The position numbers were made by a program, and so were the translations under genes. Below the pieces are notes generated by a model. The model saw nothing but the letters and a program-made list of their open reading frames with translations. It had not been told where the DNA came from and searched no databases. Of a DNA stretch of 64,000 nucleotides, positions 1-64,000 are shown in pieces (within the stretch, counting starts at the first letter, position 1; each line of letters opens with the position of its first letter). The DNA is from an uncultured Rhodospirillaceae bacterium. Its GTDB lineage: Bacteria > Pseudomonadota > Alphaproteobacteria > Micavibrionales > UBA2020. The stretch is from the NCBI GenBank assembly GCA_964476835.1, contig CAYZCE010000008.1, forward strand, positions 512-64,511, in the 5' to 3' direction.

Positions 1-62
1 GGATCCTTCAAGCGTGCCGCGGCGCGGCATGCGTGAATTTAGCACGATTTGGCGCACGCGCG

Positions 63-581
63 CTAGATAAAGGGATCATATGACCATTGCAAAAGCGCCT
101 GCCGCTGGCGCGGGCGGCAGGTCAGGCAGTGCTTTGGGCAATTGATCCTGACTTGCGCGGCGTGGCGGGAGAAGGCGCGCCAGCGCCGGATCTGCGCCGC
201 ATCGACTTTCGGCAAACGGCGGCCCATCCAGTAGCGGCAATACCACTGGAACCAGCCGCGTGGGTCGGGGCCGATGATCCAGCCGTTCGCGCGCCAGACC
301 GGCAGCGGCTGCCGGCTCTTGATGCCGAAATAATTCAGCGACGGATCGGCTGTCTCCGCCGTCTTGGCTTTCTTGAACCATGCCGTGGGGAATTCGTCCT
401 GGCAGTCGTTGCAGTACTTGCCCTCGAAGACGCCGAGCTCGAGCATTTTCTGCGGCGTAAAGTGCGGCGTGAAGCCGGCGTCGAAATCCTTTCCGGCACG
501 CGCGGTCAGGCTGTAAGTGTAATCCTGCTGCATCTTGTCATGCACGTGGATGGTCGTACCGGGCTTGAAGGAAGTCGTCAT
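63..581 (-). CDS. conserved hypothetical protein, Trp/Cys-rich (172 aa)
   Basis: ORF 63..641 trimmed to Met21 (MTTSFKPG...) because the upstream part overlaps the tRNA-Leu at 594-680. Distinctive motifs KYCNDC, GWFQWYCRYWMGRR and CPKHCLTC. I cannot name a family. No clear RBS. Confidence 0.55.
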   Translation of the reverse strand: MTTSFKPGTTIHVHDKMQQDYTYSLTARAGKDFDAGFTPHFTPQKMLELGVFEGKYCNDCQDEFPTAWFKKAKTAETADPSLNYFGIKSRQPLPVWRANGWIIGPDPRGWFQWYCRYWMGRRLPKVDAAQIRRWRAFSRHAAQVRINCPKHCLTCRPRQRQALLQWSYDPFI

Positions 582-593
582 TTTTTTAAGATA

Positions 594-680
594 TGGTGCG
601 GTCGAAAAGACTCGAACTTTCACGGGTCGCCCCGCTACCACCTCAAGGTAGTGCGTCTACCAATTCCGCCACGACCGCAC
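594..680 (-). tRNA. tRNA-Leu (anticodon GAG)
   Basis: The reverse complement reads GTGCGGTCGTGGCGGAATTGGTAGACGC...CTACC-TTGAGGT-GGTAG...long variable arm...GTTCGAGTC...CGACCGCACCA. It has a 7-nt anticodon loop with GAG, an encoded CCA and class II length (87 nt). Confidence 0.9.
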
Positions 681-812
681 ATAGGTACATGGTTATCCTG
701 AGGTGGGATTTCAATAACAGATGCAGCGGGGGGATGCAAGCCTGTTGCGCATTTTATATTATGTATACCTGTTTCCTCCCCCGAATCCCCCCGTTTTTGC
801 TATGGTTGGGGC

Positions 813-1445
813 ATGAGCGGATTCAAAACCACCGAATGGCGCGCTGACGCCGATCCCGTGCCCTACGACAGTGCCGTGGCCTTCATGGAAGGTCGTGCGG
901 CGGCGATTCGCGCGGGCGACGCTGCCGACCTTGTCTGGCTGCTCGAACATCCCGCGCTTTATACGGCCGGCACCAGCGCGAACGATTCCGATTTGCTGAC
1001 CGACAGCCTGCCGGTCTTCCGTACCGGGCGGGGCGGGCAATACACCTATCATGGCCCCGGCCAGCGCGTGGGCTATGTGATGATGGATTTGAACAAGCGT
1101 GGGCAGGATCTGCGCGGCTATATCTGCGACCTTGAAGAATGGATCATCCAGGCGCTTGGCGCGCTTGGCGTGAAGGGCGAGCGTCGTACCGGCCGCGTCG
1201 GCATCTGGGTCGCGCACAACGGGCGCGAGGACAAGGTCGCCGCCATCGGCGTGCGCGTGCGCAAGTGGGTGACGTACCACGGCGTCTCGATCAACCTCGA
1301 CCCCGACCTCTCGCACTTCCGCGGCATCGTGCCCTGCGGCATTTCTCAGCATGGTGTGACGTCGCTCAAAGCACTGGGAATCAATGTCAACATGAACGAC
1401 CTCGACGCCGCGCTGCGCACGTCATGGCAGCAGGTATTCGCATGA
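813..1445 (+). CDS. lipB: octanoyltransferase (lipoyl(octanoyl) transferase) LipB
   Basis: 210 aa. LipB-typical stretches [50 protein letters not shown] and VPCGI. Confidence 0.93.
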
Positions 1446-1984
1446 CAGAGATCATCGTCGAGACAACGTCATGGGAGGCGACGACCGGGCGCGTGAAGGT
1501 CGGCGGCCACGTTTTCGACTGCACGCTCGGCCGCGCCGGCGTGATCGCGGCGGATGACAAGCGCGAAGGCGATGGCAAGACGCCGCTCGGCACTTATCCC
1601 TTGCGCCAGTTGATCTGGCGCGCCGACCGCGCGCCGCGTCCCGAGACGCAATTGCCCGTCGAGGAACTGACGCCCGAGACCGGTTGGTGCGAAGATCCCG
1701 CCGACCCTGCTTACAATACGAAAGTCGCGCTGCCGCACACGGGCAGCGTCGACCGCATGACGCGCGACGACCATCTTTACGATTACGTGATCGTCGTCGG
1801 CTACAACGACGCGCCGCCCGTGGCGGGCCGGGGCAGCGCGATTTTCATCCACCTCGCGCGCGAGGCGATGACGCCGACGAAAGGCTGCGTGGGCCTGCGC
1901 CGCGCCGACATGCTGACGCTGTTGAAAGCGTGCGATTCCAACGCGACGCTGACAGTGCTGCCGCCGCCCGATTCTCCGTCTTGA
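1442..1984 (+). CDS. L,D-transpeptidase catalytic-domain (YkuD-like) family protein
   Basis: Start ATG 1442 overlaps the lipB stop (ATGA). 180 aa with [12 protein letters not shown] and SAIFIHLA...TPTKGCVGL (His...[ST]-x-G-C catalytic signature). The longer ORF 1139..1984 is an out-of-frame overlap with lipB. Confidence 0.8.
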
Positions 1985-2043
1985 CCGACAGCGCAAAGGC
2001 TTTATTGTTCCCACATCGATTCCAGCAAAAACAGAGGTGACCC

Positions 2044-2319
2044 ATGGCAAAAGAAAACATCAAGAAGCAAGGCGACAACGTGACCGACATCTCGGGCAAC
2101 CGCCTTAAGTCCTTCATCGAGCGCGTCGAGCGCCTGGAAGGCGAGAAGAAGGCCATCGCCGAGGACATCCGCGACGTCTACAGCGAAGCCAAGGGCACGG
2201 GCTTCGACCCCAAGATCATGCGCAAGATCGTCTCTCTGCGCAAAATGAACCTCGAGAAGCGTCGTGAAGAGCTGGAACTGCTCGAGCTCTACATGTCCGC
2301 GATCGGCATGGCGGAGTAA
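2044..2319 (+). CDS. gapR: GapR-type (DUF2312) nucleoid-associated DNA-binding protein
   Basis: 91 aa. LKSFIERVERLEGEKKAIAEDIRDVYSEAKGTGFDPKIMRKIV is the hallmark DUF2312/GapR core. Confidence 0.85.
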   Translation: MAKENIKKQGDNVTDISGNRLKSFIERVERLEGEKKAIAEDIRDVYSEAKGTGFDPKIMRKIVSLRKMNLEKRREELELLELYMSAIGMAE

Positions 2320-2323
2320 TAAT

Positions 2324-3598
2324 TTGCGCAAGGGGGCGTCCATCGTTGTCCTGATGGCGATGCTGCTGGCGGCTGCGCCGGCGCGCGCCCAAGATGACGA
2401 CAACAAGCCCACTTTCGACCAGGCCAAGGCCTACTACGACAACGGCGATTTCGACAACGCGGCGGGCATCCTCTGGCGCATCGCCGGCGACGGCGACCCG
2501 GCGGCGCAATACTATCTCGGCGTCCTCATGGACAATGGCTGGGGCACGGCGAAGAACACCAACGACGCCGCCAACTGGTTCCGCAAGGCCGCGCAGCAGG
2601 ACTATGCGCCGGCGATGGCCTATCTCGGTTATCTCTACAGCTCTGGCCGCGGCGTGACGAAGGACGAGCGCGCCGGTTTCGACTGGTACGCCAAGGCGGC
2701 GCAGGCGGGCGACCCGGCGGCGCAGAACAACCTTGGCGTCATGCTGCGCGACGGCCGTCCTTACAGCAGGGATTACACGCAGGCGGCGAAGTGGTTTTAC
2801 CTCTCCGCCATGCAGGGCTATGCGCGCGCACAGTTCAACATGGGCGATGCCTACCGCCTCGGCCAAGGCGTCAAGCAATCCGACGCGGACGCGGTCAAGT
2901 GGTACACTTATGCGGCGAAGCAGGGCGACGTCTCCGCCGAAAACGCGCTGGGCGATGCCTACCGCAACGGCCGCGGCGTGGACAAGAGCGGCAGCGAGGC
3001 GCTTGCCTGGTACAACCGCGCCGCCAACCAGGGCAGCGTGGACGCGATGGTCAACGTCGCCAAGATGTACGAGACGATGGAAGGCGACAAGACGCACGGC
3101 CCCGCCGATGCGGCCGTGTGGTACCAAAAGGCGGCGGAGAAGGGCAACGTGCCCGCGATGCATTACCTCGCCAACCTCTATGAAATGGGCATCGGCGTGA
3201 AGCAGGACTATACGCAGGCCGCCATTTGGTACAAGAAGGCCGGCGAGGAAAACAAATTCATGCCGTCGCTGATCGCGCTCGCGCACCTCTACGACAAGGG
3301 GCTGGGCGTCACGCAGAACGCCGACATGGCGCGCAGCCTCTACCAGCGCGGCGCCAATACCGGCGACGGGCAGAGCCAGCTCGCGCTCGCGCGCATGTTC
3401 AAGGAGGGCCGCGGCGGCGAGGTCGACCTGATCGCCGCTTATCAGTGGTTTGCATTGGCGGCCACCGCGCTGCCTGAAGGGCAGGACCGCAACGCCGCCG
3501 TCGTCGGCCGCATCCAGACCGCGAACGCGATGAACGAATCCCAGGTCGCCGAGGCGCGCAAGCGCATCAACGAATTCACGCCGCAGCCGTCGAAATAA
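2324..3598 (+). CDS. secreted Sel1-like repeat (SLR/TPR-like) protein
   Basis: About ten ~36-aa repeats of the type AxxxLGxxYxxGxGVxxDxxxAxxWYxKAAxxG. N-terminus LRKGASIVVLMAMLLAAAPARA-QDD looks like a signal peptide. Proposed TTG start at 2324 has GGAG 7 nt upstream. The start is uncertain (in-frame ATGs at the VLMAM position). Confidence 0.82.
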   Translation: MRKGASIVVLMAMLLAAAPARAQDDDNKPTFDQAKAYYDNGDFDNAAGILWRIAGDGDPAAQYYLGVLMDNGWGTAKNTNDAANWFRKAAQQDYAPAMAYLGYLYSSGRGVTKDERAGFDWYAKAAQAGDPAAQNNLGVMLRDGRPYSRDYTQAAKWFYLSAMQGYARAQFNMGDAYRLGQGVKQSDADAVKWYTYAAKQGDVSAENALGDAYRNGRGVDKSGSEALAWYNRAANQGSVDAMVNVAKMYETMEGDKTHGPADAAVWYQKAAEKGNVPAMHYLANLYEMGIGVKQDYTQAAIWYKKAGEENKFMPSLIALAHLYDKGLGVTQNADMARSLYQRGANTGDGQSQLALARMFKEGRGGEVDLIAAYQWFALAATALPEGQDRNAAVVGRIQTANAMNESQVAEARKRINEFTPQPSK

Positions 3599-3614
3599 CC
3601 GAAGGGGTCTTGCG

Positions 3615-4673
3615 ATGTCCGATTATATCTCGACCTTCCAGACCGTGGCGGCGTCGCTGACGTCGAAGGACTTCAGCGCGACGGACCTCTCCGCGGCGAC
3701 GCGCCGCATCCTGAACAACCTGCAATCCGACATCGGGCAAGTGCACCGCGACAGCGCGATCCTGTTTGCGCCCGGTTCCGCAGGGCCGTTGCCTGCGGGT
3801 CATGCGATCGCGCGGATGTTCGTCCGCTGGCGCAAGGACCCGCCGTCGATGCCCGCGCTGCTGATTGTCGCGGCCGCGCATTTCAACATCCCGGCGGAAA
3901 CGCCCGCGTTCAAGGCCGCGCTGATGGCGGCCGTTGCGGCTGAAGTGCCGAGCCGGCTTCCCTACCACAGCAACCACCACTTCCGCGAAGTGGTCGCCAT
4001 GATGGCGCGCCTGTGCGACGCCAATAACGCGCTCGCGCAGGTCGGCACCGCCGGCACCATGATGCTGTCGCCCGACGACGTCGCGCTCTGCCTGCTCGCC
4101 GCCGTCGGCCACGACCTGCTGCATGACGGCAAGGGCAACGCGCCGCAAGGCAACTGGACGCCCTACAGGCTGGAAGACCGCGCGATTGCGGCGATCGCGC
4201 CGTTCATGGCGGCCGCAGGCGTTTCCGTCCATGACATGGAGTGCGCGCGCGTGATGATCCGCGTCACCGACACTTCCGCCGCGCCCAATGCCGACAGCCC
4301 GCACAAGGTCTTGCGCAAGGTATTCAACGGCGACGCTTCCGTCACCGTGCCGCCCGAACTGGCGGCGCTCATCGGCGACAAGAAATTGCAGACGCTGGCC
4401 GCATTGATGTCGGATGCCGACCTCAGCCCCTCGGGCGCGACCAATTATTTGTTCTGCCGCATGCAGACGCACCTGTTCGCCGCCGAGACGCCGGGCTTCG
4501 TCGCCAGCGACCGCAGCATGGGCGGCTTCCTCGGTTTCGTGCTGGAGAACCGCTTCCTCTCGCACGCGGCGATCGCCGCGTCGCAGCCGTCGCTCTCGAC
4601 GCTGGTGCAGAAAGTCGGCGACCGCATCGCCGCCGGCACGCCGCCGCACCCGAACCGCGCGATCGGCCCTTAA
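3615..4673 (+). CDS. HD-superfamily metal-dependent phosphohydrolase resembling class I 3',5'-cyclic-nucleotide phosphodiesterase catalytic domain
   Basis: 352 aa. The ordered motifs YHSNHHFREV, AAVGHDLLHDGKGN, VTDTS and SDADLSPS mirror the PDEase_I series YHNxxHAxxV / HDxxHxGxxN / TDMS / ADLSN. No signal peptide. Confidence 0.7.
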   Translation: MSDYISTFQTVAASLTSKDFSATDLSAATRRILNNLQSDIGQVHRDSAILFAPGSAGPLPAGHAIARMFVRWRKDPPSMPALLIVAAAHFNIPAETPAFKAALMAAVAAEVPSRLPYHSNHHFREVVAMMARLCDANNALAQVGTAGTMMLSPDDVALCLLAAVGHDLLHDGKGNAPQGNWTPYRLEDRAIAAIAPFMAAAGVSVHDMECARVMIRVTDTSAAPNADSPHKVLRKVFNGDASVTVPPELAALIGDKKLQTLAALMSDADLSPSGATNYLFCRMQTHLFAAETPGFVASDRSMGGFLGFVLENRFLSHAAIAASQPSLSTLVQKVGDRIAAGTPPHPNRAIGP

Positions 4674-5080
4674 GCCAAGATGCTGTTGATGACCGGCCGC
4701 GGCTCCTCGGTGAGCGTGCGGTGCACCGGGCATTTGTCGGCGATCTCGAGCAGGCGCTGGCGTTGCGTGTCGTCGAGGTTCCCTTCCAGCGCGATCGTGC
4801 GCGTGATGATGTCGGCGCGGTTTTCCTTCACGTGCGTCAGGGCGACCGAGATGCGCGTCACATCCCATTTCTTCTGGTTCGCGTACATGCGCAGCGTGAT
4901 CGACGTGCAGGCGCCGAGGGACGAGAGCAGCAGCGCGTACGGCGACGGCCCCGCGTCGCGGCCGCCCGTGGCAAGGGGCTCGTCGCCCGTCCAGCCGTGG
5001 CGCGTGTCGGTGATGGCCTGGGTATAAAGGCCGTCGCCGGTTTCGGTGACGGTGACGGAAAGGCGCGCGGCATCGGTCAT
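4670..5080 (-). CDS. OsmC/Ohr family peroxiredoxin-like protein
   Basis: Trimmed to MTDAARLSV... (137 aa). GGRDAGPSPYALLLSSLGACTSITLRMYA and ADKCPVHRTL are the two conserved Cys regions of the OsmC family. Confidence 0.87.
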   Translation of the reverse strand: MTDAARLSVTVTETGDGLYTQAITDTRHGWTGDEPLATGGRDAGPSPYALLLSSLGACTSITLRMYANQKKWDVTRISVALTHVKENRADIITRTIALEGNLDDTQRQRLLEIADKCPVHRTLTEEPRPVINSILA

Positions 5081-5270
5081 GGTGAATCGGCCTTGTTGTT
5101 GTTCTCCTTGAAATAAGGCCATCCAAACGTACTTTTCAAGGCGAAAACCCCTTTCGGTAATCATATAAAACCCTATCTATATCAATATGTTATATACCAG
5201 TAACCAGATCTTAACTTTGTTTGCATAAAGTGAAAGACGAATAAGGGACTTCCCAATAAGGAGATAAACG

Positions 5271-5660
5271 ATGAGCGACACATATCACTTCCTCAAGACG
5301 ACCGAGCACGATGGTCGCATCATGGCCCTCATGGGCGATGCGGACAGGCTGGGCGGCGAGGCTGGGGTCAGCGCGCTCCGCAGCTCTTTCCGCGCCAATG
5401 CCGCGCCGCACCTGCGCGGCGGGGTGATCCCGATGAGCATCGACCAGCTGCGCGAGCGGCTGCCCGAATTGGAACAGCACGGCATGGTCAAGAGCGCCAG
5501 TGCCTTCCGCCGCGCGATCCAGTGCATCCACGACAAAGACCCGCATGCAGCGCCGGCGGGCCCGAACACGCCGGATAGTGCCAATGGCAGCGTCAGGGAA
5601 ACGCCTGCGGCGCATAAGCCGAAACGCGCCGGCACGCCGCACAGCCCGAAGAATTCTTAA
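5271..5660 (+). CDS. hypothetical protein (129 aa)
   Basis: Strong RBS AAGGAGATAAACG before the ATG, GC3-biased codons, and an intrinsic terminator downstream. No recognisable domain. Confidence 0.62.
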   Translation: MSDTYHFLKTTEHDGRIMALMGDADRLGGEAGVSALRSSFRANAAPHLRGGVIPMSIDQLRERLPELEQHGMVKSASAFRRAIQCIHDKDPHAAPAGPNTPDSANGSVRETPAAHKPKRAGTPHSPKNS

Positions 5661-5687
5661 AAGCCAGCCCTATCTCTCCAAAGATGG

Positions 5688-5722
5688 AACCCGGCGCCGG
5701 TCGCAAGACCCGCCGGGTTTTT
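5688..5722 (+). terminator. rho-independent terminator after hypothetical gene
   Basis: AACCCGGCG (5688-5696) pairs with CGCCGGGTT (5711-5719), followed by a T-run. Confidence 0.6.
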
Positions 5723-5817
5723 CTTCATCCTTTACAAATGGATAGGTGGTGGGTTTTGCGCGGCGGCCAAAACTATGCTATCGGTAAGGCAGTCTTCATC
5801 ACAGGATCTGTATTTTC

Positions 5818-7743
5818 ATGGCGAGCCTTTCCGAACACCTGAACCGCAAGCTGGAGCAGGAACGTGCACACGCGCATCATAAAAGCCCACTCGGCATCAT
5901 GATGCTCGGCGCGCTCGGCGTCGTCTTCGGCGACATCGGGACAAGCCCACTCTACGCCATCCGTGAATCCTTCGTGCAGACCGGCATGCCGGTCGAGCCG
6001 GAAAACATCTTCCGCTTCCTCTCGCTGATCTTCTGGCTGTTGTTCGTCGTGGTGTCGGTCAAGTACGTCACCTTCATCATGCGCGCCAGCAACAAGGGCG
6101 AGGGCGGCGACCTTGCGCTGCTCGCGCTCGTGCTGCGCCTGACGCGTCCCAGCCCGACACTCTTTTATATCATGAGCCTTATCGGCATCCTCGCGGGCAG
6201 CCTGTTCTACGCTGATGCGGTCATTACGCCGGCAATCTCCGTCCTTTCGGCCGTCGAAGGTCTGCAGGTCGTGGCGCCATCGCTGCATACATTCGTCGAG
6301 CCGTTGACCATCCTCATCCTCGTCGGCCTTTTCTCCGGCCAAAAATTCGGCACCGGCAAGATGGGCGGCCTCTTCGGTCCCGTGATGATCGTGTGGTTCT
6401 TCACACTCGGTGCGCTGGGCCTCTGCCAGATCCTGCGCATGCCCGCCGTGCTGCAATCGGTCAATCCGCTTTACGCGCTTGAGTTCATTGTCGGCCACCC
6501 GGCGCTCGCGTTCCTCGCAATGGGCGCGACGGTGCTGTCCGTTACCGGGGTCGAGGCGCTGTATGCCGACATGGGCCACTTCGGCGCCAAGCCGATTCGC
6601 TATGTGTGGTTCCTCATCGTCTGGCCGTGCCTGCTGCTCAACTACTTCGGTCAGGGCGCGCTCTTGATGCAAGACCCGACCGCGCTCGAAAACCCGTTCT
6701 TCCTGCTCGCGCCCAAGGCGCTGTCGGCGCCGCTACTGGTGCTGGCGGCGATGGCGACGGTGATCGCGTCTCAGGCGGTCATCTCCGGCACCTTCTCGCT
6801 GACGCGGCAGGCCGTGCAGCTCGGATATTTGCCGCGCATGCGCATCATGCATACTTCGACGCGTGAGATGGGGCAGATCTACATCCCCTTCGTCAACTGG
6901 CTGGTATTGCTGCTGGTGATTGCGGTGGTCCTGATCTTCAAGTCGTCGTCAGGCCTGGCCGCCGCTTACGGCATCGCCGTCACCGGCGCGATGATGATCG
7001 CGAGCGTGATGGTCTCGATCGTCATGTGGCTCAAGTGGCATTGGAAGTGGTGGCGCATCGCCATGACGGCCGGCCTGTTCTTCTGCATCGACGCGACGCT
7101 CTTCGCCTCCGCCGCGACCAAGGTGATGACGGGCGGCTACGTGCCCTTGTTCCTCGCCAGCCTGATCTTCACCGCGCTCACCACGTGGAAGACCGGCCAG
7201 AAGATCCTCAACGACAAGATGGCGCGTTCCAGCGTCTCGGTCGAGCGCTTCGTCAAAGAAGTGCACAAGAACCCGCCGCTGCGCGTGCCCGGCACCGCCA
7301 TCTACATGACGCCGTGGCATAACGTGGTGCCCGCGGCCCTGCTGCAGAACCTCAAGCACAACAAGGTGCTGCACGAGCGAGTGATCTTCCTCACCGTGAT
7401 CTCGCAGGAAGTGCCTCACGTGCCGCCAGAAAATCGCATTCACGTGTATCAGCTGGGGCAGGACTTCTACCAGCTCGACATCCATACCGGCTTCAAGGAC
7501 GAACCCGACGTGCCCGCCGCGCTGCACCATTGCCAGGTGCGCGGCATGGACTTCGACCATATCCACCAAGCCTCGTTCTTCATGGGCAAGGAAACCGTCG
7601 TCTCCACACCCGAAGAATCCGGCATGGCGCGCTGGCGCGAACACCTGTTTGCGTGGCTGAAGCAGAACGCATCGAGCGCCGTCTCCTACTACAAGATCCC
7701 CTCCGACCGCGTGATCGAGCTGGGCGGGCGGTACGAGATTTAA
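5818..7743 (+). CDS. kup: KUP/HAK/KT family potassium uptake transporter
   Basis: 641 aa polytopic protein with the hallmark GALGVVFGDIGTSPLYA N-terminal motif and a typical cytoplasmic C-terminal domain. Confidence 0.95.
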   Translation: MASLSEHLNRKLEQERAHAHHKSPLGIMMLGALGVVFGDIGTSPLYAIRESFVQTGMPVEPENIFRFLSLIFWLLFVVVSVKYVTFIMRASNKGEGGDLALLALVLRLTRPSPTLFYIMSLIGILAGSLFYADAVITPAISVLSAVEGLQVVAPSLHTFVEPLTILILVGLFSGQKFGTGKMGGLFGPVMIVWFFTLGALGLCQILRMPAVLQSVNPLYALEFIVGHPALAFLAMGATVLSVTGVEALYADMGHFGAKPIRYVWFLIVWPCLLLNYFGQGALLMQDPTALENPFFLLAPKALSAPLLVLAAMATVIASQAVISGTFSLTRQAVQLGYLPRMRIMHTSTREMGQIYIPFVNWLVLLLVIAVVLIFKSSSGLAAAYGIAVTGAMMIASVMVSIVMWLKWHWKWWRIAMTAGLFFCIDATLFASAATKVMTGGYVPLFLASLIFTALTTWKTGQKILNDKMARSSVSVERFVKEVHKNPPLRVPGTAIYMTPWHNVVPAALLQNLKHNKVLHERVIFLTVISQEVPHVPPENRIHVYQLGQDFYQLDIHTGFKDEPDVPAALHHCQVRGMDFDHIHQASFFMGKETVVSTPEESGMARWREHLFAWLKQNASSAVSYYKIPSDRVIELGGRYEI

Positions 7744-7772
7744 GCGGCCTAAGATTCCAGGCTCATAACAAA

Positions 7773-7796
7773 TCACCGCGCCACAGGGCGCGGTGA
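7773..7796 (-). terminator. hairpin terminator for the minus-strand orphan gene (also distal to kup)
   Basis: Perfect 10-bp stem TCACCGCGCC/GGCGCGGTGA with a 4-nt loop. On the minus strand it is followed by TTTGTTAT. There is no T-run on the plus strand. Confidence 0.55.
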
Positions 7797-7820
7797 GGGC
7801 TCGCAGATTGGGTTGGAGCT

Positions 7821-8216
7821 TTAGAGCGACTGAAGGATCTGAGTGACTTTGTCGCTGTAACCCGAAAACTCTTTCGCACGTTTTTTCAGCAGGGGGCGAT
7901 TGATGCTGTTGCCAACGGCGGATGCGGGCTTCCTGGCGACCTCGTCGAAGGACTTCCTGAGGCTATAAAGGATGTCGCGCGTGGTGCGCATGGTCTCCCC
8001 GTTATCTGCGGCCTTTTCAAGGTCGGCCGCAGCTTCGCCGTAAATATTCGCTATCCCCATGTGGTTGTTGAATCCGCCGGAAATTAAAACGCCGATCCGT
8101 TGAAAGATGTTTCCGTTGAGAAAACGATCGTTCTCTTGAGCGACTTTAGCGAGATATTGCTGGCACTTTTCCTGCAGCTGTTCTTTAAGCTTGGCGATCA
8201 TCTGAAGGGAGGACAT
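7821..8216 (-). CDS. hypothetical protein, helical, lower GC than neighbours (132 aa)
   Basis: Trimmed to MSSLQMIAKLKEQ..., where AGGAG lies 9 nt upstream of the ATG (minus strand). No recognisable family. Visibly more AT-rich than the flanking genes. Confidence 0.6.
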   Translation of the reverse strand: MSSLQMIAKLKEQLQEKCQQYLAKVAQENDRFLNGNIFQRIGVLISGGFNNHMGIANIYGEAAADLEKAADNGETMRTTRDILYSLRKSFDEVARKPASAVGNSINRPLLKKRAKEFSGYSDKVTQILQSL

Positions 8217-8390
8217 GCGGCGAATCTCCTTAAAAAATAAAGCGAATGGCGAATGGCGTGAATAATGAACGAAATTCATAATTATGTCAATTAAAAAGTG
8301 TGCGCGGCCTACAGACAGCGGCGGGGAGCCACTTCTTCCTTGCCTCGGGGCTTTTTCTTATGGTACTACCTATCCCGTTCTGATGCGTAT

Positions 8391-8465
8391 GCGCGTGTAG
8401 CTCAGTGGTAGAGCACTGCTTTGACATAGCAGGGGTAGAAAGTTCGATCCTTTCCACGCGCACCA
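8391..8465 (+). tRNA. tRNA-Val (anticodon GAC)
   Basis: GCGCGTGTAGCTCAGTGGTAGAGCA...CTGCT-TTGACAT-AGCAG...GGTAGAAAGTTCGATCCTTTCCACGCGCACCA. Cloverleaf-compatible, with encoded CCA. Confidence 0.9.
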
Positions 8466-8476
8466 TCAGCCCCATG

Positions 8477-8509
8477 AAAAAAGCCGGACCCTTGAGGTCC
8501 GGCTTTTTT
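8477..8509. terminator. bidirectional intrinsic terminator (tRNA-Val / hpf)
   Basis: AAAAAA-GCCGGACC-cttga-GGTCCGGC-TTTTTT. An A-tract and a T-tract flank an 8-bp GC stem between the convergent tRNA-Val and hpf. Confidence 0.78.
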
Positions 8510-8526
8510 CATTCCTGAAACACCGC

Positions 8527-9102
8527 CTATTTCTTCGCCGACGCGGGGTCGACCCAGCCGATGTTGCCGTCCTTGCGGCGGTAGACCATGTTGAGGCCGC
8601 CGTGCTTGGGGTTGCGGAACAAAAGCGCGGGCATGCCGCCCAGCTCGAGGCGCATCACGGCGTCGGCCACCGCCAGCGTCTGCACCGGCGCGGTCATTTC
8701 GGCGATGATGGCGGGCTCTTCGCCGCCTTCGACTTCTTCCTCGGCATCTTCGGCGCGGAAAGTGGTGTAGACCGCGCTCAGGTCGTCCGCCGCTTCATGC
8801 TTGCGGTGGTCGCGCAGGCGGTCCTTGTAGCGGCCGAGGCGCTTGCCGAGCATCTTCGCCGCGATGTCGAAGGCCGGGTAGGGATCGTCCGTCTCATGTT
8901 CGGATTGCAGCACGATGCCGCCGCCGCGCACGTGGATCGAGATGTCGGCCTTGAACAAATGCGGCTTCTCTTTTGAGAAGATCACCGTCGCCTCGATCGG
9001 GTCGCGGAAGTATTTCTGTGCCGTATGCGTCAGAATCTCTTCTACATGACCGCGCAGGCTGTCGCCCACATCGAGGTTCTTGCCTTTGACCGTGAGTTGC
9101 AT
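8527..9102 (-). CDS. hpf: ribosome hibernation promoting factor, long form (sigma54 modulation protein family)
   Basis: 191 aa. N-terminal MQLTVKGKNLDVGDSLRGHVEE...ATVIFSKE...ADISIHV (S30AE/HPF fold), acidic linker and C-terminal dimerisation-type domain. Lies directly downstream of rpoN. Confidence 0.92.
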   Translation of the reverse strand: MQLTVKGKNLDVGDSLRGHVEEILTHTAQKYFRDPIEATVIFSKEKPHLFKADISIHVRGGGIVLQSEHETDDPYPAFDIAAKMLGKRLGRYKDRLRDHRKHEAADDLSAVYTTFRAEDAEEEVEGGEEPAIIAEMTAPVQTLAVADAVMRLELGGMPALLFRNPKHGGLNMVYRRKDGNIGWVDPASAKK

Positions 9103-9180
9103 GTTGTTGTCCTTGAATTTGATGAAGAAAGTACCACCCTTAATATTGTAGGCGGGTCGTCTTAAAATAGCGTTAACGCC

Positions 9181-10644
9181 TTATTTACCTTGGGCTTTCA
9201 GCCGCCGGCGTTGCACCGAGGAGAGGATCTTCATCGCCTCGCGGTACTTGGCGACCGTGCGGCGCGCGATCGCGATGCCGGCTTCCGCCAGGCGGTCGAC
9301 CAGGTCGTCGTCGGAGAGGACGGCGTCGGCGGCTTCCGCGTCGATCAGCGTCTTGATGCGCGCCTTGATGGCTTCCGACGAAAATTCCGCGGCGCCGTCG
9401 GATGTCGAGACGCCGGAGGTGAAGAAGTATTTCAGCTCGAACACGCCGCGCGGGGTGCCGATATATTTGCCGGTGGTGACGCGGCTGACCGTGCTCTCGT
9501 GCATGGCGATCGCGTCGGCGACGTCCTTGAGCACCATGGGCTTGAGGTATTCGACGCCGTAGTTGAAGAAGGCTTCCTGCTGCAGGATGATGTCGGTCGC
9601 GACTTTCATGATCGTCTGCGCGCGCTGGTCCATCGCTTTGACCAGCCAGTTGGCGGTGGCGAGCTGGTCGGAGAGGTATTCCTTATCCTGCTTGGTCTTC
9701 GCGCCCTTCTGGATCTCGGCGTAGTAGACCTTGTTGACCAGCACGCGCGGCAGCGTGTCGGCGTTGAGCTCCACCGCCCAGCCGCCGCCTTTGCTTTTCG
9801 GCAGCGGCTTCATGAGCACGTCGGGCACCACGGTCTGCGAGACGAAGTGGTCGAAATGCAGCGCGGGCTTGGGGTCGAGCGCCTTGATCTCCCCGATCAT
9901 CTCGCGCAGGTCGTCGTCGTCGACGCCGCAGGCGGCCTTCAGTTTCTTGAGGTCGTGCCCGGCGAGCAGCTCGAGATTCTGGAGCAATTTCTCCATCGCC
10001 GGGTCGAGGCGGTTCTTCTCGCGCAGCTGCAGCGACAGGCATTCGCTGAGCGAGCGGGCGAAGATGCCGGCGGGATCGAGTTGCTGCAGGCGCGTGAGGA
10101 TGCCCTCGATGCGCGCCGTATCGACGCCGAGCCGCGCGGCCAGCGCCTCGGCCGGCGTGCGGAAATAGCCGGCTTCGTCGAGATAGTCGAGCATCAAGAC
10201 GGCGATCGCGCGATCGCGCGGCTCGGTGAAGTCGACATGGATCTGGTCGAGCAAATGGTCGCGCAGCGTCGTCGTCGCGGCCATGGTGTTCTCAAAGCCG
10301 TTCTCGGGGTCGTCGAAGGTGCTGTTGCCGCCCGCGCCGGTTCCGGCGAAAGCGGAGGTGGAATAATCCATGCCTTCTTTTTCTTCCGCCTTCTCGCTGA
10401 AGCCTTCGCCGGTGTCGAGCGGCGCTTCGTCCTGCTGCTGCGGTTCGCCCGCGGCTTCTTCGGCGGGTGCGTCTGGCCCTTGCGCGTCGTCGCGCTCGAG
10501 TAGCGGATTCTTCTCGAGTTCGGCCTCGATGAATTCGGAAAGCTCAAGGTTCGACAACTGCAGCAGCTTGATCGCCTGCTGCAATTGCGGCGTCATGCTG
10601 AGCGCCTGGCCTTGCCGTAGATCAAGACGTTGATTGATCGTCAT
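9181..10644 (-). CDS. rpoN: RNA polymerase sigma-54 factor
   Basis: Trimmed to MTINQRLDLRQGQALSMTPQLQQAIKLLQLSNLEL (region I). C-terminal RpoN box ARRTVAKYRE and HTH region MHESTVSRV present. Confidence 0.93.
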   Translation of the reverse strand: MTINQRLDLRQGQALSMTPQLQQAIKLLQLSNLELSEFIEAELEKNPLLERDDAQGPDAPAEEAAGEPQQQDEAPLDTGEGFSEKAEEKEGMDYSTSAFAGTGAGGNSTFDDPENGFENTMAATTTLRDHLLDQIHVDFTEPRDRAIAVLMLDYLDEAGYFRTPAEALAARLGVDTARIEGILTRLQQLDPAGIFARSLSECLSLQLREKNRLDPAMEKLLQNLELLAGHDLKKLKAACGVDDDDLREMIGEIKALDPKPALHFDHFVSQTVVPDVLMKPLPKSKGGGWAVELNADTLPRVLVNKVYYAEIQKGAKTKQDKEYLSDQLATANWLVKAMDQRAQTIMKVATDIILQQEAFFNYGVEYLKPMVLKDVADAIAMHESTVSRVTTGKYIGTPRGVFELKYFFTSGVSTSDGAAEFSSEAIKARIKTLIDAEAADAVLSDDDLVDRLAEAGIAIARRTVAKYREAMKILSSVQRRRLKAQGK

Positions 10645-10709
10645 CCCTGAACTCCCTATACTCCTTATATCACAGACGCGCCGGCGCGCGGAGATTTTAA
10701 AGAGAAGAT

Positions 10710-11393
10710 ATGTCAAACGAGACGCTGGAAATCATCCCGACCTCTGCGTTAGTCGCCTTCGAGGACTTTGTCGGCAAATATCCCGTCAAGGTCGATCTCG
10801 TCTACGCGCAGCCGGCGCACCGCGACAACATGTTCGGATCCGGCATCTACCGCGCCGACGCGCGCATGCTCGCGCACCGCGACATGGCGGCGGTCGTGCT
10901 GCGCGCGGCGGAGATTTGCTTCAAGCGCAGCGGCTATATCTTCGAGCTGAAAGATTGCCTACGCACCGTCGAGGCGCAGGCGATGATGATGGAGACCGAC
11001 ATCGTCAAGGCGCATCCGCATTGGACGGAAGAACCGAACCGCCTCCTGTCGCCGCCCGGGCGCGGCGGGCATCCGCGCGGCATGGCCGTCGACATCATCC
11101 TTCTCGACAAGAACGGCGACGACGTTGACATGGGCACGCGTTTCGATTTCCTGACTGAAGACCGCGCCAACAATCCCGCCGCGCGCAACTACGCTAACTT
11201 CAGTGCCGAGGTGTTGCAGAACCGCCGCCTTCTCGAAGAAAGCATGATGGAAGCCGCCGCCGAAGCCGGGCGCGAGTTGCTGCCGCTACCGCAGGAATGG
11301 TGGGACTTCCGCTTCCCGCACAGTTACACCAGCCGCTTCGCGCCGATCTGCGACAAGGATTTGCCGCCCGCGCTGCGGATGACGGCGCTATAA
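10710..11393 (+). CDS. M15-family D-alanyl-D-alanine dipeptidase-like protein (VanX/DdpX-like)
   Basis: 227 aa. VDLVYA..., SPPGRGGHPRGMAVDI (H-x6-D zinc motif) and PQEWWDFRF (position of the EWWH motif). Confidence 0.78.
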   Translation: MSNETLEIIPTSALVAFEDFVGKYPVKVDLVYAQPAHRDNMFGSGIYRADARMLAHRDMAAVVLRAAEICFKRSGYIFELKDCLRTVEAQAMMMETDIVKAHPHWTEEPNRLLSPPGRGGHPRGMAVDIILLDKNGDDVDMGTRFDFLTEDRANNPAARNYANFSAEVLQNRRLLEESMMEAAAEAGRELLPLPQEWWDFRFPHSYTSRFAPICDKDLPPALRMTAL

Positions 11394-13148
11394 GCCGCTA
11401 CGCTTCAGGTCGCGCAGGATGAAGCGTGACGGCGCCAATTTCTCGATCAACCGTGCAGGCAAAGGCATCGGGTCGCCCGTGATCATCGCTGCGATCATTT
11501 CCCCCGCCAGCGGTGCACCAGTCATGCCGAATGAACCAAACCCTGTTGAAATGTAAACCGCCGCGCGCGTTTCCGCGTCCTGGCTGTCGCGGTCGGGCGC
11601 TTTGCCGATCAACGGCAGGCGGTCCGGCGTGGTGGCGCGGTATCCGGCGCGGCCACCAACAATGGAGCTTGCGGTGAAACCGAACTGCGGCGTGGCGTCG
11701 TTCAGCGCCCGCAAGTTTTCAAGGTTGTCTGCATCGCGCGGTGCGGCGGCGGCGAGCGCCTCCTTCTGAAACGTCGCGCCTGCATAGTGCAGGCCGCCCA
11801 CGGCAGGCGTGATGAAACCTTCGTGACAGATAACGCGGTCAAGCGATGCGGAAGTGGGCGTCGATGCGAGCGCCGTGACCTGTCCACGCACAGGTCGCAG
11901 CGGCAAGTCGCGCACCAAGGCGCTGCTGTCCATGCCGAGGGCGATGACGATGGCGTCAGCCTCGATCTTGTTTAAATCTTCAATCATCGCGCCGGCCTGC
12001 ATCGTGATGTGCGGATGGTCGGCCAGCGCGCGGCAGAATTCCGGCGGCGAGAGATATCCGCCGCCCGGCTGCCACAGGCCGCCGTCATAGGCCGCGTAGG
12101 CCGGCGCGTCATATTGCGCGGCAAGGGCGCGGTGGCGCGCGGCGCGTTCTTCGGTGAGGTCGAGGTGCAATACGCCGCACGGATTCCACGACGGCAGTTT
12201 CAATGCACGCAAACGCGCGCGCGTCACGCTGAAGCCGTGCTGATAAAATGCGCCCAGCGACGATTCCGCCATCGTCAGCTTAGGGTAGACGATGCCGACG
12301 GGGTTGCCGGAGGTTTCCGTGGCGATGCCACTACGGTCGATCAGCGTCACGCGGCATCCGCGTTCGGCAAGAGATCGTGCTGCTGCTGCCCCTGCAATCC
12401 CGGCGCCGAGCACCGTTACAGTCTTTTCTTGAGATGTGGATGCTGCGCCCGGTTTCTGCGCAACAGTCATATGCCACTTGCTGCCGAAGCCGTCTTCCTT
12501 GCGCACGTCAAGCCCGGCGGACTTCAGCACACGGCGCATGTCGCCCACCGATGAGAATGTGGCGAGTGTCCCACCAGGCGCGAGATGCTCGGCTACACCG
12601 CGCAGCAGGTTTTCTTCCCACATGTCGGCGTTGAGGCTCGGCGAGAAGCCGTCGAGATACCATGCATCGAAGTTGCCGCGCAATTCCGGCAGCAGGTCGC
12701 GTGCGTCGCCGAAGGCGAGGATCAGGCGCAGGCGCAGCGTGGGAAAAAAGAGGGCGTGGAAGCCCTCGATCATCGGCGGGTATTGTGCGGCCAGTTCGGC
12801 TGAAACATCGGTGAATTCAGGCCAGTGTGCGTGGATGCGCTTGAGGTCGGCGCCAGAGATGGGGTGTTTCTCGAACGAGACGTAGGTCAGTGTCGCGTTT
12901 TTTGGTGCACGCTCACGCCACAACTGTGCGGTCGCAAGGAAATTGAGGCCGCTGCCGAAGCCTAGTTCGGCTATACGAAAATTCGCTGCCGTCGCGAAGC
13001 GTTCGGGCAGGCGGTTACGTTCGAGAAAAACATAACGTTTCTCGGCAAGACCGTCCTGGTACTGGAAATAGACGTCGCCATAGTCGAGGCTCTTGAGCGT
13101 GCCGTCGTCAGACCATTGCAGACGGGCCGGTTTCAGTGGCACAATCAT
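11388..13148 (-). CDS. mnmC: bifunctional tRNA 5-methylaminomethyl-2-thiouridine biosynthesis protein MnmC (methyltransferase + FAD oxidoreductase)
   Basis: Trimmed to MIVPLKPARLQWSDDGTLKSLDYGDVYF. N-terminal DUF752-type methyltransferase (AELGFGSGLNF, DAWYLDGFSP) and C-terminal DAO domain (VTVLGAGIAGAAAA). Confidence 0.86.
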   Translation of the reverse strand: MIVPLKPARLQWSDDGTLKSLDYGDVYFQYQDGLAEKRYVFLERNRLPERFATAANFRIAELGFGSGLNFLATAQLWRERAPKNATLTYVSFEKHPISGADLKRIHAHWPEFTDVSAELAAQYPPMIEGFHALFFPTLRLRLILAFGDARDLLPELRGNFDAWYLDGFSPSLNADMWEENLLRGVAEHLAPGGTLATFSSVGDMRRVLKSAGLDVRKEDGFGSKWHMTVAQKPGAASTSQEKTVTVLGAGIAGAAAARSLAERGCRVTLIDRSGIATETSGNPVGIVYPKLTMAESSLGAFYQHGFSVTRARLRALKLPSWNPCGVLHLDLTEERAARHRALAAQYDAPAYAAYDGGLWQPGGGYLSPPEFCRALADHPHITMQAGAMIEDLNKIEADAIVIALGMDSSALVRDLPLRPVRGQVTALASTPTSASLDRVICHEGFITPAVGGLHYAGATFQKEALAAAAPRDADNLENLRALNDATPQFGFTASSIVGGRAGYRATTPDRLPLIGKAPDRDSQDAETRAAVYISTGFGSFGMTGAPLAGEMIAAMITGDPMPLPARLIEKLAPSRFILRDLKRSGL

Positions 13149-13206
13149 CTCCCAGGTTGCGGCTTTACAGTTGCAGATGCACCCGCCCCCGTCAAGCGCC
13201 GGAGAC

Positions 13207-14061
13207 ATGCCCATGATGACGCCCGAATTACAGGCCGAAATCGAGACCCACCTGAAGACCAAGATCGCGGCGATCACGCCGCTGTCGTCTGCCAATAACG
13301 CGCATATCTATAGCCTTGGGCTGAAAGACGGCCGCGCCTGCGTTGCCAAGGTGGCCGAGCGCGGGCTGGAGATCGAGGCTTACATGCTGCGCTTCCTGCG
13401 CGAGAAATCGAAGCTGCCGATCCCGGAAGTCTATTACAGCCACGATCACCTCATCCTGATGGAGTTCGTCGAATCCCATCACGGCCTCGACGACGCGGCG
13501 ACGCGCCATGCGGCGGAACTGCTCGCCGAGCTGCACCGTATCGGGAACGACACCTATGGTTTCGACCGCGACACGTTGATCGGCTTCCTGCGTCAGCCGA
13601 ACGCGCCGTCGAAGGACTGGCCGAAGTTCTTCGTCGAGAACCGCCTCATGTACATGGCGGGCGAGGCCTTCAAGGAAAACAAGATCGACAAGGCGCTGAT
13701 GAAGAAGGTCGAGAAGCTTGCGGCCAAGGTCGGCAGCTATATCAAGAAGCCGAACCCGCCCGCGCTGATCCACGGCGACGTCTGGGGCGGCAACATTCTG
13801 GCGGCGCGCGGACGCATCGTCGCTTTCCTCGATCCGGCGATCTATTACGCCGACCCGGAAATGGAACTGGCCTTCATTCGCCTGCTCAATACCTTCGGCG
13901 ATGGGTTCTTCGCGCGCTACAACGAGATCAACCCGATCCAGCCCGGCTTTTTTGAAGAGCGCGCGGACATCTACAGCCTCTACCAGCTCTTCGTGCACAC
14001 GCGCCTCTTCGGCGCCTCTTACGTCCGCAAGGCGCAGAAGATTGTCGACCGCTTCGTTTAA
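13207..14061 (+). CDS. fructosamine/ketosamine kinase family protein (APH-like kinase fold)
   Basis: Trimmed to MPMMTPEL. The family pattern includes LIHGDVWGGNIL, FLDPAIYYADPEMELA and LYQLFVHTRLFG. Confidence 0.85.
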   Translation: MPMMTPELQAEIETHLKTKIAAITPLSSANNAHIYSLGLKDGRACVAKVAERGLEIEAYMLRFLREKSKLPIPEVYYSHDHLILMEFVESHHGLDDAATRHAAELLAELHRIGNDTYGFDRDTLIGFLRQPNAPSKDWPKFFVENRLMYMAGEAFKENKIDKALMKKVEKLAAKVGSYIKKPNPPALIHGDVWGGNILAARGRIVAFLDPAIYYADPEMELAFIRLLNTFGDGFFARYNEINPIQPGFFEERADIYSLYQLFVHTRLFGASYVRKAQKIVDRFV

Positions 14062-14660
14062 ACGAGCTGTTCACCGAACAAGCCGACCGTGCGGCGCACG
14101 AAGTCGTCGATGTTCGCCGCGCCGAACTGGCTCAGGTTGATCTTGTCGTCGATCAGCAGGGATGTCAGGCCGTGGCAGAGGCTCCACAGCGCGACGGACA
14201 GGAACGGCGTGTCGTCGCCCGCGTTCTGGCGCTTCGACAGTGCGGCCGAGATCAGCGCATAGGATTTTCCGGCCGTCATCGCCAGCGTCGGGTATTCCTT
14301 CATGTCCTGCGCGCCGTTGGCCATCAGGCGGAAGAGGGGCTTATTGGCCAGCGCAAAGCGGATATAACTGGTGAGAAGCTTCTCCACACGGGTGCGCGCG
14401 TCTTTATATCCGGTCGCGTCCTCGGCCATCTGCAGCGCGAGTTTCTGGTAGCCTGCCTCGGCGACGGCGGCGAGCAAATCTTGTTTGTCGCGGAAGTGGC
14501 TATAGGGGGCGGCGGGCGACACGTCGGTCGCTTGCGCGAGCGCGCGGAGGTTCAATCCCTCGATCCCCTGCGTGGCGATGATGCCGAGCGCGGCGTCGAT
14601 CAACGCCGCGCGCAGCTGGCCGTGGTGATACCTGAACTTTTTTTGAAACGCCGCTTCCGT
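14058..14660 (-). CDS. TetR/AcrR family transcriptional regulator
   Basis: N-terminal HTH QLRAALIDAALGIIATQGIEGLNLRALAQATDVSPAAPYSHFRDKQDLL. Divergent from an acyl-CoA ligase gene. Start at 14660 or 14678. Confidence 0.86.
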   Translation of the reverse strand, partial: TEAAFQKKFRYHHGQLRAALIDAALGIIATQGIEGLNLRALAQATDVSPAAPYSHFRDKQDLLAAVAEAGYQKLALQMAEDATGYKDARTRVEKLLTSYIRFALANKPLFRLMANGAQDMKEYPTLAMTAGKSYALISAALSKRQNAGDDTPFLSVALWSLCHGLTSLLIDDKINLSQFGAANIDDFVRRTVGLFGEQLV

Positions 14661-14827
14661 CATTGCCAAGACCCCCATCTTGCAGAACCCACACAGATTC
14701 TCTCATTACCCGGGCAGAGGGTCAAGACTATCTGCTTGTTTTTCAATATGATTTTGATGCTTTACGGCAGGGGAGTATTCTGATAAATATTTGTCCTAAT
14801 CTGAACATTTTCAAGAAAGTATATCTC

Positions 14828-16651
14828 ATGCCGAAAGACAACGAAAATCAGGCTTTTGAAAACTTCCCGTGGTCGAAAAATTATCCGGTTGATATCCAAT
14901 GGAATTCCGAACTGCCGGAAATGACCATGATCGAGATGTTCGACCGCACGGTAAAGAACTTCAGCGACCGCACGGCGCTGAACTTCCTCGGCAAGAAGAT
15001 GACGTACAAGGAATTGGGCGCAGCGGTAGATGCTTTCGCGCGCGGCTTGCAGGACCAGGGCATCGGTGTCGGTTCGACCGTCGGCGTCTGCCTCCCCAAC
15101 ACGCCTTTTTACCTGATCGCCTATTACGGTGCGATGAAGGCCGGCGCCCGCGTCGCCAACTTCGACCCGACCGCGCCCGCTGAATCCCTCGCGCAGCAGA
15201 TCAATGACAGCCAGACCGACGCCCTCGTCGCCGTCAACCTGCTGGGCGACGCCACGCAGTGGCTCTACCCCAACGTCGAGAAGGCGCAAGCCCTGACCGG
15301 CCTCAAGAAAGTCATCGTCTGCGATTTCCCCGACGGCTTGCCGGGCAAGAAGAAAGTCCCCTTCAAAATCATCAACGGCCTGTGCAACGCCACCAAGGGC
15401 TGGGCATGGATGAACAAGAAGGTCACGGCGCTGCGCGACAAGCTGGGCGTCAAGGAAACCGTCGCTGTCAAGGCGGATGCGGCGCATCTCTTGTTCTCTG
15501 ACCTCGTCAAGACTAAGGGCAAGCCTGCAAAGGTCGTCGCGAAGCCTTCCGACGTCGCGCTGCTGCAATATACCGGCGGCACCACCGGCGTGCCGAAGGG
15601 CGCGGCGCTGACGCACCGCAACCTGACCGCCAACGTGCAGCAGGCGCATCTCTGGTTCACCGGCGGCAAGCCGGGCGGCGAGAAGGAAAAGGTTTTCGCT
15701 GTTCTTCCGTTCTTCCACGTCTTCAGCATGACGGTGCAGATGAACCTCGCCGTCTACCTCGGCGCGGAACTCATCACCATGCCGAAGCCCGACCTCAAGC
15801 CGATGCTCGAGATCATCGACAAGGAAAAGCCGACGCTGTTCGCGGCCGTGCCCGCCCTCTACAAAAAGATGATCGACACCAAGAACATCAACGATTACGA
15901 CCTGTCGTCGCTGAAGTACTGCATCTCCGGCGGCGCGCCGCTGCCGGTGACGGTGGCCAAGGCATTTACCGACCTGACCGGCGTCGAGATCATCGAGGGC
16001 TACGGCCTTTCCGAGACCGCGCCGATCGTCATCGCCAACCCGCTGACGGGCGAGAAGAAGACCGGCTCCGTCGGCATGCCGGTGCCGCAGACCGAGGTGA
16101 AGTTCACCAGCATCGACGATCCCAATATCGTCGTGAAGATGTCCGAAGAAGGCGAGATCTGCCTGCGTGGCCCGCAGGTAATGAAGGAATACTTCGGCCG
16201 CCCCGACGAGACCAAGAAGGTCTTCGACAAGGACGGCTACTTCCACACCGGCGATGTCGGCTACATGGATGCCGACGGCTATGTCTTCATCACCGACCGC
16301 ATCAAGGACATGGCGATCGTCAACGGCTTCAAGGCCTTCCCCAAGAAGACCGAAGAGGCGATCCGCCAGTTCGACGGCGTCTCCGAAGTCATCGTCGTCC
16401 CCATGCCGAACGAAAGCACCGGCGAAACGCTGGCGGCCTTCGTCCAGCCCAAGGAAGGTGTTACGCTGGATGCAGCGAAGTTGCATGAGTTCCTGAAAGA
16501 GAAACTCAAGTGGTACGAGACCCCGCTTGTCCAGAACATCGAGTTCCGCGACACCCTGCCGCTCACCAAGATCGGCAAGCCGGACAAGAAGCCGCTGAAG
16601 GAAGAAGTCAAGCAGCGCTTCGAGTCCCGCAAGGGCGGCCCGAAGCTCTAA
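14828..16651 (+). CDS. long-chain fatty acid--CoA ligase (AMP-forming), FadD-like, copy 1
   Basis: Trimmed to MPKDNENQAFENFPWSKNYP. AMP-binding motifs LQYTGGTTGVPKGA, GYGLSET, TGDVGYMDADGY and KIGKPDKK. Confidence 0.9.
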   Translation: MPKDNENQAFENFPWSKNYPVDIQWNSELPEMTMIEMFDRTVKNFSDRTALNFLGKKMTYKELGAAVDAFARGLQDQGIGVGSTVGVCLPNTPFYLIAYYGAMKAGARVANFDPTAPAESLAQQINDSQTDALVAVNLLGDATQWLYPNVEKAQALTGLKKVIVCDFPDGLPGKKKVPFKIINGLCNATKGWAWMNKKVTALRDKLGVKETVAVKADAAHLLFSDLVKTKGKPAKVVAKPSDVALLQYTGGTTGVPKGAALTHRNLTANVQQAHLWFTGGKPGGEKEKVFAVLPFFHVFSMTVQMNLAVYLGAELITMPKPDLKPMLEIIDKEKPTLFAAVPALYKKMIDTKNINDYDLSSLKYCISGGAPLPVTVAKAFTDLTGVEIIEGYGLSETAPIVIANPLTGEKKTGSVGMPVPQTEVKFTSIDDPNIVVKMSEEGEICLRGPQVMKEYFGRPDETKKVFDKDGYFHTGDVGYMDADGYVFITDRIKDMAIVNGFKAFPKKTEEAIRQFDGVSEVIVVPMPNESTGETLAAFVQPKEGVTLDAAKLHEFLKEKLKWYETPLVQNIEFRDTLPLTKIGKPDKKPLKEEVKQRFESRKGGPKL

Positions 16652-16675
16652 AAAGCTTCCGAAATAGAGCTTGAG

Positions 16676-16718
16676 CGGGGATCGTCTGCAATCGTAGACT
16701 ATCCCCGTTCTTCTTTTT
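16676..16718 (+). terminator. rho-independent terminator after acyl-CoA ligase 1
   Basis: CGGGGATCGTCT...AGACTATCCCCG forms a 12-bp stem with one mismatch, followed by TTCTTCTTTTT. Confidence 0.6.
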
Positions 16719-16728
16719 CGGGGGTTGC

Positions 16729-17733
16729 ATGGCCAGGACTGATAGACTTTTTCTCACGACACAGCTTGCTTTCGCCGTGGCCCTCGTCGCTTTGTTGACG
16801 TTGGGGCTGCTGCCGGTCCTGCTTAGCGGGCTTTTCGTCTATTACATCATCGTCTTCGGCGCGGCGCAGATGGCGCGCCTGGGCGTCCTGCCTTCGACAG
16901 GCCGCATCATTTTGCTGATCCTGCTGACCGCGGCCGTCGTGATGGGGTTGGGAACCGCGATCGGCGCCATCGCGGCGCAGTTCTCGGCCGGCTCGGAAGG
17001 CGTCTTCGCGCTGATGCAGAAAATGGCCGACGTCGCGGCGACCGCGCGCTCGCACCTGCCGTCGTGGATGCAGGCGTGGATGCCCGCCAATACGGCGGAA
17101 TTGCAGGCTGCGTCCTCCGCGTGGCTGCGCCAGAACGCCTCTTCCATCGGGCTGGTCGGCAAGGACGCGCTCGTCCTCTTCGCGCATATCTTCGTCGGCA
17201 TGATCATCGGCGGCATGGTCGCGCTTTATCCGGCATTCCCGGCGCATCGCGGCGAGCTGGCCAAGGCGGTCGCGGGGCGCGTCGCCTTCCTCGGCACGGC
17301 GTTCCGCCGCGTGGTCTTCTCGCAGATCCGCATCTCGGCGCTCAACACGTTCCTGACCGGGCTGTTCCTCATCGTCGTGCTGCCGCTGCTGGGCGCGGCG
17401 CTGCCGTTCACCAAGACGATGATCGTCGTCACCTTCGTCGTCGGCCTGCTGCCGATCGTCGGCAACTTGATCTCGAACACCATCATCTTCCTGATCGGCC
17501 TGTCCGTCTCGCCTTTCGCGGCGACGGGGACGCTCTTGTACCTCATCTTCATCCACAAGCTCGAGTACTTCGTGAACGCGCGCATCATCGGCAGCCAGAT
17601 CCGGGCGCGGGCGTGGGAAATCCTGCTCGCCATGCTGGTTATGGAATCTGTTTTCGGCCTCGTCGGCCTGATCGCGGCGCCGATCTACTACGCCTACATG
17701 AAAGACGAGCTGTCGTCGCAAGACCTGATTTAA
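16729..17733 (+). CDS. AI-2E family transporter (UPF0118/PerM-like permease)
   Basis: 334 aa with about 8 predicted TM segments. The C-terminal half (PIVGNLISNTIIFLIGL...FGLVGLIAAPIYYA) resembles the AI-2E/YhhT family. Confidence 0.75.
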   Translation: MARTDRLFLTTQLAFAVALVALLTLGLLPVLLSGLFVYYIIVFGAAQMARLGVLPSTGRIILLILLTAAVVMGLGTAIGAIAAQFSAGSEGVFALMQKMADVAATARSHLPSWMQAWMPANTAELQAASSAWLRQNASSIGLVGKDALVLFAHIFVGMIIGGMVALYPAFPAHRGELAKAVAGRVAFLGTAFRRVVFSQIRISALNTFLTGLFLIVVLPLLGAALPFTKTMIVVTFVVGLLPIVGNLISNTIIFLIGLSVSPFAATGTLLYLIFIHKLEYFVNARIIGSQIRARAWEILLAMLVMESVFGLVGLIAAPIYYAYMKDELSSQDLI

Positions 17734-17814
17734 CGTATTGCCGCCATGGTTGACTCAAGGGCAGGCGGGGGCATATTTTGTTATGCCCTGTCGCTATTAT
17801 AAGGTCTCGCCGCT

Positions 17815-18924
17815 TTGAACAACGCCGCTTCACAACAATCCGCCCCGCTCCTCAAGACGCCGCTCTGGGCGTTGCACCGGGAACTGGGCGGCAAGATGGT
17901 GCCCTTCGCGGGCTACGACATGCCCGTGCAGTATGACGGCATGGGCGTGCTGAAGGAACACCTGCACACCCGCGCCGCCGCCGGCCTCTTCGACGTTTCG
18001 CACATGGGGCAGGCGATCCTCTCCGGCGACGTCGACGCGCTCGAGGCGTTGGTGCCTTCCGACATCCGCGGTCTCGTGCCTGGTCAGATGCGCTACACGC
18101 ACTTGTTGAATGACCAAGGCGGCATCATTGACGACCTGATCGTCACGCGCCGCGATGCGCAAACTTTGTTCATCGTCGTCAACGCCGCCTGCAAGGATGG
18201 CGACTTTGCTCATATCCGTGCGAAACTAGCGGGCAAGGCCGAGCTAAAAATCCGCGATGACCGCGCGCTCATCGCGGTGCAGGGCCCTGCGGCGGAAAAA
18301 GTCGTCGCCGCGCATTTCCCGGCGGCGGCAGCGCTCGGCTTCATGACGTCGCTGGTGGAAGGCGACGTCTTCGTGTCGCGCTGCGGCTATACCGGTGAAG
18401 ACGGTTTTGAAATCTCCATCCCCGCCGCGCGCGCGGAAGAATTCGCGCGCATCCTGATGAAGCACGACGATGCAAAGTGGATCGGTCTCGGCGCGCGCGA
18501 CAGCTTGCGCCTTGAAGCCGGCCTGTGCCTTTACGGCCACGATATCGACACGGCCACCACGCCGGTCGAGGCCAACCTGAAGTGGATCATTCCCAAACGC
18601 CGCCGCGCCGACGGCGGCTTCCCGGGTGCGAATAAGATCATCGCACAAATCACGGACGGCGCACCGCGCCTGCGCATCGGCCTGCAGCCGGAAGGCCGCG
18701 CCCCCTTGCGCGAAGGCACCGAACTGTTCGCCGGCGGCCGCAAGATCGGCGTCATCACCAGCGGCGGCTTCGGCCCCAGCGTGAACGCGCCGGTGGCGAT
18801 GGGCTACGTCGAAACCGCTTTCGCCGCCGTCGGCACGAAAATCGACGCCATGCTGCGCGGCGAGGCGCGTCCCTGCGCCGTGGCCGCGCTCCCGTTCATT
18901 CCCGCCAAATACAAGAAGGATTAA
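17815..18924 (+). CDS. gcvT: glycine cleavage system aminomethyltransferase T
   Basis: LKTPLWALHRELGGKMVPFAGYDMPVQY and CGYTGEDGFEISIP. A TTG start at 17815 is the only in-frame start upstream of the conserved N-terminus, with AAGG 10 nt upstream. Confidence 0.92.
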   Translation: MNNAASQQSAPLLKTPLWALHRELGGKMVPFAGYDMPVQYDGMGVLKEHLHTRAAAGLFDVSHMGQAILSGDVDALEALVPSDIRGLVPGQMRYTHLLNDQGGIIDDLIVTRRDAQTLFIVVNAACKDGDFAHIRAKLAGKAELKIRDDRALIAVQGPAAEKVVAAHFPAAAALGFMTSLVEGDVFVSRCGYTGEDGFEISIPAARAEEFARILMKHDDAKWIGLGARDSLRLEAGLCLYGHDIDTATTPVEANLKWIIPKRRRADGGFPGANKIIAQITDGAPRLRIGLQPEGRAPLREGTELFAGGRKIGVITSGGFGPSVNAPVAMGYVETAFAAVGTKIDAMLRGEARPCAVAALPFIPAKYKKD

Positions 18925-18928
18925 GACC

Positions 18929-19302
18929 ATGAGCAAGACGTTCTTCAGCGACGATCACGAATATGTGCGCCTTGACGGCGGCACCGGCACCGTCGGCATT
19001 TCCGATTACGCGCAGAACGCGCTGGGCGACGTGGTCTATGTCGAGCTGCCCAAGGTCGGCGCGGCCGTGAAAAAAGGCGCGCAGGCCGGCGTCGTCGAAT
19101 CCGTGAAGTCGGCGAGCGAGATTTATTCCCCCGTCTCCGGCGAAGTGACCGAGATCAACGCCGACCTCGCGACCAACCCCGCGCTCGTCAACGAAGACCC
19201 GCTCGGGAAGGGCTGGTTCTTCAAGGTCAAGGTCGCCAATGAAGGCGAGCTCGCCGCGCTGAAAGACGAAACCGCTTACACCGCTTACATCAAGAGCCTC
19301 TG

Positions 19303-19303
<1 letters not shown>
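18929..19303 (+). CDS. gcvH: glycine cleavage system protein H
   Basis: 124 aa. Lipoyl-lysine motif [18 protein letters not shown]. Confidence 0.95.
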
Positions 19304-22185
<2,882 letters not shown>

Positions 22186-22205
22186 ATTTTTTGAAGGAGA
22201 GTTCT

Positions 22206-24179
22206 ATGACTGCCACGCATAACGAAATGGCCAACGCCATCCGCGCCCTGTCGATGGATGCGGTGCAGAAAGCGAACTCCGGCCACCCCGGCATGCCGAT
22301 GGGCATGGCTGACGTGGCGACGGTGCTGTTCACGCGCTTCATGAAATTCGACCCTTCGATGCCGACGTGGCCGGACCGCGACCGCTTCATCCTTTCGGGC
22401 GGTCACGGCTCCATGCTGCTCTATTCGGTCTTGTACCTGACGGGCTACGAGAAGATGACGCTCGACCAGATCAAGAACTTCCGCCAGCTGCACAGCTTGA
22501 CGCCCGGCCACCCCGAAGTCATGCAGGATATGGGCATCGAGACGACGACCGGCCCGCTCGGCCAAGGCCTCGGCAACGCCGTCGGTTTCGCGCTCGCCGA
22601 GCGCATGCTCAACGCGCGCTTCGGCGGCGACGTCGTCGGCCACTACACTTACGTGATGGCAGGCGACGGCGACCTGATGGAGGGCATCAGCCACGAAGCC
22701 TGCTCGCTCGCCGGCCACCTCGGCCTCGGCAAGCTGATCGTGCTGTATGACGACAACGGCATCTCCATCGACGGCCCGACCTCGCTCTCCTTCACCGACG
22801 ACACGCGCAAGCGTTTCGAGTCCTACGGCTGGGAAACCTTCGATGTCGACGGCCACGATCCAGAGCAAGTGGCGAAAGCCATCCTCACCGCGCAGACCAA
22901 CGGCAAGCAGCCGAGCCTGATCTGCTGCAAGACGAAGATCGGCTACGGCGCGCCGACCAAGCAGGGCTCTTCCTCCAGCCACGGCTCGCCGCTCGGCGAT
23001 GCGGAAATCGCGGGCGCGCGCAAGAACCTCGGCTGGGATTCCCCGCCGTTCGAGATTCCCGAGCATATCTTCAACGCATGGCGCGAGGCCGGCAAGGCCG
23101 GCGAGAACACCCGCAAGAACTGGCAAGCGCGCCTCGATGCGGTCGACGCGGAAAAGCGCAGGGCCTTCGACCGCGCGCTCAAGGGCGACGTGGCGCCCGC
23201 GACCGACGCCGCCATTGCCGCCTTCATCGCCAAGGCCAAGCAGGAAGCGCCGAAGATCGCGACGCGCCAGGCCTCTGGCAAGGTGCTCGAAGCGTTGGTG
23301 CCCGAGCTGCCCGAGCTGATCGGCGGATCGGCGGATTTGACGGGCTCCAACCTGACGCTCATCAAGGGCGCCGGCACGGTCACGCGCGACACCTACGACG
23401 GCCAATATATTTACTACGGCGTGCGCGAGCACGGCATGGCGGCGGCCATGAACGGCATGGCGCTGCACAAGGGCATCATTCCCTACGGCGGCACCTTCCT
23501 CAGCTTCACCGATTATTGCCGCCCGTCGATCCGGCTTTCCGCGCTGATGAAGCAGCGCGTCATCTACGTGATGACGCACGACAGCATCGGCCTCGGCGAA
23601 GACGGCCCGACGCACCAGCCGGTCGAGCATCTCTCGGCCCTGCGCGCGTTCCCCAACGTGCTTGTCATGCGCCCGGCCGACGTGGTCGAGACGGCGGAAT
23701 GCTGGCAGATCGCGCTGGAAAGCCAGTCGCGTCCGTCTGTCCTCGTGCTGACGCGCCAAGCGCTGCCGCTGGTGCGGCGCGAGGCGCAAACCGACAACAA
23801 GACGCGCCGCGGCGCCTATGCGCTGGAAGGCAACGACGAAGCCACCGTCGACATCTGGGCGACGGGATCGGAAGTCGAAATCGCGCTGGCGGCCAAGGCG
23901 CTCCTCAATAACGAGGGCATCTCCGCCCGCGTCATCTCCGCGCCGTGCCTTGAACTCTACGACACACAGGATGATGAATATAAGAAGTCGCTCTCGACCG
24001 GCAAGATCAAGGTCGCCATCGAGGCCGGCATGCGCTGGGGCTGGGACAAATATATCGGCCAGGACGGCATCTTTATCGGCATGAAGAGCTTCGGCGAAAG
24101 CGCGCCGTATCAGGAACTCTACAAGTATTTCGGCATCACCGCCGAAGATACCGTCGCGGCGGTGAAGAAGAAGCTCTGA
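22206..24179 (+). CDS. tkt: transketolase
   Basis: [38 protein letters not shown] and [16 protein letters not shown] 22206 is preceded by AAGGAGAG. The TTG at 22191 is rejected. Confidence 0.96.
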
Positions 24180-24718
24180 TGCCCGAACTGGTGGCGCCAT
24201 CGACGCGCTGGCAGGAGAGTTTCGCCGAGGCGCTCTATGAAGGGCTCGACCTGCTGCCGGAAACGCCCGAGAACATCCTGTTCGCGCGGCATGATTTCGA
24301 CGCGTACATGAAACAGCGCCACGACCTTAGCCGCCCCATCGTGCTGCCGGGCGGCCTGACATTCAACCGCGTGCCGCAGCAGGATTACTGGCTGGTCGAG
24401 GGCGAGCGATTTCTCGGCCGCATCAGCCTGCGCCCGACGCTCAGCATCCCGCTCAAAAGGCGCGGCGGCAACATCGGCTACGCCGTCCGGCGCAGCGAGC
24501 GTCGCCATGGTTACGGCCGCCTGATGCTGGAACTGCTGCTGCCGATCGCACGCGCGAAAGGTCTGGAAAAAGTGCTGGTCACGTGCCACGATGAGAACCA
24601 CGGATCGATCCGCATCATCGAAGGTGCGGGCGGCGTGCTGCAGGACAAGGTCGCCATCGACGGCCAGCCGCTGCCGGAACGCAGGTATTGGATAGATTTA
24701 ACAGGAGAGAAGAAATGA
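24179..24718 (+). CDS. GNAT family N-acetyltransferase
   Basis: 179 aa. Acetyl-CoA motif region GNIGYAVRRSERRHGYGRLMLELLLPIARAKG. The start overlaps the tkt stop (TGATG) and its stop overlaps the gap start (ATGA). Confidence 0.8.
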   Translation: MPELVAPSTRWQESFAEALYEGLDLLPETPENILFARHDFDAYMKQRHDLSRPIVLPGGLTFNRVPQQDYWLVEGERFLGRISLRPTLSIPLKRRGGNIGYAVRRSERRHGYGRLMLELLLPIARAKGLEKVLVTCHDENHGSIRIIEGAGGVLQDKVAIDGQPLPERRYWIDLTGEKK

Positions 24719-25722
24719 CCGTCAAAATCGCCATCAACGGCTTCGGCCGCATCGGACGCCTCGTGCTGCGCGCGATCGCGGAGAGCGGGCGCACCGACAT
24801 CTCCGTCGCCGGCATCAACGACCTCGCGACGGCGGAAGCCAACGCGCACCTGCTGAAATACGATTCCGTGCACGGCCGCTTCAAGGGCGACGTGAAAGTC
24901 ACGGGCGACAAGCTGATCGTCAACGGCCACGAGATCACCATGACGCAGATCAAGGACCCGACGCAGCTGCCGTGGGGCACGCTCGGCGTCGACGTCGCGA
25001 TGGAATGCACCGGCATCTTCACTAAAAAAGACGATGCGATGAAGCACATCGCCGCCGGCGCGAAGAAGGTGCTGATCTCCGCGCCCGCGACCGACGAAGA
25101 CCTCACCGTCGTCTTCGGCGTCAACCACAGCAAGCTGACGGCGGCGCACAAGGTCGTGTCGAACGCATCCTGCACCACCAACTGCCTCGCGCCCGTCGCG
25201 CACGTGCTGCACAACAGCATCGGCATCGCGCACGGCTTCATGACGACGATCCACAGCTACACCGGCGACCAGAACACGGTCGATACCATGCACAAGGACC
25301 TGCACCGCGCGCGCGCGGCGGCGGTCAACATCATCCCGACCTCGACCGGCGCGGCGAAGGCCGTCGGCCTCGTGCTGCCGGAACTCAAGGGCAAGCTCGA
25401 CGGCACCGCCATCCGCGTGCCGACGCCGAACGTCTCGCTGGTAGACTTCAAGTTTACCGCCAAGCGCGCAACCACGGTCGAGGAAGTCAACAAGGCGATC
25501 CTCGATGCGTCCAACGGCGCGCTCAAGGGCATCCTCGGCACCTATGACGAGCCGCTGGTCTCGACCGATTTCAACCATGACCCGCGCTCCAGCATCTTCG
25601 CGCTCAAGGAGACCAAGGTCATCGACGGCACCTTCGTGCGCGTGATGAGCTGGTACGACAACGAGTGGGGCTTCTCCAACCGCATGTCGGACACCGCGGT
25701 CGCGATGGCGAAGCTCGGCTGA
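24715..25722 (+). CDS. gap: type I glyceraldehyde-3-phosphate dehydrogenase
   Basis: MTVKIAINGFGRIGR and active-site SNASCTTNCLAP. Confidence 0.96.
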   Translation: MTVKIAINGFGRIGRLVLRAIAESGRTDISVAGINDLATAEANAHLLKYDSVHGRFKGDVKVTGDKLIVNGHEITMTQIKDPTQLPWGTLGVDVAMECTGIFTKKDDAMKHIAAGAKKVLISAPATDEDLTVVFGVNHSKLTAAHKVVSNASCTTNCLAPVAHVLHNSIGIAHGFMTTIHSYTGDQNTVDTMHKDLHRARAAAVNIIPTSTGAAKAVGLVLPELKGKLDGTAIRVPTPNVSLVDFKFTAKRATTVEEVNKAILDASNGALKGILGTYDEPLVSTDFNHDPRSSIFALKETKVIDGTFVRVMSWYDNEWGFSNRMSDTAVAMAKLG

Positions 25723-25727
25723 GTCCC

Positions 25728-26792
25728 ATGACGGCGCATCTTTTCTCTCCCCTGACGTTGCGCGGCGTGACGTTCCGCAACCGCATCGGCATGTCGCCGA
25801 TGTGCCAGTATTCCTCGGCCGACGGCTTCGTCAACGACTGGCACCTCGCGCATATTGGTGCGCGGGCGGCAGGCGGCGTCGGGCTGACGATGATGGAGGC
25901 GACGGGCGTGACGCCCGAAGGCCGCATCACGCCGGGCTGCGCCGGCATATGGAGGGACGCGCATATCGAGCCGTTCCGCCGCATCGTCGATTTCGTGGAG
26001 TCCCAAGGGGCTGTCGCCGGCATCCAGCTCGCGCATGCGGGGCGCAAGGCCAGCATGAACGTGCCGTGGAAAGGCGACAAGCGCCTGACCGCCGCCGAGG
26101 GCGGCTGGCAAACGATCGCGCCGTCTCCGGTGCCTTTCGCAGCCGAACACGATGCGCCGCTGGAGATGTCGGCCATTTATATCCGCCAAGCCATCGACGC
26201 TTTCGTCGCGGCGGCGGAGCGGGCGGTGAAGGCGGGCTTTCGCGTCATCGAGCTGCACGGCGCACATGGATACTTGCTGCACGAATTCCTCTCTCCCATC
26301 AGCAACAAGCGCACCGATTCGTATGGTGGACCGCTCGATAACCGCTGCCGCCTGATCTGGGAGATCGCCGAGCAGGTGCGGGCGAAAATTCCCAAAGGCC
26401 TCGCGCTCGGCGCGCGGCTGTCCTGCGCGGATTGGGTCGCGGGCGGCCTGACGATCGAGGACACCATCCATGTTGCGGCGGGATTGAAGCAACGCGGCGT
26501 GGATTTTATCGATTGCTCTTCCGGCGGCATCAGCCCCGACGCAAGGCCCAAGGCCGGGCCTGGGTATCAAGTGCCCTTTGCACGCGACATCCGCGCCAAA
26601 GCAGGCGTTCCCACCTGCGCCGTCGGCATGATCACCGAAGCCGTGCAGGCGGATGCGCTGATCCGCGACGGCGCCGCCGACATGGTCTTCATCGGCCGTG
26701 CGCTGCTGCGCGACCCGTCGTGGGCCTTGCATGCCGCTGCGGCACTTGGCCAGAAGGCGGACGTACCGCTGCAATATTTACGGGCTTATTAA
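25728..26792 (+). CDS. NADH:flavin oxidoreductase, Old Yellow Enzyme family (YqjM/NamA-like)
   Basis: Trimmed to MTAHLFSPLTLRGVTFRNRIGMSPMCQYSS. Also has IELHGAHGYLLHEFLSP and GRALLRDPSW. Confidence 0.9.
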   Translation: MTAHLFSPLTLRGVTFRNRIGMSPMCQYSSADGFVNDWHLAHIGARAAGGVGLTMMEATGVTPEGRITPGCAGIWRDAHIEPFRRIVDFVESQGAVAGIQLAHAGRKASMNVPWKGDKRLTAAEGGWQTIAPSPVPFAAEHDAPLEMSAIYIRQAIDAFVAAAERAVKAGFRVIELHGAHGYLLHEFLSPISNKRTDSYGGPLDNRCRLIWEIAEQVRAKIPKGLALGARLSCADWVAGGLTIEDTIHVAAGLKQRGVDFIDCSSGGISPDARPKAGPGYQVPFARDIRAKAGVPTCAVGMITEAVQADALIRDGAADMVFIGRALLRDPSWALHAAAALGQKADVPLQYLRAY

Positions 26793-27616
26793 GCCTTCGG
26801 CGCCGGGATCCAACGTTCCGCGTCCAGCGAACCTTGCGGCAGCGACACGAGGCTGACTTCCAGCGTCGGGGCGGCGGCCTTGTTCTCGTATCCGTCGCGG
26901 AATTTCTCGAGGATCTCGCAGAAACGCGTGAAGGCGTCCAGCGGCTCGGTCTCGTATTGCGGGCGCTGCAGCAGGATCGCGAAGTCCTGCGTCGAGAGGC
27001 GGCCGATGACGTCGGACTGGCGGCGCATGAAGGTGACCTTTTCGGTCAGCTTGGCGAGCGAAGCTTCGGCGGCCTCCGCGCCCGATGCGGCCACGACCTC
27101 GTCGTAATTCGCCATGCTGATGAAGACGACAAGGCTGCGCTCGCCGTAGCGGAACGAGCGGTCGATCGCCGAGAGGAAAAGCTGGTTGAACGCCGCCTTG
27201 CCGATCATCCCGCCGGTCGAGTGCACGTTATCCTCGTGCGCGAGGTGCGCCATGATGTCGAGCAGGCGTTCGGCGTTGCCGATTTTGGTCTCGATGTCGG
27301 TGCTGCTGAAGGGCTTGACCAGCACGTCGTTGGTGCCGGACATGATCGCCTCTTCCGCCGTCGCCGTCTTGGAGAGGAAGAGGAGGTAGGGCTTGGGGCC
27401 GTTCTTCGGCGTGCTCTTCCAGATGCCGAGCATGACCGGGCGCGCGTCGCTGAGCGGTGCGGGGTCGAACATGATGCAGTCGAAATTGCCGGCCTTGATC
27501 TTGTCGAAGGCGTCGTTCTTCGACGGCTCCACCACGACGGTATGGCCCAGCGATTGCAGCTTGGCCGCAATCAGCTGGTTGGTCAGGGATTCGCGGTCAA
27601 TGACCAGGATATGCAT
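26789..27616 (-). CDS. response regulator: REC domain + degenerate GGDEF domain (A-site lost, RxxD I-site retained)
   Basis: REC: MHILVIDRE..., acceptor Asp in CIMFDP, LFLSK and VLVKPF. The C-terminal domain aligns to GGDEF, but the active-site position reads RLSTQDFAILL, preceded by RQSD five residues upstream. Confidence 0.8.
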   Translation of the reverse strand: MHILVIDRESLTNQLIAAKLQSLGHTVVVEPSKNDAFDKIKAGNFDCIMFDPAPLSDARPVMLGIWKSTPKNGPKPYLLFLSKTATAEEAIMSGTNDVLVKPFSSTDIETKIGNAERLLDIMAHLAHEDNVHSTGGMIGKAAFNQLFLSAIDRSFRYGERSLVVFISMANYDEVVAASGAEAAEASLAKLTEKVTFMRRQSDVIGRLSTQDFAILLQRPQYETEPLDAFTRFCEILEKFRDGYENKAAAPTLEVSLVSLPQGSLDAERWIPAPKA

Positions 27617-27754
27617 GGAAGGGCCCCGTTGATCGTCCTGTTTACTCTAGGAAAAAGCGGGCGGATGACCAATAAAAATCGGAGTTTCCGTATTAACCCC
27701 CACAATTGTTTGACAAAAGAGGGGATTCTGGACTAAAACACCCTCCTACCCCGT

Positions 27755-27839
27755 GCCCAAATGGCGGAATTGGTAGACGCGCAGGTTTCAGGTACCTGTG
27801 GGGCAACCCGTGGAAGTTCGAGTCTTCTTTTGGGCACCA
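27755..27839 (+). tRNA. tRNA-Leu (anticodon CAG)
   Basis: GCCCAAATGGCGGAATTGGTAGACGCG-CAGGT-TTCAGGT-ACCTG-variable arm-GGAAGTTCGAGTCTTCTTTTGGGCACCA. 85 nt, class II. Confidence 0.9.
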
Positions 27840-27858
27840 TTTACAAGATGTAAAGCAA

Positions 27859-27900
27859 GAAGCCGGAGAGTGCGGAAACGCCTTTCCGGCTTCTGCTTTT
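27859..27900 (+). terminator. rho-independent terminator after tRNA-Leu(CAG)
   Basis: GAAGCCGGA (27859-27867) pairs with TCCGGCTTC (27885-27893), followed by TGCTTTT. Confidence 0.6.
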
Positions 27901-27976
27901 CGTAAAGATTTTCCTGCCGAATCTTCCTTGTCAATCTCCGCGCCGGTTTGTCATTCTAATGTGCAGAAGAAACCTC

Positions 27977-30900
27977 ATGAATAAGGATCGCCCCTCCATG
28001 ACCTCCCGTTCAGCACGTGCCATGAAGACGTCACTTCTTGCCGGTGTGGCCTTGATGTGCCTGGTAGCGACGGGAGCCCGCGCGGACAATTTCATCACGG
28101 ACGGCGAAACGGTATCCGCCGACCATATCAATGCCAGCTGGGATATCTACGGCACCGGCTTGCCGGACAATACCGCCAATATCACGATCAACAGCATCGG
28201 CAACACCGTCACGCTCGGCGCGTTCAATTCTTACGCGGCTTTCCAGTTCGACCCCACGCCCGACGCGGATCCGGACCTGATCGGCGCATTGACGGTCATC
28301 GGCGGAAACGCCGTCACCTTCGACGGCTTCATCGACGGCAGCCACGGCGGCATCACGCTGACCTCTGCTGCGACCAACCTGACCTTCCATGACGACATCA
28401 CCAACAACGTCGCCATCACCATCGGGGATGACGCCAATGCGGTCGCCGCTACGTTCATGCTGGCGGACCAATCCATTTCCGGCCTTGCCGGCGGGTACGA
28501 CCTGAACGTTTCCGCCACCATCGATGCCGGCGGCACCGCGCCTGAAAACGCCGCGATCAACGTGGTGAACAACACGGGCAGCTATCACACCGTCATCTTC
28601 AGCAGCGACCTCGGCAGCCAAGGCGCGCTCGGCGCCATCACCGTCGGCGCGGATACCGTGTCGACGGGCGTGGATTTCGGCGGCAACGTCGATGCCACCA
28701 ACATCACGCTCGGCGGATGGAGCACGCAGGGAGATACCAACTTCGCCATCTTCGGCAATGCTGTCGCCGCGCCGACCGTCGTGACGGCGGACATCGACGG
28801 CGCGGAATATGAATCTGCCGTTGACGACATAAGCGAGGAAAATACCGGCGGCAACTGGGTCGGCGTGGAAGGCGGCGCCGATGTCACGTTCACCGGCGCG
28901 ATCGGCAGCAAGATCAGCGCTGTGCTGCTCGGCCTCGGCGGCGACGGCACCGAAGACACAAGCGCGACGTTCACGGACGATGTCGCTACCTCGATCATCC
29001 TCAACACCACCGGAATTTCCGAGAACAACCATTTCGACAGCGACTACGCCACCCCGCCGAACGACAGCCTGACCATCGACGCCACGGGCGGCGACATCAC
29101 CGTCTCCGGCACCATCCTCAATGCCGTTTTCTACAACAACCCTTCGTACAGCACGCCCGAAGAGCTCATGGACAGCCTGACGGGCACCGTCATCCTCACC
29201 GGCGGCACCATCGGCACGCCGCGCGAGATCAACGTCGGCGCGATCGACTTCGTCAATACCCTGAATGTCGGCGATTACACCACGGTGAACCTGGCCGGCG
29301 ATTCTACGTCGCACGACGGCATGGACTGGGAGATGTACAGCAACGACATCTACGGCAACAGCATCCTGCTTCTGAATGTTGCCATGCAGGACCATTCCGT
29401 CATCAACCTGACGACGCCTGGCGGCAGCATCCTTGAAGCCATCGTTTCCTCGACGGGCGGCACGGTGAACGTCGGTGAAGACAGCGCCGCCCTCTTCGAC
29501 GGCGACACCAGCACGGCGGTCAACCTGCAGGGCGCCAACGCCTCGGTCGGTTTCGATTCGTTCCCCGGCAACCCGGCGGTATCGGTGGTGACGAGCGACA
29601 TCGTCTCGTCCATCGCGGACGTATCTGAGCGCGGCCAGACGCGCACCGTTTCTTTCAATGACGTGGATTTTCAAGGCACGCTGTCGTTCGGCGACGCCAA
29701 CGACACGCTGCATATCGAGAACATGACGCTGGACGGGCCGGTCGACCTCGGCTACGGCGCGAACCATGTCGAGCTGGCCAACGGCGGCGCGATCAGCAAC
29801 AGCACGTCCGACCCGGATATCACGTTCGGCTCGGGCACCAGCGTATTGAAACTCACCGCCGCGACCTTCGACGGCGCGGTCGCGCATAGCGGCACCGGCG
29901 GCGTTGTCCTGGACCTGCACGGAGGCTGCCCGACGTCGGATCCTTGCGCGGCGATCGGCGCAGATGCGACATTCGAGGACCTGACCGATGTCGACGTCAC
30001 CGACGACATCTCCGTCGTGCAAGCGGCGCTGGCGCCGGCGAACGGCACCTCGATCACTTCCAGCGGCACGCTGATTATCAACGGCGGATCAGCATCGCTC
30101 GCAGGCGACGTCCGGGGCGACAGCACCGGTACGCTGGCGTTCAGCAACGGCAGCTTCAGCAACCCGGCGTCGGGCGGCGTTTACTCGTCCGTCAGCCTCG
30201 CGCTCGACAACGCGACCTTCACGACGGCGACCGCGACCGACACCGGCATCGATTCCCTCCATGCGATCAGCGTGCTGGACGGCTCCACGTTCAACGTGAA
30301 TGCCGACGTTTCTTCCGCCGACGCGCTGACCGTCGACAATTCGACGGTAAACATCGCCGCCGGAAAGACGCTAGCGGCGGGTTCCATGAACGGCATGACC
30401 GATGGCACGCTCTCCTTCGGCCTCGACGACGACGGCACGGCCGGCCGCCTGACCCTCACCGACGGCGGGATCATCCTGCAGGGCGCGACCGTCAAGATCG
30501 ACCTGACGTCGCCGAGCACGTTCAGCCTGACCACGCCCGTCCTTCTCGCCACCGGCACCGCGACGCTCATCGGCTTCGACGGCAGCGACGGGCAGGCGGC
30601 AACGGAAATCGGGGCGAACACCGCGTTGTGGACGTTCTATGTCGAGGACGGCACCTATGCCGGCGGCGACGACACTCAGCTCTACGTCGTGGCGGAACGC
30701 GACGGCCCTTCGATCGCGGAGGTGGGTGCGGAACATAGCCCCAGCAACGCATCCGTCGGCGCGACATTTGACGGCCTTTCCGCGACCACCGACCCGCAGC
30801 TCCTGGCGATCCTGACGAAGATCAACGCGGCGCCGACCGACGCGGCGATCAACGCGATCCTGTCCTCCGTCAAGCCGACCGGCAACGGCGCGGCGGCGGG

Positions 30901-31834
30901 CACGCTTAACATGATCAACAACGCGCTCAACCTCAACAGCATGCACCTCGACGAAGTGCGCCAGACCGGCCTTTCCGGCGGCACGGCGGTGCGCGGCATG
31001 CAGTTCTGGACGCAGGCCTTCGGCCAGACGGCAAACCAGGGCATGCGCGGCGGCGATGCGGGTTTCGAGGCGGATACGGCGGGCTTTGCGGCCGGCATCG
31101 ATTCCGAGAACCTCGTGAAGAACGCGGTGATCGGCGCGGCCGTCGACTACGGCCACACCAACGTCAACTCCAGCAACGGCAACAGCACCGGCGCCGACAT
31201 CAACAGCTACCAGCTGACGGCCTACGGCGAGTACGACTTCGGCAACAAGACCTACTTCAACGCGCAGGCGTCTTATGCGTTCAACAAGACCGACGTTGTG
31301 CGCTACGACGTCGGCGGCCTCGGCGGCTTGACGGCGCGCGGTAGCTTCGATGCCGACCAATACGCGTTGCGCGCTGAAACCGGCCACAGCTTCCAGGCCG
31401 GCGCGACCACGCTGACGCCCAAGGCGCTGGCGCACTGGGCGCACTACAGCCCCGACGACTACACCGAAACCGGCGCGGGCGGCGCGAGCCTTGCGGTCAA
31501 CCAGAAGTCGATGGACATCTTCGAGCTGGGCGGCGGCCTCGACGCCAGCTGGAAGTTCCGCCGCGACGACGGCGCCGAAGTGGTGCCGGCGATCCGCGCG
31601 GGATACCGCTATGACCTCATCGGCGACAGCGTCGCCTCGACGTCGACCTTCGCGGGCGGCGGCACGGCCTTCAGCACCGAAGGCGCAAGCCCGGCGCGCG
31701 GCACCGCCACGCTCGGCGCAGGCCTCAAGTACGCGCTGCCCAACGCGGTCGACCTGACGCTCAATTACGATTTCGAGCACAAGGCCGACTATAATTCCAA
31801 CTCGGGCTACCTTCGCGTCGGGTACAGCTTTTGA
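27977..31834 (+). CDS. autotransporter outer-membrane protein 1 (large Gly/Thr/Asp/Asn-rich passenger + C-terminal beta-barrel)
   Basis: Signal-like MKTSLLAGVALMCLVATGARA-DN. Passenger of about 950 aa. C-terminal ~280 aa has the autotransporter beta-domain pattern (MQFWTQAFGQ..., alternating hydrophobic strands, terminal YLRVGYSF). Start ambiguous (27977, 27998 or 28022). Confidence 0.85.
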   Translation: MNKDRPSMTSRSARAMKTSLLAGVALMCLVATGARADNFITDGETVSADHINASWDIYGTGLPDNTANITINSIGNTVTLGAFNSYAAFQFDPTPDADPDLIGALTVIGGNAVTFDGFIDGSHGGITLTSAATNLTFHDDITNNVAITIGDDANAVAATFMLADQSISGLAGGYDLNVSATIDAGGTAPENAAINVVNNTGSYHTVIFSSDLGSQGALGAITVGADTVSTGVDFGGNVDATNITLGGWSTQGDTNFAIFGNAVAAPTVVTADIDGAEYESAVDDISEENTGGNWVGVEGGADVTFTGAIGSKISAVLLGLGGDGTEDTSATFTDDVATSIILNTTGISENNHFDSDYATPPNDSLTIDATGGDITVSGTILNAVFYNNPSYSTPEELMDSLTGTVILTGGTIGTPREINVGAIDFVNTLNVGDYTTVNLAGDSTSHDGMDWEMYSNDIYGNSILLLNVAMQDHSVINLTTPGGSILEAIVSSTGGTVNVGEDSAALFDGDTSTAVNLQGANASVGFDSFPGNPAVSVVTSDIVSSIADVSERGQTRTVSFNDVDFQGTLSFGDANDTLHIENMTLDGPVDLGYGANHVELANGGAISNSTSDPDITFGSGTSVLKLTAATFDGAVAHSGTGGVVLDLHGGCPTSDPCAAIGADATFEDLTDVDVTDDISVVQAALAPANGTSITSSGTLIINGGSASLAGDVRGDSTGTLAFSNGSFSNPASGGVYSSVSLALDNATFTTATATDTGIDSLHAISVLDGSTFNVNADVSSADALTVDNSTVNIAAGKTLAAGSMNGMTDGTLSFGLDDDGTAGRLTLTDGGIILQGATVKIDLTSPSTFSLTTPVLLATGTATLIGFDGSDGQAATEIGANTALWTFYVEDGTYAGGDDTQLYVVAERDGPSIAEVGAEHSPSNASVGATFDGLSATTDPQLLAILTKINAAPTDAAINAILSSVKPTGNGAAAGTLNMINNALNLNSMHLDEVRQTGLSGGTAVRGMQFWTQAFGQTANQGMRGGDAGFEADTAGFAAGIDSENLVKNAVIGAAVDYGHTNVNSSNGNSTGADINSYQLTAYGEYDFGNKTYFNAQASYAFNKTDVVRYDVGGLGGLTARGSFDADQYALRAETGHSFQAGATTLTPKALAHWAHYSPDDYTETGAGGASLAVNQKSMDIFELGGGLDASWKFRRDDGAEVVPAIRAGYRYDLIGDSVASTSTFAGGGTAFSTEGASPARGTATLGAGLKYALPNAVDLTLNYDFEHKADYNSNSGYLRVGYSF

Positions 31835-31878
31835 CGGAAAAAAGGCATCAGCGGGCGCCGAACGCCTATCTCCAGGAC

Positions 31879-33225
31879 ATGCGCGGCGATGCGGCGGAGG
31901 TCGCGTGGCCAGCGTTGCTGACCTCGGCGCGTGCCTCTCTCGTTGCGCTGCTGTACCAGATGGAAGACACGCAATGGCTGCCGGCGGATGTCTTCGTCCA
32001 GAACCAGATGCGGCAGGTCGGCAAGCTGGTGGCGCATGCCGCCACGCAGTCGCCATTCTTCCGCCAGCGGCTTGAAAAGGCCGGGCTGAAGCCGGAAGAC
32101 CTCGCGACGCCGGAAGGTTTCCGTCGCCTGCCGCCGATGACGCGCCGCGACATCCAGGATGCGCAAGAGACGCTCTTCTGCGCTTCATCGCCGCCGACGC
32201 ATATGCCGGCCTGGGAGGCGACGACCTCCGGCTCGACGGGCGAGAAGGTGAAGGTCCGCAAGACCCAGCTAAGCAGCCTTTATTGGGTCGCGCTGACATT
32301 GCGCGGGCATTTCTGGTATGCGCGCGACATGAAGAAGCGGCTGATGGCCGTGCGCGACGGCATCCCCGAGGTGCAGAACGCGCCGGACTGGGGCTTCCCG
32401 ATCAGCCAGCTGTTCGACAGCGGGCCGATGCGCATCGTGCCGGGCTGGACGCCCGCGCCGGAATACGAGCGCCATATCCGCGATTTCCGTCCGCACTACC
32501 TGATCGCCTACCCGAGCGTGCTCGCCGCCATCATGGAAGAAAGCCGGCGCAAGAATATGCCGATCGAGGGCGTCGAGCACGTCATGACGATCGGCGAGCG
32601 CCTGTCGCCCGAACAGGCACAGGATATCGCGGCCTTCTTCAACGCGCGCGTCATCGACGTTTATTCTTCCACCGAGACGGGAAACACGGCGGTGCAATGT
32701 CCGGAAAGCGGGCTGTATCACGTGATGGGCGAAAGCGTGCTGCTTGAGATCCTCGACGACAAGGGCAACCCTTGCGCAGCCGGCGAAGTCGGGAAAGTCG
32801 TCATGACGGACCTGAGCAATTACGCGACGCCGATGATCCGCTATGCGATCGGCGACTATGCCGAAGCGGGCGGCGCCTGCTCTTGCGGGCGCGCGCTGCC
32901 GACGGTCAAGCGCTTCCTCGGGCGCGAACGCAACCTCGCACTGCGCCCGGACGGCACCAAATACTGGCCGGTCATCGGCGCCGTCATGTTCCACGAAGTC
33001 GCATCCGAGGTCCGGCAGGCGCAGTTCGTCCAGCTTGACCGCAACACGCTGGAAGTGCGGCTCTCCACCGATGCGCCCGTCGCCCCGGCACAGGAGGAAC
33101 GCTTCCGGGAGATGATATATAAGGCGCTCGGTTGCCGTTATACCGTTAATTTCGTTTATTTTTCCGACCGCCTGCCGGCGTCGTCGAACGGCAAGTTCGA
33201 CGATTTTATTTGCCAAGCGAGCTAG
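31879..33225 (+). CDS. adenylate-forming enzyme of the phenylacetate-CoA ligase / coenzyme F390 synthetase (PaaK/CapK-like) family
   Basis: Motifs TTSGSTGEKV (A3), VYSSTETG (A5), IRYAIGDY (A8) and SSNGKFDDF (A10 Lys). ATG 31879 has AGGA just upstream. An alternative TTG at 31831 would overlap the autotransporter stop by 4 nt. Confidence 0.8.
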   Translation: MRGDAAEVAWPALLTSARASLVALLYQMEDTQWLPADVFVQNQMRQVGKLVAHAATQSPFFRQRLEKAGLKPEDLATPEGFRRLPPMTRRDIQDAQETLFCASSPPTHMPAWEATTSGSTGEKVKVRKTQLSSLYWVALTLRGHFWYARDMKKRLMAVRDGIPEVQNAPDWGFPISQLFDSGPMRIVPGWTPAPEYERHIRDFRPHYLIAYPSVLAAIMEESRRKNMPIEGVEHVMTIGERLSPEQAQDIAAFFNARVIDVYSSTETGNTAVQCPESGLYHVMGESVLLEILDDKGNPCAAGEVGKVVMTDLSNYATPMIRYAIGDYAEAGGACSCGRALPTVKRFLGRERNLALRPDGTKYWPVIGAVMFHEVASEVRQAQFVQLDRNTLEVRLSTDAPVAPAQEERFREMIYKALGCRYTVNFVYFSDRLPASSNGKFDDFICQAS

Positions 33226-33320
33226 AGTTTCGTAAAAAGGCGCCTCTCAAAAAAGCCCCCCTCGGCTAGAATCAGGCTGACTGATTTGTGACGAATAATA
33301 ACAACGAAAAAGTAACGCAC

Positions 33321-35711
33321 ATGATGTCACCCTTTCTCCGCAAAGCCCTTTTCGCAGGCTCGGCCCTTGTCGCCTTGGGCGCGGCAGTGCCCGCGCAGGC
33401 TTCGACGCAAATCGTCAACGGCAGCGACATCGTCGTCAACAGCGACCCTAACGCGACGCCCGCGATCGAGTTCCAGTCGGACAACATCGCCACCATCAAC
33501 GGCGGCGTCAACATCACGGGCACCATCGTCGCGGATGCGCCGTCCACCGGCATCCTCCGCTTCCTCGGCTCTACCATCGTCGAAGGCGACGTCGGCAGCG
33601 CGACCAATGCGCTGAACCGCATCGACCTCTTCACCCAGATCGAGTTCAAGGGTGTGGTCTATACCGATGGCTTCGCAGGCCCCTTGGATGATGCGGAAGT
33701 CACCTTCGACCAAGACGTCTATGCCCTGTTGAACGGCCTCAACTTCGGCACCAGCCCGACGTCGGGCACCGTCAACCTCGCCGACGGCGTGACGTTCCAT
33801 GGCGATATCGTCAACACCGTCTCGTCCGAAGGCGGGCAGAGCGGCGGCATCCTGACCTTGTGGGGCGACGGCGTAGTGACCGGCATCGTCGGCGGCGGCC
33901 CCGGCAGGCCGCTCGACACCATCAACGCCGGCGTTGACGGGTCTTCGTCGACGTTTGAAAACACAGTCATGACGGCCACGGCGAACATCACCGGCGACGG
34001 CACGGTGACCTTCGACCAAAGCGTCGAGACGTCCGGCGTCAACTTCCTCGCCAACGGCACGGTCGTGCTCACCTACGGCTATAGCCTGAGCGGCCCCGAA
34101 GGCGGCAACACCCTAATGGTCGGCGCAGAAGCGGCGCCGCCGGGCGGCGGACATGGCAACGTCCTCATCCAGGGCGGCGACAATGGCACTTTCAATTTGC
34201 ACAGCAGCCTCGGCGGCCTCAACTCCCTGACGCTGGACGGCACGGGCAATACGACGACGGTCACCGGCAACGTCAATTCGATCAACGCCATCTACCTCGG
34301 CACCAACAGCCTCGTCATCAACGGCGGTTTCACCGAAGCGGCGGGTGATGCGATTTACGCGACGATCACGGGCGAAGTGGGCAGCACGCTGACCGGCGGC
34401 AACATCACCGTCGCCGGATCTGAGGGCGGCGGCACCGTGAACCTCGACATCTCGCCGTCGACGGCCGTCTACCTCGCCAACAACAGCCCCAGCGTCCACG
34501 CGGGCGACGTCTATACGCTTGTGACCTGCGCCACCGCCTGCAGCGCGGCGATCGGCACCGGCATCACGCCGGTCTCGCCGGGGCTTTCGTTCACGCAAGT
34601 CACCTCGGACCCGAACGTGCTGGCCTTCACGGTCAGCGCCGTCACGCCTGCGGGCGGCCTCAGCAATGCGCCCTTGTTCTACATGGCCGACCTGCCGCTC
34701 GAGGTGCTCGACGTGACGAGCGACGAATTGATGGCCGTGCGCGACGGCAACCCGGCGGTGGCCAGCGCGATGACTGGCATGTCCGCCGGTTACGCCGCGC
34801 CCAACGTCATCTACTTCAGCATGCCGTCGGGTTACAGGACCATCGGCGACCGGGACGGCAAGTCGCCCGTCGTCAACACCACCAACGCATGGATGCAGGC
34901 CTACGGCCAGCTGACGACGCAGGACACGCATGACGGCTATGCCGGCTATCACGCGATCGCGCGCGGCATGAGCGCCGGCGTGGACACGATTTCCCTGATC
35001 AAGGACACCATCGTCGGCATCGCGGCGAACTTCATTTCCGCCGACCTCAAGTCGAAGAACAACGAGAAGGCCGAAGTCGAGAGCCGCGGCATCATCGTCT
35101 ACGGCGGCCATGAACTGCCCTACAACCTCTTCACGCGCGCGCAGGCGGGTTATTCCTACAACACGGTCACGACGAAACGCTACAATTCCGACGGCGTCGG
35201 CGGCGAGTCCGACGGCAACTACGGCGCGGACCAATACTACGCGAAAGCCCTCGTCGGGCGCGATTACGTGACGAACAACGGCACGATCCTGACGCCCAAC
35301 GTCGTCGCCGACTATATCGGCCTGCACACGCAGGATTACACCGAGACCGGCTCGAGCCTGAGCAACCTGTCGATCGCCAGCGAGACCTTCAGCCAGTTGC
35401 GCGCCGGGCCCGGCCTCGACATGGCGTGGCGCATGCAGAACGCGAACGGCGGCGTCTTCCAGCCGTTGCTGCGCGTGCTCTACCAATACGACATCCTCGG
35501 CAACCGCCAGAGCACGGCCGCGACACCGGTGGGCGGCGGCGGCGCCATCATCGCCGACGGGCCGTCTCCCGCGCGCAACATCATCCGCCTCGGCGCGCAG
35601 GCGACGTACATGACGGTCGCGGGCTGGGATATTTCCGCCCGCTACGACTTCACGTACAAGACGGACTATCACGCCAACGACGGACTGCTGCGCGCGACCC
35701 TGCACTTCTGA
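33321..35711 (+). CDS. autotransporter outer-membrane protein 2 (paralog of 27977..31834)
   Basis: MMSPFLRKALFAGSALVALGAAVPAQA-STQ signal. Gly/Thr/Asn-rich passenger. Beta-domain begins around NAWMQAYGQ and ends LLRATLHF. Start at 33321/33324, or GTG at 33288. Confidence 0.85.
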   Translation: MMSPFLRKALFAGSALVALGAAVPAQASTQIVNGSDIVVNSDPNATPAIEFQSDNIATINGGVNITGTIVADAPSTGILRFLGSTIVEGDVGSATNALNRIDLFTQIEFKGVVYTDGFAGPLDDAEVTFDQDVYALLNGLNFGTSPTSGTVNLADGVTFHGDIVNTVSSEGGQSGGILTLWGDGVVTGIVGGGPGRPLDTINAGVDGSSSTFENTVMTATANITGDGTVTFDQSVETSGVNFLANGTVVLTYGYSLSGPEGGNTLMVGAEAAPPGGGHGNVLIQGGDNGTFNLHSSLGGLNSLTLDGTGNTTTVTGNVNSINAIYLGTNSLVINGGFTEAAGDAIYATITGEVGSTLTGGNITVAGSEGGGTVNLDISPSTAVYLANNSPSVHAGDVYTLVTCATACSAAIGTGITPVSPGLSFTQVTSDPNVLAFTVSAVTPAGGLSNAPLFYMADLPLEVLDVTSDELMAVRDGNPAVASAMTGMSAGYAAPNVIYFSMPSGYRTIGDRDGKSPVVNTTNAWMQAYGQLTTQDTHDGYAGYHAIARGMSAGVDTISLIKDTIVGIAANFISADLKSKNNEKAEVESRGIIVYGGHELPYNLFTRAQAGYSYNTVTTKRYNSDGVGGESDGNYGADQYYAKALVGRDYVTNNGTILTPNVVADYIGLHTQDYTETGSSLSNLSIASETFSQLRAGPGLDMAWRMQNANGGVFQPLLRVLYQYDILGNRQSTAATPVGGGGAIIADGPSPARNIIRLGAQATYMTVAGWDISARYDFTYKTDYHANDGLLRATLHF

Positions 35712-35800
35712 TTTTTTCATAAGCATAGGCTGAAAAAACCGCTGTATTTGCAGGCGTTCCCGGGTTATTTTTGTCGTAACCTCAATTTTACCGGGCGACC

Positions 35801-36412
35801 ATGTCTGTCACACTGCACCAGGGCGATCTTCCTGCGGGAATTTCATTCGGCGACGTCGTCGCCGTCGATACCGAAATGATGGGGCTGCGCCCCGCGCGCG
35901 ACCGCCTCTGCCTCGTGCAGTTGTCGGCGGGCGACGGCAGCGCGCATATCGTGCAGCTGAAGAAGGGTGACTATGCCGCGCCGAACCTGCGCAAGCTGCT
36001 GACCGACCCGAGTGTGACCAAGCTCTTCCACTTCGCGCGTTCCGACATCGCGTCCATCTACGCATGGCTCGGCGTCCTCTGCGCGCCGGTCTATTGCACC
36101 AAGCTGGCGTCGCGCCTGGCGCGCACCTATACGCAGCACCATTCGCTCAAGACCGTCTGCTCTGAACTGCTCGGCGTCGAACTCGACAAGCAGCAGCAGG
36201 CGACCAACTGGGGCGCGGAGACGCTGACGCCGGAGCAGGTGGCCTACGCCGCTTCCGACGTGCTCTACCTGCACCGCATCAAGGAAAAGCTCGACGCCAT
36301 GCTGGCGCAGGAAAGCCGCCGCGCGCTGGCGGATGAATGTTTCCGCTTCCTGCCCGCGCGCGCGTTGCTCGACCTTGCCGGCTGGGACAACGAAGACATT
36401 TTCGCGCATTGA
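35801..36412 (+). CDS. ribonuclease D-like DEDD 3'-5' exonuclease (short form)
   Basis: 203 aa. ExoI VAVDTEMMGL, ExoII KLFHFARSDI and ExoIII QVAYAASDVLYLHRI. Confidence 0.87.
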   Translation: MSVTLHQGDLPAGISFGDVVAVDTEMMGLRPARDRLCLVQLSAGDGSAHIVQLKKGDYAAPNLRKLLTDPSVTKLFHFARSDIASIYAWLGVLCAPVYCTKLASRLARTYTQHHSLKTVCSELLGVELDKQQQATNWGAETLTPEQVAYAASDVLYLHRIKEKLDAMLAQESRRALADECFRFLPARALLDLAGWDNEDIFAH

Positions 36413-37194
36413 TGGAAACGCAGGACAACAGCAGCGCGCAGAACCTTCCGGCCCTTGCGCCCGTGTTCAACGATGCGGCGCAGGCCGCCCTGCGCCTTGC
36501 CGCGCAAGACGAAAACATCGCGCATATCGCCGCCATCCTGAAGCAATATCCCGGCGCGGCCGCCACCTATACGGCGCAGCAGGTGCTGATGGAATCCATC
36601 GAGGAATGCAAGGTCGCCGTCGCCCTCGCGCTGCTGGACGGCGGCGTCAGTCCCGACGACAGCCGCCGCAAGGGCGAGACGCCGCTGACCTTGGCCGTGC
36701 AATGCGGCTTGCCGGAAGTCGTCGAAAAAATCCTCGACATGGGCGGCGACGTGAACAAGGCGAATACCGACGGCTGCACGCCGTTCCTGCTTGCGGTATG
36801 GAAGGACAATTTGGCTGTCGCCCGCCAGCTGCACGCCCGCGGCGCCAATATCGACCGCCCCAACAGCAACGGGGAGACATCGCTGATCCTGGCGATCGCC
36901 CACAACTATGAAACGGCGGCGCGCTTCCTGCTCGCCGCGGGCGCCGATATCGCGCCGGTCGACCATGACGGCGTCTCGGCCCGTTCGGAGGCGAGAAAAT
37001 ATCTGGAGAAGCCTGAGGGCGATCTCTATATCCGCCTGCTCGACATCAGCGTGGAAGACCGCCGCCGCGCCGCCGAAGCCGCCATCGAGGCGGAGAAGTG
37101 CGCCATCAGCGAAAACACCCTGGGGCGGTTGCAGCAATGTGCCGGGGGTGGGGCAGCATTCCGCCGGAAATCTCCGCCGCCGGGACCGCAATAG
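36412..37194 (+). CDS. ankyrin repeat protein 1 (260 aa)
   Basis: The ATG overlaps the stop of the upstream exonuclease gene (TGATG). ANK repeats such as KGETPLTLAVQCGLPEVVEKILDMGGDVNKANTDGCTPFLLAV and NGETSLILAIAHNYETAARFLLAAGADI. The tail is AAFRRKSPPPGPQ. Confidence 0.85.
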   Translation: METQDNSSAQNLPALAPVFNDAAQAALRLAAQDENIAHIAAILKQYPGAAATYTAQQVLMESIEECKVAVALALLDGGVSPDDSRRKGETPLTLAVQCGLPEVVEKILDMGGDVNKANTDGCTPFLLAVWKDNLAVARQLHARGANIDRPNSNGETSLILAIAHNYETAARFLLAAGADIAPVDHDGVSARSEARKYLEKPEGDLYIRLLDISVEDRRRAAEAAIEAEKCAISENTLGRLQQCAGGGAAFRRKSPPPGPQ

Positions 37195-37330
37195 GCTTTA
37201 TTTTTCATAATTTATAACTTTTTGCGATAAAATCCTGAATCCAGCTGTTTCGGCGCCCAGAAAAGACTGTCCATAACCACGGGGACGGCTTATTATTTCC
37301 CGATCAGAATCAAGGAAAAGCGAAATTTTC

Positions 37331-38098
37331 ATGACCGCGAAGAACGGCAAGAAAAAGAAGAAGCCCGCGCCGCGCAAGAAGCCGTCCGCGCCCGCGAAGG
37401 ATGACGGCAAGAAGAAGCCGAAGGCCGCATCGCCCTCCTTCAACAAGAAGGCCAAGACCCCCAAGCCGGGGCCGTCGCCGGAAGACATCAGCGACCTCAT
37501 GTCCTCGGTCGTCGCCGGCGTCAAGGATGAGGTTGTCGCCTTCGTCAAGAAATTCCCCGGTTTCGTCGATGTCAAGAGCGACGCTGACGAAACCACGGCG
37601 CTTTACAACGCCGCCTTCTGGGGCCAGGAAGAGATCGTGGCCGTCCTGCTGAAGGCGGGCGCCAAGCCCGACCTGCCCTGCACCAGCGGCGCCACGCCGA
37701 CACTGCGCGCGGCCGAGCGCGGGCATGAGGCGTCGCTTGAGCTGCTGCTCCGCGCCGGCGCCAATCCAAACCTGCAGGATGAAGACGGCGATACGGCGCT
37801 GTCGGCCGCGGCATACAGGAACGAACCGTCGTGCGCGCGCATGCTGATCGACTACAATGCCGACGTCACCATCGCCAATAACGACGGCAATACCGCGCTC
37901 GACATCGCGCGCGAGTACGAGCGCGATGCATTCACCGAACTTTTCGAGGCTGCCGCCGCCCGTCAGCAGGAAGCCCGCGCCAAGGCCGAAGAGCAGCGCA
38001 AGACCGACGCCAGCGCGAGCGCCATCGACCGCCTGAAGACCAACGCGCCCGCACCGCGCAGCGTGTTCGGCAAGAAGAACAAGCCGCCCAAGCCATGA
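37331..38098 (+). CDS. ankyrin repeat protein 2 with Lys/Pro-rich N-terminus (255 aa)
   Basis: N-terminus MTAKNGKKKKKPAPRKKPSAPAKDDGKKKPKAASPSFNKKAKTPKPGP. ANK repeats (SGATPTLRAAERGHEASLELLLRAGANPN, DGDTALSAAA, DGNTALDIA). The tail is SVFGKKNKPPKP. Confidence 0.88.
   Translation: MTAKNGKKKKKPAPRKKPSAPAKDDGKKKPKAASPSFNKKAKTPKPGPSPEDISDLMSSVVAGVKDEVVAFVKKFPGFVDVKSDADETTALYNAAFWGQEEIVAVLLKAGAKPDLPCTSGATPTLRAAERGHEASLELLLRAGANPNLQDEDGDTALSAAAYRNEPSCARMLIDYNADVTIANNDGNTALDIAREYERDAFTELFEAAAARQQEARAKAEEQRKTDASASAIDRLKTNAPAPRSVFGKKNKPPKP
38058..38093 (+). repeat. 36-nt exact direct repeat, copy 1 (3' end of ankyrin gene 2)
   Basis: GCAGCGTGTTCGGCAAGAAGAACAAGCCGCCCAAGC is identical to 38729-38764. 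It encodes SVFGKKNKPPK. Confidence 0.95.
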
Positions 38099-38769
38099 AC
38101 CTTTCCCCCCTCGCGCAACAGCAGCCGGAAGAGACCGACATCAGCCTCTTCATGACCGCCGTCATCGATGGCGACGCGGTGCGCATCAAGGGTTTCCTCG
38201 AGCGTTTCTTCGGCCTCGCCAATACGGCGAATCCCGAGAACGGCATCACGGCCCTGTGCTATGCCGCCGGCGACGGGCGCGACGACATCGTGGAAATCCT
38301 GCTGGAAGCGGGGGCCGATGTCGACCTGCCGTCGTTCGGCGTGCTCGCGGGTGATACGCCGTGGGCGGACGGCGCCACGCCGCTCATGAAGGCGGTGGAA
38401 TTCGGCCGCGTGAGCACGGCGATCCTGCTGTTCGGCGCCGGCGCGAAGGTCGACCGCCAGAGCCGCAGCGGCTACACCGCGCTGATGGTGTCGGTCGAGC
38501 GTTTCAATCCCGAGATGAGCGCCCTTGTGCTCTCCTACAAGCCCAACACGGCGTTGACCAACAATAAGGGCCATTCCGCGCTTGATCTTGCGCGCATTGC
38601 GGCGGAAGCCCGCCTCCAATTCGCGGCGCAGCTCGGCGGCGATATCGGGCGCGTGGAAAAAGAGCGCGCCGCCGAAGGGGTCAGCGATATCTCCCTCGGC
38701 AAGCTGCGGGTAAAATCCATCAAGCCGGGCAGCGTGTTCGGCAAGAAGAACAAGCCGCCCAAGCTGTAA
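38095..38769 (+). CDS. ankyrin repeat protein 3 (224 aa)
   Basis: ATGA overlap with the preceding gene. ANK repeats (NGITALCYAAGDGRDDIVEILLEAGADVD, DGATPLMKAVEFG, SGYTALMVSV, KGHSALDLA). The tail is SVFGKKNKPPKL. Confidence 0.88.
   Translation: MNLSPLAQQQPEETDISLFMTAVIDGDAVRIKGFLERFFGLANTANPENGITALCYAAGDGRDDIVEILLEAGADVDLPSFGVLAGDTPWADGATPLMKAVEFGRVSTAILLFGAGAKVDRQSRSGYTALMVSVERFNPEMSALVLSYKPNTALTNNKGHSALDLARIAAEARLQFAAQLGGDIGRVEKERAAEGVSDISLGKLRVKSIKPGSVFGKKNKPPKL
38729..38764 (+). repeat. 36-nt exact direct repeat, copy 2 (3' end of ankyrin gene 3)
   Basis: Identical to 38058-38093. The flanking sequence on both sides differs. Confidence 0.95.
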
Positions 38770-38787
38770 TATCCAAGGAAGGAACAT

Positions 38788-39807
38788 ATGACTATGACCA
38801 TTTCCAAGCTCCCGCAAAAACCGGCTTCCGCGACGGCCAATGCCGACCTCGCCATCGCCACGCGCGTGCTGCAGACCGAGGCGGCGGCGCTGCTGAAGCT
38901 GTCGCAGTTCATCGACAACAGCTTCCTGCAGGCGGTCGAGATGATCGAGGCCGCCGAAGGCCGCGTCATCGTCACCGGCATGGGCAAGAGCGGCCATATC
39001 GCGCGCAAGATGGCCTCGACCTTCGCGTCCACCGGCACGCCCGCCTTCTTCGTGCACCCGGCCGAGACCAGCCACGGCGACCTCGGCATGATCGTGCGCG
39101 GCGACATCGTGCTGGCGATCTCCAACTCGGGCGAAGCCAAGGAGCTCAACGACCTCATCGAATACACGCGCCGTTCCGCCATCCCGCTGATCGGCGTCAC
39201 CAGCCGCGCGCAATCGACGCTGGCCACCCGCGCTGACATCACGCTGCTGCTGCCCGATTGCCCGGAAGCCTGCCCGAACGGCCTTGCGCCGACCACCTCG
39301 ACCACGCTGGCATTGGCGCTGGGCGATGCGCTGGCGGTCACGCTGCTCGAGAAGAAGGGCTTCACGGCCAAGGATTTCAAGGTCTATCACCCGGGCGGCA
39401 AGCTCGGCCAGCAACTGACCAAGGTGGCCGAGATCATGCACGGCGGCCAGAACCTGCCGGTGGCGCCTGAAACGATTTCCGTGTCGGAAGCGGTGCAGAT
39501 CATCACCGACAAGGGTTTCGGCTGCGTATGCCTGACCGACGCGATGGGCCGCCTGACCGGCATCGTCACCGACGGCGACCTGCGCCGCAAGCTCTCCGAC
39601 GACCTGCTGCGCAAGTCCGCGCATGAAGTCATGACGCGCGACCCGCGCGCCGTGTCGCCGGACACGCTCGTGGCCGAAGCGATGGCGATCATGAACGATA
39701 TCAAGGGGTCGTTCCGCAAGATCACCGTGCTGCCGGTCAAGGACGCGGACGGCAAGCCCGTCGGCCTTCTGCACATCCACGACTGCCTGCGCGCCGGCTT
39801 CGCCTGA
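38788..39807 (+). CDS. kdsD: arabinose-5-phosphate isomerase (KpsF/GutQ/KdsD family; SIS + tandem CBS)
   Basis: GRVIVTGMGKSGHIARKMASTFASTGTPAFFVHPAE..HGDLGM (SIS domain), then two CBS modules. RBS AAGGAAGGA upstream. Confidence 0.93.
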   Translation: MTMTISKLPQKPASATANADLAIATRVLQTEAAALLKLSQFIDNSFLQAVEMIEAAEGRVIVTGMGKSGHIARKMASTFASTGTPAFFVHPAETSHGDLGMIVRGDIVLAISNSGEAKELNDLIEYTRRSAIPLIGVTSRAQSTLATRADITLLLPDCPEACPNGLAPTTSTTLALALGDALAVTLLEKKGFTAKDFKVYHPGGKLGQQLTKVAEIMHGGQNLPVAPETISVSEAVQIITDKGFGCVCLTDAMGRLTGIVTDGDLRRKLSDDLLRKSAHEVMTRDPRAVSPDTLVAEAMAIMNDIKGSFRKITVLPVKDADGKPVGLLHIHDCLRAGFA

Positions 39808-39818
39808 TCGGCCGTACG

Positions 39819-40457
39819 ATGACCGATCACCGCCGTTTTGACGCCTATGTGCCGCGCCGGTTAAGCGCGTTCGGGCGCGGCTATTCGGTTTTCGTCCGCG
39901 TGCTGAAATACGTGCTGCCGCTGGTGGCGCTGGTCATCATAGGCATCCTGTTTGCGCGGCTTTCCGGCGAGCATGCGCAGAACGCTTCGACAATGGCGCA
40001 AGGCGAAAAGACCACGCCCGGCCAGATCGAGCTGGTCGGCGCGAAGTACGAAGGCGTCGACGACCAAGGCCACCCTTATACGGTCACCGCCGACCGCGCC
40101 GTGCGCGACATGAGCAATGCCGAGAGCATGCGCTTCGAGAACCCGGTCGCCGACATCACGCTCACCGACGGCACGTGGCTGGCGGTCAAGAGCCGCTCCG
40201 GCTTTTTCGACCGCACCAATGAGACGCTGCAGCTCGACGGCGGCGTCACGGTCTTTCATGACGGCGGCTATGAAATGACGCTCGAGGACATTAACATCAA
40301 TTTGCGCGACCGCACGGCATCGAGCGAAAAGCCGGTCTCCGCGCAAGGCCCGCTCGGCACGATCGCCGCACAGAACATGACGGTGAGCGACCAGGGCTTT
40401 CTGATCACGTTCGGCGGCCCGGCGGTAATGAAGATTTTCGTGAAGGCGAGGGGATGA
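39819..40457 (+). CDS. lptC: LPS export system protein LptC
   Basis: 212 aa, single N-terminal TM (LKYVLPLVALVIIGILFA) plus a beta-jellyroll-like periplasmic domain. Sits between kdsD and lptA. Confidence 0.8.
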   Translation: MTDHRRFDAYVPRRLSAFGRGYSVFVRVLKYVLPLVALVIIGILFARLSGEHAQNASTMAQGEKTTPGQIELVGAKYEGVDDQGHPYTVTADRAVRDMSNAESMRFENPVADITLTDGTWLAVKSRSGFFDRTNETLQLDGGVTVFHDGGYEMTLEDININLRDRTASSEKPVSAQGPLGTIAAQNMTVSDQGFLITFGGPAVMKIFVKARG

Positions 40458-41227
40458 TGAAGAAGTTTTTGGCGATCGCGCTCATGTTCGTATGTACGTC
40501 CGCTTTTGCGGCCGAACAGGCGCCGGTCGAGATATCCGCCGACAAGTCGCTCGAGTGGAACCGCCGCGACAAGACCTATACCGCGCGCGGCAACGTCGCT
40601 GCCAAGCAGGGCGAAGCTGTCGTCAAAAGCGACCTGCTCGTCGCGCGCTACAACGACGCCAACGGCGGCACAGACATTTCCACCCTGACGGCTACCGGCC
40701 ATGTGACGGTGCAGTCGCCGCCCTATACGGCCTACGGCGACCGTGCCGTCTACGACGTGCCCACCGGCAATGCGACCCTGACGGGCAATAACCTGAAGGC
40801 CGTCAGCACGGAAGACACGCTGACCGCGCGCGACAAGATCGAGTTCGTCGGCAAGGAAGACCGCCTGAATGCTGTCGGCGGCGCCACGGTGACGCATGGC
40901 ACTTACGTGGTGACGGCGGACACGATGAGCGCCTGGTTCATCGCCGACGCCACCGGGAAGAAAACCGCGAAGAAGGTGACGGCGAACGGCCAGGTGACGA
41001 TCAAGACCGCCAACGAGACGGTGGTTGGCGATGAAGGCGTCTATGATTTGACGACCGGAAAAGCCGTATTGACGGGCAAAGTCAAGGCGCATCAGGGCGA
41101 CAGCTGGCTGGAAGGCACGCGCGCCGATGTTGACATGAAGACCGGAATAAGCCAACTTTCAGGAGGCGGCAATGCCGATACCGGCGGCCGCGTGAAGGGT
41201 GTCTTTTATCCCAAGAGCAAGCAGTAA
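40454..41227 (+). CDS. lptA: LPS transport periplasmic protein LptA (OstA-like)
   Basis: Signal MMKKFLAIALMFVCTSAFA-AEQ. OstA_N-type repeats (ISADKSLEWNRRDKTYTARGNV...). ATGA overlap with lptC. Confidence 0.86.
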   Translation: MMKKFLAIALMFVCTSAFAAEQAPVEISADKSLEWNRRDKTYTARGNVAAKQGEAVVKSDLLVARYNDANGGTDISTLTATGHVTVQSPPYTAYGDRAVYDVPTGNATLTGNNLKAVSTEDTLTARDKIEFVGKEDRLNAVGGATVTHGTYVVTADTMSAWFIADATGKKTAKKVTANGQVTIKTANETVVGDEGVYDLTTGKAVLTGKVKAHQGDSWLEGTRADVDMKTGISQLSGGGNADTGGRVKGVFYPKSKQ

Positions 41228-41997
41228 TGACGACTGAGAAAAAACCGATGGAACCGCACCTCGTCTCCTCCAACCCGCAAGGGCTGGTGGTCGACCACCT
41301 GATGAAGCGCTACAAGCGCCGTCCGGTGCTGCGCGACGTGTCGCTGAACGTCAAGCGCGGCGAAGCGGTCGGCCTGCTCGGCCCCAACGGCGCGGGCAAG
41401 ACGACGTGCTTTTATATCGTGACTGGCCTCATCGAGGCGGACAGCGGCACGATCTCGCTCGACGGCCGCGACATCACGCGCCTGCCGATGTACCGCCGCG
41501 CGCGCATGGGCATCAGCTACTTGCCGCAGGAATCCTCGATCTTCCGCGGCCTCAACGTCGAAGACAACATCCGCGCCGTGCTGCAGGTGGTCGAGGAAGA
41601 CCCGCAGCGCCGCGAGCACATGCTGGAAGAGCTGCTGGCCGAATTCTCGATCAGCCACCTGCGCCAGACGCCGTCGGTGGCGTTGTCGGGCGGCGAGCGC
41701 CGCCGCGTGGAAATCGCGCGCGCGCTGGCGACGCATCCGCACTTCATCCTGCTCGACGAGCCGCTGGCCGGCATCGATCCGATCGCGGTCGCCGACATCC
41801 GCGACCTCGTCAAGCATCTCAAGACGCGCAACATCGGCGTGCTCATCACCGACCACAACGTGCGCGATACGCTCGACATCGTCGACCGCGCCTATATCCT
41901 GCACGGCGGCCAGGTGCTGATGGAAGGCAAGCCGGCGGATATCGTCTCGCACAAGGACGTGCGCCGCGTCTATCTCGGCGAGAAGTTCAGTCTGTAA
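41227..41997 (+). CDS. lptB: LPS export ABC transporter ATP-binding protein LptB
   Basis: Walker A GPNGAGKTT, signature LSGGERRRVEIARAL and Walker B FILLDEP. Confidence 0.95.
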   Translation: MTTEKKPMEPHLVSSNPQGLVVDHLMKRYKRRPVLRDVSLNVKRGEAVGLLGPNGAGKTTCFYIVTGLIEADSGTISLDGRDITRLPMYRRARMGISYLPQESSIFRGLNVEDNIRAVLQVVEEDPQRREHMLEELLAEFSISHLRQTPSVALSGGERRRVEIARALATHPHFILLDEPLAGIDPIAVADIRDLVKHLKTRNIGVLITDHNVRDTLDIVDRAYILHGGQVLMEGKPADIVSHKDVRRVYLGEKFSL

Positions 41998-42003
41998 TCG
42001 TTA

Positions 42004-42726
42004 TTATTGCGCGGGCGCTGCGACAGGCGCTTTCGCGGCCGCCGGTTTTGTGGGCAGCTGCTGCTGTTCGGACATCTTGACCGTGATCTGGCGGGCCTTG
42101 TCGGGGTCCATCTGCGCGATGATGGGGGAGCTCTTGCGTTCGCTCATCTTGCCGAGCACCTGCATCAGGACGTCCATGTCGAGCGTGTCGAAGATGCGCG
42201 CGGCTTCCTTCGGCTTCATGCCTTCATAAATCTTCACGAGGCTGTCGATATGCGCGTTTTCGGCAGCCTGCTGCTTGGCGAGCAGGCCTTCGAGGTCGCC
42301 CTTGAGCTTGTTCAGCTCCGCGATCTTGCGGTCGACTTCGCCTTCGGCGGCTTTCATCAACGCTTCGCGCTTGGCGATGCCCTGTTCGCGCGCGTCGAGG
42401 TTGTCGCGGCGCTTGGCGAGGGATTGCAGCACGTCGATCTCGGCGGCGCTATAGGCGCGCTCGCCATTGGTGGGCGGCGGCGGGATGCTGGCGTCGGCAG
42501 GCGCGGGCGCAGGCTTGGTCGCGGCATCCGGCGCAACATCGGGTGCAGGCGCTGCCGCAGCGGCAGGTTTCGCATTCGGGTCGGCGAGCGTGCTTTGCAG
42601 GCCCGTGGCAGGCGCGGCGCTTTCGGCAGCGGAAGGCGTGATGACGGCGGAAACGTCGAGCAGGCGCAAGCCCGCCTCGAGCACGGCGACGACCATCAAT
42701 ATCGTGAAGATGTTGAAACGCTTCAT
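42004..42726 (-). CDS. motE: flagellar motor chaperone MotE-like protein (MgtE_N-like domain)
   Basis: N-terminal TM/signal, Ala/Pro-rich linker and coiled coil. Also KIYEGMKPKEAARIFDTLDMDVLMQVLGKMSERKSSPIIAQMDPDKARQIT (COG3334-type). Confidence 0.78.
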   Translation of the reverse strand: MKRFNIFTILMVVAVLEAGLRLLDVSAVITPSAAESAAPATGLQSTLADPNAKPAAAAAPAPDVAPDAATKPAPAPADASIPPPPTNGERAYSAAEIDVLQSLAKRRDNLDAREQGIAKREALMKAAEGEVDRKIAELNKLKGDLEGLLAKQQAAENAHIDSLVKIYEGMKPKEAARIFDTLDMDVLMQVLGKMSERKSSPIIAQMDPDKARQITVKMSEQQQLPTKPAAAKAPVAAPAQ

Positions 42727-43169
42727 GACTGTGTCTTCGCTTTCATCGCCTCAAGCAATTCCTTCTCGGCGCGGCTGCGCGGCTGCAGGGCGTCGGGCAG
42801 CGGGTCGACGGCGCTTTCGGTCGTGGCCGCCACATGCGCGCGGCGGCCGGATTCGGCCAGCGCCTGCAGGCGGTTGGCGAGGTTGTCGCCGGCCTGGATC
42901 ATGATTTCGAGCTCCTCGGCCATGGCGCGGGCGCGGTTGTTCTTTTCCTGCAGCTGTTCGCCGCTTTGCAGCGCGGCTTCGCGGATGTTCTTGAGCGTGC
43001 CGTCGGCGCGCGCGATGGCGACGTTGAGCGCGGAGATCAGCGTCTCGAAAGCCTTGCGGTCGGCCTGCATCTGGTTGAACTGGCGCGACAGGCGCATGCA
43101 CTGGAAGATCGTGTAGACCAGCGTGCCGAGGATGGCGACGTCGAAGACGAGGTTGAAAATCTGCATCAT
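42723..43169 (-). CDS. flagellar-cluster membrane/coiled-coil protein of unknown function (possibly DUF6468-like)
   Basis: 148 aa with one N-terminal TM (FDVAILGTLVYTIF) then a coiled coil. Translationally coupled to motE (overlap) and 4 nt after fliM. Confidence 0.62.
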   Translation of the reverse strand: MMQIFNLVFDVAILGTLVYTIFQCMRLSRQFNQMQADRKAFETLISALNVAIARADGTLKNIREAALQSGEQLQEKNNRARAMAEELEIMIQAGDNLANRLQALAESGRRAHVAATTESAVDPLPDALQPRSRAEKELLEAMKAKTQS

Positions 43170-43172
43170 GTC

Positions 43173-44198
43173 TTAAATGTCCTCAGGCGGCGGCGGTTCG
43201 ATGTATTCCTCGATGCTGACGGCGACGAGGCCTTTTTTCTGCCCGATCTTGCCCATGAACATCGCGTTTTCGCCGACGCGCATCTCGATCAGCTCGTCGG
43301 GGCGCGTGTTGAGCATGACGATGGAGCCAGGTTTCCAGTTGACCATTTCCTCGAGCGGCACGGTGGTCTCGCCGAGGATGGCGGAGAGCTGGATGTCGGT
43401 CTGGTACAATTCGCGCGTCAGGTGGACTTCCCAGATGCTGTCGCGGCCGAACTTTTCGCCCATGAACATCTGCAGCAGCAGTTCGCGGATCGGCTCGAGC
43501 GTCGCGTAGGGCAGCATCACCTCGATGCGGCCGGAGCGGTCGCCCATGTCGATGCGCAGGCGCGCCAGCACGCCGGCGTTGTTACTTTGCGTGATGGTGG
43601 CGAAACGCGGGTTGGTCTCGATGCGGTCGAGATGGAAGCTGACGGGCGACAGCGGGTCGAAGGCCGACGACAGGTCGTTGAGGATCACGTGCACGAGGCG
43701 TTCGATCAGCTTGGTCTCGATCGTCGTGTAAGGACGGCCCTCGACGCGCAACGCGGCGGAACCACGGCGGCCGCCGAGCAGCACGTCGACCAGCGCATAG
43801 ATCAGCGCGCTGTCGACGACAAGCAGGCCGTAGTCGTCCCATTCCTCCGCCTTGAAGATGCTGAGCATCGCGGGCAGGGGGATCGAGTTGAGGTAGTCGC
43901 CGAAGCGCACGGAGGAAATGTGATCGAGCGAAATCTCGACGTTGTCGGAGGTGAGGTTGCGCAAGCTCGTCGACATCAGCCGCACGAGGCGATCGAAGAC
44001 GATGTCGAGCATCGGCAGGCGTTCGTAGTTGACGAGCGCGCTGTTGATCAGCTCCATCAGGCCGGAGCGCGCGCTCTTGTTCGCGTCGCCGTCGAAGCCG
44101 AGCAGGCTGTCGATCTCGCTCTGGTCGAGGATGCGGCCTTCTTCGGCCGGGGCGGCGGCCTGTTCGGCTGCCGGATTTTCCTGCGCGTCCGCCGTCAT
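43173..44198 (-). CDS. fliM: flagellar motor switch protein FliM
   Basis: N-terminal CheY-P binding-type LDQSEIDSLLGFD, the central FliM domain and a C-terminal SpoA/FliN-like region (GSIVMLNTRPDELIEMRVGENAMFMGKIG). Confidence 0.92.
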   Translation of the reverse strand: MTADAQENPAAEQAAAPAEEGRILDQSEIDSLLGFDGDANKSARSGLMELINSALVNYERLPMLDIVFDRLVRLMSTSLRNLTSDNVEISLDHISSVRFGDYLNSIPLPAMLSIFKAEEWDDYGLLVVDSALIYALVDVLLGGRRGSAALRVEGRPYTTIETKLIERLVHVILNDLSSAFDPLSPVSFHLDRIETNPRFATITQSNNAGVLARLRIDMGDRSGRIEVMLPYATLEPIRELLLQMFMGEKFGRDSIWEVHLTRELYQTDIQLSAILGETTVPLEEMVNWKPGSIVMLNTRPDELIEMRVGENAMFMGKIGQKKGLVAVSIEEYIEPPPPEDI

Positions 44199-44794
44199 TG
44201 CATCAATATCTCCTGGAACAGCACGTCGCGCACGCGCACGGTCGGCGCGGAGGCGCGTACGCGGTTGAGCAGCTCGATCTTGAGGCGGTAGATGCCCGAG
44301 GTGCCGCGCAGGTCGTCGACGCGCAGCTCGCGCAGGTACATCTGGAACTGGTCGACCACGCGGGGCAGCAGCTTTTCCATGTTCTTCTTGTCGAGTTCGG
44401 TGTCGAGCTCGATCTTCATCGAGATCTTCAGGAAGCGCGGCTGCTTCGACGGGCTGTTGAGGTTGACGATGATGTCGGGCACGTCGATGAAGCTGACCGG
44501 CTTGCCGTCGTCGGCCGCCGCGCGCTGCGTCTCGCAGGCCTCGAAGTTGGGGTCGCCTTCCTTGACGTTGTCGCAGGAGAGCGGCGCCTTGTCGTGATGC
44601 ATGTAGAAATACCCGCCGCCGCCAAGCGCGATCAGCAAGACGATCGGCACCATCAGGAGGAGCAGCTTCTTGCGCGGGAACTTTCCGCCGGCGGCTTCGC
44701 CACCTTCGGCGGGAGCTGCACCTTCGGCAGGGGCCGCGCCTTCGGCGGCGGCGTCCTTCGCCTCGTCTTCTTTTTTCTTCTTATCGTCGGCCAT
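44195..44794 (-). CDS. fliL: flagellar basal body-associated protein FliL
   Basis: Trimmed to MADDKKKKEDE. One TM (LLLLMVPIVLLIALGGGGYFY). FliL core FIDVPDIIVNLNSPSKQPRFLKISMKIEL. Its stop overlaps the fliM start. Confidence 0.88.
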   Translation of the reverse strand: MADDKKKKEDEAKDAAAEGAAPAEGAAPAEGGEAAGGKFPRKKLLLLMVPIVLLIALGGGGYFYMHHDKAPLSCDNVKEGDPNFEACETQRAAADDGKPVSFIDVPDIIVNLNSPSKQPRFLKISMKIELDTELDKKNMEKLLPRVVDQFQMYLRELRVDDLRGTSGIYRLKIELLNRVRASAPTVRVRDVLFQEILMQ

Positions 44795-44859
44795 CTTACC
44801 CTGCTTATGGCAACAATGCGCGCGCACGTGAACGCCGCATCCAAACTCCTTATAAACCC

Positions 44860-44875
44860 TGCATATATCGTGCCA
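44860..44875 (-). promoter_or_regulatory. sigma54 (-24/-12) promoter candidate for fliL-fliM-x-motE
   Basis: The minus strand reads TGGCACGATATATGCA. This matches TGGCACG-N4-TTGCA at GG/GC with exact spacing and one mismatch. It lies about 65 nt upstream of the fliL ATG. Confidence 0.65.
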
Positions 44876-45033
44876 TGCTTTGGCAGCGCTGTCATTGGAT
44901 TTCTGGACGCCCGCGCGTGCTTGGCAAAATGTGCCCCGGCGATCTTCGCGCCTCTTTCTTGGTTTTGTCACCTTCTGTCAAACACGCCCAGAATACACAA
45001 ATTATCCAATTGTTTTTATTGAAGAAAATAAGT

Positions 45034-45049
45034 TGGCACGTTTTCTGCA
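45034..45049 (+). promoter_or_regulatory. sigma54 (-24/-12) promoter candidate for flgF-flgG-flgA-flgH
   Basis: TGGCACGTTTTCTGCA matches TGGCACG-N4-TTGCA with one mismatch and correct GG-N10-GC spacing. It lies about 87 nt upstream of the flgF ATG in an AT-rich spacer. Confidence 0.7.
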
Positions 45050-45135
45050 TTGTTGTCTTGCGGGTAAACGGCGCGTGCAGTTTGTCGGCCTTAATGAACG
45101 GACGGCGCGCCAGATAGAACAGAGTGGGTGGCTCG

Positions 45136-45861
45136 ATGGAAAACCTTTCATACATTGCCTTGTCGCGGCAGATGGCCTTGCAGAAGCTGCTCGACGTCAC
45201 CGCCAACAACATGGCGAACATGAGCACGCCGGGCTTCAAGGCGCAGAACGTCCTCTTCGAAGAATACATGAACAAGACCGGCACCAGCGGCAAGATCGGC
45301 CAGGTGCGCGATGCCGGCGGCTACCGCGACGTGGCCCAAGGCACGCTGTCGCGCACCGGCAACAAGCTCGACGTCGCGCTGCAGGGCGAAGGCTACTTCG
45401 CGGTGCAGACGCCTGACGGCAGCATCAAGTACACCCGCGACGGCTCCTTCAGCCTCAACAACAAGGGCGAGATCGTCACGCAGAACGGCAGCACGGTCGA
45501 AAGCGAAAACGGCGGCCCGTTGACCATTCCGCAGGGCGCGACCGACATCATGATTTCCGACAACGGCTCGGTCAGCACCAACCTCGGCGTCGCGGGCAAG
45601 CTGAAGGTCACGAGCTTCGCCAACGAAAAGGCGCTGATCAACACCGGCAACAACCTCTACGACTCCCACCTGACGGTCGAAAAGCCCGTCGAAGGCACGC
45701 TGGTCGAGCAAGGCATGCTGGAAACCTCCAACGTCTCGCCGGTCATGGAAATGAATAAGATGATCGATATCCTGCGCATGTACCAGGCGACGCAGAACAT
45801 GCTGAATACGGACCACGACATGTCGATGACGATGATCGACAAACTCACCAAGACTTCATAA
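45136..45861 (+). CDS. flgF: flagellar basal-body rod protein FlgF
   Basis: MENLSYIALSRQMALQKLLDVTANNMANMSTPGFK N-terminal rod motif and C-terminal LEQGMLETSNVSPVMEMNKMIDILRMYQA. Confidence 0.9.
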   Translation: MENLSYIALSRQMALQKLLDVTANNMANMSTPGFKAQNVLFEEYMNKTGTSGKIGQVRDAGGYRDVAQGTLSRTGNKLDVALQGEGYFAVQTPDGSIKYTRDGSFSLNNKGEIVTQNGSTVESENGGPLTIPQGATDIMISDNGSVSTNLGVAGKLKVTSFANEKALINTGNNLYDSHLTVEKPVEGTLVEQGMLETSNVSPVMEMNKMIDILRMYQATQNMLNTDHDMSMTMIDKLTKTS

Positions 45862-45877
45862 GCAAGGAGATACGCAC

Positions 45878-46666
45878 ATGATGCTCACCCTCGATATCGG
45901 CGCAACCGGCATGCTGGCACAGCAGCTCAACGTCGACACCATCTCGAACAACATCGCCAACATGACGACGACCGGCTTCAAGCGCCAGCGCGCCAGCTTC
46001 CAGGACTTGCTCTACCAGACCAAGATCCGTCCGGGCGCGTCGTCTTCCGACAGCGACACCACCATCCCGGTCGGCATCCAGCAAGGCCTCGGCGTCAAGG
46101 CCGGCGCGGTCTACCGCATCAACGAGCAGGGCGCGCTGCAGCAGACCAGCAACAAGCTCGACATGGCGATCTCCGGCGAAGGGTACTACCAAGTGCTGCT
46201 GCCGTCGGGCCAGACCGCTTACACCCGCGACGGTTCCTTCCAGCTCAACCAGAACGGCGAAATCGTCTCGGCGCAGGGCTACAAGCTGCAGCCCAGCATC
46301 ACTATCCCGAGCGACGCGACCGACATCACGGTCAACAACTCCGGCCAGGTGCTGGTGAAGCTGCAAGGCCAGACGTCGCTCTCCAACGTCGGCCAGCTCC
46401 AGCTCGCCGTCTTCCCCAACGCAGGCGGCCTTGAATCGATCGGTAACAACCTGAGCACCGAGACGGAAGCTTCCGGCGCCCCCCTCACCGGCAACCCCGC
46501 GCAGTCGGGCTACGGCGAGATCGACCAGGCCTTCCTCGAAGCCTCGAACGTCAACGTGGTCGAAGAAATCACCGCCCTCATCCAGGCGCAGCGCGCCTAC
46601 GAGATGAACTCCAAGGTCATCCAGACGGGCGACCAGATGCTGAACACCATCACGCAGCTGCGCTAA
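45878..46666 (+). CDS. flgG: flagellar basal-body distal rod protein FlgG
   Basis: 262 aa. GATGMLAQQLNVDTISNNIANMTTTGFKRQ and C-terminal FLEASNVNVVEEITALIQAQRAYEMNSKVIQTGDQML. Confidence 0.94.
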   Translation: MMLTLDIGATGMLAQQLNVDTISNNIANMTTTGFKRQRASFQDLLYQTKIRPGASSSDSDTTIPVGIQQGLGVKAGAVYRINEQGALQQTSNKLDMAISGEGYYQVLLPSGQTAYTRDGSFQLNQNGEIVSAQGYKLQPSITIPSDATDITVNNSGQVLVKLQGQTSLSNVGQLQLAVFPNAGGLESIGNNLSTETEASGAPLTGNPAQSGYGEIDQAFLEASNVNVVEEITALIQAQRAYEMNSKVIQTGDQMLNTITQLR

Positions 46667-46683
46667 TTAGGAGAAAATAAGCC

Positions 46684-47625
46684 ATGACGATCAAGTGCCC
46701 TGAACCCAAGAAGCCCCTGAACGCCCGCCTGCTGCTGATGGCGGTCGCCATGACGGCCTCCGTCGTCAGCCACGCCTTCGCGGCGATGCCGAAATCCGAA
46801 AGCGTCATCACCCGCGACCAGGTGACGCTGTCCGACGTCTTCGACGGCGTGACCGAGAACGCGGATTATGTTCTCGCCCCGGCGCCGGACATGGGCCGCA
46901 CGCTGACGCTCAACGTCAACGACCTCAACCGCATCTCGGAGGCCTTCAACCTTGGCTGGCATGCCTCCGCGCCGCAGCAGACCGTCATCCGCCGCTCCGT
47001 CAACGTGATCGGCAGCGCGGACATCAAGGACGCGCTCGTCCGCAGCCTGAAGGAAAAGCTGAGCGGCCAGCGCGTCGACCTCGACCTTGCCGACGCCAAC
47101 GCGACGCTCAAGGTGTCGGGCGAAACCGCGGCGCTGCCTTCCGTGCAGGAACTGCATGTCGATGCGGCGCACAATTCCTTCACCGCAGTGGTCGCTGCCG
47201 GCGATGCGCACCGCGACGTCAGCGGCACCTACTACAGCATCACGCAGCTGCCGGTGCTGAAAACCCCCTTGCGCCCCGGCGACGTGATCGCGAAAAGCGA
47301 CATTGATTTCATCGACGTCCGCTCGACCGACATCAGCGCCGCGATGATCGTGGACACCGGCCACCTCGTCGGCCAGACGCCGAAGCGCGGCCTCTCCGCC
47401 TTTAAGCCGCTGACCGCCAGCGACGTGACCGCGCCGATGGTCATCAAGAAGGGCGACCTCGTCACCATGACGCTGAAAAGCGACATCCTGATGCTGACGA
47501 CGCAAGGCCGCGCGATGGAAGACGGCGCCGCCGGCGACGTCGTGAAAGTGATGAACACCGCCTCCAAACAGACGCTCGACGCAGTCGTGACCGGCCCGCA
47601 AGCGGTCGACGTCCGCGCGCTCTAA
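46684..47625 (+). CDS. flgA: flagellar basal body P-ring formation chaperone FlgA
   Basis: Signal-like N-terminus. SAF-type region PLRPGDVIAKSDIDF and C-terminal GDLVTMTLKSDILMLTTQGRAMEDGAAGDVVKVMNTASKQTLDAVV. Confidence 0.85.
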   Translation: MTIKCPEPKKPLNARLLLMAVAMTASVVSHAFAAMPKSESVITRDQVTLSDVFDGVTENADYVLAPAPDMGRTLTLNVNDLNRISEAFNLGWHASAPQQTVIRRSVNVIGSADIKDALVRSLKEKLSGQRVDLDLADANATLKVSGETAALPSVQELHVDAAHNSFTAVVAAGDAHRDVSGTYYSITQLPVLKTPLRPGDVIAKSDIDFIDVRSTDISAAMIVDTGHLVGQTPKRGLSAFKPLTASDVTAPMVIKKGDLVTMTLKSDILMLTTQGRAMEDGAAGDVVKVMNTASKQTLDAVVTGPQAVDVRAL

Positions 47626-47646
47626 GACCAAGAAAGGGAAGATAAC

Positions 47647-48405
47647 ATGTCCAGCAAAACCGCAAAATTCCTGACCCACGCGACCTGCCTCGTCGCCGTC
47701 ATGGCGCTCTCCGCCTGCGGGATCTCTGACCGCCTCTCCTACGTCGGCAAGCCGCCCGCGATGGACAAGATCGAGAACCCCTACGAACAGGCCGACTACA
47801 AGCCGGTCTCCATGCCAATGCCGCCGGTCGTCGCGCAGAATACCGAGATGAACTCGCTCTGGCAGCCGGGCCGCTCGACCTTCTTCAAGGACCAGCGCGC
47901 CAACAAGGTCGGCGACATCCTGACCGTCCTCATCAATATCAAGGATATCGCCAACCTCAAGAACAAGACCGAACGCACCCGCGACAGCAACGACAGCGTC
48001 GGCGTGCCGAACATGTTGGGCTTTGAAACGAAGCTGGGCAAGGTTCTGCCGGATGCGGTCGACCCGTCGTCGCTCGTCAAGGCCAACTCCGCCTCCACCT
48101 CCACCGGCGACGGCAAGATCGAGCGCGGCGAGGAGATCAACCTCAAGCTCGCCGCCACCGTCGTGCAGGTGCTGCCCAACGGCAACTTCGTGCTGCAGGG
48201 CCGCCAGCAGGTGCGCGTGAACGCCGAACTGCGCGACCTCGCGCTGCAAGGCGTCATCCGCCCCGAGGACATCCTCAACAACAACTCCATCTCTTACGAG
48301 AAGATCGCAGAAGCGCGCATCATGTACGGCGGCAAGGGCTCGCTCGCCGACATCCAGACGCCGCGCTACGGTCAGCAGTTCTTCGACGCGGTCTTCCCCT
48401 TCTAA
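47647..48405 (+). CDS. flgH: flagellar L-ring lipoprotein FlgH
   Basis: Lipobox VMALSAC-G. FlgH core SLWQPGRSTFFKDQRANKVGDILTVLI and VLPNGNFVLQGRQQVRVNAE. Confidence 0.93.
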   Translation: MSSKTAKFLTHATCLVAVMALSACGISDRLSYVGKPPAMDKIENPYEQADYKPVSMPMPPVVAQNTEMNSLWQPGRSTFFKDQRANKVGDILTVLINIKDIANLKNKTERTRDSNDSVGVPNMLGFETKLGKVLPDAVDPSSLVKANSASTSTGDGKIERGEEINLKLAATVVQVLPNGNFVLQGRQQVRVNAELRDLALQGVIRPEDILNNNSISYEKIAEARIMYGGKGSLADIQTPRYGQQFFDAVFPF

Positions 48406-48451
48406 GGGCGCGTCTCCTCCTTCCACCCCACCACCACCCACCCACCTTGAA

Positions 48452-48485
48452 AGGGCCGATGCGTTGTCATCGGCCCTCTTTTTTT
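48452..48485 (+). terminator. rho-independent terminator after flgH
   Basis: AGGGCCGATG-cgttgt-CATCGGCCCT followed by CTTTTTTT. Confidence 0.78.
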
Positions 48486-48552
48486 GCGGTGGAAATGTGT
48501 CTATACTTCACGTCTTCGGTATTTTCCGTGGGGATAAAAGGACTTTTTAGTT

Positions 48553-50259
48553 ATGGAACAAGCCAAGCGGCAGCTTTTCGAGAACGATCAGTGGTTGTGG
48601 GAAAAGCATTATCCCAAGGGCCTCAGCTGGCGCATTCCGCTGCTCAAGAAGCCGTTGTTCCACATCCTCGACCGCGCGGCGGCGCAGTATCCGCACAACG
48701 ACCTCTGCATCTTCCAGGGCAGGGCGTTCACGTATGAAAAGATCGCGCAGATGGCCGACCGCGTCGCGGCGGGCCTGCAGAAGATCGGCGTGAAGAAGGG
48801 CGTCAAGGTCGGCCTGTTCCTGCCCAACATGCCGTATTCGGTCGCGTTCTATTTCGGCATCCTCAAGGCCGGCGGCACGGTCGTGAACTACAACCCGCTC
48901 TATGTCGACCGCGAGCTGAGCAACCAGATCGGCGACAGCGGCACCGACATCATGGTGACGACCGACCTCAAGTTCCTCACCGACAAGATGGAGAAGATGC
49001 TGGCGACGACCCAGCTCAAGAAAGTCATCGTCTGCCCGATGGCCGACGTGCTGCCATTCCCCAAGAACATCCTCTACCCGCTCGTCAAGATGAAGGACAT
49101 CTCGCACGTCACATACGACGAGCGCCATATCTCCTTCAAGGCGCTGGCCGACAACGACGGCAAGTACGAGCCCGTGCATGTCGACGCCGACGACATCGCC
49201 GTGCTGCAATATACCGGCGGCACCACCGGCGTGCCGAAGGGCGCGATGCTGACGCACGGCAACGTCTATGCCAATGTGCAGCAGACACTTGGCTGGGTCG
49301 GCAGCATCATGACGCCGGGCGAAGAGGTGATGATGGGCGTGCTGCCGCTCTTCCACGTCTTCGGGATGACCGTCGTCATGCACTGCTCGCTGTGGATGGG
49401 CATGAAGATCGTCCTGCTGCCCAAGTTCTCGGCAGAGGAAATGATCAAGGCCATCCGCGACAACAAGGCGACCTTCGTGCCCGCGGTGCCGTCGATCTTC
49501 AACGCGATCGCCGTCAACCCGACCTTACGCAAGACCGATTTCGACAGCGTCAAGTTCTGCATGTCGGGCGGCGCGCCGCTGCCGGGCGACGTCCAGCGCC
49601 TGTTCACCGAGAAGACCGGCTGCACGCACATCGGCGAAGGCTACGGCCTCTCGGAAACTTCGCCGGTCGCCTGCTTCAACCCGCCGGTCGGCAAGATCAA
49701 GCCGGGCACCGTCGGCCTGCCGATCCCCGGCACCGTCGTCGAGATCCTGAGCCTTGAGGACAGCGCGACGCCCATGCCCGTCGGCGAAAAGGGCGAGGTC
49801 TGCATCAGCGGCCCGCAGGTGATGAAGGGCTATTACAACAAGCCCGAGGAAACCGCCGCCGTGCTGAAACGCGGCCGCCTGCACACGGGCGACGTCGGTT
49901 TCATCGACGACGAAGGCTACCTGCACCTCGTCGACCGCATCAAGGACATGATCATCGTGCGCGGCTATAAAGTGTACCCGCGCTTCGTCGAGGAAGCGCT
50001 CTACAAGCACCCCGGCGTTGAGGAATGCATCGTCGCCGGCGTCGCCGACGCGGAACGCGGCGAGACCGTGCGCGCCTGGATCAAGCCCGCCGCCGGTTAC
50101 GTGCTGACGGAAGACGAGCTGAAGGCGTTCCTGCACGACAAGGTCTCGCCGATCGAGATCCCGCGCCAGATCGTCATCCGCACCACGCCGCTGCCGAAGA
50201 CGGCGGTCGGCAAACTGTCCAAGAAAGACCTGCTCGCCCAAGAAGGGTTGAGCCGCTAA
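48553..50259 (+). CDS. long-chain fatty acid--CoA ligase, FadD-like, copy 2
   Basis: 568 aa. LQYTGGTTGVPKGA, GEGYGLSETSP, TGDVGFIDDEGY and GKLSKKDL. Confidence 0.9.
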   Translation: MEQAKRQLFENDQWLWEKHYPKGLSWRIPLLKKPLFHILDRAAAQYPHNDLCIFQGRAFTYEKIAQMADRVAAGLQKIGVKKGVKVGLFLPNMPYSVAFYFGILKAGGTVVNYNPLYVDRELSNQIGDSGTDIMVTTDLKFLTDKMEKMLATTQLKKVIVCPMADVLPFPKNILYPLVKMKDISHVTYDERHISFKALADNDGKYEPVHVDADDIAVLQYTGGTTGVPKGAMLTHGNVYANVQQTLGWVGSIMTPGEEVMMGVLPLFHVFGMTVVMHCSLWMGMKIVLLPKFSAEEMIKAIRDNKATFVPAVPSIFNAIAVNPTLRKTDFDSVKFCMSGGAPLPGDVQRLFTEKTGCTHIGEGYGLSETSPVACFNPPVGKIKPGTVGLPIPGTVVEILSLEDSATPMPVGEKGEVCISGPQVMKGYYNKPEETAAVLKRGRLHTGDVGFIDDEGYLHLVDRIKDMIIVRGYKVYPRFVEEALYKHPGVEECIVAGVADAERGETVRAWIKPAAGYVLTEDELKAFLHDKVSPIEIPRQIVIRTTPLPKTAVGKLSKKDLLAQEGLSR

Positions 50260-50272
50260 GGGAGGAACCACC

Positions 50273-51943
50273 ATGGATCAAGCTGCATTGAAAAACCCCG
50301 CTGCGTCCGCCATGCCTTGGCTCAAGAGCTATCCGCACGGCGTCGACGCGCAGTTGACGGTGCCGGAAAAGCCACTGCCTGTCTTCCTGACGGAAGCTGT
50401 CGCCCGCTTTGGCGACAAGACGGCAGTCACGTTCGGCGGCCGGGATTATTCTTATGCGACGCTGGCCTCGCTGGTCGACCGCGCGACCGTGGGCCTGCAA
50501 AAACTTGGCGTGAAGAAGGGCGTCAAGGTCGGCCTTTTCATGCCGAACTCGGCCTATTCCATCGTCATGTACTACGCGATCCTGAAATCAGGCGCGACGG
50601 TCGTCAACTACAACCCCATCTATGCCGAGCGCGACCTGATCTTCCAGGCCGAGGACAGCGAAACGGACATCTTCGTCACCCTCGACCAGCCGCAGCTGAT
50701 CGATAAATCGCGCGCGCTGATCGACAAGACGCGCGTCAACCGCGCCATCGTCTGTTCGCACGCGCAGGACATGTCGGCCTCGACCAAGACCCTGGAATTG
50801 CCCGCCGACATCACCTGGTTCTGCGACCTCATCGCAAACGACGGCAAGCCGGCGCCTGCCGCGATCGACTTCGCCAACGACATCGCCGTGCTGCAATATA
50901 CCGGCGGCACCACCGGCACGCCCAAGGGGGCTGTGCTGACGCACCGCAATATCGTGGCCAACGCCATCCAGATCGGCGCGTGGTTCCACCTGATCGAGGA
51001 CGGCAAGGACAGCATGATCGCCGTGCTGCCCCTGTTCCACGTCTATGCGATGACCGTCTTGATGAACATGTGCCTGATGCACGGCATGCGCATCTTCCTG
51101 ATGCCGCAATTCGACATGAAGGAAATGATTCATCTGGTCGAGACGGAAAAGCCGTCGTTCCTCTGCGGCGTGCCGACCATCTTCATGGCCATCGCCAACC
51201 ACGACCGCGCGGGCGACGGGATGTTCTCGTGCCTCAAGGCCTGCGTCTCGGGCGGCGCGCCGCTGCCGGTCGAGGTCAAGTCCGCGTTCGAGGCGCGCAC
51301 CGGCGTCAAGCTGCTCGTCGAAGGCTACGGCCTGACGGAAGCCTCGCCCGTCGTCTCCTTCAACCCGATGACGGACAAGCTGCGTCCCGGTTCCGTCGGC
51401 CTGCCGGTGACCGGCACGGTGGTCGAGATCGTCAACCTCGACGACGGCGTCACGGCGCTCAAGCCCGGCGAAAAGGGCGAGATCTGCGTGCGGGGCCCGC
51501 AAGTGATGCAGGGCTATTACAAGAAGCCCGCAGAAACCGCCGCCGTCATCCGCAACGGCCGCCTGCACACGGGCGATGTCGGCTACATGGACGACGACGG
51601 TTATATCTTCATCGTCGACCGCATCAAGGACCTGATCTTGGTCAGCGGCTACAACGTCTATCCGCGCCACGTGGAAGAGGCAATCTACACGCACCCGGCC
51701 GTCAAGGAATGCATCGTCGCCGGCGTGCCCGACAAGCTGCGCGGCGAAGTGCCGCATGCGTGGGTCAAGCCTGTCGACGGCAACCCGCTGGATGCCGAGA
51801 CGCTGCGCGCCTACCTGCAGGACAAGCTTTCGCCCATCGAGATGCCGAAGAAGATCATCGTGCGCGACGAGCCGCTGCCGAAGACGGCGGTCGGCAAGCT
51901 CTCGAAACGCGACTTGCTCGTGCAGGAAGGCTACGCGAAGTAA
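50273..51943 (+). CDS. long-chain fatty acid--CoA ligase, FadD-like, copy 3 (tandem paralog)
   Basis: 556 aa. LQYTGGTTGTPKGA, EGYGLTEASP, TGDVGYMDDDGY and GKLSKRDL. Lies 13 nt downstream of copy 2. Confidence 0.9.
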   Translation: MDQAALKNPAASAMPWLKSYPHGVDAQLTVPEKPLPVFLTEAVARFGDKTAVTFGGRDYSYATLASLVDRATVGLQKLGVKKGVKVGLFMPNSAYSIVMYYAILKSGATVVNYNPIYAERDLIFQAEDSETDIFVTLDQPQLIDKSRALIDKTRVNRAIVCSHAQDMSASTKTLELPADITWFCDLIANDGKPAPAAIDFANDIAVLQYTGGTTGTPKGAVLTHRNIVANAIQIGAWFHLIEDGKDSMIAVLPLFHVYAMTVLMNMCLMHGMRIFLMPQFDMKEMIHLVETEKPSFLCGVPTIFMAIANHDRAGDGMFSCLKACVSGGAPLPVEVKSAFEARTGVKLLVEGYGLTEASPVVSFNPMTDKLRPGSVGLPVTGTVVEIVNLDDGVTALKPGEKGEICVRGPQVMQGYYKKPAETAAVIRNGRLHTGDVGYMDDDGYIFIVDRIKDLILVSGYNVYPRHVEEAIYTHPAVKECIVAGVPDKLRGEVPHAWVKPVDGNPLDAETLRAYLQDKLSPIEMPKKIIVRDEPLPKTAVGKLSKRDLLVQEGYAK

Positions 51944-51946
51944 CGC

Positions 51947-52843
51947 TTACTTCTTTTTCTTTTTCGGCCAGCGGTTGTGGATCCAGAGCCACTGGCCCGG
52001 GCGGGCGCGGACCCAATCCTCGAAATGACGGTTGATGGTGGTGAGGACCTCGCGCTGGGCTTCGGCCTTGTCCGCGGCGGCGGGCATGTCTATCGCCGGC
52101 AGCACGGTGACGCGGAAATGGCTGCCCCGCAGGCGTTCGATGCGCACCGGGTGCACGGGGCACCTGAACTTCAGCGCGAAAGCGGCAATCGCGGGCGCGG
52201 TCATCGCGTCGATCCCGAAGAACGGGATAGCCATGCCTTCGTTCAATTTCTGATCCATCATGATGCCGAGCGCCTCGCCGCGCTTGAGCACGGCCAGCAT
52301 CTCGCGCGCGCCTTCCGCGCCCTTGGGGATCAGGCCGACGGCGCCGGCGCCGCGCGCATGCGCGAGCAGGCTTTCGACGCCTGGATTGTTCGGGCGGCGG
52401 TAGACCGGATAGACCCGGATGCCCGCCTGCTTAACCGCGATCGAGCAGATTTCCCAATTGGCGATATGCGCGGCGAAGAAGATCGACGCCTTGCCCGATG
52501 TTGCCGCCGCCTCGAGGTGTTTGTGCCCGACGATCTCGACGTTGTCGGCGATGTGGCCGAGGTGCGGATATTCCGCCATGACGCGGCCGAGATTGTCCCA
52601 GACTTCGCGGACGATCTGGCGGCGTTGCTCCATCGTCGTCTCCGGCATCACGCGGGCGAGGTTGGCGTAAGCGACCTCAGTGGAGGGAAAGAAGCGGCCG
52701 AAGGTGCGTCCGATCCAGCCCCCGGCGGCGGAAGCGACCGGCAGCGGCAACACGCGGAAGAAGGCGTAGATGATATAGACGCCCAAGGTCTCCAGCGCAT
52801 AGCGGAAGCGCACGACCGGCGGAAGGCGGCGAGGATCGGTCAT
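51947..52843 (-). CDS. lpxL: lipid A biosynthesis late (lauroyl/myristoyl-type) acyltransferase, LpxL/HtrB family
   Basis: Trimmed to MTDPRRL (ATGA overlap with the lpxK stop). HIANWE (H-x4-E/D acyltransferase motif). Typical C-terminus PGQWLWIHNRW. Confidence 0.82.
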   Translation of the reverse strand: MTDPRRLPPVVRFRYALETLGVYIIYAFFRVLPLPVASAAGGWIGRTFGRFFPSTEVAYANLARVMPETTMEQRRQIVREVWDNLGRVMAEYPHLGHIADNVEIVGHKHLEAAATSGKASIFFAAHIANWEICSIAVKQAGIRVYPVYRRPNNPGVESLLAHARGAGAVGLIPKGAEGAREMLAVLKRGEALGIMMDQKLNEGMAIPFFGIDAMTAPAIAAFALKFRCPVHPVRIERLRGSHFRVTVLPAIDMPAAADKAEAQREVLTTINRHFEDWVRARPGQWLWIHNRWPKKKKK

Positions 52844-53844
52844 GTCATCCTTTTGCGCAGGGCCTGCTCGATCATCGCGGTCAGCGTCGCAGGATCGTCC
52901 CATGAGATGCGGATCGCGAACTTGTCGATGCGCCCGCGCAGCTTCGCGGGCAGGCGCACATGGTCCTTGGTCGTCGTCACGACGGGCATGCCTGCCGCAT
53001 CGGCGCGCGCGACGATCTCGGCCAAGTCCTCGTCGTCGTAAGGGAAGTGGTCGGGAAATTCCATCCAGTCGACAACGTCCGCGCCGGCTTCCTCAAGCGT
53101 CTCGCGGAATTTCTGCGGACGGCCGATGCCGGCGAAGGCGGCGATTTTCCTGCCGCGCAGGTCGGGGTTGGCCGGGTCGGGCAGGGTGGAGGCCGTCAGG
53201 ATCGGCACGCTGTTGAGGCGGCGGATGTAATCGGCGATGCCTGTCTTGTCCTTGCCGACGATGACGACCGCGTCCGCGCGCGACAGGCCGAAGGCCGCGT
53301 CTTCGCGCAAAGGACCCGCCGGCATGACGCGGCGGTTGCCGAAGCCCGCGCCGCCGTCGACCACGACGAGCGAGAAATCCTTGTAGATGACCGGATTCTG
53401 GAAGCCGTCGTCCATCACGACGATATTGGCGCCGCTGTCCATCGCGTCCTGCGCGCCGATCGGGCGGTTGGCGGAAACCCAGGTGGGCGCGGCTTCAACC
53501 AGCAGAAGCGCTTCGTCGCCGACATCCGAGGCGGTATCGCGCGAGGGAGCGACCTGCAAAGGCCCCGTCTCGGTGCCGCCGTAGCCGCGCGTCAGCAGGT
53601 GGGGGTTGAATCCGCGTTCCTGCAGCAGCTTGGTCAGCGACAGCACGACTGGCGTTTTTCCAGCGCCGCCTGCGACGAGGTTGCCGACGCAGATGATCGG
53701 GCGCGTCATCGGCACCGGGAAATAAAGGTCGAACTTTTTGCGCGTCAGCCAGCCGTAGATGCGGCCGAACGGCGACAGCAGGGTCTTGCGCGCGATGTCG
53801 CCGAAGGTCTTCTGCCGGTACCAGAAATCGGGCGCGTTGATCAT
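52840..53844 (-). CDS. lpxK: tetraacyldisaccharide 4'-kinase
   Basis: FWYRQ...LLSPFGRIYG and P-loop VGNLVAGGAGKTP. Confidence 0.92.
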   Translation of the reverse strand: MINAPDFWYRQKTFGDIARKTLLSPFGRIYGWLTRKKFDLYFPVPMTRPIICVGNLVAGGAGKTPVVLSLTKLLQERGFNPHLLTRGYGGTETGPLQVAPSRDTASDVGDEALLLVEAAPTWVSANRPIGAQDAMDSGANIVVMDDGFQNPVIYKDFSLVVVDGGAGFGNRRVMPAGPLREDAAFGLSRADAVVIVGKDKTGIADYIRRLNSVPILTASTLPDPANPDLRGRKIAAFAGIGRPQKFRETLEEAGADVVDWMEFPDHFPYDDEDLAEIVARADAAGMPVVTTTKDHVRLPAKLRGRIDKFAIRISWDDPATLTAMIEQALRKRMT

Positions 53845-55118
53845 GCGGCTCTCCTTGCGGCAGGGATGAGGGGGATGATCGCGCCCGCGACGCCGTCGGC
53901 GACATGCGCCTGTTCGTCCGTCCAGCGCTTCGCGGCGTCGCGCACGGAGGTGAAATCCTGCGGACTGGCCAGCGCCTCGGCGGCGAGCCTGGCCATCTCG
54001 TCCTCGCCCTGCGCGCGCACGGCGGCGCCGCGGCTTTCAAAATCCTCGCAGATGGAGACGAAGTTGAACATGTGCGGGCCGTAGAAAATCTGGCAGCCGA
54101 GCTGCGCCGGCTCGATCGGGTTGTGGCCGCCGTGCGCGACGAAAGAGCCGCCGATGATGCAGAAAGGCGCGAGACGGTAGAGCATTCCCATCTCGCCCAT
54201 TGTGTCGGCGATATAAGCATCGTCCGCGGCTTGCGGCAGTGCGCCCGTGGAGCGTTGTTGCGCCTGAAGTTGCTGTGCTGCGGCGAGCGCTGCAATCTCC
54301 GCGCCGCGCTTGGGGTGGCGCGGGGCGATGATGGTCAGCAGATCGGGCGCCGCGTCGCGTAGTTTCTTGTGCAGGCGGAAGGCGACATCCTCTTCGCCGG
54401 GATGCGTCGATGCCCAGAGCGCGAGCGAGCGCCCTGCCACGGCTTGCTTCAGTTTTTCCAGTTGAGCGCCGTCGAACGGCAACGGCTGCGCGGCGTATTT
54501 GAGGTTGCCTGAAACCGTGACGGCAGGGGCGCCGAGTTGCGTCAGGCGCGCCGCTTCCGCGCCGTTCTGGGCGAGGCAGAGCGTAAAGGCCTTGAGGATG
54601 CGCCCCATCATGCCGAAGCTGCACTTCCAGCGGCGGAAGGATTTCTCCGACATGCGCGCATTGACGAGCACGGCGGGAATTTTGCGTGATTGCACCTGCG
54701 CCAGCATGTTCGGCCAGAAATCGGATTCCGCCCATACGACAAGGTCGGGCCGCCAGTGGTCGAGGAACCGCGCGGCCCATGCGGGATGGTCGACGGGAAT
54801 ATATTGGTGGAAAGCGCGCGGCGGCAAACGGTCGGCCATCAGGCGCGCGGAAGTGACGGTGCCGGTCGTCACCATGACCTCGATGTCGGGCCTTGCCGCG
54901 AGCAGGCGGGCGATGGGCGCGAGCAGGGAGAGCGACTCGCCCACGCTGGCGCCATGGAACCAGACCAGTGGCGCGGTCCCACGCGGGCGCGACGCGATGC
55001 CGTGACGCTCGTCGAAACGGCTTGCGTCTTCGCGGCCGGCTTTCATGCGGCGGCGCAGGTACATTTCCAGCACCGGCGTCGCGCAAATCATCAGGCTTTT
55101 ATAGAGTGACAGCAACAT
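53841..55118 (-). CDS. waaA: 3-deoxy-D-manno-octulosonic acid (Kdo) transferase
   Basis: Trimmed to MLLSLYKSLMICATPVLEMYLRRR. Also has VWFHGASVGESLS and GGSFVAHGGHNPIEPA. The longer ORF to 55466 has no support. Confidence 0.92.
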   Translation of the reverse strand: MLLSLYKSLMICATPVLEMYLRRRMKAGREDASRFDERHGIASRPRGTAPLVWFHGASVGESLSLLAPIARLLAARPDIEVMVTTGTVTSARLMADRLPPRAFHQYIPVDHPAWAARFLDHWRPDLVVWAESDFWPNMLAQVQSRKIPAVLVNARMSEKSFRRWKCSFGMMGRILKAFTLCLAQNGAEAARLTQLGAPAVTVSGNLKYAAQPLPFDGAQLEKLKQAVAGRSLALWASTHPGEEDVAFRLHKKLRDAAPDLLTIIAPRHPKRGAEIAALAAAQQLQAQQRSTGALPQAADDAYIADTMGEMGMLYRLAPFCIIGGSFVAHGGHNPIEPAQLGCQIFYGPHMFNFVSICEDFESRGAAVRAQGEDEMARLAAEALASPQDFTSVRDAAKRWTDEQAHVADGVAGAIIPLIPAARRAA

Positions 55119-55207
55119 CGCCCCAGAATCCGGGGAAATCCGGAGAAAAACAAGCTTTTCTTGGCAAAACCCCGGAAGACGGCATAAAATGGAGGAAGGG
55201 GGACGGC

Positions 55208-55489
55208 ATGGACAAAAAACAGCAGGCCATCGCGGAATTGAAGCGCCAGATGCAACTGGCGAAGGAACGTCTCGGCCCCGAAGGGCTGAAGCAGCTCGAA
55301 GCCCTTGCCCGCGCCCAGCAATCCGGCATGAAGCCGGCCCTGCCCAAGCCGCAGGCCCTGCCGCCCGGCATGGTGCTGTATGACCGTCAGGCGGCTGCTC
55401 GCGCGCTGGAGATTTTCCTGAATAACCACGGCGACCCCGAAGAGTTCGAACGCCGCCTGCGTGCATTGATCAAGCAGAAAAGCCATTGA
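55208..55489 (+). CDS. small hypothetical protein (93 aa, helical)
   Basis: GGAGGA lies 8-13 nt upstream of ATG 55208. Divergent from waaA. No recognisable domain. Confidence 0.5.
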   Translation: MDKKQQAIAELKRQMQLAKERLGPEGLKQLEALARAQQSGMKPALPKPQALPPGMVLYDRQAAARALEIFLNNHGDPEEFERRLRALIKQKSH

Positions 55490-55581
55490 AGCCCTCATTT
55501 ATGTCAATGCTAAAGCGTTGGCCGCGAGCGCGCTGCCTGTGCTAAAACAGGCTTGATCTGGTTTCTTTTTCCAAGGCTCCC

Positions 55582-56946
55582 ATGGCGCGCACGGCCACGC
55601 TTTTCGTCTGTCAGTCCTGTGGCTCCTCCCACAACAAGTGGGCGGGCAAGTGCGAGGCATGCGGCGGCTGGAACACCATCGTCGAGGAAATTCAGGCCGA
55701 ACGCCCGCCGCAAGGGCTGGGCGCCAAGCTTAAGGGCCGCGTGATCGACTTCTCCGCGCTCTCCGGCGTGCCGGCGCAGGAACCGCGCCGCAAGACGGGC
55801 ATGGCGGAATTCGATCGCGTCACCGGCGGCGGCTTGGTGGCAGGCTCCGCGATCCTCATCGGCGGCGACCCCGGCATCGGCAAGTCAACGATCTTGCTGC
55901 AAGCCACGGCGACGCTCTCGAAAAATTCCAGATGCGCTTATATCTCCGGCGAAGAATCCGTCGACCAGGTGCGCTTGCGCGCGCAGCGGCTCGGCTTGTC
56001 GGCCGCGAACGTCAATCTCGCTTCCGTCACCTCGGTGCGCGACATCATCGCGACGATGGAAAGGGACAAGTTCGACGTCGTCGTCATCGATTCCATCCAG
56101 ACCATGTATCTCGACACGCTCGACAGCGCGCCCGGCACGGTGGCGCAGGTGCGGGCGAGCGCGCAGGAGCTCATCCGCGCGGCCAAGCGTGGCGGCACCT
56201 GCCTGCTCATCGTCGGCCACGTCACCAAGGACGGCCAGATCGCAGGTCCCCGCGTGCTGGAGCACATGGTCGACACAGTCCTTTATTTTGAAGGCGACCG
56301 CGGCCACACCTTCCGCATCCTGCGCGCGGTGAAGAACCGCTTCGGCGCGACTGATGAGATCGGCGTCTTTGAAATGGGCGAATTGGGCTTGCAGGAAGTG
56401 ACGAACCCGTCTGAACTTTTTCTCTCGCAACGCCAGCAAGAAGTTTCCGGCAGCGCCGTGTTTGCCGGCATGGAAGGCACGCGCCCGGTGCTGGTGGAAA
56501 TGCAGGCGCTGGTCGCGCCGTCGCCGCTCGGCACGCCGCGCCGCGCGGTGATCGGCTGGGATCAAGCACGTCTTTCTATGGTGCTCGCGGTGCTGGAAGC
56601 GCGCTGCGGCGTGGCAATCGGCGCGAACGACGTTTACCTCAACGTCGCGGGGGGCTTGCGCATCAACGAACCTGCCGCCGACCTGGCCGTCGCCGCGGCG
56701 CTGGTCAGCTCGATGTCGGGCGTCACCGTGCCCGCCGACATGGTCATCTTCGGCGAGATCGGCCTCTCGGGCGAGATCCGCAACGTCGGCCAGCTCGACA
56801 AAAGGCTGAAAGAGGCGGAAAAGCTCGGCTTCAAGCACGCGCTGATCCCCGCCCATGCCAAGACGCCGAAGCGTTCTGGCGACCTGCGCCTGACGCAGGT
56901 GTCGCAATTGAAAGACATCCTGCCCCTGTTCACGGAGGACAACTGA
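55582..56946 (+). CDS. radA: DNA repair protein RadA (Sms)
   Basis: Zn-finger CQSCGSSHNKWAGKCEACGGWNT, Walker A GGDPGIGKST, KNRFG motif and a Lon-like C-terminal domain. Confidence 0.95.
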   Translation: MARTATLFVCQSCGSSHNKWAGKCEACGGWNTIVEEIQAERPPQGLGAKLKGRVIDFSALSGVPAQEPRRKTGMAEFDRVTGGGLVAGSAILIGGDPGIGKSTILLQATATLSKNSRCAYISGEESVDQVRLRAQRLGLSAANVNLASVTSVRDIIATMERDKFDVVVIDSIQTMYLDTLDSAPGTVAQVRASAQELIRAAKRGGTCLLIVGHVTKDGQIAGPRVLEHMVDTVLYFEGDRGHTFRILRAVKNRFGATDEIGVFEMGELGLQEVTNPSELFLSQRQQEVSGSAVFAGMEGTRPVLVEMQALVAPSPLGTPRRAVIGWDQARLSMVLAVLEARCGVAIGANDVYLNVAGGLRINEPAADLAVAAALVSSMSGVTVPADMVIFGEIGLSGEIRNVGQLDKRLKEAEKLGFKHALIPAHAKTPKRSGDLRLTQVSQLKDILPLFTEDN

Positions 56947-56947
56947 C

Positions 56948-57646
56948 ATGACCCCGCTCGCGCTCGACGTTTGCGTCGCGCTCATCATCCTGCTCTCGAC
57001 CGTCGTCGCCTACATGCGCGGCATCATCAAGGAAGCCTTCACGCTCGGCGGCCTTATCCTTGCGGTGCTGCTGACATGGAAGGGCGGGCATGTCCTGCTG
57101 CCCGCCTTTAACGCATGGTTCAACGTGCCGGAAGACGGCGTGGACAAAAAAGGCGTGCTGGTCTTCGGCATGATGGCGCCGTCGCTCGCGGCCAAGGTCT
57201 TCTCTTACGGCACCACCTTCCTCGGCGCGCTGCTGGTGATGATGCTGACCGGCTATTTCATCTCGCGCTGGATCAACGAGGCGGGCCTCGGCGTCCTCGA
57301 CAAGATTTTCGGCGCGGTCTTCGGCGCGCTGCGCGGTTTCTTGCTGGTCTTCGTGCTGTATGTGCCGTGCACCTATGTCTTCGACTTCAAGAAGTTCCCC
57401 GAATGGGCGCTGCAATCGACCAGCGTGCCGATCCTGCAGTCGACGCTCGACTGGGTCGACCGCACCTGGGACCTCGACAAGAAGGTGCAGAGCAAGGCCG
57501 AGGGCGTCGTCATCAAGTTCGACAAGACGGACATCGACAAGCTCGGCGACGGGGAGCCGACCTCGCTCAACGACGAAGTCAAGGACGACATCCAGCGCGA
57601 GGAAAAGGATGTGCAAAAAGAAATCCCCGCCGCGGACAGGAAGTAA
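56948..57646 (+). CDS. cvpA: CvpA family membrane protein
   Basis: N-terminal DVCVALIILLSTVVAYMRGIIKEAFTLGGLILAVLL plus further TM helices. Canonical position after radA. It has an extended acidic C-terminal tail. Confidence 0.82.
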   Translation: MTPLALDVCVALIILLSTVVAYMRGIIKEAFTLGGLILAVLLTWKGGHVLLPAFNAWFNVPEDGVDKKGVLVFGMMAPSLAAKVFSYGTTFLGALLVMMLTGYFISRWINEAGLGVLDKIFGAVFGALRGFLLVFVLYVPCTYVFDFKKFPEWALQSTSVPILQSTLDWVDRTWDLDKKVQSKAEGVVIKFDKTDIDKLGDGEPTSLNDEVKDDIQREEKDVQKEIPAADRK

Positions 57647-57649
57647 GCC

Positions 57650-57871
57650 ATGGTCCGTCGCCGCAAAAGCTGGAAACTCAAGTATGCCATCGTCGCCGCG
57701 GCCCTGGTCGCCGCCGCTGCCGCCATATTCATCTATCGCGGCAACGGCATGGAATACTGGCACCGCCTGACCGCGCCGGCGCCGGTCGTGACGCAAAAAC
57801 AAGTCGGCTACAAGGCCGAAGATCGTCACAAGCTCGAACAACTCATCAACACGGATGCGAAAAATGATTGA
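57650..57871 (+). CDS. small membrane-anchored hypothetical protein (73 aa)
   Basis: Basic N-terminus plus one TM (YAIVAAALVAAAAAIFIY). Tight spacing to cvpA. Weak evidence only. Confidence 0.42.
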   Translation: MVRRRKSWKLKYAIVAAALVAAAAAIFIYRGNGMEYWHRLTAPAPVVTQKQVGYKAEDRHKLEQLINTDAKND

Positions 57872-58595
57872 GATCCTCAAGAAGAAAACCGCCAAACGCC
57901 TCGAAGGCCGCGTCGCCCTGATAACCGGCGCATCGCGCGGCATCGGCGCGGCGGTTGCCAAGGCCTATGCCCGCGAAGGCGCGCATGTGGTGCTGCTCGC
58001 GCGCACGGTCGGCGGGCTCGAGGAAGTGGATGATGCCATCCAGTCCGCGGGCGGCACCGCCACGCTCCTGCCACTCGACCTCAACAAGCCGGAGCAGGTC
58101 GCCGCCGTCGCGCCGGCGATTGCGGAGCGTTTCCGCCGCCTCGACATCCTTGTCGCCAATGCCGGCATCCTCGGCACGCTCAGCCCTGTCGCCATGTCGG
58201 ACGCCAAGGTGTGGGAGGGCGCGTTCAAGACCAACCTGTTCGCCAACTACCACCTGATCCGCGCGCTCGACCCGCTGCTGCGCGGCAGCGACGCGGGACG
58301 CGCGATCTTCGTGACGTCGGCCGCCGCGCACCTGCATGCGCCGTTCTGGAGCGCCTATGGCGCGTCGAAGGCCGCGCTGGAAGCGATGGTCAAGACCTAT
58401 GCGGCCGAAGTCGCCTACAGCCCCTTGCGCGTCAACATCCTCGACCCCGGCATCGTGCGCACCGCGATGCGCGCCGAAGCCTTCCCGGGCGAAGACGCGT
58501 CGCGCCTGCCGCCGCCCGACAGCGTGGTCGAGAAGTTCATCGAGCTGGCCTCGTCTTCCTGCGTCCTCACCGGCCAGACGGTCGCCGCCGCATGA
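57855..58595 (+). CDS. SDR family oxidoreductase
   Basis: GRVALITGASRGIGAAVA (TGxxxGxG), NAGI and YGASKAALE (YxxxK). Start at 57855 or 57864. Confidence 0.88.
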   Translation: MRKMIEILKKKTAKRLEGRVALITGASRGIGAAVAKAYAREGAHVVLLARTVGGLEEVDDAIQSAGGTATLLPLDLNKPEQVAAVAPAIAERFRRLDILVANAGILGTLSPVAMSDAKVWEGAFKTNLFANYHLIRALDPLLRGSDAGRAIFVTSAAAHLHAPFWSAYGASKAALEAMVKTYAAEVAYSPLRVNILDPGIVRTAMRAEAFPGEDASRLPPPDSVVEKFIELASSSCVLTGQTVAAA

Positions 58596-59539
58596 TTGCC
58601 GTCAATCCCCATGCCGATCCCGCGTCGGACGCGGCGCGCGCCGGCTTGCGCCTGCGCCGCCGCGCCGCACAGGCGGGGATGGGGGTCGCCTGCACGCTGA
58701 TCGTGTTCAAGCTGGCCGCTTACATGTTGACCGATTCCGTCGCGGTCATGACGTCCTTGATGGATTCCACCTTCGACGCCGTCGCCTCGATGGTGACGGT
58801 GATGAGTGTCGTGCACGCCGCCGTTCCCGCCGACGAAGACCACCGCTTCGGCCACGGCAAGATTGAGGCGCTCTCCGCGCTGGGGCAGGCCTTGTTCATC
58901 TTCGGTTCGGCGGGATACCTGTTTTTCGAATCCGTGCACCGCTTCGCGCAGCCGCAGCCGGTGCAGGCGCCGCTGGTCGGCATCGGCGTCATGCTGTTCT
59001 CGATCGTGCTGACGACGGGGCTGCTCGCCTACCAGAAAAGCGTCATCCGCCGCACGCGCTCGGTCGCCATCGTGGCCGACAACCTGCATTACCTCGGCGA
59101 CTTGTGGATGAACGCCAGCGTGCTGGCCGCCGTCTTCCTCAGCTATAAGTTCGACTGGCCGTATTTCGACCCCTTGTTCGCGTCGTTGATCGCCGTCGTC
59201 GTGCTGTTCAACGCGCGCGTGGTCGGCCGGCAGGCTTTCGACATCCTGCTCGACAAGGAACTGTCGGATGAGGAACGCGCGAAGATCGTCGCGCTGGTCT
59301 CCGCGCATCCGGCGGTGCGCGGGGTGCATGACCTGCGGACGCGCCACAGCGGACAGCAAGCCTTCATCGAATTCCACCTCGAGCTGGACGGCGAATTAAA
59401 GCTGAGCGCGGCGCACGACGTGACCGACGAGCTGGAAGGCATCCTGTTCGAGGCGTTCCCGCAGGCCGAAGTTATCATCCATCAGGAACCGGCGGGGCTG
59501 AACGACCACCGCCTCGACAACGTCATCGCGTCGCGCTGA
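58592..59539 (+). CDS. cation diffusion facilitator (CDF) family metal efflux transporter
   Basis: Trimmed to MIAVNPH (ATGA overlap with the SDR stop). DSVAVMTSLMDSTFD, HRFGHGKIEAL and C-terminal VHDLRTRHSGQQAFIEFHLELD. Confidence 0.9.
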   Translation: MIAVNPHADPASDAARAGLRLRRRAAQAGMGVACTLIVFKLAAYMLTDSVAVMTSLMDSTFDAVASMVTVMSVVHAAVPADEDHRFGHGKIEALSALGQALFIFGSAGYLFFESVHRFAQPQPVQAPLVGIGVMLFSIVLTTGLLAYQKSVIRRTRSVAIVADNLHYLGDLWMNASVLAAVFLSYKFDWPYFDPLFASLIAVVVLFNARVVGRQAFDILLDKELSDEERAKIVALVSAHPAVRGVHDLRTRHSGQQAFIEFHLELDGELKLSAAHDVTDELEGILFEAFPQAEVIIHQEPAGLNDHRLDNVIASR

Positions 59540-60824
59540 CCTTCGCGCCGAGGCCGTTCATCAGCGCCGCGAATCCCGGGAAGCTGGTATTGATCGTTTC
59601 CGCATCATCAATGGTGATAGCTTCGCGTGCGGCCATGCCCATGACGAGGAAGCTCATGGCGATGCGGTGATCGAGCTTGGTCTCGATCGCGCAGCCGCCC
59701 TGCGGGCGCTCGCCGCCGGTGACGGTGAGGCTGTCTTCGCCCATCTCTACGCTCACGCCCGCCGCGGCCAGCCCGGCCGCCATTGCGGCCAAGCGGTCGC
59801 TTTCCTTGACGCGCAGTTCGGCCAGGTCCGTCATCACGGTGCGGCCTTCCGCAAAGGCGGCGGCGACCGAGAGGATGGGGAATTCGTCGATCATCGAGGG
59901 CACGCGGTCGGGCGGCACGGCGACACCCTTGAGCCGGCTTGATTTGACGCGGATGTCGGCAACCGTCTCGCCGCCGATGTCGCGCTGGTTGATGAAGGCA
60001 ATGTCCGCGCCCATTTCCAGCAGCATGTCGTAAATGCCGTGACGGCGCGGGTTGAGCAGCACGCCTTTAAGTGTGAGGTCGGAACCTTCGGTGATCAGCG
60101 CCGCCACGGTCAGGAACGCGGCGGAGCTGGGATCGGCGGGCACGTCGATCTTTCCGCCCTTCAATTTTGCACCGCCTTTGACGGTGACGACGGCGCCGTC
60201 AACGGACACCTGCGCGCCCATATGCGCGAGCATGCGCTCGCTGTGGTCGCGCGTCGGCTGCGGCTCGGTGATGACGGTGTCGCCTTGCGCGTGCAGCGCG
60301 GCGAGCATGATCGCGGATTTCAGCTGTGCGGAGGCGACTGGCAGCGTGTAGCTGATCGCGCGCAAGTCGCGGCGGCCTATGACAGTCAATGGCAGGCGGT
60401 CGCCGCCTTCGGCTGCAATCGCCGCGCCCATCTCCGTCAGCGGCGTGATGACGCGGCGCATCGGGCGGCGGCTGAGCGAGGCGTCGCCGGTAAACGTGGC
60501 GGCGATCGGGTATCCCGCGACCAATCCCATCAGGAGCCGCGTCGAGGTGCCGCTGTTGCCGAGATAAAGCGCGGCATCCGGCTTTTGCAAGCCGCGCGCG
60601 CCGACGCCGATGATGCGCCAGACATCGTTTTCTTCCGTGATGACGGCGCCCATGGCGCGCATCGCGCCGGCGGTCGCGCGTACGTCTTCGCCGGTGAGCA
60701 GGCCGGTGACGGTCGTCTCGCCCTCGGCGATCGTGCCGAACATCAGCGCGCGGTGAGAGATGGACTTGTCGCCCGGGATGGCGGCGGTGCCGGTCAGGCC
60801 CTGAATCGGATGAGATATCAACAT
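59523..60824 (-). CDS. aroA: 3-phosphoshikimate 1-carboxyvinyltransferase (EPSP synthase)
   Basis: IPGDKSISHRALMFG, LGNSGTSTRLLMG and KESDRL. Confidence 0.95.
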   Translation of the reverse strand: MLISHPIQGLTGTAAIPGDKSISHRALMFGTIAEGETTVTGLLTGEDVRATAGAMRAMGAVITEENDVWRIIGVGARGLQKPDAALYLGNSGTSTRLLMGLVAGYPIAATFTGDASLSRRPMRRVITPLTEMGAAIAAEGGDRLPLTVIGRRDLRAISYTLPVASAQLKSAIMLAALHAQGDTVITEPQPTRDHSERMLAHMGAQVSVDGAVVTVKGGAKLKGGKIDVPADPSSAAFLTVAALITEGSDLTLKGVLLNPRRHGIYDMLLEMGADIAFINQRDIGGETVADIRVKSSRLKGVAVPPDRVPSMIDEFPILSVAAAFAEGRTVMTDLAELRVKESDRLAAMAAGLAAAGVSVEMGEDSLTVTGGERPQGGCAIETKLDHRIAMSFLVMGMAAREAITIDDAETINTSFPGFAALMNGLGAKVSATR

Positions 60825-60926
60825 AAGCGCAATATCTCACGAAGTGTTTGAAAGATAAAGGAAATTAATGGTTTATGAGAGTTTATGAAAAAATTAAGAT
60901 ATTCTCCGTAAACTGAGGCTACATAT

Positions 60927-62576
60927 ATGAAGGATATACATATGCCGACCAAAAACTTCAGCCCAGCAGAAATCGAGCAATACAAGAAGGGTATCCTCCT
61001 CCGGGACTACATGGCGGTATATGCGGCGGTCGATGCCGGCGTCGACATGGCGACACCGATCCCCGCGGCATCCGGCAGCCTCCACCCGCTCGAATCCTTG
61101 GTGTACGCCCGCCATAATCCCAAGCAAGACATCACCGCGGCGGCGTTCAACGAACGCGGCACCGAGATCATCAATTATCTGCTCGGACAGGAGATCCCGC
61201 TCGTCGAGGACGAGATTTACGCCAACGCCAGCTGCGACTGGCTTGTCGACCGCCTGACGGCGGGCGCCAATGTCGGCGACGTTTCCAATATCGTCATCCG
61301 CGCGATCCAGCAGAGCCTGGAGCGGGGCGGCGATGTTTACGAACTGGATGACGACGTCTTCATCAACAATTACCTCGACTGGCGGCTCGGCGAAAACGGC
61401 GACCTGATGGGCAAGACATCCGAAGCCGTCCGCGCCATGCAGACGCTGCACGACGCCGTGCGGCAGCGCCTTGAGTCGCCGACGACCGACGTCGAGAAGG
61501 ACTTGGCCGAGAATTACGGCGACGCGCTGGGCTATTGGCTGGAAGACATCGAGCTTCCCAGTGCGAAGAATTTCGTCGCGCAACTCCTTATCGCCGAAGA
61601 GCAGGAAAACGGGGAAGAGGCGGAAGGCGGCCAGTTCGACAAGATGGTGAAGACCCTGCCTAAGAAGACGCCGCGGGAAGTGATGGCCGAGATCGGCAGT
61701 CTCATCGGCATGGACGACTTCAAGCGCAACGCGCGCTCCCTCGTCTTGCGCACCCAGTTCGACGCCGCGCGCGCCAGCAAGAACATGCCGGTCACGCATC
61801 AGGCCATGCACACGGTCTTCGGCGGTAATCCCGGCACCGGCAAGACCACCGTCGCGCGCCTCAAGGCGGAGCTGCTCTATTCGCTCGGCCTCGGCGGCCC
61901 GCGCTATCTCGAGATCAGCCGGGAGAACATGGTCGGCCAATACATCGGCCAGACCGAGAAAAAGATGGTGGCGCTGCTCAATAGCGCCGATACGATCTTC
62001 ATCGACGAGGCCTATAACCTCGTCGGCGACGCCAGCGACAAGAAGGACTACGGCAACCATGTCGTCGATGCGCTGATGACCGCGCTCGAGAACCGCCGCG
62101 AGGAACTGACCGTGTTCTTCGCCGGCTATCCCGACAGCATGAAGACATTCCTTGCCGCCAATCCGGGCCTGAAGTCGCGCATCAGCAACTATCAGCAGAT
62201 GAACGATTACACGACTGAGGAACTCGGCCTCATCATGGACTTCATGCTCGAGAAATCCGGCCTCAAGATGGATGCGGAGGCGCGCGATTTCGCGCTGACG
62301 CAGCTCGCCGAGGCGAAGGAATCGGCGGGCGACCGCGATTTCGGCAACGCCCGCATCGTCCGCACGCTGGTCGAGCAACTGCCCAACAAGATGTCCGAAC
62401 GCCTCTTCGCCGCAGATGGTGTATCGCCCGAAAAATTGACGGAAGCCGACCTCTCGACCGTCACCAAGGCCGACGTCGCGGCGCTCCGCCTTTCCGAGTC
62501 GATCGGCATCGCGTCCGCAAAAGAAAAAAAGCGGGAGCCCCTCGGCTATCGCTACGGCGCCATGAAATCCGGATAG
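60927..62576 (+). CDS. AAA+ ATPase of the CbbX/CfxQ/SpoVK type with unassigned ~270-aa N-terminal domain
   Basis: C-terminal half: Walker A GNPGTGKTT, Walker B TIFIDEAY, VFFAGYPDSM and GNARIVRTLVEQ. The N-terminal half has no clear family. AT-rich upstream region. Start at 60927 or 60942. Confidence 0.84.
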   Translation: MKDIHMPTKNFSPAEIEQYKKGILLRDYMAVYAAVDAGVDMATPIPAASGSLHPLESLVYARHNPKQDITAAAFNERGTEIINYLLGQEIPLVEDEIYANASCDWLVDRLTAGANVGDVSNIVIRAIQQSLERGGDVYELDDDVFINNYLDWRLGENGDLMGKTSEAVRAMQTLHDAVRQRLESPTTDVEKDLAENYGDALGYWLEDIELPSAKNFVAQLLIAEEQENGEEAEGGQFDKMVKTLPKKTPREVMAEIGSLIGMDDFKRNARSLVLRTQFDAARASKNMPVTHQAMHTVFGGNPGTGKTTVARLKAELLYSLGLGGPRYLEISRENMVGQYIGQTEKKMVALLNSADTIFIDEAYNLVGDASDKKDYGNHVVDALMTALENRREELTVFFAGYPDSMKTFLAANPGLKSRISNYQQMNDYTTEELGLIMDFMLEKSGLKMDAEARDFALTQLAEAKESAGDRDFGNARIVRTLVEQLPNKMSERLFAADGVSPEKLTEADLSTVTKADVAALRLSESIGIASAKEKKREPLGYRYGAMKSG

Positions 62577-62651
62577 CGGCGAAACAGCCTTCCGGCCTGC
62601 GGCGAAAGGGGCTATAGTGGGGCCAGTCCTTCCCACGACCTCCGGGCGCCG

Positions 62652-63464
62652 ATGCACGCTTCATACCTTGACTTGATCCTCCTCCTTCTCGCCGTCGGCT
62701 GCGTCGGCGGGTTTTTGTCGGGGCTGCTGGGCGTCGGCGGGGGCATCATCTTCGTGCCGGCGCTTTATTTTTGCCTGCAGCAGGCCGGCGTCGGCGCGGA
62801 ATATGCCATGCACGTCTCGATCGCGACGTCGCTGGCGGTCGTGCTGGTCACCGCGGCATCCTCGGCCTTCTGGCACCACAAGAAAGGCTCGGTCGATTTC
62901 TCCATCCTTAAAAGCTGGGGGCCTTATGCCGTGATCGGCGTCGCGACGGGCACGTGGTTTGCGGCCGGGGTCGGCGGGCATTTCCTCAAGCAGTTCTTTG
63001 CCGGCATGACGCTGCTGACCGCCGCTTACATGGCTTTCTCGCATGAGCCGGTGGAAGGCGGGCATCACCGCATGCCCCTCTGGGTGCAGCGCGGACTGGC
63101 AATCGTGATCGGCGCGATCGCGGCGCTGATCGGCGTCGGCGGCGCGATGATGAATATCCCGCTGATGGCCTATAACGGCGTGCCGATGCGCAAATCGGTC
63201 GGCACCGGCGGCGTGCTGGGCTTTGTCATCTCTCTTCCTGCCATCATCGGCTATATCCTCTCGGGCCTGCCGCATCAGGCCGAGCTGCCGCCGGGATCGT
63301 TCGGCTATGTCAACGGGCTGGCCGTGGCGGTCATCATCCCGGTATCGCTGATCCTGTCGCCGATCGGCGTGCATGTCAGCCACACGATGCCGCGCGAGCG
63401 GTTGCGGCGCATCTTCGCCGTTGTCCTCGTCCTTGTCTCAATCCGCATGTTCATGACGCTCTGA
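62652..63464 (+). CDS. TauE/SafE (DUF81) family sulfite/anion exporter-like membrane protein
   Basis: 270 aa polytopic protein. GFLSGLLGVGGGIIFVPALY and a second GAIAALIGVGGAMMNIPLM repeat, typical of the family. Confidence 0.85.
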   Translation: MHASYLDLILLLLAVGCVGGFLSGLLGVGGGIIFVPALYFCLQQAGVGAEYAMHVSIATSLAVVLVTAASSAFWHHKKGSVDFSILKSWGPYAVIGVATGTWFAAGVGGHFLKQFFAGMTLLTAAYMAFSHEPVEGGHHRMPLWVQRGLAIVIGAIAALIGVGGAMMNIPLMAYNGVPMRKSVGTGGVLGFVISLPAIIGYILSGLPHQAELPPGSFGYVNGLAVAVIIPVSLILSPIGVHVSHTMPRERLRRIFAVVLVLVSIRMFMTL

Positions 63465-64000
63465 TGGAAAAAAACAAATCTGTTGCGCTTTGGCTGTTCC
63501 TGTCCGCTGCCGCGGTCTTCCTGATGGCGGTGATCGGCGCGGTCACGCGGCTCACCGAATCCGGCCTCTCCATCGTTGAATGGAAGCCGATCGCGGGCGC
63601 GCTGCCGCCCCTGAACGATGCCGATTGGCAGCAAACTTTCGCGCTCTATAAGACCAGCCCGCAGTACAAGATGGTTAACCTCGGCATGAGCCTGGACGAT
63701 TTCAAGCACATTTTTTTCTGGGAGTGGCTGCACCGCCTGTGGGGGCGCACGATCGGCATCATCTATGCGCTGCCGCTTGCGTATTTCTGGCTGCGCGGAA
63801 AAATCCTGGCGGCAGCGAAGAAGCCGCTGCTCGGCATTCTCGCGCTCGGCTTCCTGCAGGGAGCGATGGGATGGTTCATGGTCAAGAGCGGTCTTGTCGA
63901 CCAGCCCGCAGTCAGCCATTACCGCCTGGCCGCGCACCTCTTGCTGGCCTTCATCATCTTCTGCGCGATGTTCCGCATGGGGCTGGCGTTCTGCGTGACG
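63464..64000 (+). CDS. ctaA: heme A synthase (COX15/CtaA), 5' partial at window edge
   Basis: Not in the ORF track because it runs off the window. My translation from ATG 63464 gives MEKNKSVALWLFLSAAAVFLMAVIGAVTRLTESGLSIVEWKPIAGALPPLNDADWQQTF...FFWEWLHRLWGRTIG, which is the COX15 N-terminal pattern. The start overlaps the upstream stop (TGATG). Confidence 0.85.
   Translation, partial: MEKNKSVALWLFLSAAAVFLMAVIGAVTRLTESGLSIVEWKPIAGALPPLNDADWQQTFALYKTSPQYKMVNLGMSLDDFKHIFFWEWLHRLWGRTIGIIYALPLAYFWLRGKILAAAKKPLLGILALGFLQGAMGWFMVKSGLVDQPAVSHYRLAAHLLLAFIIFCAMFRMGLAFCVT

Follow-up and report, generated by a model that had tools for sequence, protein, structure and literature searches.

The window analysed here is a 64,000 nt stretch of DNA from an uncultured alphaproteobacterium. 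It encodes, among its other genes, a stand-alone protein of 352 amino acids that resembles the catalytic domain of the class I cyclic-nucleotide phosphodiesterases (PDEs) of eukaryotes (Table 1). The GC content at the codon positions of this ORF (GC3 0.89, GC2 0.50) is typical for genes of the window. A long antisense ORF (3576-5126, - strand) was considered and discarded as a gene, since both the coding GC3 signature and the homologues belong to the + frame. The N-terminus of the protein is not a signal peptide and, in contrast to eukaryotic class I PDEs, the protein carries no GAF, PAS, UCR or CaM-binding regulatory domains.

The upstream gene encodes a Sel1-repeat protein with a plausible Sec signal peptide (...IVVLMAMLLAAAPARA/QDD) and ends 16 nt before the ATG of the PDE-like gene, as had been noted from the sequence alone. 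Because this adjacency is conserved in none of the related loci examined (absent from 16 of 16) and is thus specific to this genome, no functional weight was attached to it. The adjacency to the convergent OsmC-like gene is seen again only in Logan contig L001, which is identical. The window also encodes three tandem ankyrin-repeat proteins and two autotransporters, and a Pfam scan of 23 of its ORFs detected no adenylate or guanylate cyclase and no cNMP-binding protein. Conserved neighbourhood was tried as a guide to function and set aside. Relatives of the PDE-like gene occur as single genes amid housekeeping genes, in three differing syntenies (HK/RR with GlgX and TamB/Omp85; NfeD/Band_7 with rplS-trmD-rimM-ffh; and the Sel1/OsmC arrangement of the window) that are all housekeeping or unrelated, vary between subclades and favour no substrate.

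Table 1. Position of the PDE-like gene, its motifs and its flanking genes within the window. Residue equivalents are numbered after PDE4D/PDE4D2; fractions refer to 83 relatives.
Feature	Position (nt)	Strand	Details
Sel1-repeat protein gene, upstream neighbour	2264..3598	+	Pfam Sel1, 9 repeats, E = 2.6e-64
Shine-Dalgarno-like GAAGGGG	3601..3607	+	7 nt before ATG; read off sequence
Class I PDE-like gene	3615..4673	+	ORF with ATG start, homologs and AlphaFold model
Motif LPYHSNHHFREV (YHxxH), aa 115-126	3957..3992	+	H118, H122 invariant 83/83
H118	3966..3968	+	PDE4D2 His160, general acid (hhalign)
H122	3978..3980	+	PDE4D2 His164, metal ligand (hhalign)
Motif LSPDDVALCLLAAVGHDLLHDGKGN, aa 151-175	4065..4139	+	
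HD motif HDLLHDGKGN	4110..4139	+	PROSITE PS00126 region
E187, then D188-R189-A190	4173..4184	+	E187 = Glu230, invariant
Motif RVTDTS, aa 216-221	4260..4277	+	T218/D219 = Thr271/Asp272
Motif MSDADLSPS, aa 265-273	4407..4433	+	
D269	4419..4421	+	Asp318, metal ligand
E291	4485..4487	+	PDE4D Glu339; 83/83
M302-G-G-F305	4518..4529	+	M302 at Gln369 place; F305 = Phe372
OsmC-like protein gene, convergent downstream neighbour	4670..5164	-	Pfam OsmC E = 3.2e-17; 3' end overlaps PDE-like gene by 4 nt

Profile and structural affinity with class I PDEs

The best Pfam match of the protein was PDEase_I (PF00233; 20.7 bits, E = 3.7e-4), with the generic HD model matching weakly (E = 0.037). PDEase_I therefore ranks above HD, as the sequence-only reading had expected, but the score lies below the gathering threshold of 24.8 bits and the alignment is confined to model positions 1-52 of 238, the N-terminal quarter. 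This threshold is exceeded by the relatives P0041, P0048, P0127, P0128, P0133, P0150 and P0028 (25-54 bits), and PDEase_I was the top Pfam match in all 27 close relatives (best E = 3.6e-7), only eight of which also matched HD, more weakly. NCBIfam holds no model for the protein, and a single-sequence phmmer search against the PDB gave no match. When the family profile A1 was searched against the PDB, it retrieved class I PDEs only, plus two chance matches (E up to 10), while the deeper profile A2 matched PDE7A with E = 3.1e-11 and the best 60 matches listed were all class I PDEs. Alignment of A2 with PDE4D by hhalign, using a PDE4D sequence validated against 1OYN, gave a probability of 93.5% (E = 2.3e-7) over query residues 114-334, that is, the full catalytic domain. 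The deeper alignment was needed for this result, as the shallow A1 reached a probability of 18.5% over the N-terminal half only.

The AlphaFold (AF2) model (pLDDT 93.6, pTM 0.93) comprises 16 helices. [quoted passage not shown] The all-alpha, approximately 16-helix fold of the eukaryotic enzymes (PF00233; human PDE1-11, trypanosomatid TcrPDEC1) is thus shared by the bacterial protein, which can be superposed on PDE catalytic domains of known structure. The highest TMq, 0.58, was obtained with TcrPDEC1 chains at an rmsd of 5.3-5.4, and TM values of 0.5-0.58 at an rmsd of 5-9 Å denote substantial structural divergence from class I PDEs. Phage HD proteins gave a weaker structural match.

It could be argued that the protein is a generic HD-domain phosphohydrolase, a nucleotidase or phosphatase whose likeness to class I PDEs extends no further than the shared HD superfamily core. 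The weak Pfam HD match, the confinement of the Pfam PDEase_I alignment to the H...HD region and a weak match of relatives to a phage 'phosphohydrolase' family in PHROGs are in line with this. However, the family profile picked up no non-PDE HD protein in the PDB even at E up to 10, both hhalign and Foldseek match all of the 16-helix domain to PDEs, and the PDE-specific residues His160, His204, Glu230, Thr271, Glu339 and Phe372 have counterparts that are invariant or, for Phe372, nearly so (F305, 82/83). HD phosphatases and nucleotidases (SAMHD1, YfbR, SpoT-like) carry an Arg about three residues before the HD-motif His and a mononuclear H...HD...D site (PMC8177086); this Arg is absent here, position 163 being Ala in 77 of 83 relatives. 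A generic HD enzyme is therefore very unlikely, and the evidence supports a domain that is specifically class I PDE-like.

Active-site conservation and departures from the canonical enzymes

Positions were assigned via hhalign to PDE4D, and conservation was counted in 83 diverse relatives with identities down to 21%. The four ordered motifs claimed in the sequence-only reading lie exactly where it had placed them, and the protein shares with eukaryotic class I PDEs both the order and the spacing of YHxxH...HDxxHxGxxN...E...TD...AD(L), a combination found in no other gene of the window. Within the HD motif, H166/D167 correspond to His200/Asp201, H170 to His204, G172 to Gly206 and N175 to Asn209. 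Ten catalytic or metal-site residues (H118, H122, H166, D167, H170, G172, E187, T218, D269 and E291) are invariant in all 83 relatives, and N175 (79/83), D219 (78/83) and F305 (82/83) are nearly so. The same active-site set is kept in relatives in which the domain is fused to others. S273, present in 82 of 83, is specific to the bacterial family. The position of Asn321 is occupied by Pro or Thr (here P272).

PROSITE pattern PS00126, H-D-[LIVMFY]-x-H-x-[AG]-x(2)-[NQ]-x-[LIVMFY] (as quoted in PMC5617230), was said to fail at its last position only; indeed, HDLLHDGKGN matches and in HDLLHDGKGNAP P177 alone breaks the pattern. The full pattern is present in 97 of 171 family proteins and all but its last position in 161, and the shortened pattern arose in 5 of 20,000 shuffles of the protein. 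The earlier statement that most metal-ligand positions are matched also stands in large part. Eight metal-pocket residues are strictly conserved in class I PDEs (PDE4D2 H160, H164, H200, D201, H204, E230, H233 and D318; PMC5617230), and seven of them are present and invariant in the bacterial family (H118, H122, H166, D167, H170, E187 and D269). The exception is the His233 equivalent, A190 here, where the family has Ser (44) or Ala (39).

In common with the eukaryotic enzymes, the bacterial protein thus has the general-acid His, a counterpart of Glu339, the clamp Phe and seven of the eight residues of the metal pocket. The hydrophobic clamp (PDE4D2 F372, I336) is represented by F305 and by position 288, where only hydrophobic residues occur (F in the window protein, L, V or I in its relatives). 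The protein differs from the eukaryotic enzymes in its bacterial host, in the His233 and Asn321 replacements, in the lack of a scanning glutamine and in shorter loops. At the place of the purine-scanning Gln369 the protein has M302, and the 83 relatives have Leu (42), Ile (16), Thr (14) or others, never Gln; compared with PDE4D, the H-loop is about 9 residues shorter and the M-loop region about 19. Because the scanning glutamine is replaced by Met, Leu, Ile or Thr and both loops are shortened, base recognition must differ from that of eukaryotic PDEs; S273, R124 and R185 are candidates for a residue that stands in for the glutamine. In the strict sense, the protein is not a class I PDE: it falls below the Pfam gathering threshold, has no glutamine switch and has one of the eight metal-pocket residues replaced.

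A divergent class I PDE of a different kind is known from Giardia lamblia. GlPDE has an unusual M-loop and a replacement of the 'totally conserved' His beside a metal-pocket His, while retaining the invariant glutamine and the complete set of eight metal-pocket residues, with 21-32% identity to human PDEs (PMC5617230). Class I PDEs therefore tolerate changes of the M-loop and of this His, but the bacterial family, unlike GlPDE, lacks both the glutamine and the eighth metal-pocket residue. The loss of both Gln369 and His233, which are held to be invariant in class I PDEs, counts against the reading that we favour below.

Proposed activity and its alternatives

The explanation that we prefer, and to which we would give about an even chance, is that this highly divergent bacterial homologue of the class I PDE domain is a catalytically competent phosphodiesterase, soluble, stand-alone and metal-dependent, and at best guess a cytoplasmic 3',5'-cNMP PDE with relaxed base specificity. 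The analysis shows the fold, the homology and the conserved catalytic set; activity, metals and mechanism are inferred, and the substrate is a guess. By homology with PDE4D, a first metal would be bound by H122, H166, D167 and D269, and a second by D167 and by waters held by E187, T218 and H170. A metal-bridging hydroxide would attack the phosphorus, and the leaving O3' would be protonated by H118, oriented by Y117 and E291, with the base presumably stacked against F305 on one side and hydrophobic residue 288 on the other. As to 3',5'-cNMP as substrate, we can only guess that base specificity is relaxed and affinity probably modest, and it is likewise a guess that the enzyme serves the bacterium's own nucleotide signalling or housekeeping. 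Bacterial cAMP PDEs of class III (CpdA, Rv0805; metallophosphoesterase) and class II (CpdP) possibly do the same job of cNMP turnover, but their folds and motifs are unrelated to those of the window protein, and no sequence or structural similarity to them was detected.

The same fold and chemistry may instead act on another substrate, such as a cyclic di- or oligonucleotide, a linear dinucleotide (pApA/pGpG), a 2',3'-cNMP, an RNA end or an ADP-ribose-derived signal, a reading that we consider possible, if somewhat doubtful. The deletions in the H- and M-loops would make room for a bulkier ligand in the pocket, the glutamine switch is missing, and a wide range of nucleotides is known to serve as substrates of HD-superfamily PDEs (PMC8177086). 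The relatives include fusions to PP2C or PRPP-synthetase-like domains and genes that adjoin Zorya or NAD-salvage genes. A PRPP-synthetase-like fusion relative adjoins NAPRTase-like and NAD-synthase-like genes, and a distant PP2C-fused relative, the only one abutting ZorABC, lies directly upstream of ZorA/ZorB/ZorC. These fusions and neighbours hint at other substrates, which counts against cAMP/cGMP, and suggest that some branches (PP2C-fused, PRPP-synthetase-fused and Zorya-adjacent) may process other nucleotide signals. The window gene, however, has neither defence nor NAD context, and PADLOC gave no match for the window protein (P0001) or for the fused relatives. Furthermore, cNMP hydrolysis employs just such a general-acid His, clamp Phe and metal site of class I type. 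The HD-GYP/PgpH-type PDEs, bacterial hydrolases of c-di-GMP, cGAMP and c-di-AMP, share with the window protein the HD superfamily, a bacterial host and, as predicted for the latter, metal-dependent hydrolysis of nucleotide phosphodiesters. They use the ligand set H...HD...H...HH...D with di- or trinuclear centres, plus GYP (PMC8177086). The window protein has no HH pair after the HD motif (E187-x-x-A/S190), no GYP and no Pfam or PDB sequence match to this group.

The proteins encoded around the gene raise a further alternative, that the enzyme is translocated into a eukaryotic host or prey cell, where it would collapse cAMP/cGMP signalling alongside other eukaryote-like proteins. The secreted Sel1-repeat protein directly upstream, the ankyrin-repeat proteins and autotransporters of the window, and the occurrence of relatives in MAGs of Micavibrio-like bacteria and Bdellovibrionales, both of which are predator groups, would suit an effector. 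We nevertheless regard this as highly unlikely, given that the protein has no signal peptide and that the Sel1 adjacency is unconserved. The relatives sit amid ribosomal, SRP and leucine-biosynthesis genes rather than secretion systems, and the protein, with 13-19% identity to eukaryotic PDEs, lacks the glutamine for tight cAMP/cGMP recognition.

Distribution and origin of the family

Class I PDEs have been described as eukaryotic, and bacteria are said to degrade cAMP and cGMP with class II or III enzymes (PMC5617230, PMC8177086 among sources). The view that a class I-like fold is unusual in bacteria needs tempering, as the bacterial family, with 27 close homologs of the window protein, forms about 660 clusters when grouped at 50% identity, and PF00233 has already been assigned automatically to several members. 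The family occurs in Alphaproteobacteria, Micavibrio-like ones among them, and in Bdellovibrionales, and its members are named only 'hypothetical protein' in their sources. No characterised or assayed bacterial class I-type PDE was found in the searchable literature.

The description of class I PDEs as eukaryotic might favour a recent horizontal acquisition, and a horizontal origin had been raised earlier. We found no sign of a recent eukaryotic source: identity to any solved eukaryotic PDE is only 13-19%, the GC3 of the gene matches that of its neighbours, its bacterial relatives are deeply diverged and spread over several lineages, in which three or more distinct syntenies are conserved, and plasmid and phage collections contain no relatives. 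A recent import is therefore scarcely credible. It is conceivable, though rather unlikely, that this mostly alphaproteobacterial family is instead a prokaryotic lineage that is sister to the eukaryotic class I PDE domain or resembles its ancestor, perhaps from the mitochondrial ancestor, and a genuine bacterial cNMP (possibly also cCMP/cUMP) PDE that recognises the base without the glutamine switch. If true, this would represent a fourth, overlooked route of bacterial cyclic-nucleotide turnover.

A sizeable bacterial family thus combines the complete class I fold and catalytic apparatus with a different solution to base recognition. If its members prove active on cNMPs, they would constitute a new enzyme class for bacterial cyclic-nucleotide signalling, an outgroup for the origin of the glutamine switch and of the regulatory H- and M-loops of drug-target PDEs, and a stand-alone scaffold of minimal size on which to study structure and inhibitor selectivity.

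Homology and fold of the encoded protein

From sequence alone, P0001 had been read as a bacterial protein with a class I-like phosphodiesterase (PDEase_I) domain, and the four motifs on which that reading drew are all in the implied places (see table). In the class I signature of PROSITE, taken as given in PMC5617230, only the final position (P177) is broken, as had been claimed; with that position dropped, the pattern arose in 5 of 20,000 shuffles of P0001. The ordered motif combination is absent from every other gene of the window.

The profile comparison proposed with the sequence-only reading, PF00233 against HD, favoured the former in rank, although not in threshold. PDEase_I was the top Pfam match of the single sequence (E = 3.7e-4), above HD (E = 0.037) and HD-CE (E = 0.14), but its 20.7 bits fall short of the gathering score of 24.8 and it spans only model positions 1-52 of 238. 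No NCBIfam model matched P0001, and a single-sequence phmmer search of the PDB returned no match. Close homologues form 26 clusters, every one from metagenomes or MAGs; together with P0001, 27/27 match PDEase_I in Pfam (best 3.6e-7) and just 8/27 match HD. Searched against all PDB sequences, the 27-sequence profile found PDE7A best (3.8e-6), followed by PDE1B, 8A, 9A, trypanosomal PDEs, PDE5/6, PDE2 and PDE10; besides two obvious chance matches at E > 1, only class I catalytic domains appeared, and other HD-superfamily proteins were absent even up to E 10. With a profile of 83 diverse family members (identity down to 21%), the PDE7A match improved to 3.1e-11, the best 60 matches listed being PDEs only. 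In hhalign this profile aligned with the whole catalytic domain of human PDE4D2 (sequence identical to 1OYN; query 114-334 on PDE4D 78-321) at 93.5% probability and E = 2.3e-7, whereas the shallow 27-sequence profile reached 18.5% and the N-terminal half only. A generic HD phosphatase, to which the lower-ranked HD matches might point, is an unlikely identity for P0001; among the other HD-class marks looked for in the family, the phosphatase Arg before the HD motif is absent, as are the HH pair and GYP of HD-GYP and PgpH proteins.

The AlphaFold2 model of P0001 (27-sequence alignment; pLDDT 93.6, pTM 0.93) is all-alpha and has 16 helices, the number reported for catalytic domains of class I. 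The best Foldseek matches of the model in the PDB were class I PDE catalytic domains in 50/50 cases, including PDE3A, 6, 2A, 8A, 9A, TcrPDEC1, TbrPDEB1, RhoPDE and the PDE4B/D and PDE5A domains against which superposition had been suggested. Since these matches, all at probability 1.0 with E from about 2.5e-5 upward, have TM of about 0.45-0.58, rmsd of 5-11 A and identity of 13-19%, the model indicates a class I PDE fold that is strongly diverged. We regard class I-type homology and fold as very nearly certain.

Active site and departures from canonical enzymes

Residues were mapped from PDE4D2 by hhalign and HMMER alignments, with column counts over 83 relatives (see table). That catalytic residues do not vary among sequences at 21-50% identity speaks for a functional enzyme rather than a pseudoenzyme, and multi-domain relatives retain the same set; catalytic competence of P0001 is rated as highly probable. 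By homology with PDE4D and conservation, a binuclear metal centre is suggested, in which metal 1 would be coordinated by H122, H166, D167 and D269, and metal 2 by D167 together with waters positioned by E187, T218 and H170. A metal-bridging hydroxide would be the nucleophile, H118, with Y117 and E291, would act as general acid toward the O3' leaving group, and the base would be sandwiched by F305 and residue 288. P0001 is homologous to class I PDEs and is proposed to work as they do.

Table. Features of the window and of P0001, with P0001 equivalents of PDE4D2 residues
Feature	Position	Strand	Detail
Sel1 protein gene	2264-3598		upstream neighbour; nine repeats, plausible signal peptide
Ribosome-binding-like site	7 nt upstream of P0001 ATG		GAAGGGG
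P0001 gene	3615-4673	+	ATG start, 352 aa
Motif LPYHSNHHFREV	aa 115-126
Motif ending in AAVGHDLLHDGKGN	aa 151-175
Motif RVTDTS	aa 216-221
Motif MSDADLSPS	aa 265-273
152-aa ORF	7821-8279	-	no Pfam match
tRNA-Val	8391-8465
gcvT-gcvH-gcvP	17815-22185	+	operon
Receiver-GGDEF gene	26789-27616	-	response-regulator receiver domain plus weak GGDEF, E = 1.4e-8
tRNA-Leu(cag)	27755-27839
Autotransporter	27959-31834	+	1291 aa; beta-domain E = 4e-48
464-aa gene	31831-33225		partial AMP-binding domain
Autotransporter	33288-35711	+	807 aa; beta-domain E = 4e-38
Ankyrin-repeat genes	36337-37194, 37331-38098, 38095-38769	+	Ank_2 E = 1e-15 to 1e-21
PDE4D2 Y159	Y117		Y72 / F11 of 83
PDE4D2 H160	H118		general acid; 83/83
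PDE4D2 H164	H122		metal ligand; 83/83
PDE4D2 H200	H166		metal ligand; 83/83
PDE4D2 D201	D167		metal ligand; 83/83
PDE4D2 H204	H170		83/83
PDE4D2 G206	G172		83/83
PDE4D2 N209	N175		79/83
PDE4D2 E230	E187		83/83
PDE4D2 T271	T218		83/83
PDE4D2 D272	D219		78/83
PDE4D2 D318	D269		metal ligand; 83/83
PDE4D2 E339	E291		83/83
PDE4D2 F372	F305		clamp; 82/83
PDE4D2 I336	288		clamp partner; hydrophobic in all

The H-loop and M-loop regions shape the substrate/inhibitor pocket in eukaryotic PDEs; relative to PDE4D2, these regions are about 9 and about 19 residues shorter in the family (hhalign). The purine-scanning glutamine of class I PDEs (Q369 in PDE4D2) is M302 in P0001 and L, I or T, never Q, in relatives. 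With the glutamine missing and the loops trimmed, base discrimination must be weak or reached another way. Where class I PDEs have H233, one of eight 'strictly conserved' metal-pocket residues (PMC5617230), the family has Ala or Ser; the N321 position holds Pro or Thr, and S273, after the AD(L) motif, is a near-invariant (82/83), family-specific Ser. The class I-like claim therefore stood in homology and not in full membership. P0001 scores below the Pfam threshold, lacks the invariant glutamine as well as one of the eight metal-pocket residues, and departs from the complete PROSITE pattern; we therefore class it as a separate bacterial variant of the PDEase_I/HD fold rather than as a class I PDE proper.

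The most likely function is that of a cytoplasmic 3',5'-cNMP phosphodiesterase with predicted relaxed specificity, a cNMP as substrate being close to an even proposition. The main rival, in which the same chemistry would act on a different nucleotide phosphodiester, is the less favoured of the two but a real possibility.

Genomic context and distribution

The Sel1 gene does stop 16 nt short of the P0001 ATG, and a convergent OsmC-like gene overlaps the other end by 4 nt, yet in none of the other loci examined do these neighbours flank the PDE-like gene. That P0001 is a secreted effector, as the signal peptide of its neighbour might invite, is unlikely. The window comes from an uncultured alphaproteobacterium, and its other genes include lipB, kup, hpf, rpoN, gcvTHP, tkt, gap, lptCAB, flagellar genes, radA and aroA. 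For GcvP, the nearest relatives with a name, about 75% identical, are labelled 'MAG: Alphaproteobacteria bacterium'. Micavibrio-like loci (L002-L009, about 2.7-13 kb in locus coordinates) share a synteny absent from the window, with a CHASE3-PAS hybrid histidine kinase and an OmpR-type regulator upstream and a GlgX-like debranching enzyme, TamB and an Omp85 protein downstream. In the closest long-contig relatives the gene stands alone between NfeD/Band_7 (or leuCDB) and rplS-trmD-rimM-rpsP-ffh, and in more distant ones among unrelated metabolic genes. From these differing neighbourhoods, the context reads as that of a chromosomal, vertically inherited single gene and offers no hint of a substrate. 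A Pfam scan of 23 window ORFs turned up neither a cyclase nor a cNMP-binding protein; the receiver-GGDEF gene is the sole other window gene found with a link to nucleotide second messengers.

Across 1.84 billion representatives, an exhaustive HMM search recovered 662 proteins at E <= 1e-3 (453 at <= 1e-10), most of them stand-alone and 340-390 aa long; members carry no source name beyond 'hypothetical protein'. Among species-representative genomes, the family occurs in ten Micavibrio-like/other Alphaproteobacteria MAGs (identity 38-48%), with farther copies in one Bdellovibrionales and one Rhizobiales MAG. Searches of plasmid and phage collections returned no copies.

Elsewhere in the window, the 464-aa gene lies between the two autotransporter genes, with tRNA-Leu(cag) just upstream of the first. 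The three ankyrin-repeat genes are consecutive, and a relative's contig (L018) also has an ankyrin gene (11818-12507) near its PDE-like gene; bacteria that interact with hosts or prey typically have such a repertoire. The 152-aa ORF adjoining tRNA-Val (GC3 0.63 vs about 0.85 in neighbours) may be horizontally acquired. The Rfam scan of the window returned three tRNAs and nothing else, with no glycine riboswitch upstream of gcvT-gcvH-gcvP at gathering thresholds.

Fused relatives and significance

Some relatives are fused to other domains. P0133 (683 aa; L015 513-7591, Logan SRR11476867 contig) is a PDE-PP2C fusion preceded by a 70-aa ORF and directly followed by ZorA, ZorB and ZorC (PADLOC E = 1e-168, 2e-84, 3e-78); this arrangement recurs at P0128 (1133 aa), with a 70-aa ORF, the fusion and then a ~895-aa protein. 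The fusion may be a Zorya-associated accessory gene; the P0001 family itself has no PADLOC match. P0048 (645 aa; L016 1-7938, JGI 3300048587 contig) carries a C-terminal ribose-phosphate pyrophosphokinase (PRPP-synthetase-like) domain, and its divergent gene adjoins NAPRTase-like (635 aa) and CN_hydrolase/NAD-synthase-like (1176 aa) genes. Because this locus presumably resembles NAD+/ADPR reconstitution modules, the P0048 branch may, by analogy, act on ADP-ribose-derived nucleotides. P0041 (1321 aa; 4.9-kb Logan contig) contains two complete PDE-like domains in tandem, at aa 31-375 and aa 400-733, and the catalytic residues are retained in each; its remaining about 590 residues have no Pfam match.

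Reviews assign class I PDEs to eukaryotes, and no characterised bacterial class I-type PDE was found in the literature searched. A recent eukaryote-to-bacterium transfer, which that assignment might suggest, is unlikely; GC3 of the gene (0.89) is similar to that of neighbouring genes. The expectation that such a domain would be unusual in bacteria is borne out by the reviews and tempered by the Pfam automatic tags already on some relatives. As the HD superfamily is, moreover, universal, the surprise is moderate. The finding is real and well supported, and the family makes it possible to ask, in testable form, how bacteria turn over cNMPs and where eukaryotic PDEs came from.

Follow-up and report, generated by a model that had tools for sequence, protein, structure and literature searches.

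Two predicted divergent sigma-54 promoters and a candidate enhancer in the fliL/flgF spacer of an uncultured alphaproteobacterium

The question raised by this locus is which sigma factor, and which kind of activator, govern two flagellar operons that leave one short spacer in opposite directions. The locus was analyzed within a 64-kb stretch of a metagenome-derived contig (Logan SRR8931241), called the window below; an identical FlgF is encoded on an NCBI contig of 65,999 bp (reads SRR8931241 and SRR8931242). A first-pass annotation had placed two back-to-back sigma-54-type promoters, about 160 bp apart in a 341-bp spacer, upstream of fliL-fliM-x-motE on one side and flgF-G-A-H on the other. 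NCBIfam and Pfam assignments agree with these operon identities (Table 1), x being a DUF6468 gene. The spacer extends from 44795 to 45135, between the ATG of fliL (44794, minus strand) and that of flgF (45136), and the two putative promoters, PfliL and PflgF, are separated by 162 bp from GG to GG, as had been described. Neighbouring genes of the fliL operon are joined by 4-bp overlaps or 3-bp gaps, and the order fliL-fliM-DUF6468-motE is also found in loci L021 and L025-L029 among those compared below; the order flgF-G-A-H is kept in all orthologous loci. The terminator that follows flgH is a strong one.

Table 1. Coordinates of the genes and of the observed or predicted regulatory features in the window
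Feature	Coordinates	Strand	Basis or detail
hpf	9102..8527	minus	next after rpoN
rpoN	9181..10716	minus	Pfam Sigma54_AID, Sigma54_CBD and Sigma54_DBD, all three present
MotE candidate, MgtE_N/FlbB-like	42726..42004	minus	NCBIfam/Pfam
DUF6468 gene	43169..42723	minus	NCBIfam/Pfam
fliM	44198..43173	minus	NCBIfam/Pfam
fliL	44794..44195	minus	NCBIfam/Pfam
Operon fliL-fliM-DUF6468-motE	42004..44794	minus	gene calls above
Extended near-invariant PfliL block AAA.C.TGGCACGaTAtATGCAGGGtt (fliL orientation), about -32 to -5	44855..44882	minus	anchored alignment of 10 loci, MAFFT
Putative PfliL -24/-12 core TGGCACGATATATGCA	44860..44875	minus	GG 44874/44873, GC 44862/44861
PfliL upstream element, TGACA at -45..-41	44889..44904	minus	anchored alignment
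Dyad GGCAAAATGTGCC (GGCA-N5-TGCC), candidate bEBP enhancer	44923..44935	.	cross-locus recurrence
Position of IHF-like site, about -57..-45 of PflgF	45003..45015	.	alignments, own consensus reading
Putative PflgF -24/-12 core TGGCACGTTTTCTGCA	45034..45049	plus	GG 45035/45036, GC 45047/45048
Predicted flgF 5' leader	45060..45135	plus	conserved GGGT(T/A)AA near +3, Shine-Dalgarno GGGTGG
flgF	45136..45861	plus	NCBIfam
flgG	45878..46666	plus	NCBIfam
flgA	46684..47625	plus	NCBIfam
flgH	47647..48405	plus	NCBIfam
Operon flgF-flgG-flgA-flgH	45136..48405	plus	intergenic gaps 16-21 nt
Intrinsic terminator 3' of flgH	48452..48487	plus	10-bp stem, 7 G-C pairs, then T run

The sigma factor itself is encoded nearby: rpoN, which had been reported in the window, was found as an ORF carrying all three sigma-54 domains. 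Among the window ORFs scanned with Pfam or NCBIfam (most of the confident, high-GC3, ORFs and several other long ORFs of the 64 kb), no gene for a sigma-54 activator (Sigma54_activat) was detected. Other traits of this neighbourhood were recorded in passing. The gap between the rpoN stop and the hpf start contains a perfect CtrA-box-like sequence, TTAAAATAGCGTTAAC, at 9162-9177, about 60 nt upstream of hpf and with overlapping one-mismatch copies. Compared with L025 and L026, the window shows an apparent inversion of about 31 kb (10700-42000): Peptidase_M15 is here the neighbour of rpoN, and the motE-like gene that of lptB, while the order in the two relatives is TetR, fructosamine kinase, MnmC, Peptidase_M15, (cheZ/cheY), motE, DUF6468, fliM and fliL, followed by the divergent flgF. 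Inverting the segment from 10.7 to 42.0 kb would restore this order together with the usual lptB-rpoN adjacency. The window also contains, at 27959-31834, 33288-35711 and 36337-38769, two large genes for autotransporters and a tandem array of three ankyrin-repeat genes; they hint at a host- or prey-associated lifestyle, consistent with Micavibrio-like relatives. A Rhodospirillaceae MAG and a Micavibrio sp. MAG are the nearest hits that bear a name.

The two motifs were examined on the sequence, and their letters and positions on both strands were exactly as annotated. Each core has the GG-N10-GC arrangement and departs from TGGCACG-N4-TTGCA by a single mismatch, at position -15 in both cases, so that the description of one mismatch with correctly spaced GG and GC holds. 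Both motifs face outward, with 65 nt (fliL) and 86 nt (flgF) between motif end and start codon, in line with the annotated 65-90 nt. The predicted transcription starts would lie at about 44849 (+/-2) for PfliL and about 45060 for PflgF, giving leaders of about 55 and 76 nt respectively. No other site of the window (128 kb on both strands) comes within one mismatch of TGGCACG-N4-TTGCA, for which 0.56 such matches are expected, and the exact pattern TGGCAC-N6-TGCA occurs three times where 0.20 is expected. The window was also scored with a sigma-54 PWM, as the first-pass annotation had suggested. This PWM was built from the published consensus mrNrYTGGCACGrNNNTTGCWNNw, with assumed weights in place of a curated matrix. 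It ranks PfliL and PflgF first and second (17.9 and 17.75 bits), and the second-best score of the window exceeds the second-best score of all 200 Markov-simulated windows (maximum 17.0). A third sigma-54-like site, TGGCACTTTTCCTGCA (8161-8176, plus strand, 16.6 bits), was treated as a chance match because it lies antisense within an ORF and has no plus-strand gene downstream; this ORF (7821-8279, minus strand) is of low GC, has no Pfam match and adjoins tRNA-Val (8391-8465).

To compare the spacer between genomes, FlgF homologues were collected by protein search and their contigs were then fetched, mainly via exact-protein look-ups; pattern scans of genome and metagenome collections yielded few close relatives. 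Nine non-redundant loci (L001, L002, L021, L023, L025, L026, L027, L028, which is a Micavibrio sp. MAG, and L029) share the divergent arrangement, with FlgF 49-63% identical to the window protein. Their spacers measure 301-460 bp and their central parts could not be aligned with MAFFT. Both motifs are kept in 9/9 of these orthologous spacers (10/10 clade loci with the window), counts that do not stand for independent events since the loci are akin to each other. The PfliL 16-mer is identical in seven of the nine and differs by one base in the other two, and the fliL-side score reaches 17.0 bits in every clade locus with a background-neutral PWM. On the PflgF side, TGGCA(C/T) and CTGCAT stay constant across 13 clade loci, with a variable spacer between them; the flgF motif is also present in L003, L004, L018 and L020, for which the flgF side alone was comparable. 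This comparative conservation is the strongest evidence for the two predicted promoters, and we regard it as decisive. Around PfliL the near-invariant block of Table 1 is conserved beyond what sigma-54 needs, and another factor may bind there too.

The comparison was extended to an outgroup of five alphaproteobacterial loci from outside the clade (L005, L007, L008, L009 and L014). On the flgF side the best sigma-54 scores of the outgroup, which includes Asticcacaulis, are 12-20 bits, up to 20.4. None of the five loci exceeds 6.5 bits on the fliL side, versus the 17.0 bits of the clade. In all five outgroup loci, GGTTAA(C/G) is found near fliL and resembles a CtrA half-site; in L008 and L009, moreover, the flgF -12 element is closely followed by repeats of the TTAA type. 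The spacer of the window contains no CtrA box (TTAA-N7-TTAAC, up to one mismatch), and GTTAAC, TTAACC and GGTTAA are absent from it. CtrA control of fliL was rejected for this clade, there being no CtrA box in the spacer. Sigma-70-like sites (-35/-10 hexamers 16-18 nt apart) were not found on the fliL strand of the spacer. The sole match, on the plus strand at 44965-44994, is weak (9/12 positions) and falls in a non-conserved part of the spacer, and sigma-70 promoters were rejected on that account. In Caulobacter, fliL is a CtrA-dependent class II gene (PMC4083442), whereas the window and its nine relatives present a near-invariant sigma-54 promoter motif in front of it. The earlier suggestion that the hierarchy may differ from that of Caulobacter fliLM finds support here: in this clade, fliL-fliM seems to have been transferred to the sigma-54 class.

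Promoters of this type call for an enhancer, and one had been suggested in the interval between the two motifs. A concrete candidate is now available there, namely the conserved dyad GGCA-N5-TGCC (Table 1). Measured from its centre, the flgF GG is 106.5 bp away and the fliL GG 55.5 bp away, which places the dyad roughly 130 and 80 bp upstream of the predicted transcription starts of flgF and fliL, respectively. Within the window, the mere number of exact dyads shows no enrichment (3 versus 1.67 expected). Across loci, 14 of 16 carry the form GG[C/A]A-N5-T[G/T/A]CC at a distance of 60-130 bp upstream of the flgF -24 element, versus 0.1 expected from shuffled stretches, and in 11 of these 14 the distance to the flgF promoter is within 95.5-107.5 bp. 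The 14 include the two Asticcacaulis loci, L008 and L009, and also L014, all outside the clade of the window; in the Asticcacaulis loci the GGCA-N5-TGCC dyad is 75-87 bp upstream of flgF, a distance similar to that in the window. The distance to the fliL promoter is not conserved (41.5-145.5 bp across loci), and in L027 the dyad is equidistant from the two promoters (99.5 and 101.5 bp). Since the dyad distance is constrained for the flgF promoter only, the sharing of one enhancer by both promoters, and their membership of one class, is best taken as a plausible inference. We propose the dyad as a candidate ftr-like (FlbD-type) enhancer, a label drawn from our own comparison with Caulobacterales loci rather than from a published consensus. 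The FlbD-type reading is based on the presence of the dyad upstream of flgF in Asticcacaulis (Caulobacterales) and on the activation of Caulobacter crescentus rod genes by FlbD.

Closer to each promoter, further elements were noted. DNA-bending sites in enhancer-dependent promoters usually occupy the positions at which two of them are found. Upstream of PfliL, TGACA and its 14-nt spacing to the fliL TGGCAC are invariant in 10/10 clade loci. Ahead of it lies an A/T tract, which reads AAATTAAA in the orthologs and is degenerate in the window, and in L023 TGACA is part of a complete inverted repeat, TGTCA-N10-TGACA. The element may serve as a bending or IHF-type site, or it may bind a second regulator. 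Upstream of PflgF, which carries ATTGAA at about -51..-46, the orthologs show TTTCAATGAATTA (bottom strand), with one mismatch to WATCAANNNNTTR; the window copy has two mismatches, and the assignment as an IHF-like site is weak. Downstream of PflgF, the sequence of the flgF leader is conserved in L001-L004, L018, L020, L021, L023, L025 and L026. Ortholog leaders contain CGACCTGC, an A-rich run of 13-20 nt and then GCAGGCG. A structured RNA in this leader is not supported (RNAalifold -1.5 kcal/mol, no compensatory pairs).

Several features of the spacer recall known flagellar systems. Caulobacter provides the classical example of divergent sigma-54 flagellar promoters that share ftr enhancers and have an IHF site, the flaN-flbG pair (reference titles in PMC3096577). 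In this pair, two sigma-54 promoters are served by dyad enhancers lying about 100 bp off in the shared spacer, a layout that the candidate dyad of the window resembles, and an IHF site is located between enhancer and promoter, where the window has an A/T-rich, weak candidate for an IHF-like site. The rod and ring genes of Caulobacter are RpoN/FlbD-dependent (PMC6180460, PMC7064773, PMC3930126); in C. crescentus class III, -24/-12 promoters are found upstream of flgF-flgG-flgA(flaD)-flgH, the same gene series as here, and fliL and flgF are divergent neighbours in the Caulobacterales loci (L007-L009) too. The other alphaproteobacterium with sigma-54 flagellar genes that we compared is Rhodobacter (Cereibacter) sphaeroides, whose Fla1 genes for the basal body and the hook require sigma-54 and the bEBPs FleQ and FleQ/FleT (PMC7277832), but Fla1 was acquired from a gammaproteobacterium. 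The native alphaproteobacterial set of this species, fla2, is CtrA-dependent and not RpoN-dependent, and FlbD is absent from those Rhodobacteraceae; in fla2, a single CtrA site serves the two divergent promoters fliL2p and fliF2p, a documented case of divergent flagellar promoters with one regulator site in common (PMC6180460).

Pseudomonas offers a parallel for the inclusion of fliL. There, the fliL-led operon (fliLMNOPQR, FleQ, class II) and the flgF-led operon (flgFGHIJKL, FleR, class III) are both sigma-54-dependent, as we propose for the window. Two different bEBPs are used, and the sites bound by FleQ are unusual in being promoter-proximal or downstream. The Pseudomonas operons are not divergent neighbours, unlike those of the window, and their content differs from fliL-fliM-DUF6468-motE and flgF-G-A-H, which contain these genes only. 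A sigma-54 promoter has been predicted upstream of P. putida fliL, and sigma-54-dependent fliL operons are already known or predicted in gammaproteobacteria (PMC3162934).

Other explanations of the spacer have to be weighed against that of two sigma-54 promoters with a dyad enhancer. The two matches could be functionless products of chance, and 11 of 100 shuffles of the whole window did yield at least two matches with at most one mismatch somewhere. Two such matches lying divergently in one 341-bp flagellar spacer, however, have a probability of about 2e-6 (our own arithmetic from the rate of matches with at most one mismatch), and the conservation of both motifs across the orthologous loci, at the modest FlgF identities given above, effectively refutes a chance origin, whose likelihood we take to be negligible. 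The conserved blocks could also be sites of another factor, or parts of sigma-70-family promoters, with an accidental likeness to -24/-12 elements. The extent of the PfliL block, conserved well past the sigma-54 core, would suit such an origin. It would nevertheless have to produce two independent, correctly oriented sites with GG-N10-GC and TGGCAC/TGCA, and at PflgF a conservation pattern, fixed -24/-12 and free spacer, which is that of sigma-54. The flgF promoters of the outgroup, including Asticcacaulis, are sigma-54 sites in accordance with the known RpoN dependence of rod genes, and the spacer offers neither usable sigma-70-like hexamers nor a CtrA box. We judge this explanation very improbable.

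The main rival accepts that both promoters are sigma-54-dependent and assigns them to two activators and two classes of the hierarchy: PflgF would respond to an FlbD-type protein through the dyad, and PfliL to another regulator through TGACA and the A/T tract (-41..-55). The constraint of the dyad distance for PflgF alone would be explained in this way, as would the invariant element, at invariant spacing, that PfliL possesses for itself in all ten loci. The full inverted repeat of L023 loosely resembles the FleQ box, GTCA-N6-TGAC, and the division of labour in Pseudomonas, where FleQ acts on fliL and FleR on flgF, provides a parallel. Yet the spacing of the L023 repeat is not that of the FleQ box, the other loci lack conservation in the right half of this putative repeat, and bEBP sites are not usually located at -45; the equidistant dyad of L027 is, moreover, what would be expected of a shared enhancer. 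Taken together, we find a scheme with two activators rather unlikely, while giving it more weight than the other two.

The reading that we prefer is that both operons are very probably sigma-54- and bEBP-dependent, and we consider it likely that the spacer is a divergent control region made of two sigma-54 promoters and a dyad enhancer, with an FlbD-type protein as the most likely activator. From the sequence comparisons we infer sigma-54 dependence in vivo, the start sites and the identity of the activator. In the proposed mechanism, PfliL would drive fliL-fliM-DUF6468-motE and PflgF would drive flgF-flgG-flgA-flgH as far as the terminator at 48452. Each -24/-12 element would hold sigma-54 holoenzyme as a closed complex, and the opening of each complex would need an ATP-hydrolysing enhancer-binding protein. 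This protein, most likely an activator of the FlbD type whose gene lies elsewhere in the genome, would attach to the central dyad and loop to PflgF, and probably also to PfliL, opening both. The A/T-rich elements at fixed positions, at about -41 to -57 of each promoter, would probably aid the bending of the DNA.

The type of control proposed here is ordinary for flagella; the inclusion of the fliL-fliM operon is the only unusual point, and it is a modest variation. It would leave the general understanding of sigma-54 or flagellar regulation unchanged. FliM, a switch protein, is a component of the C ring, and in Caulobacter FlbD is licensed by an early structure to which this ring belongs. With FliM under bEBP control, the checkpoint logic of Caulobacter would not fit unchanged. 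A tentative and somewhat doubtful extension of our reading is that, in the clade of uncultured alphaproteobacteria to which Micavibrio-like MAGs belong, fliL-fliM-DUF6468-motE shifted from an ancestral CtrA-type early class to the sigma-54 class, gaining a promoter of about 28 bp that hardly varies, together with a fixed upstream element of its own, which would imply a different assembly checkpoint. If true, the bEBP could be activated independently of the C ring, or a second bEBP of the master type could act at PfliL. For this uncultured lineage, the two predicted promoters, the candidate enhancer and the terminator make up a testable regulatory map of two flagellar operons. The lineage-specific change that they suggest in the wiring of the flagellar hierarchy may be useful for reconstructing how this hierarchy evolved in alphaproteobacteria.
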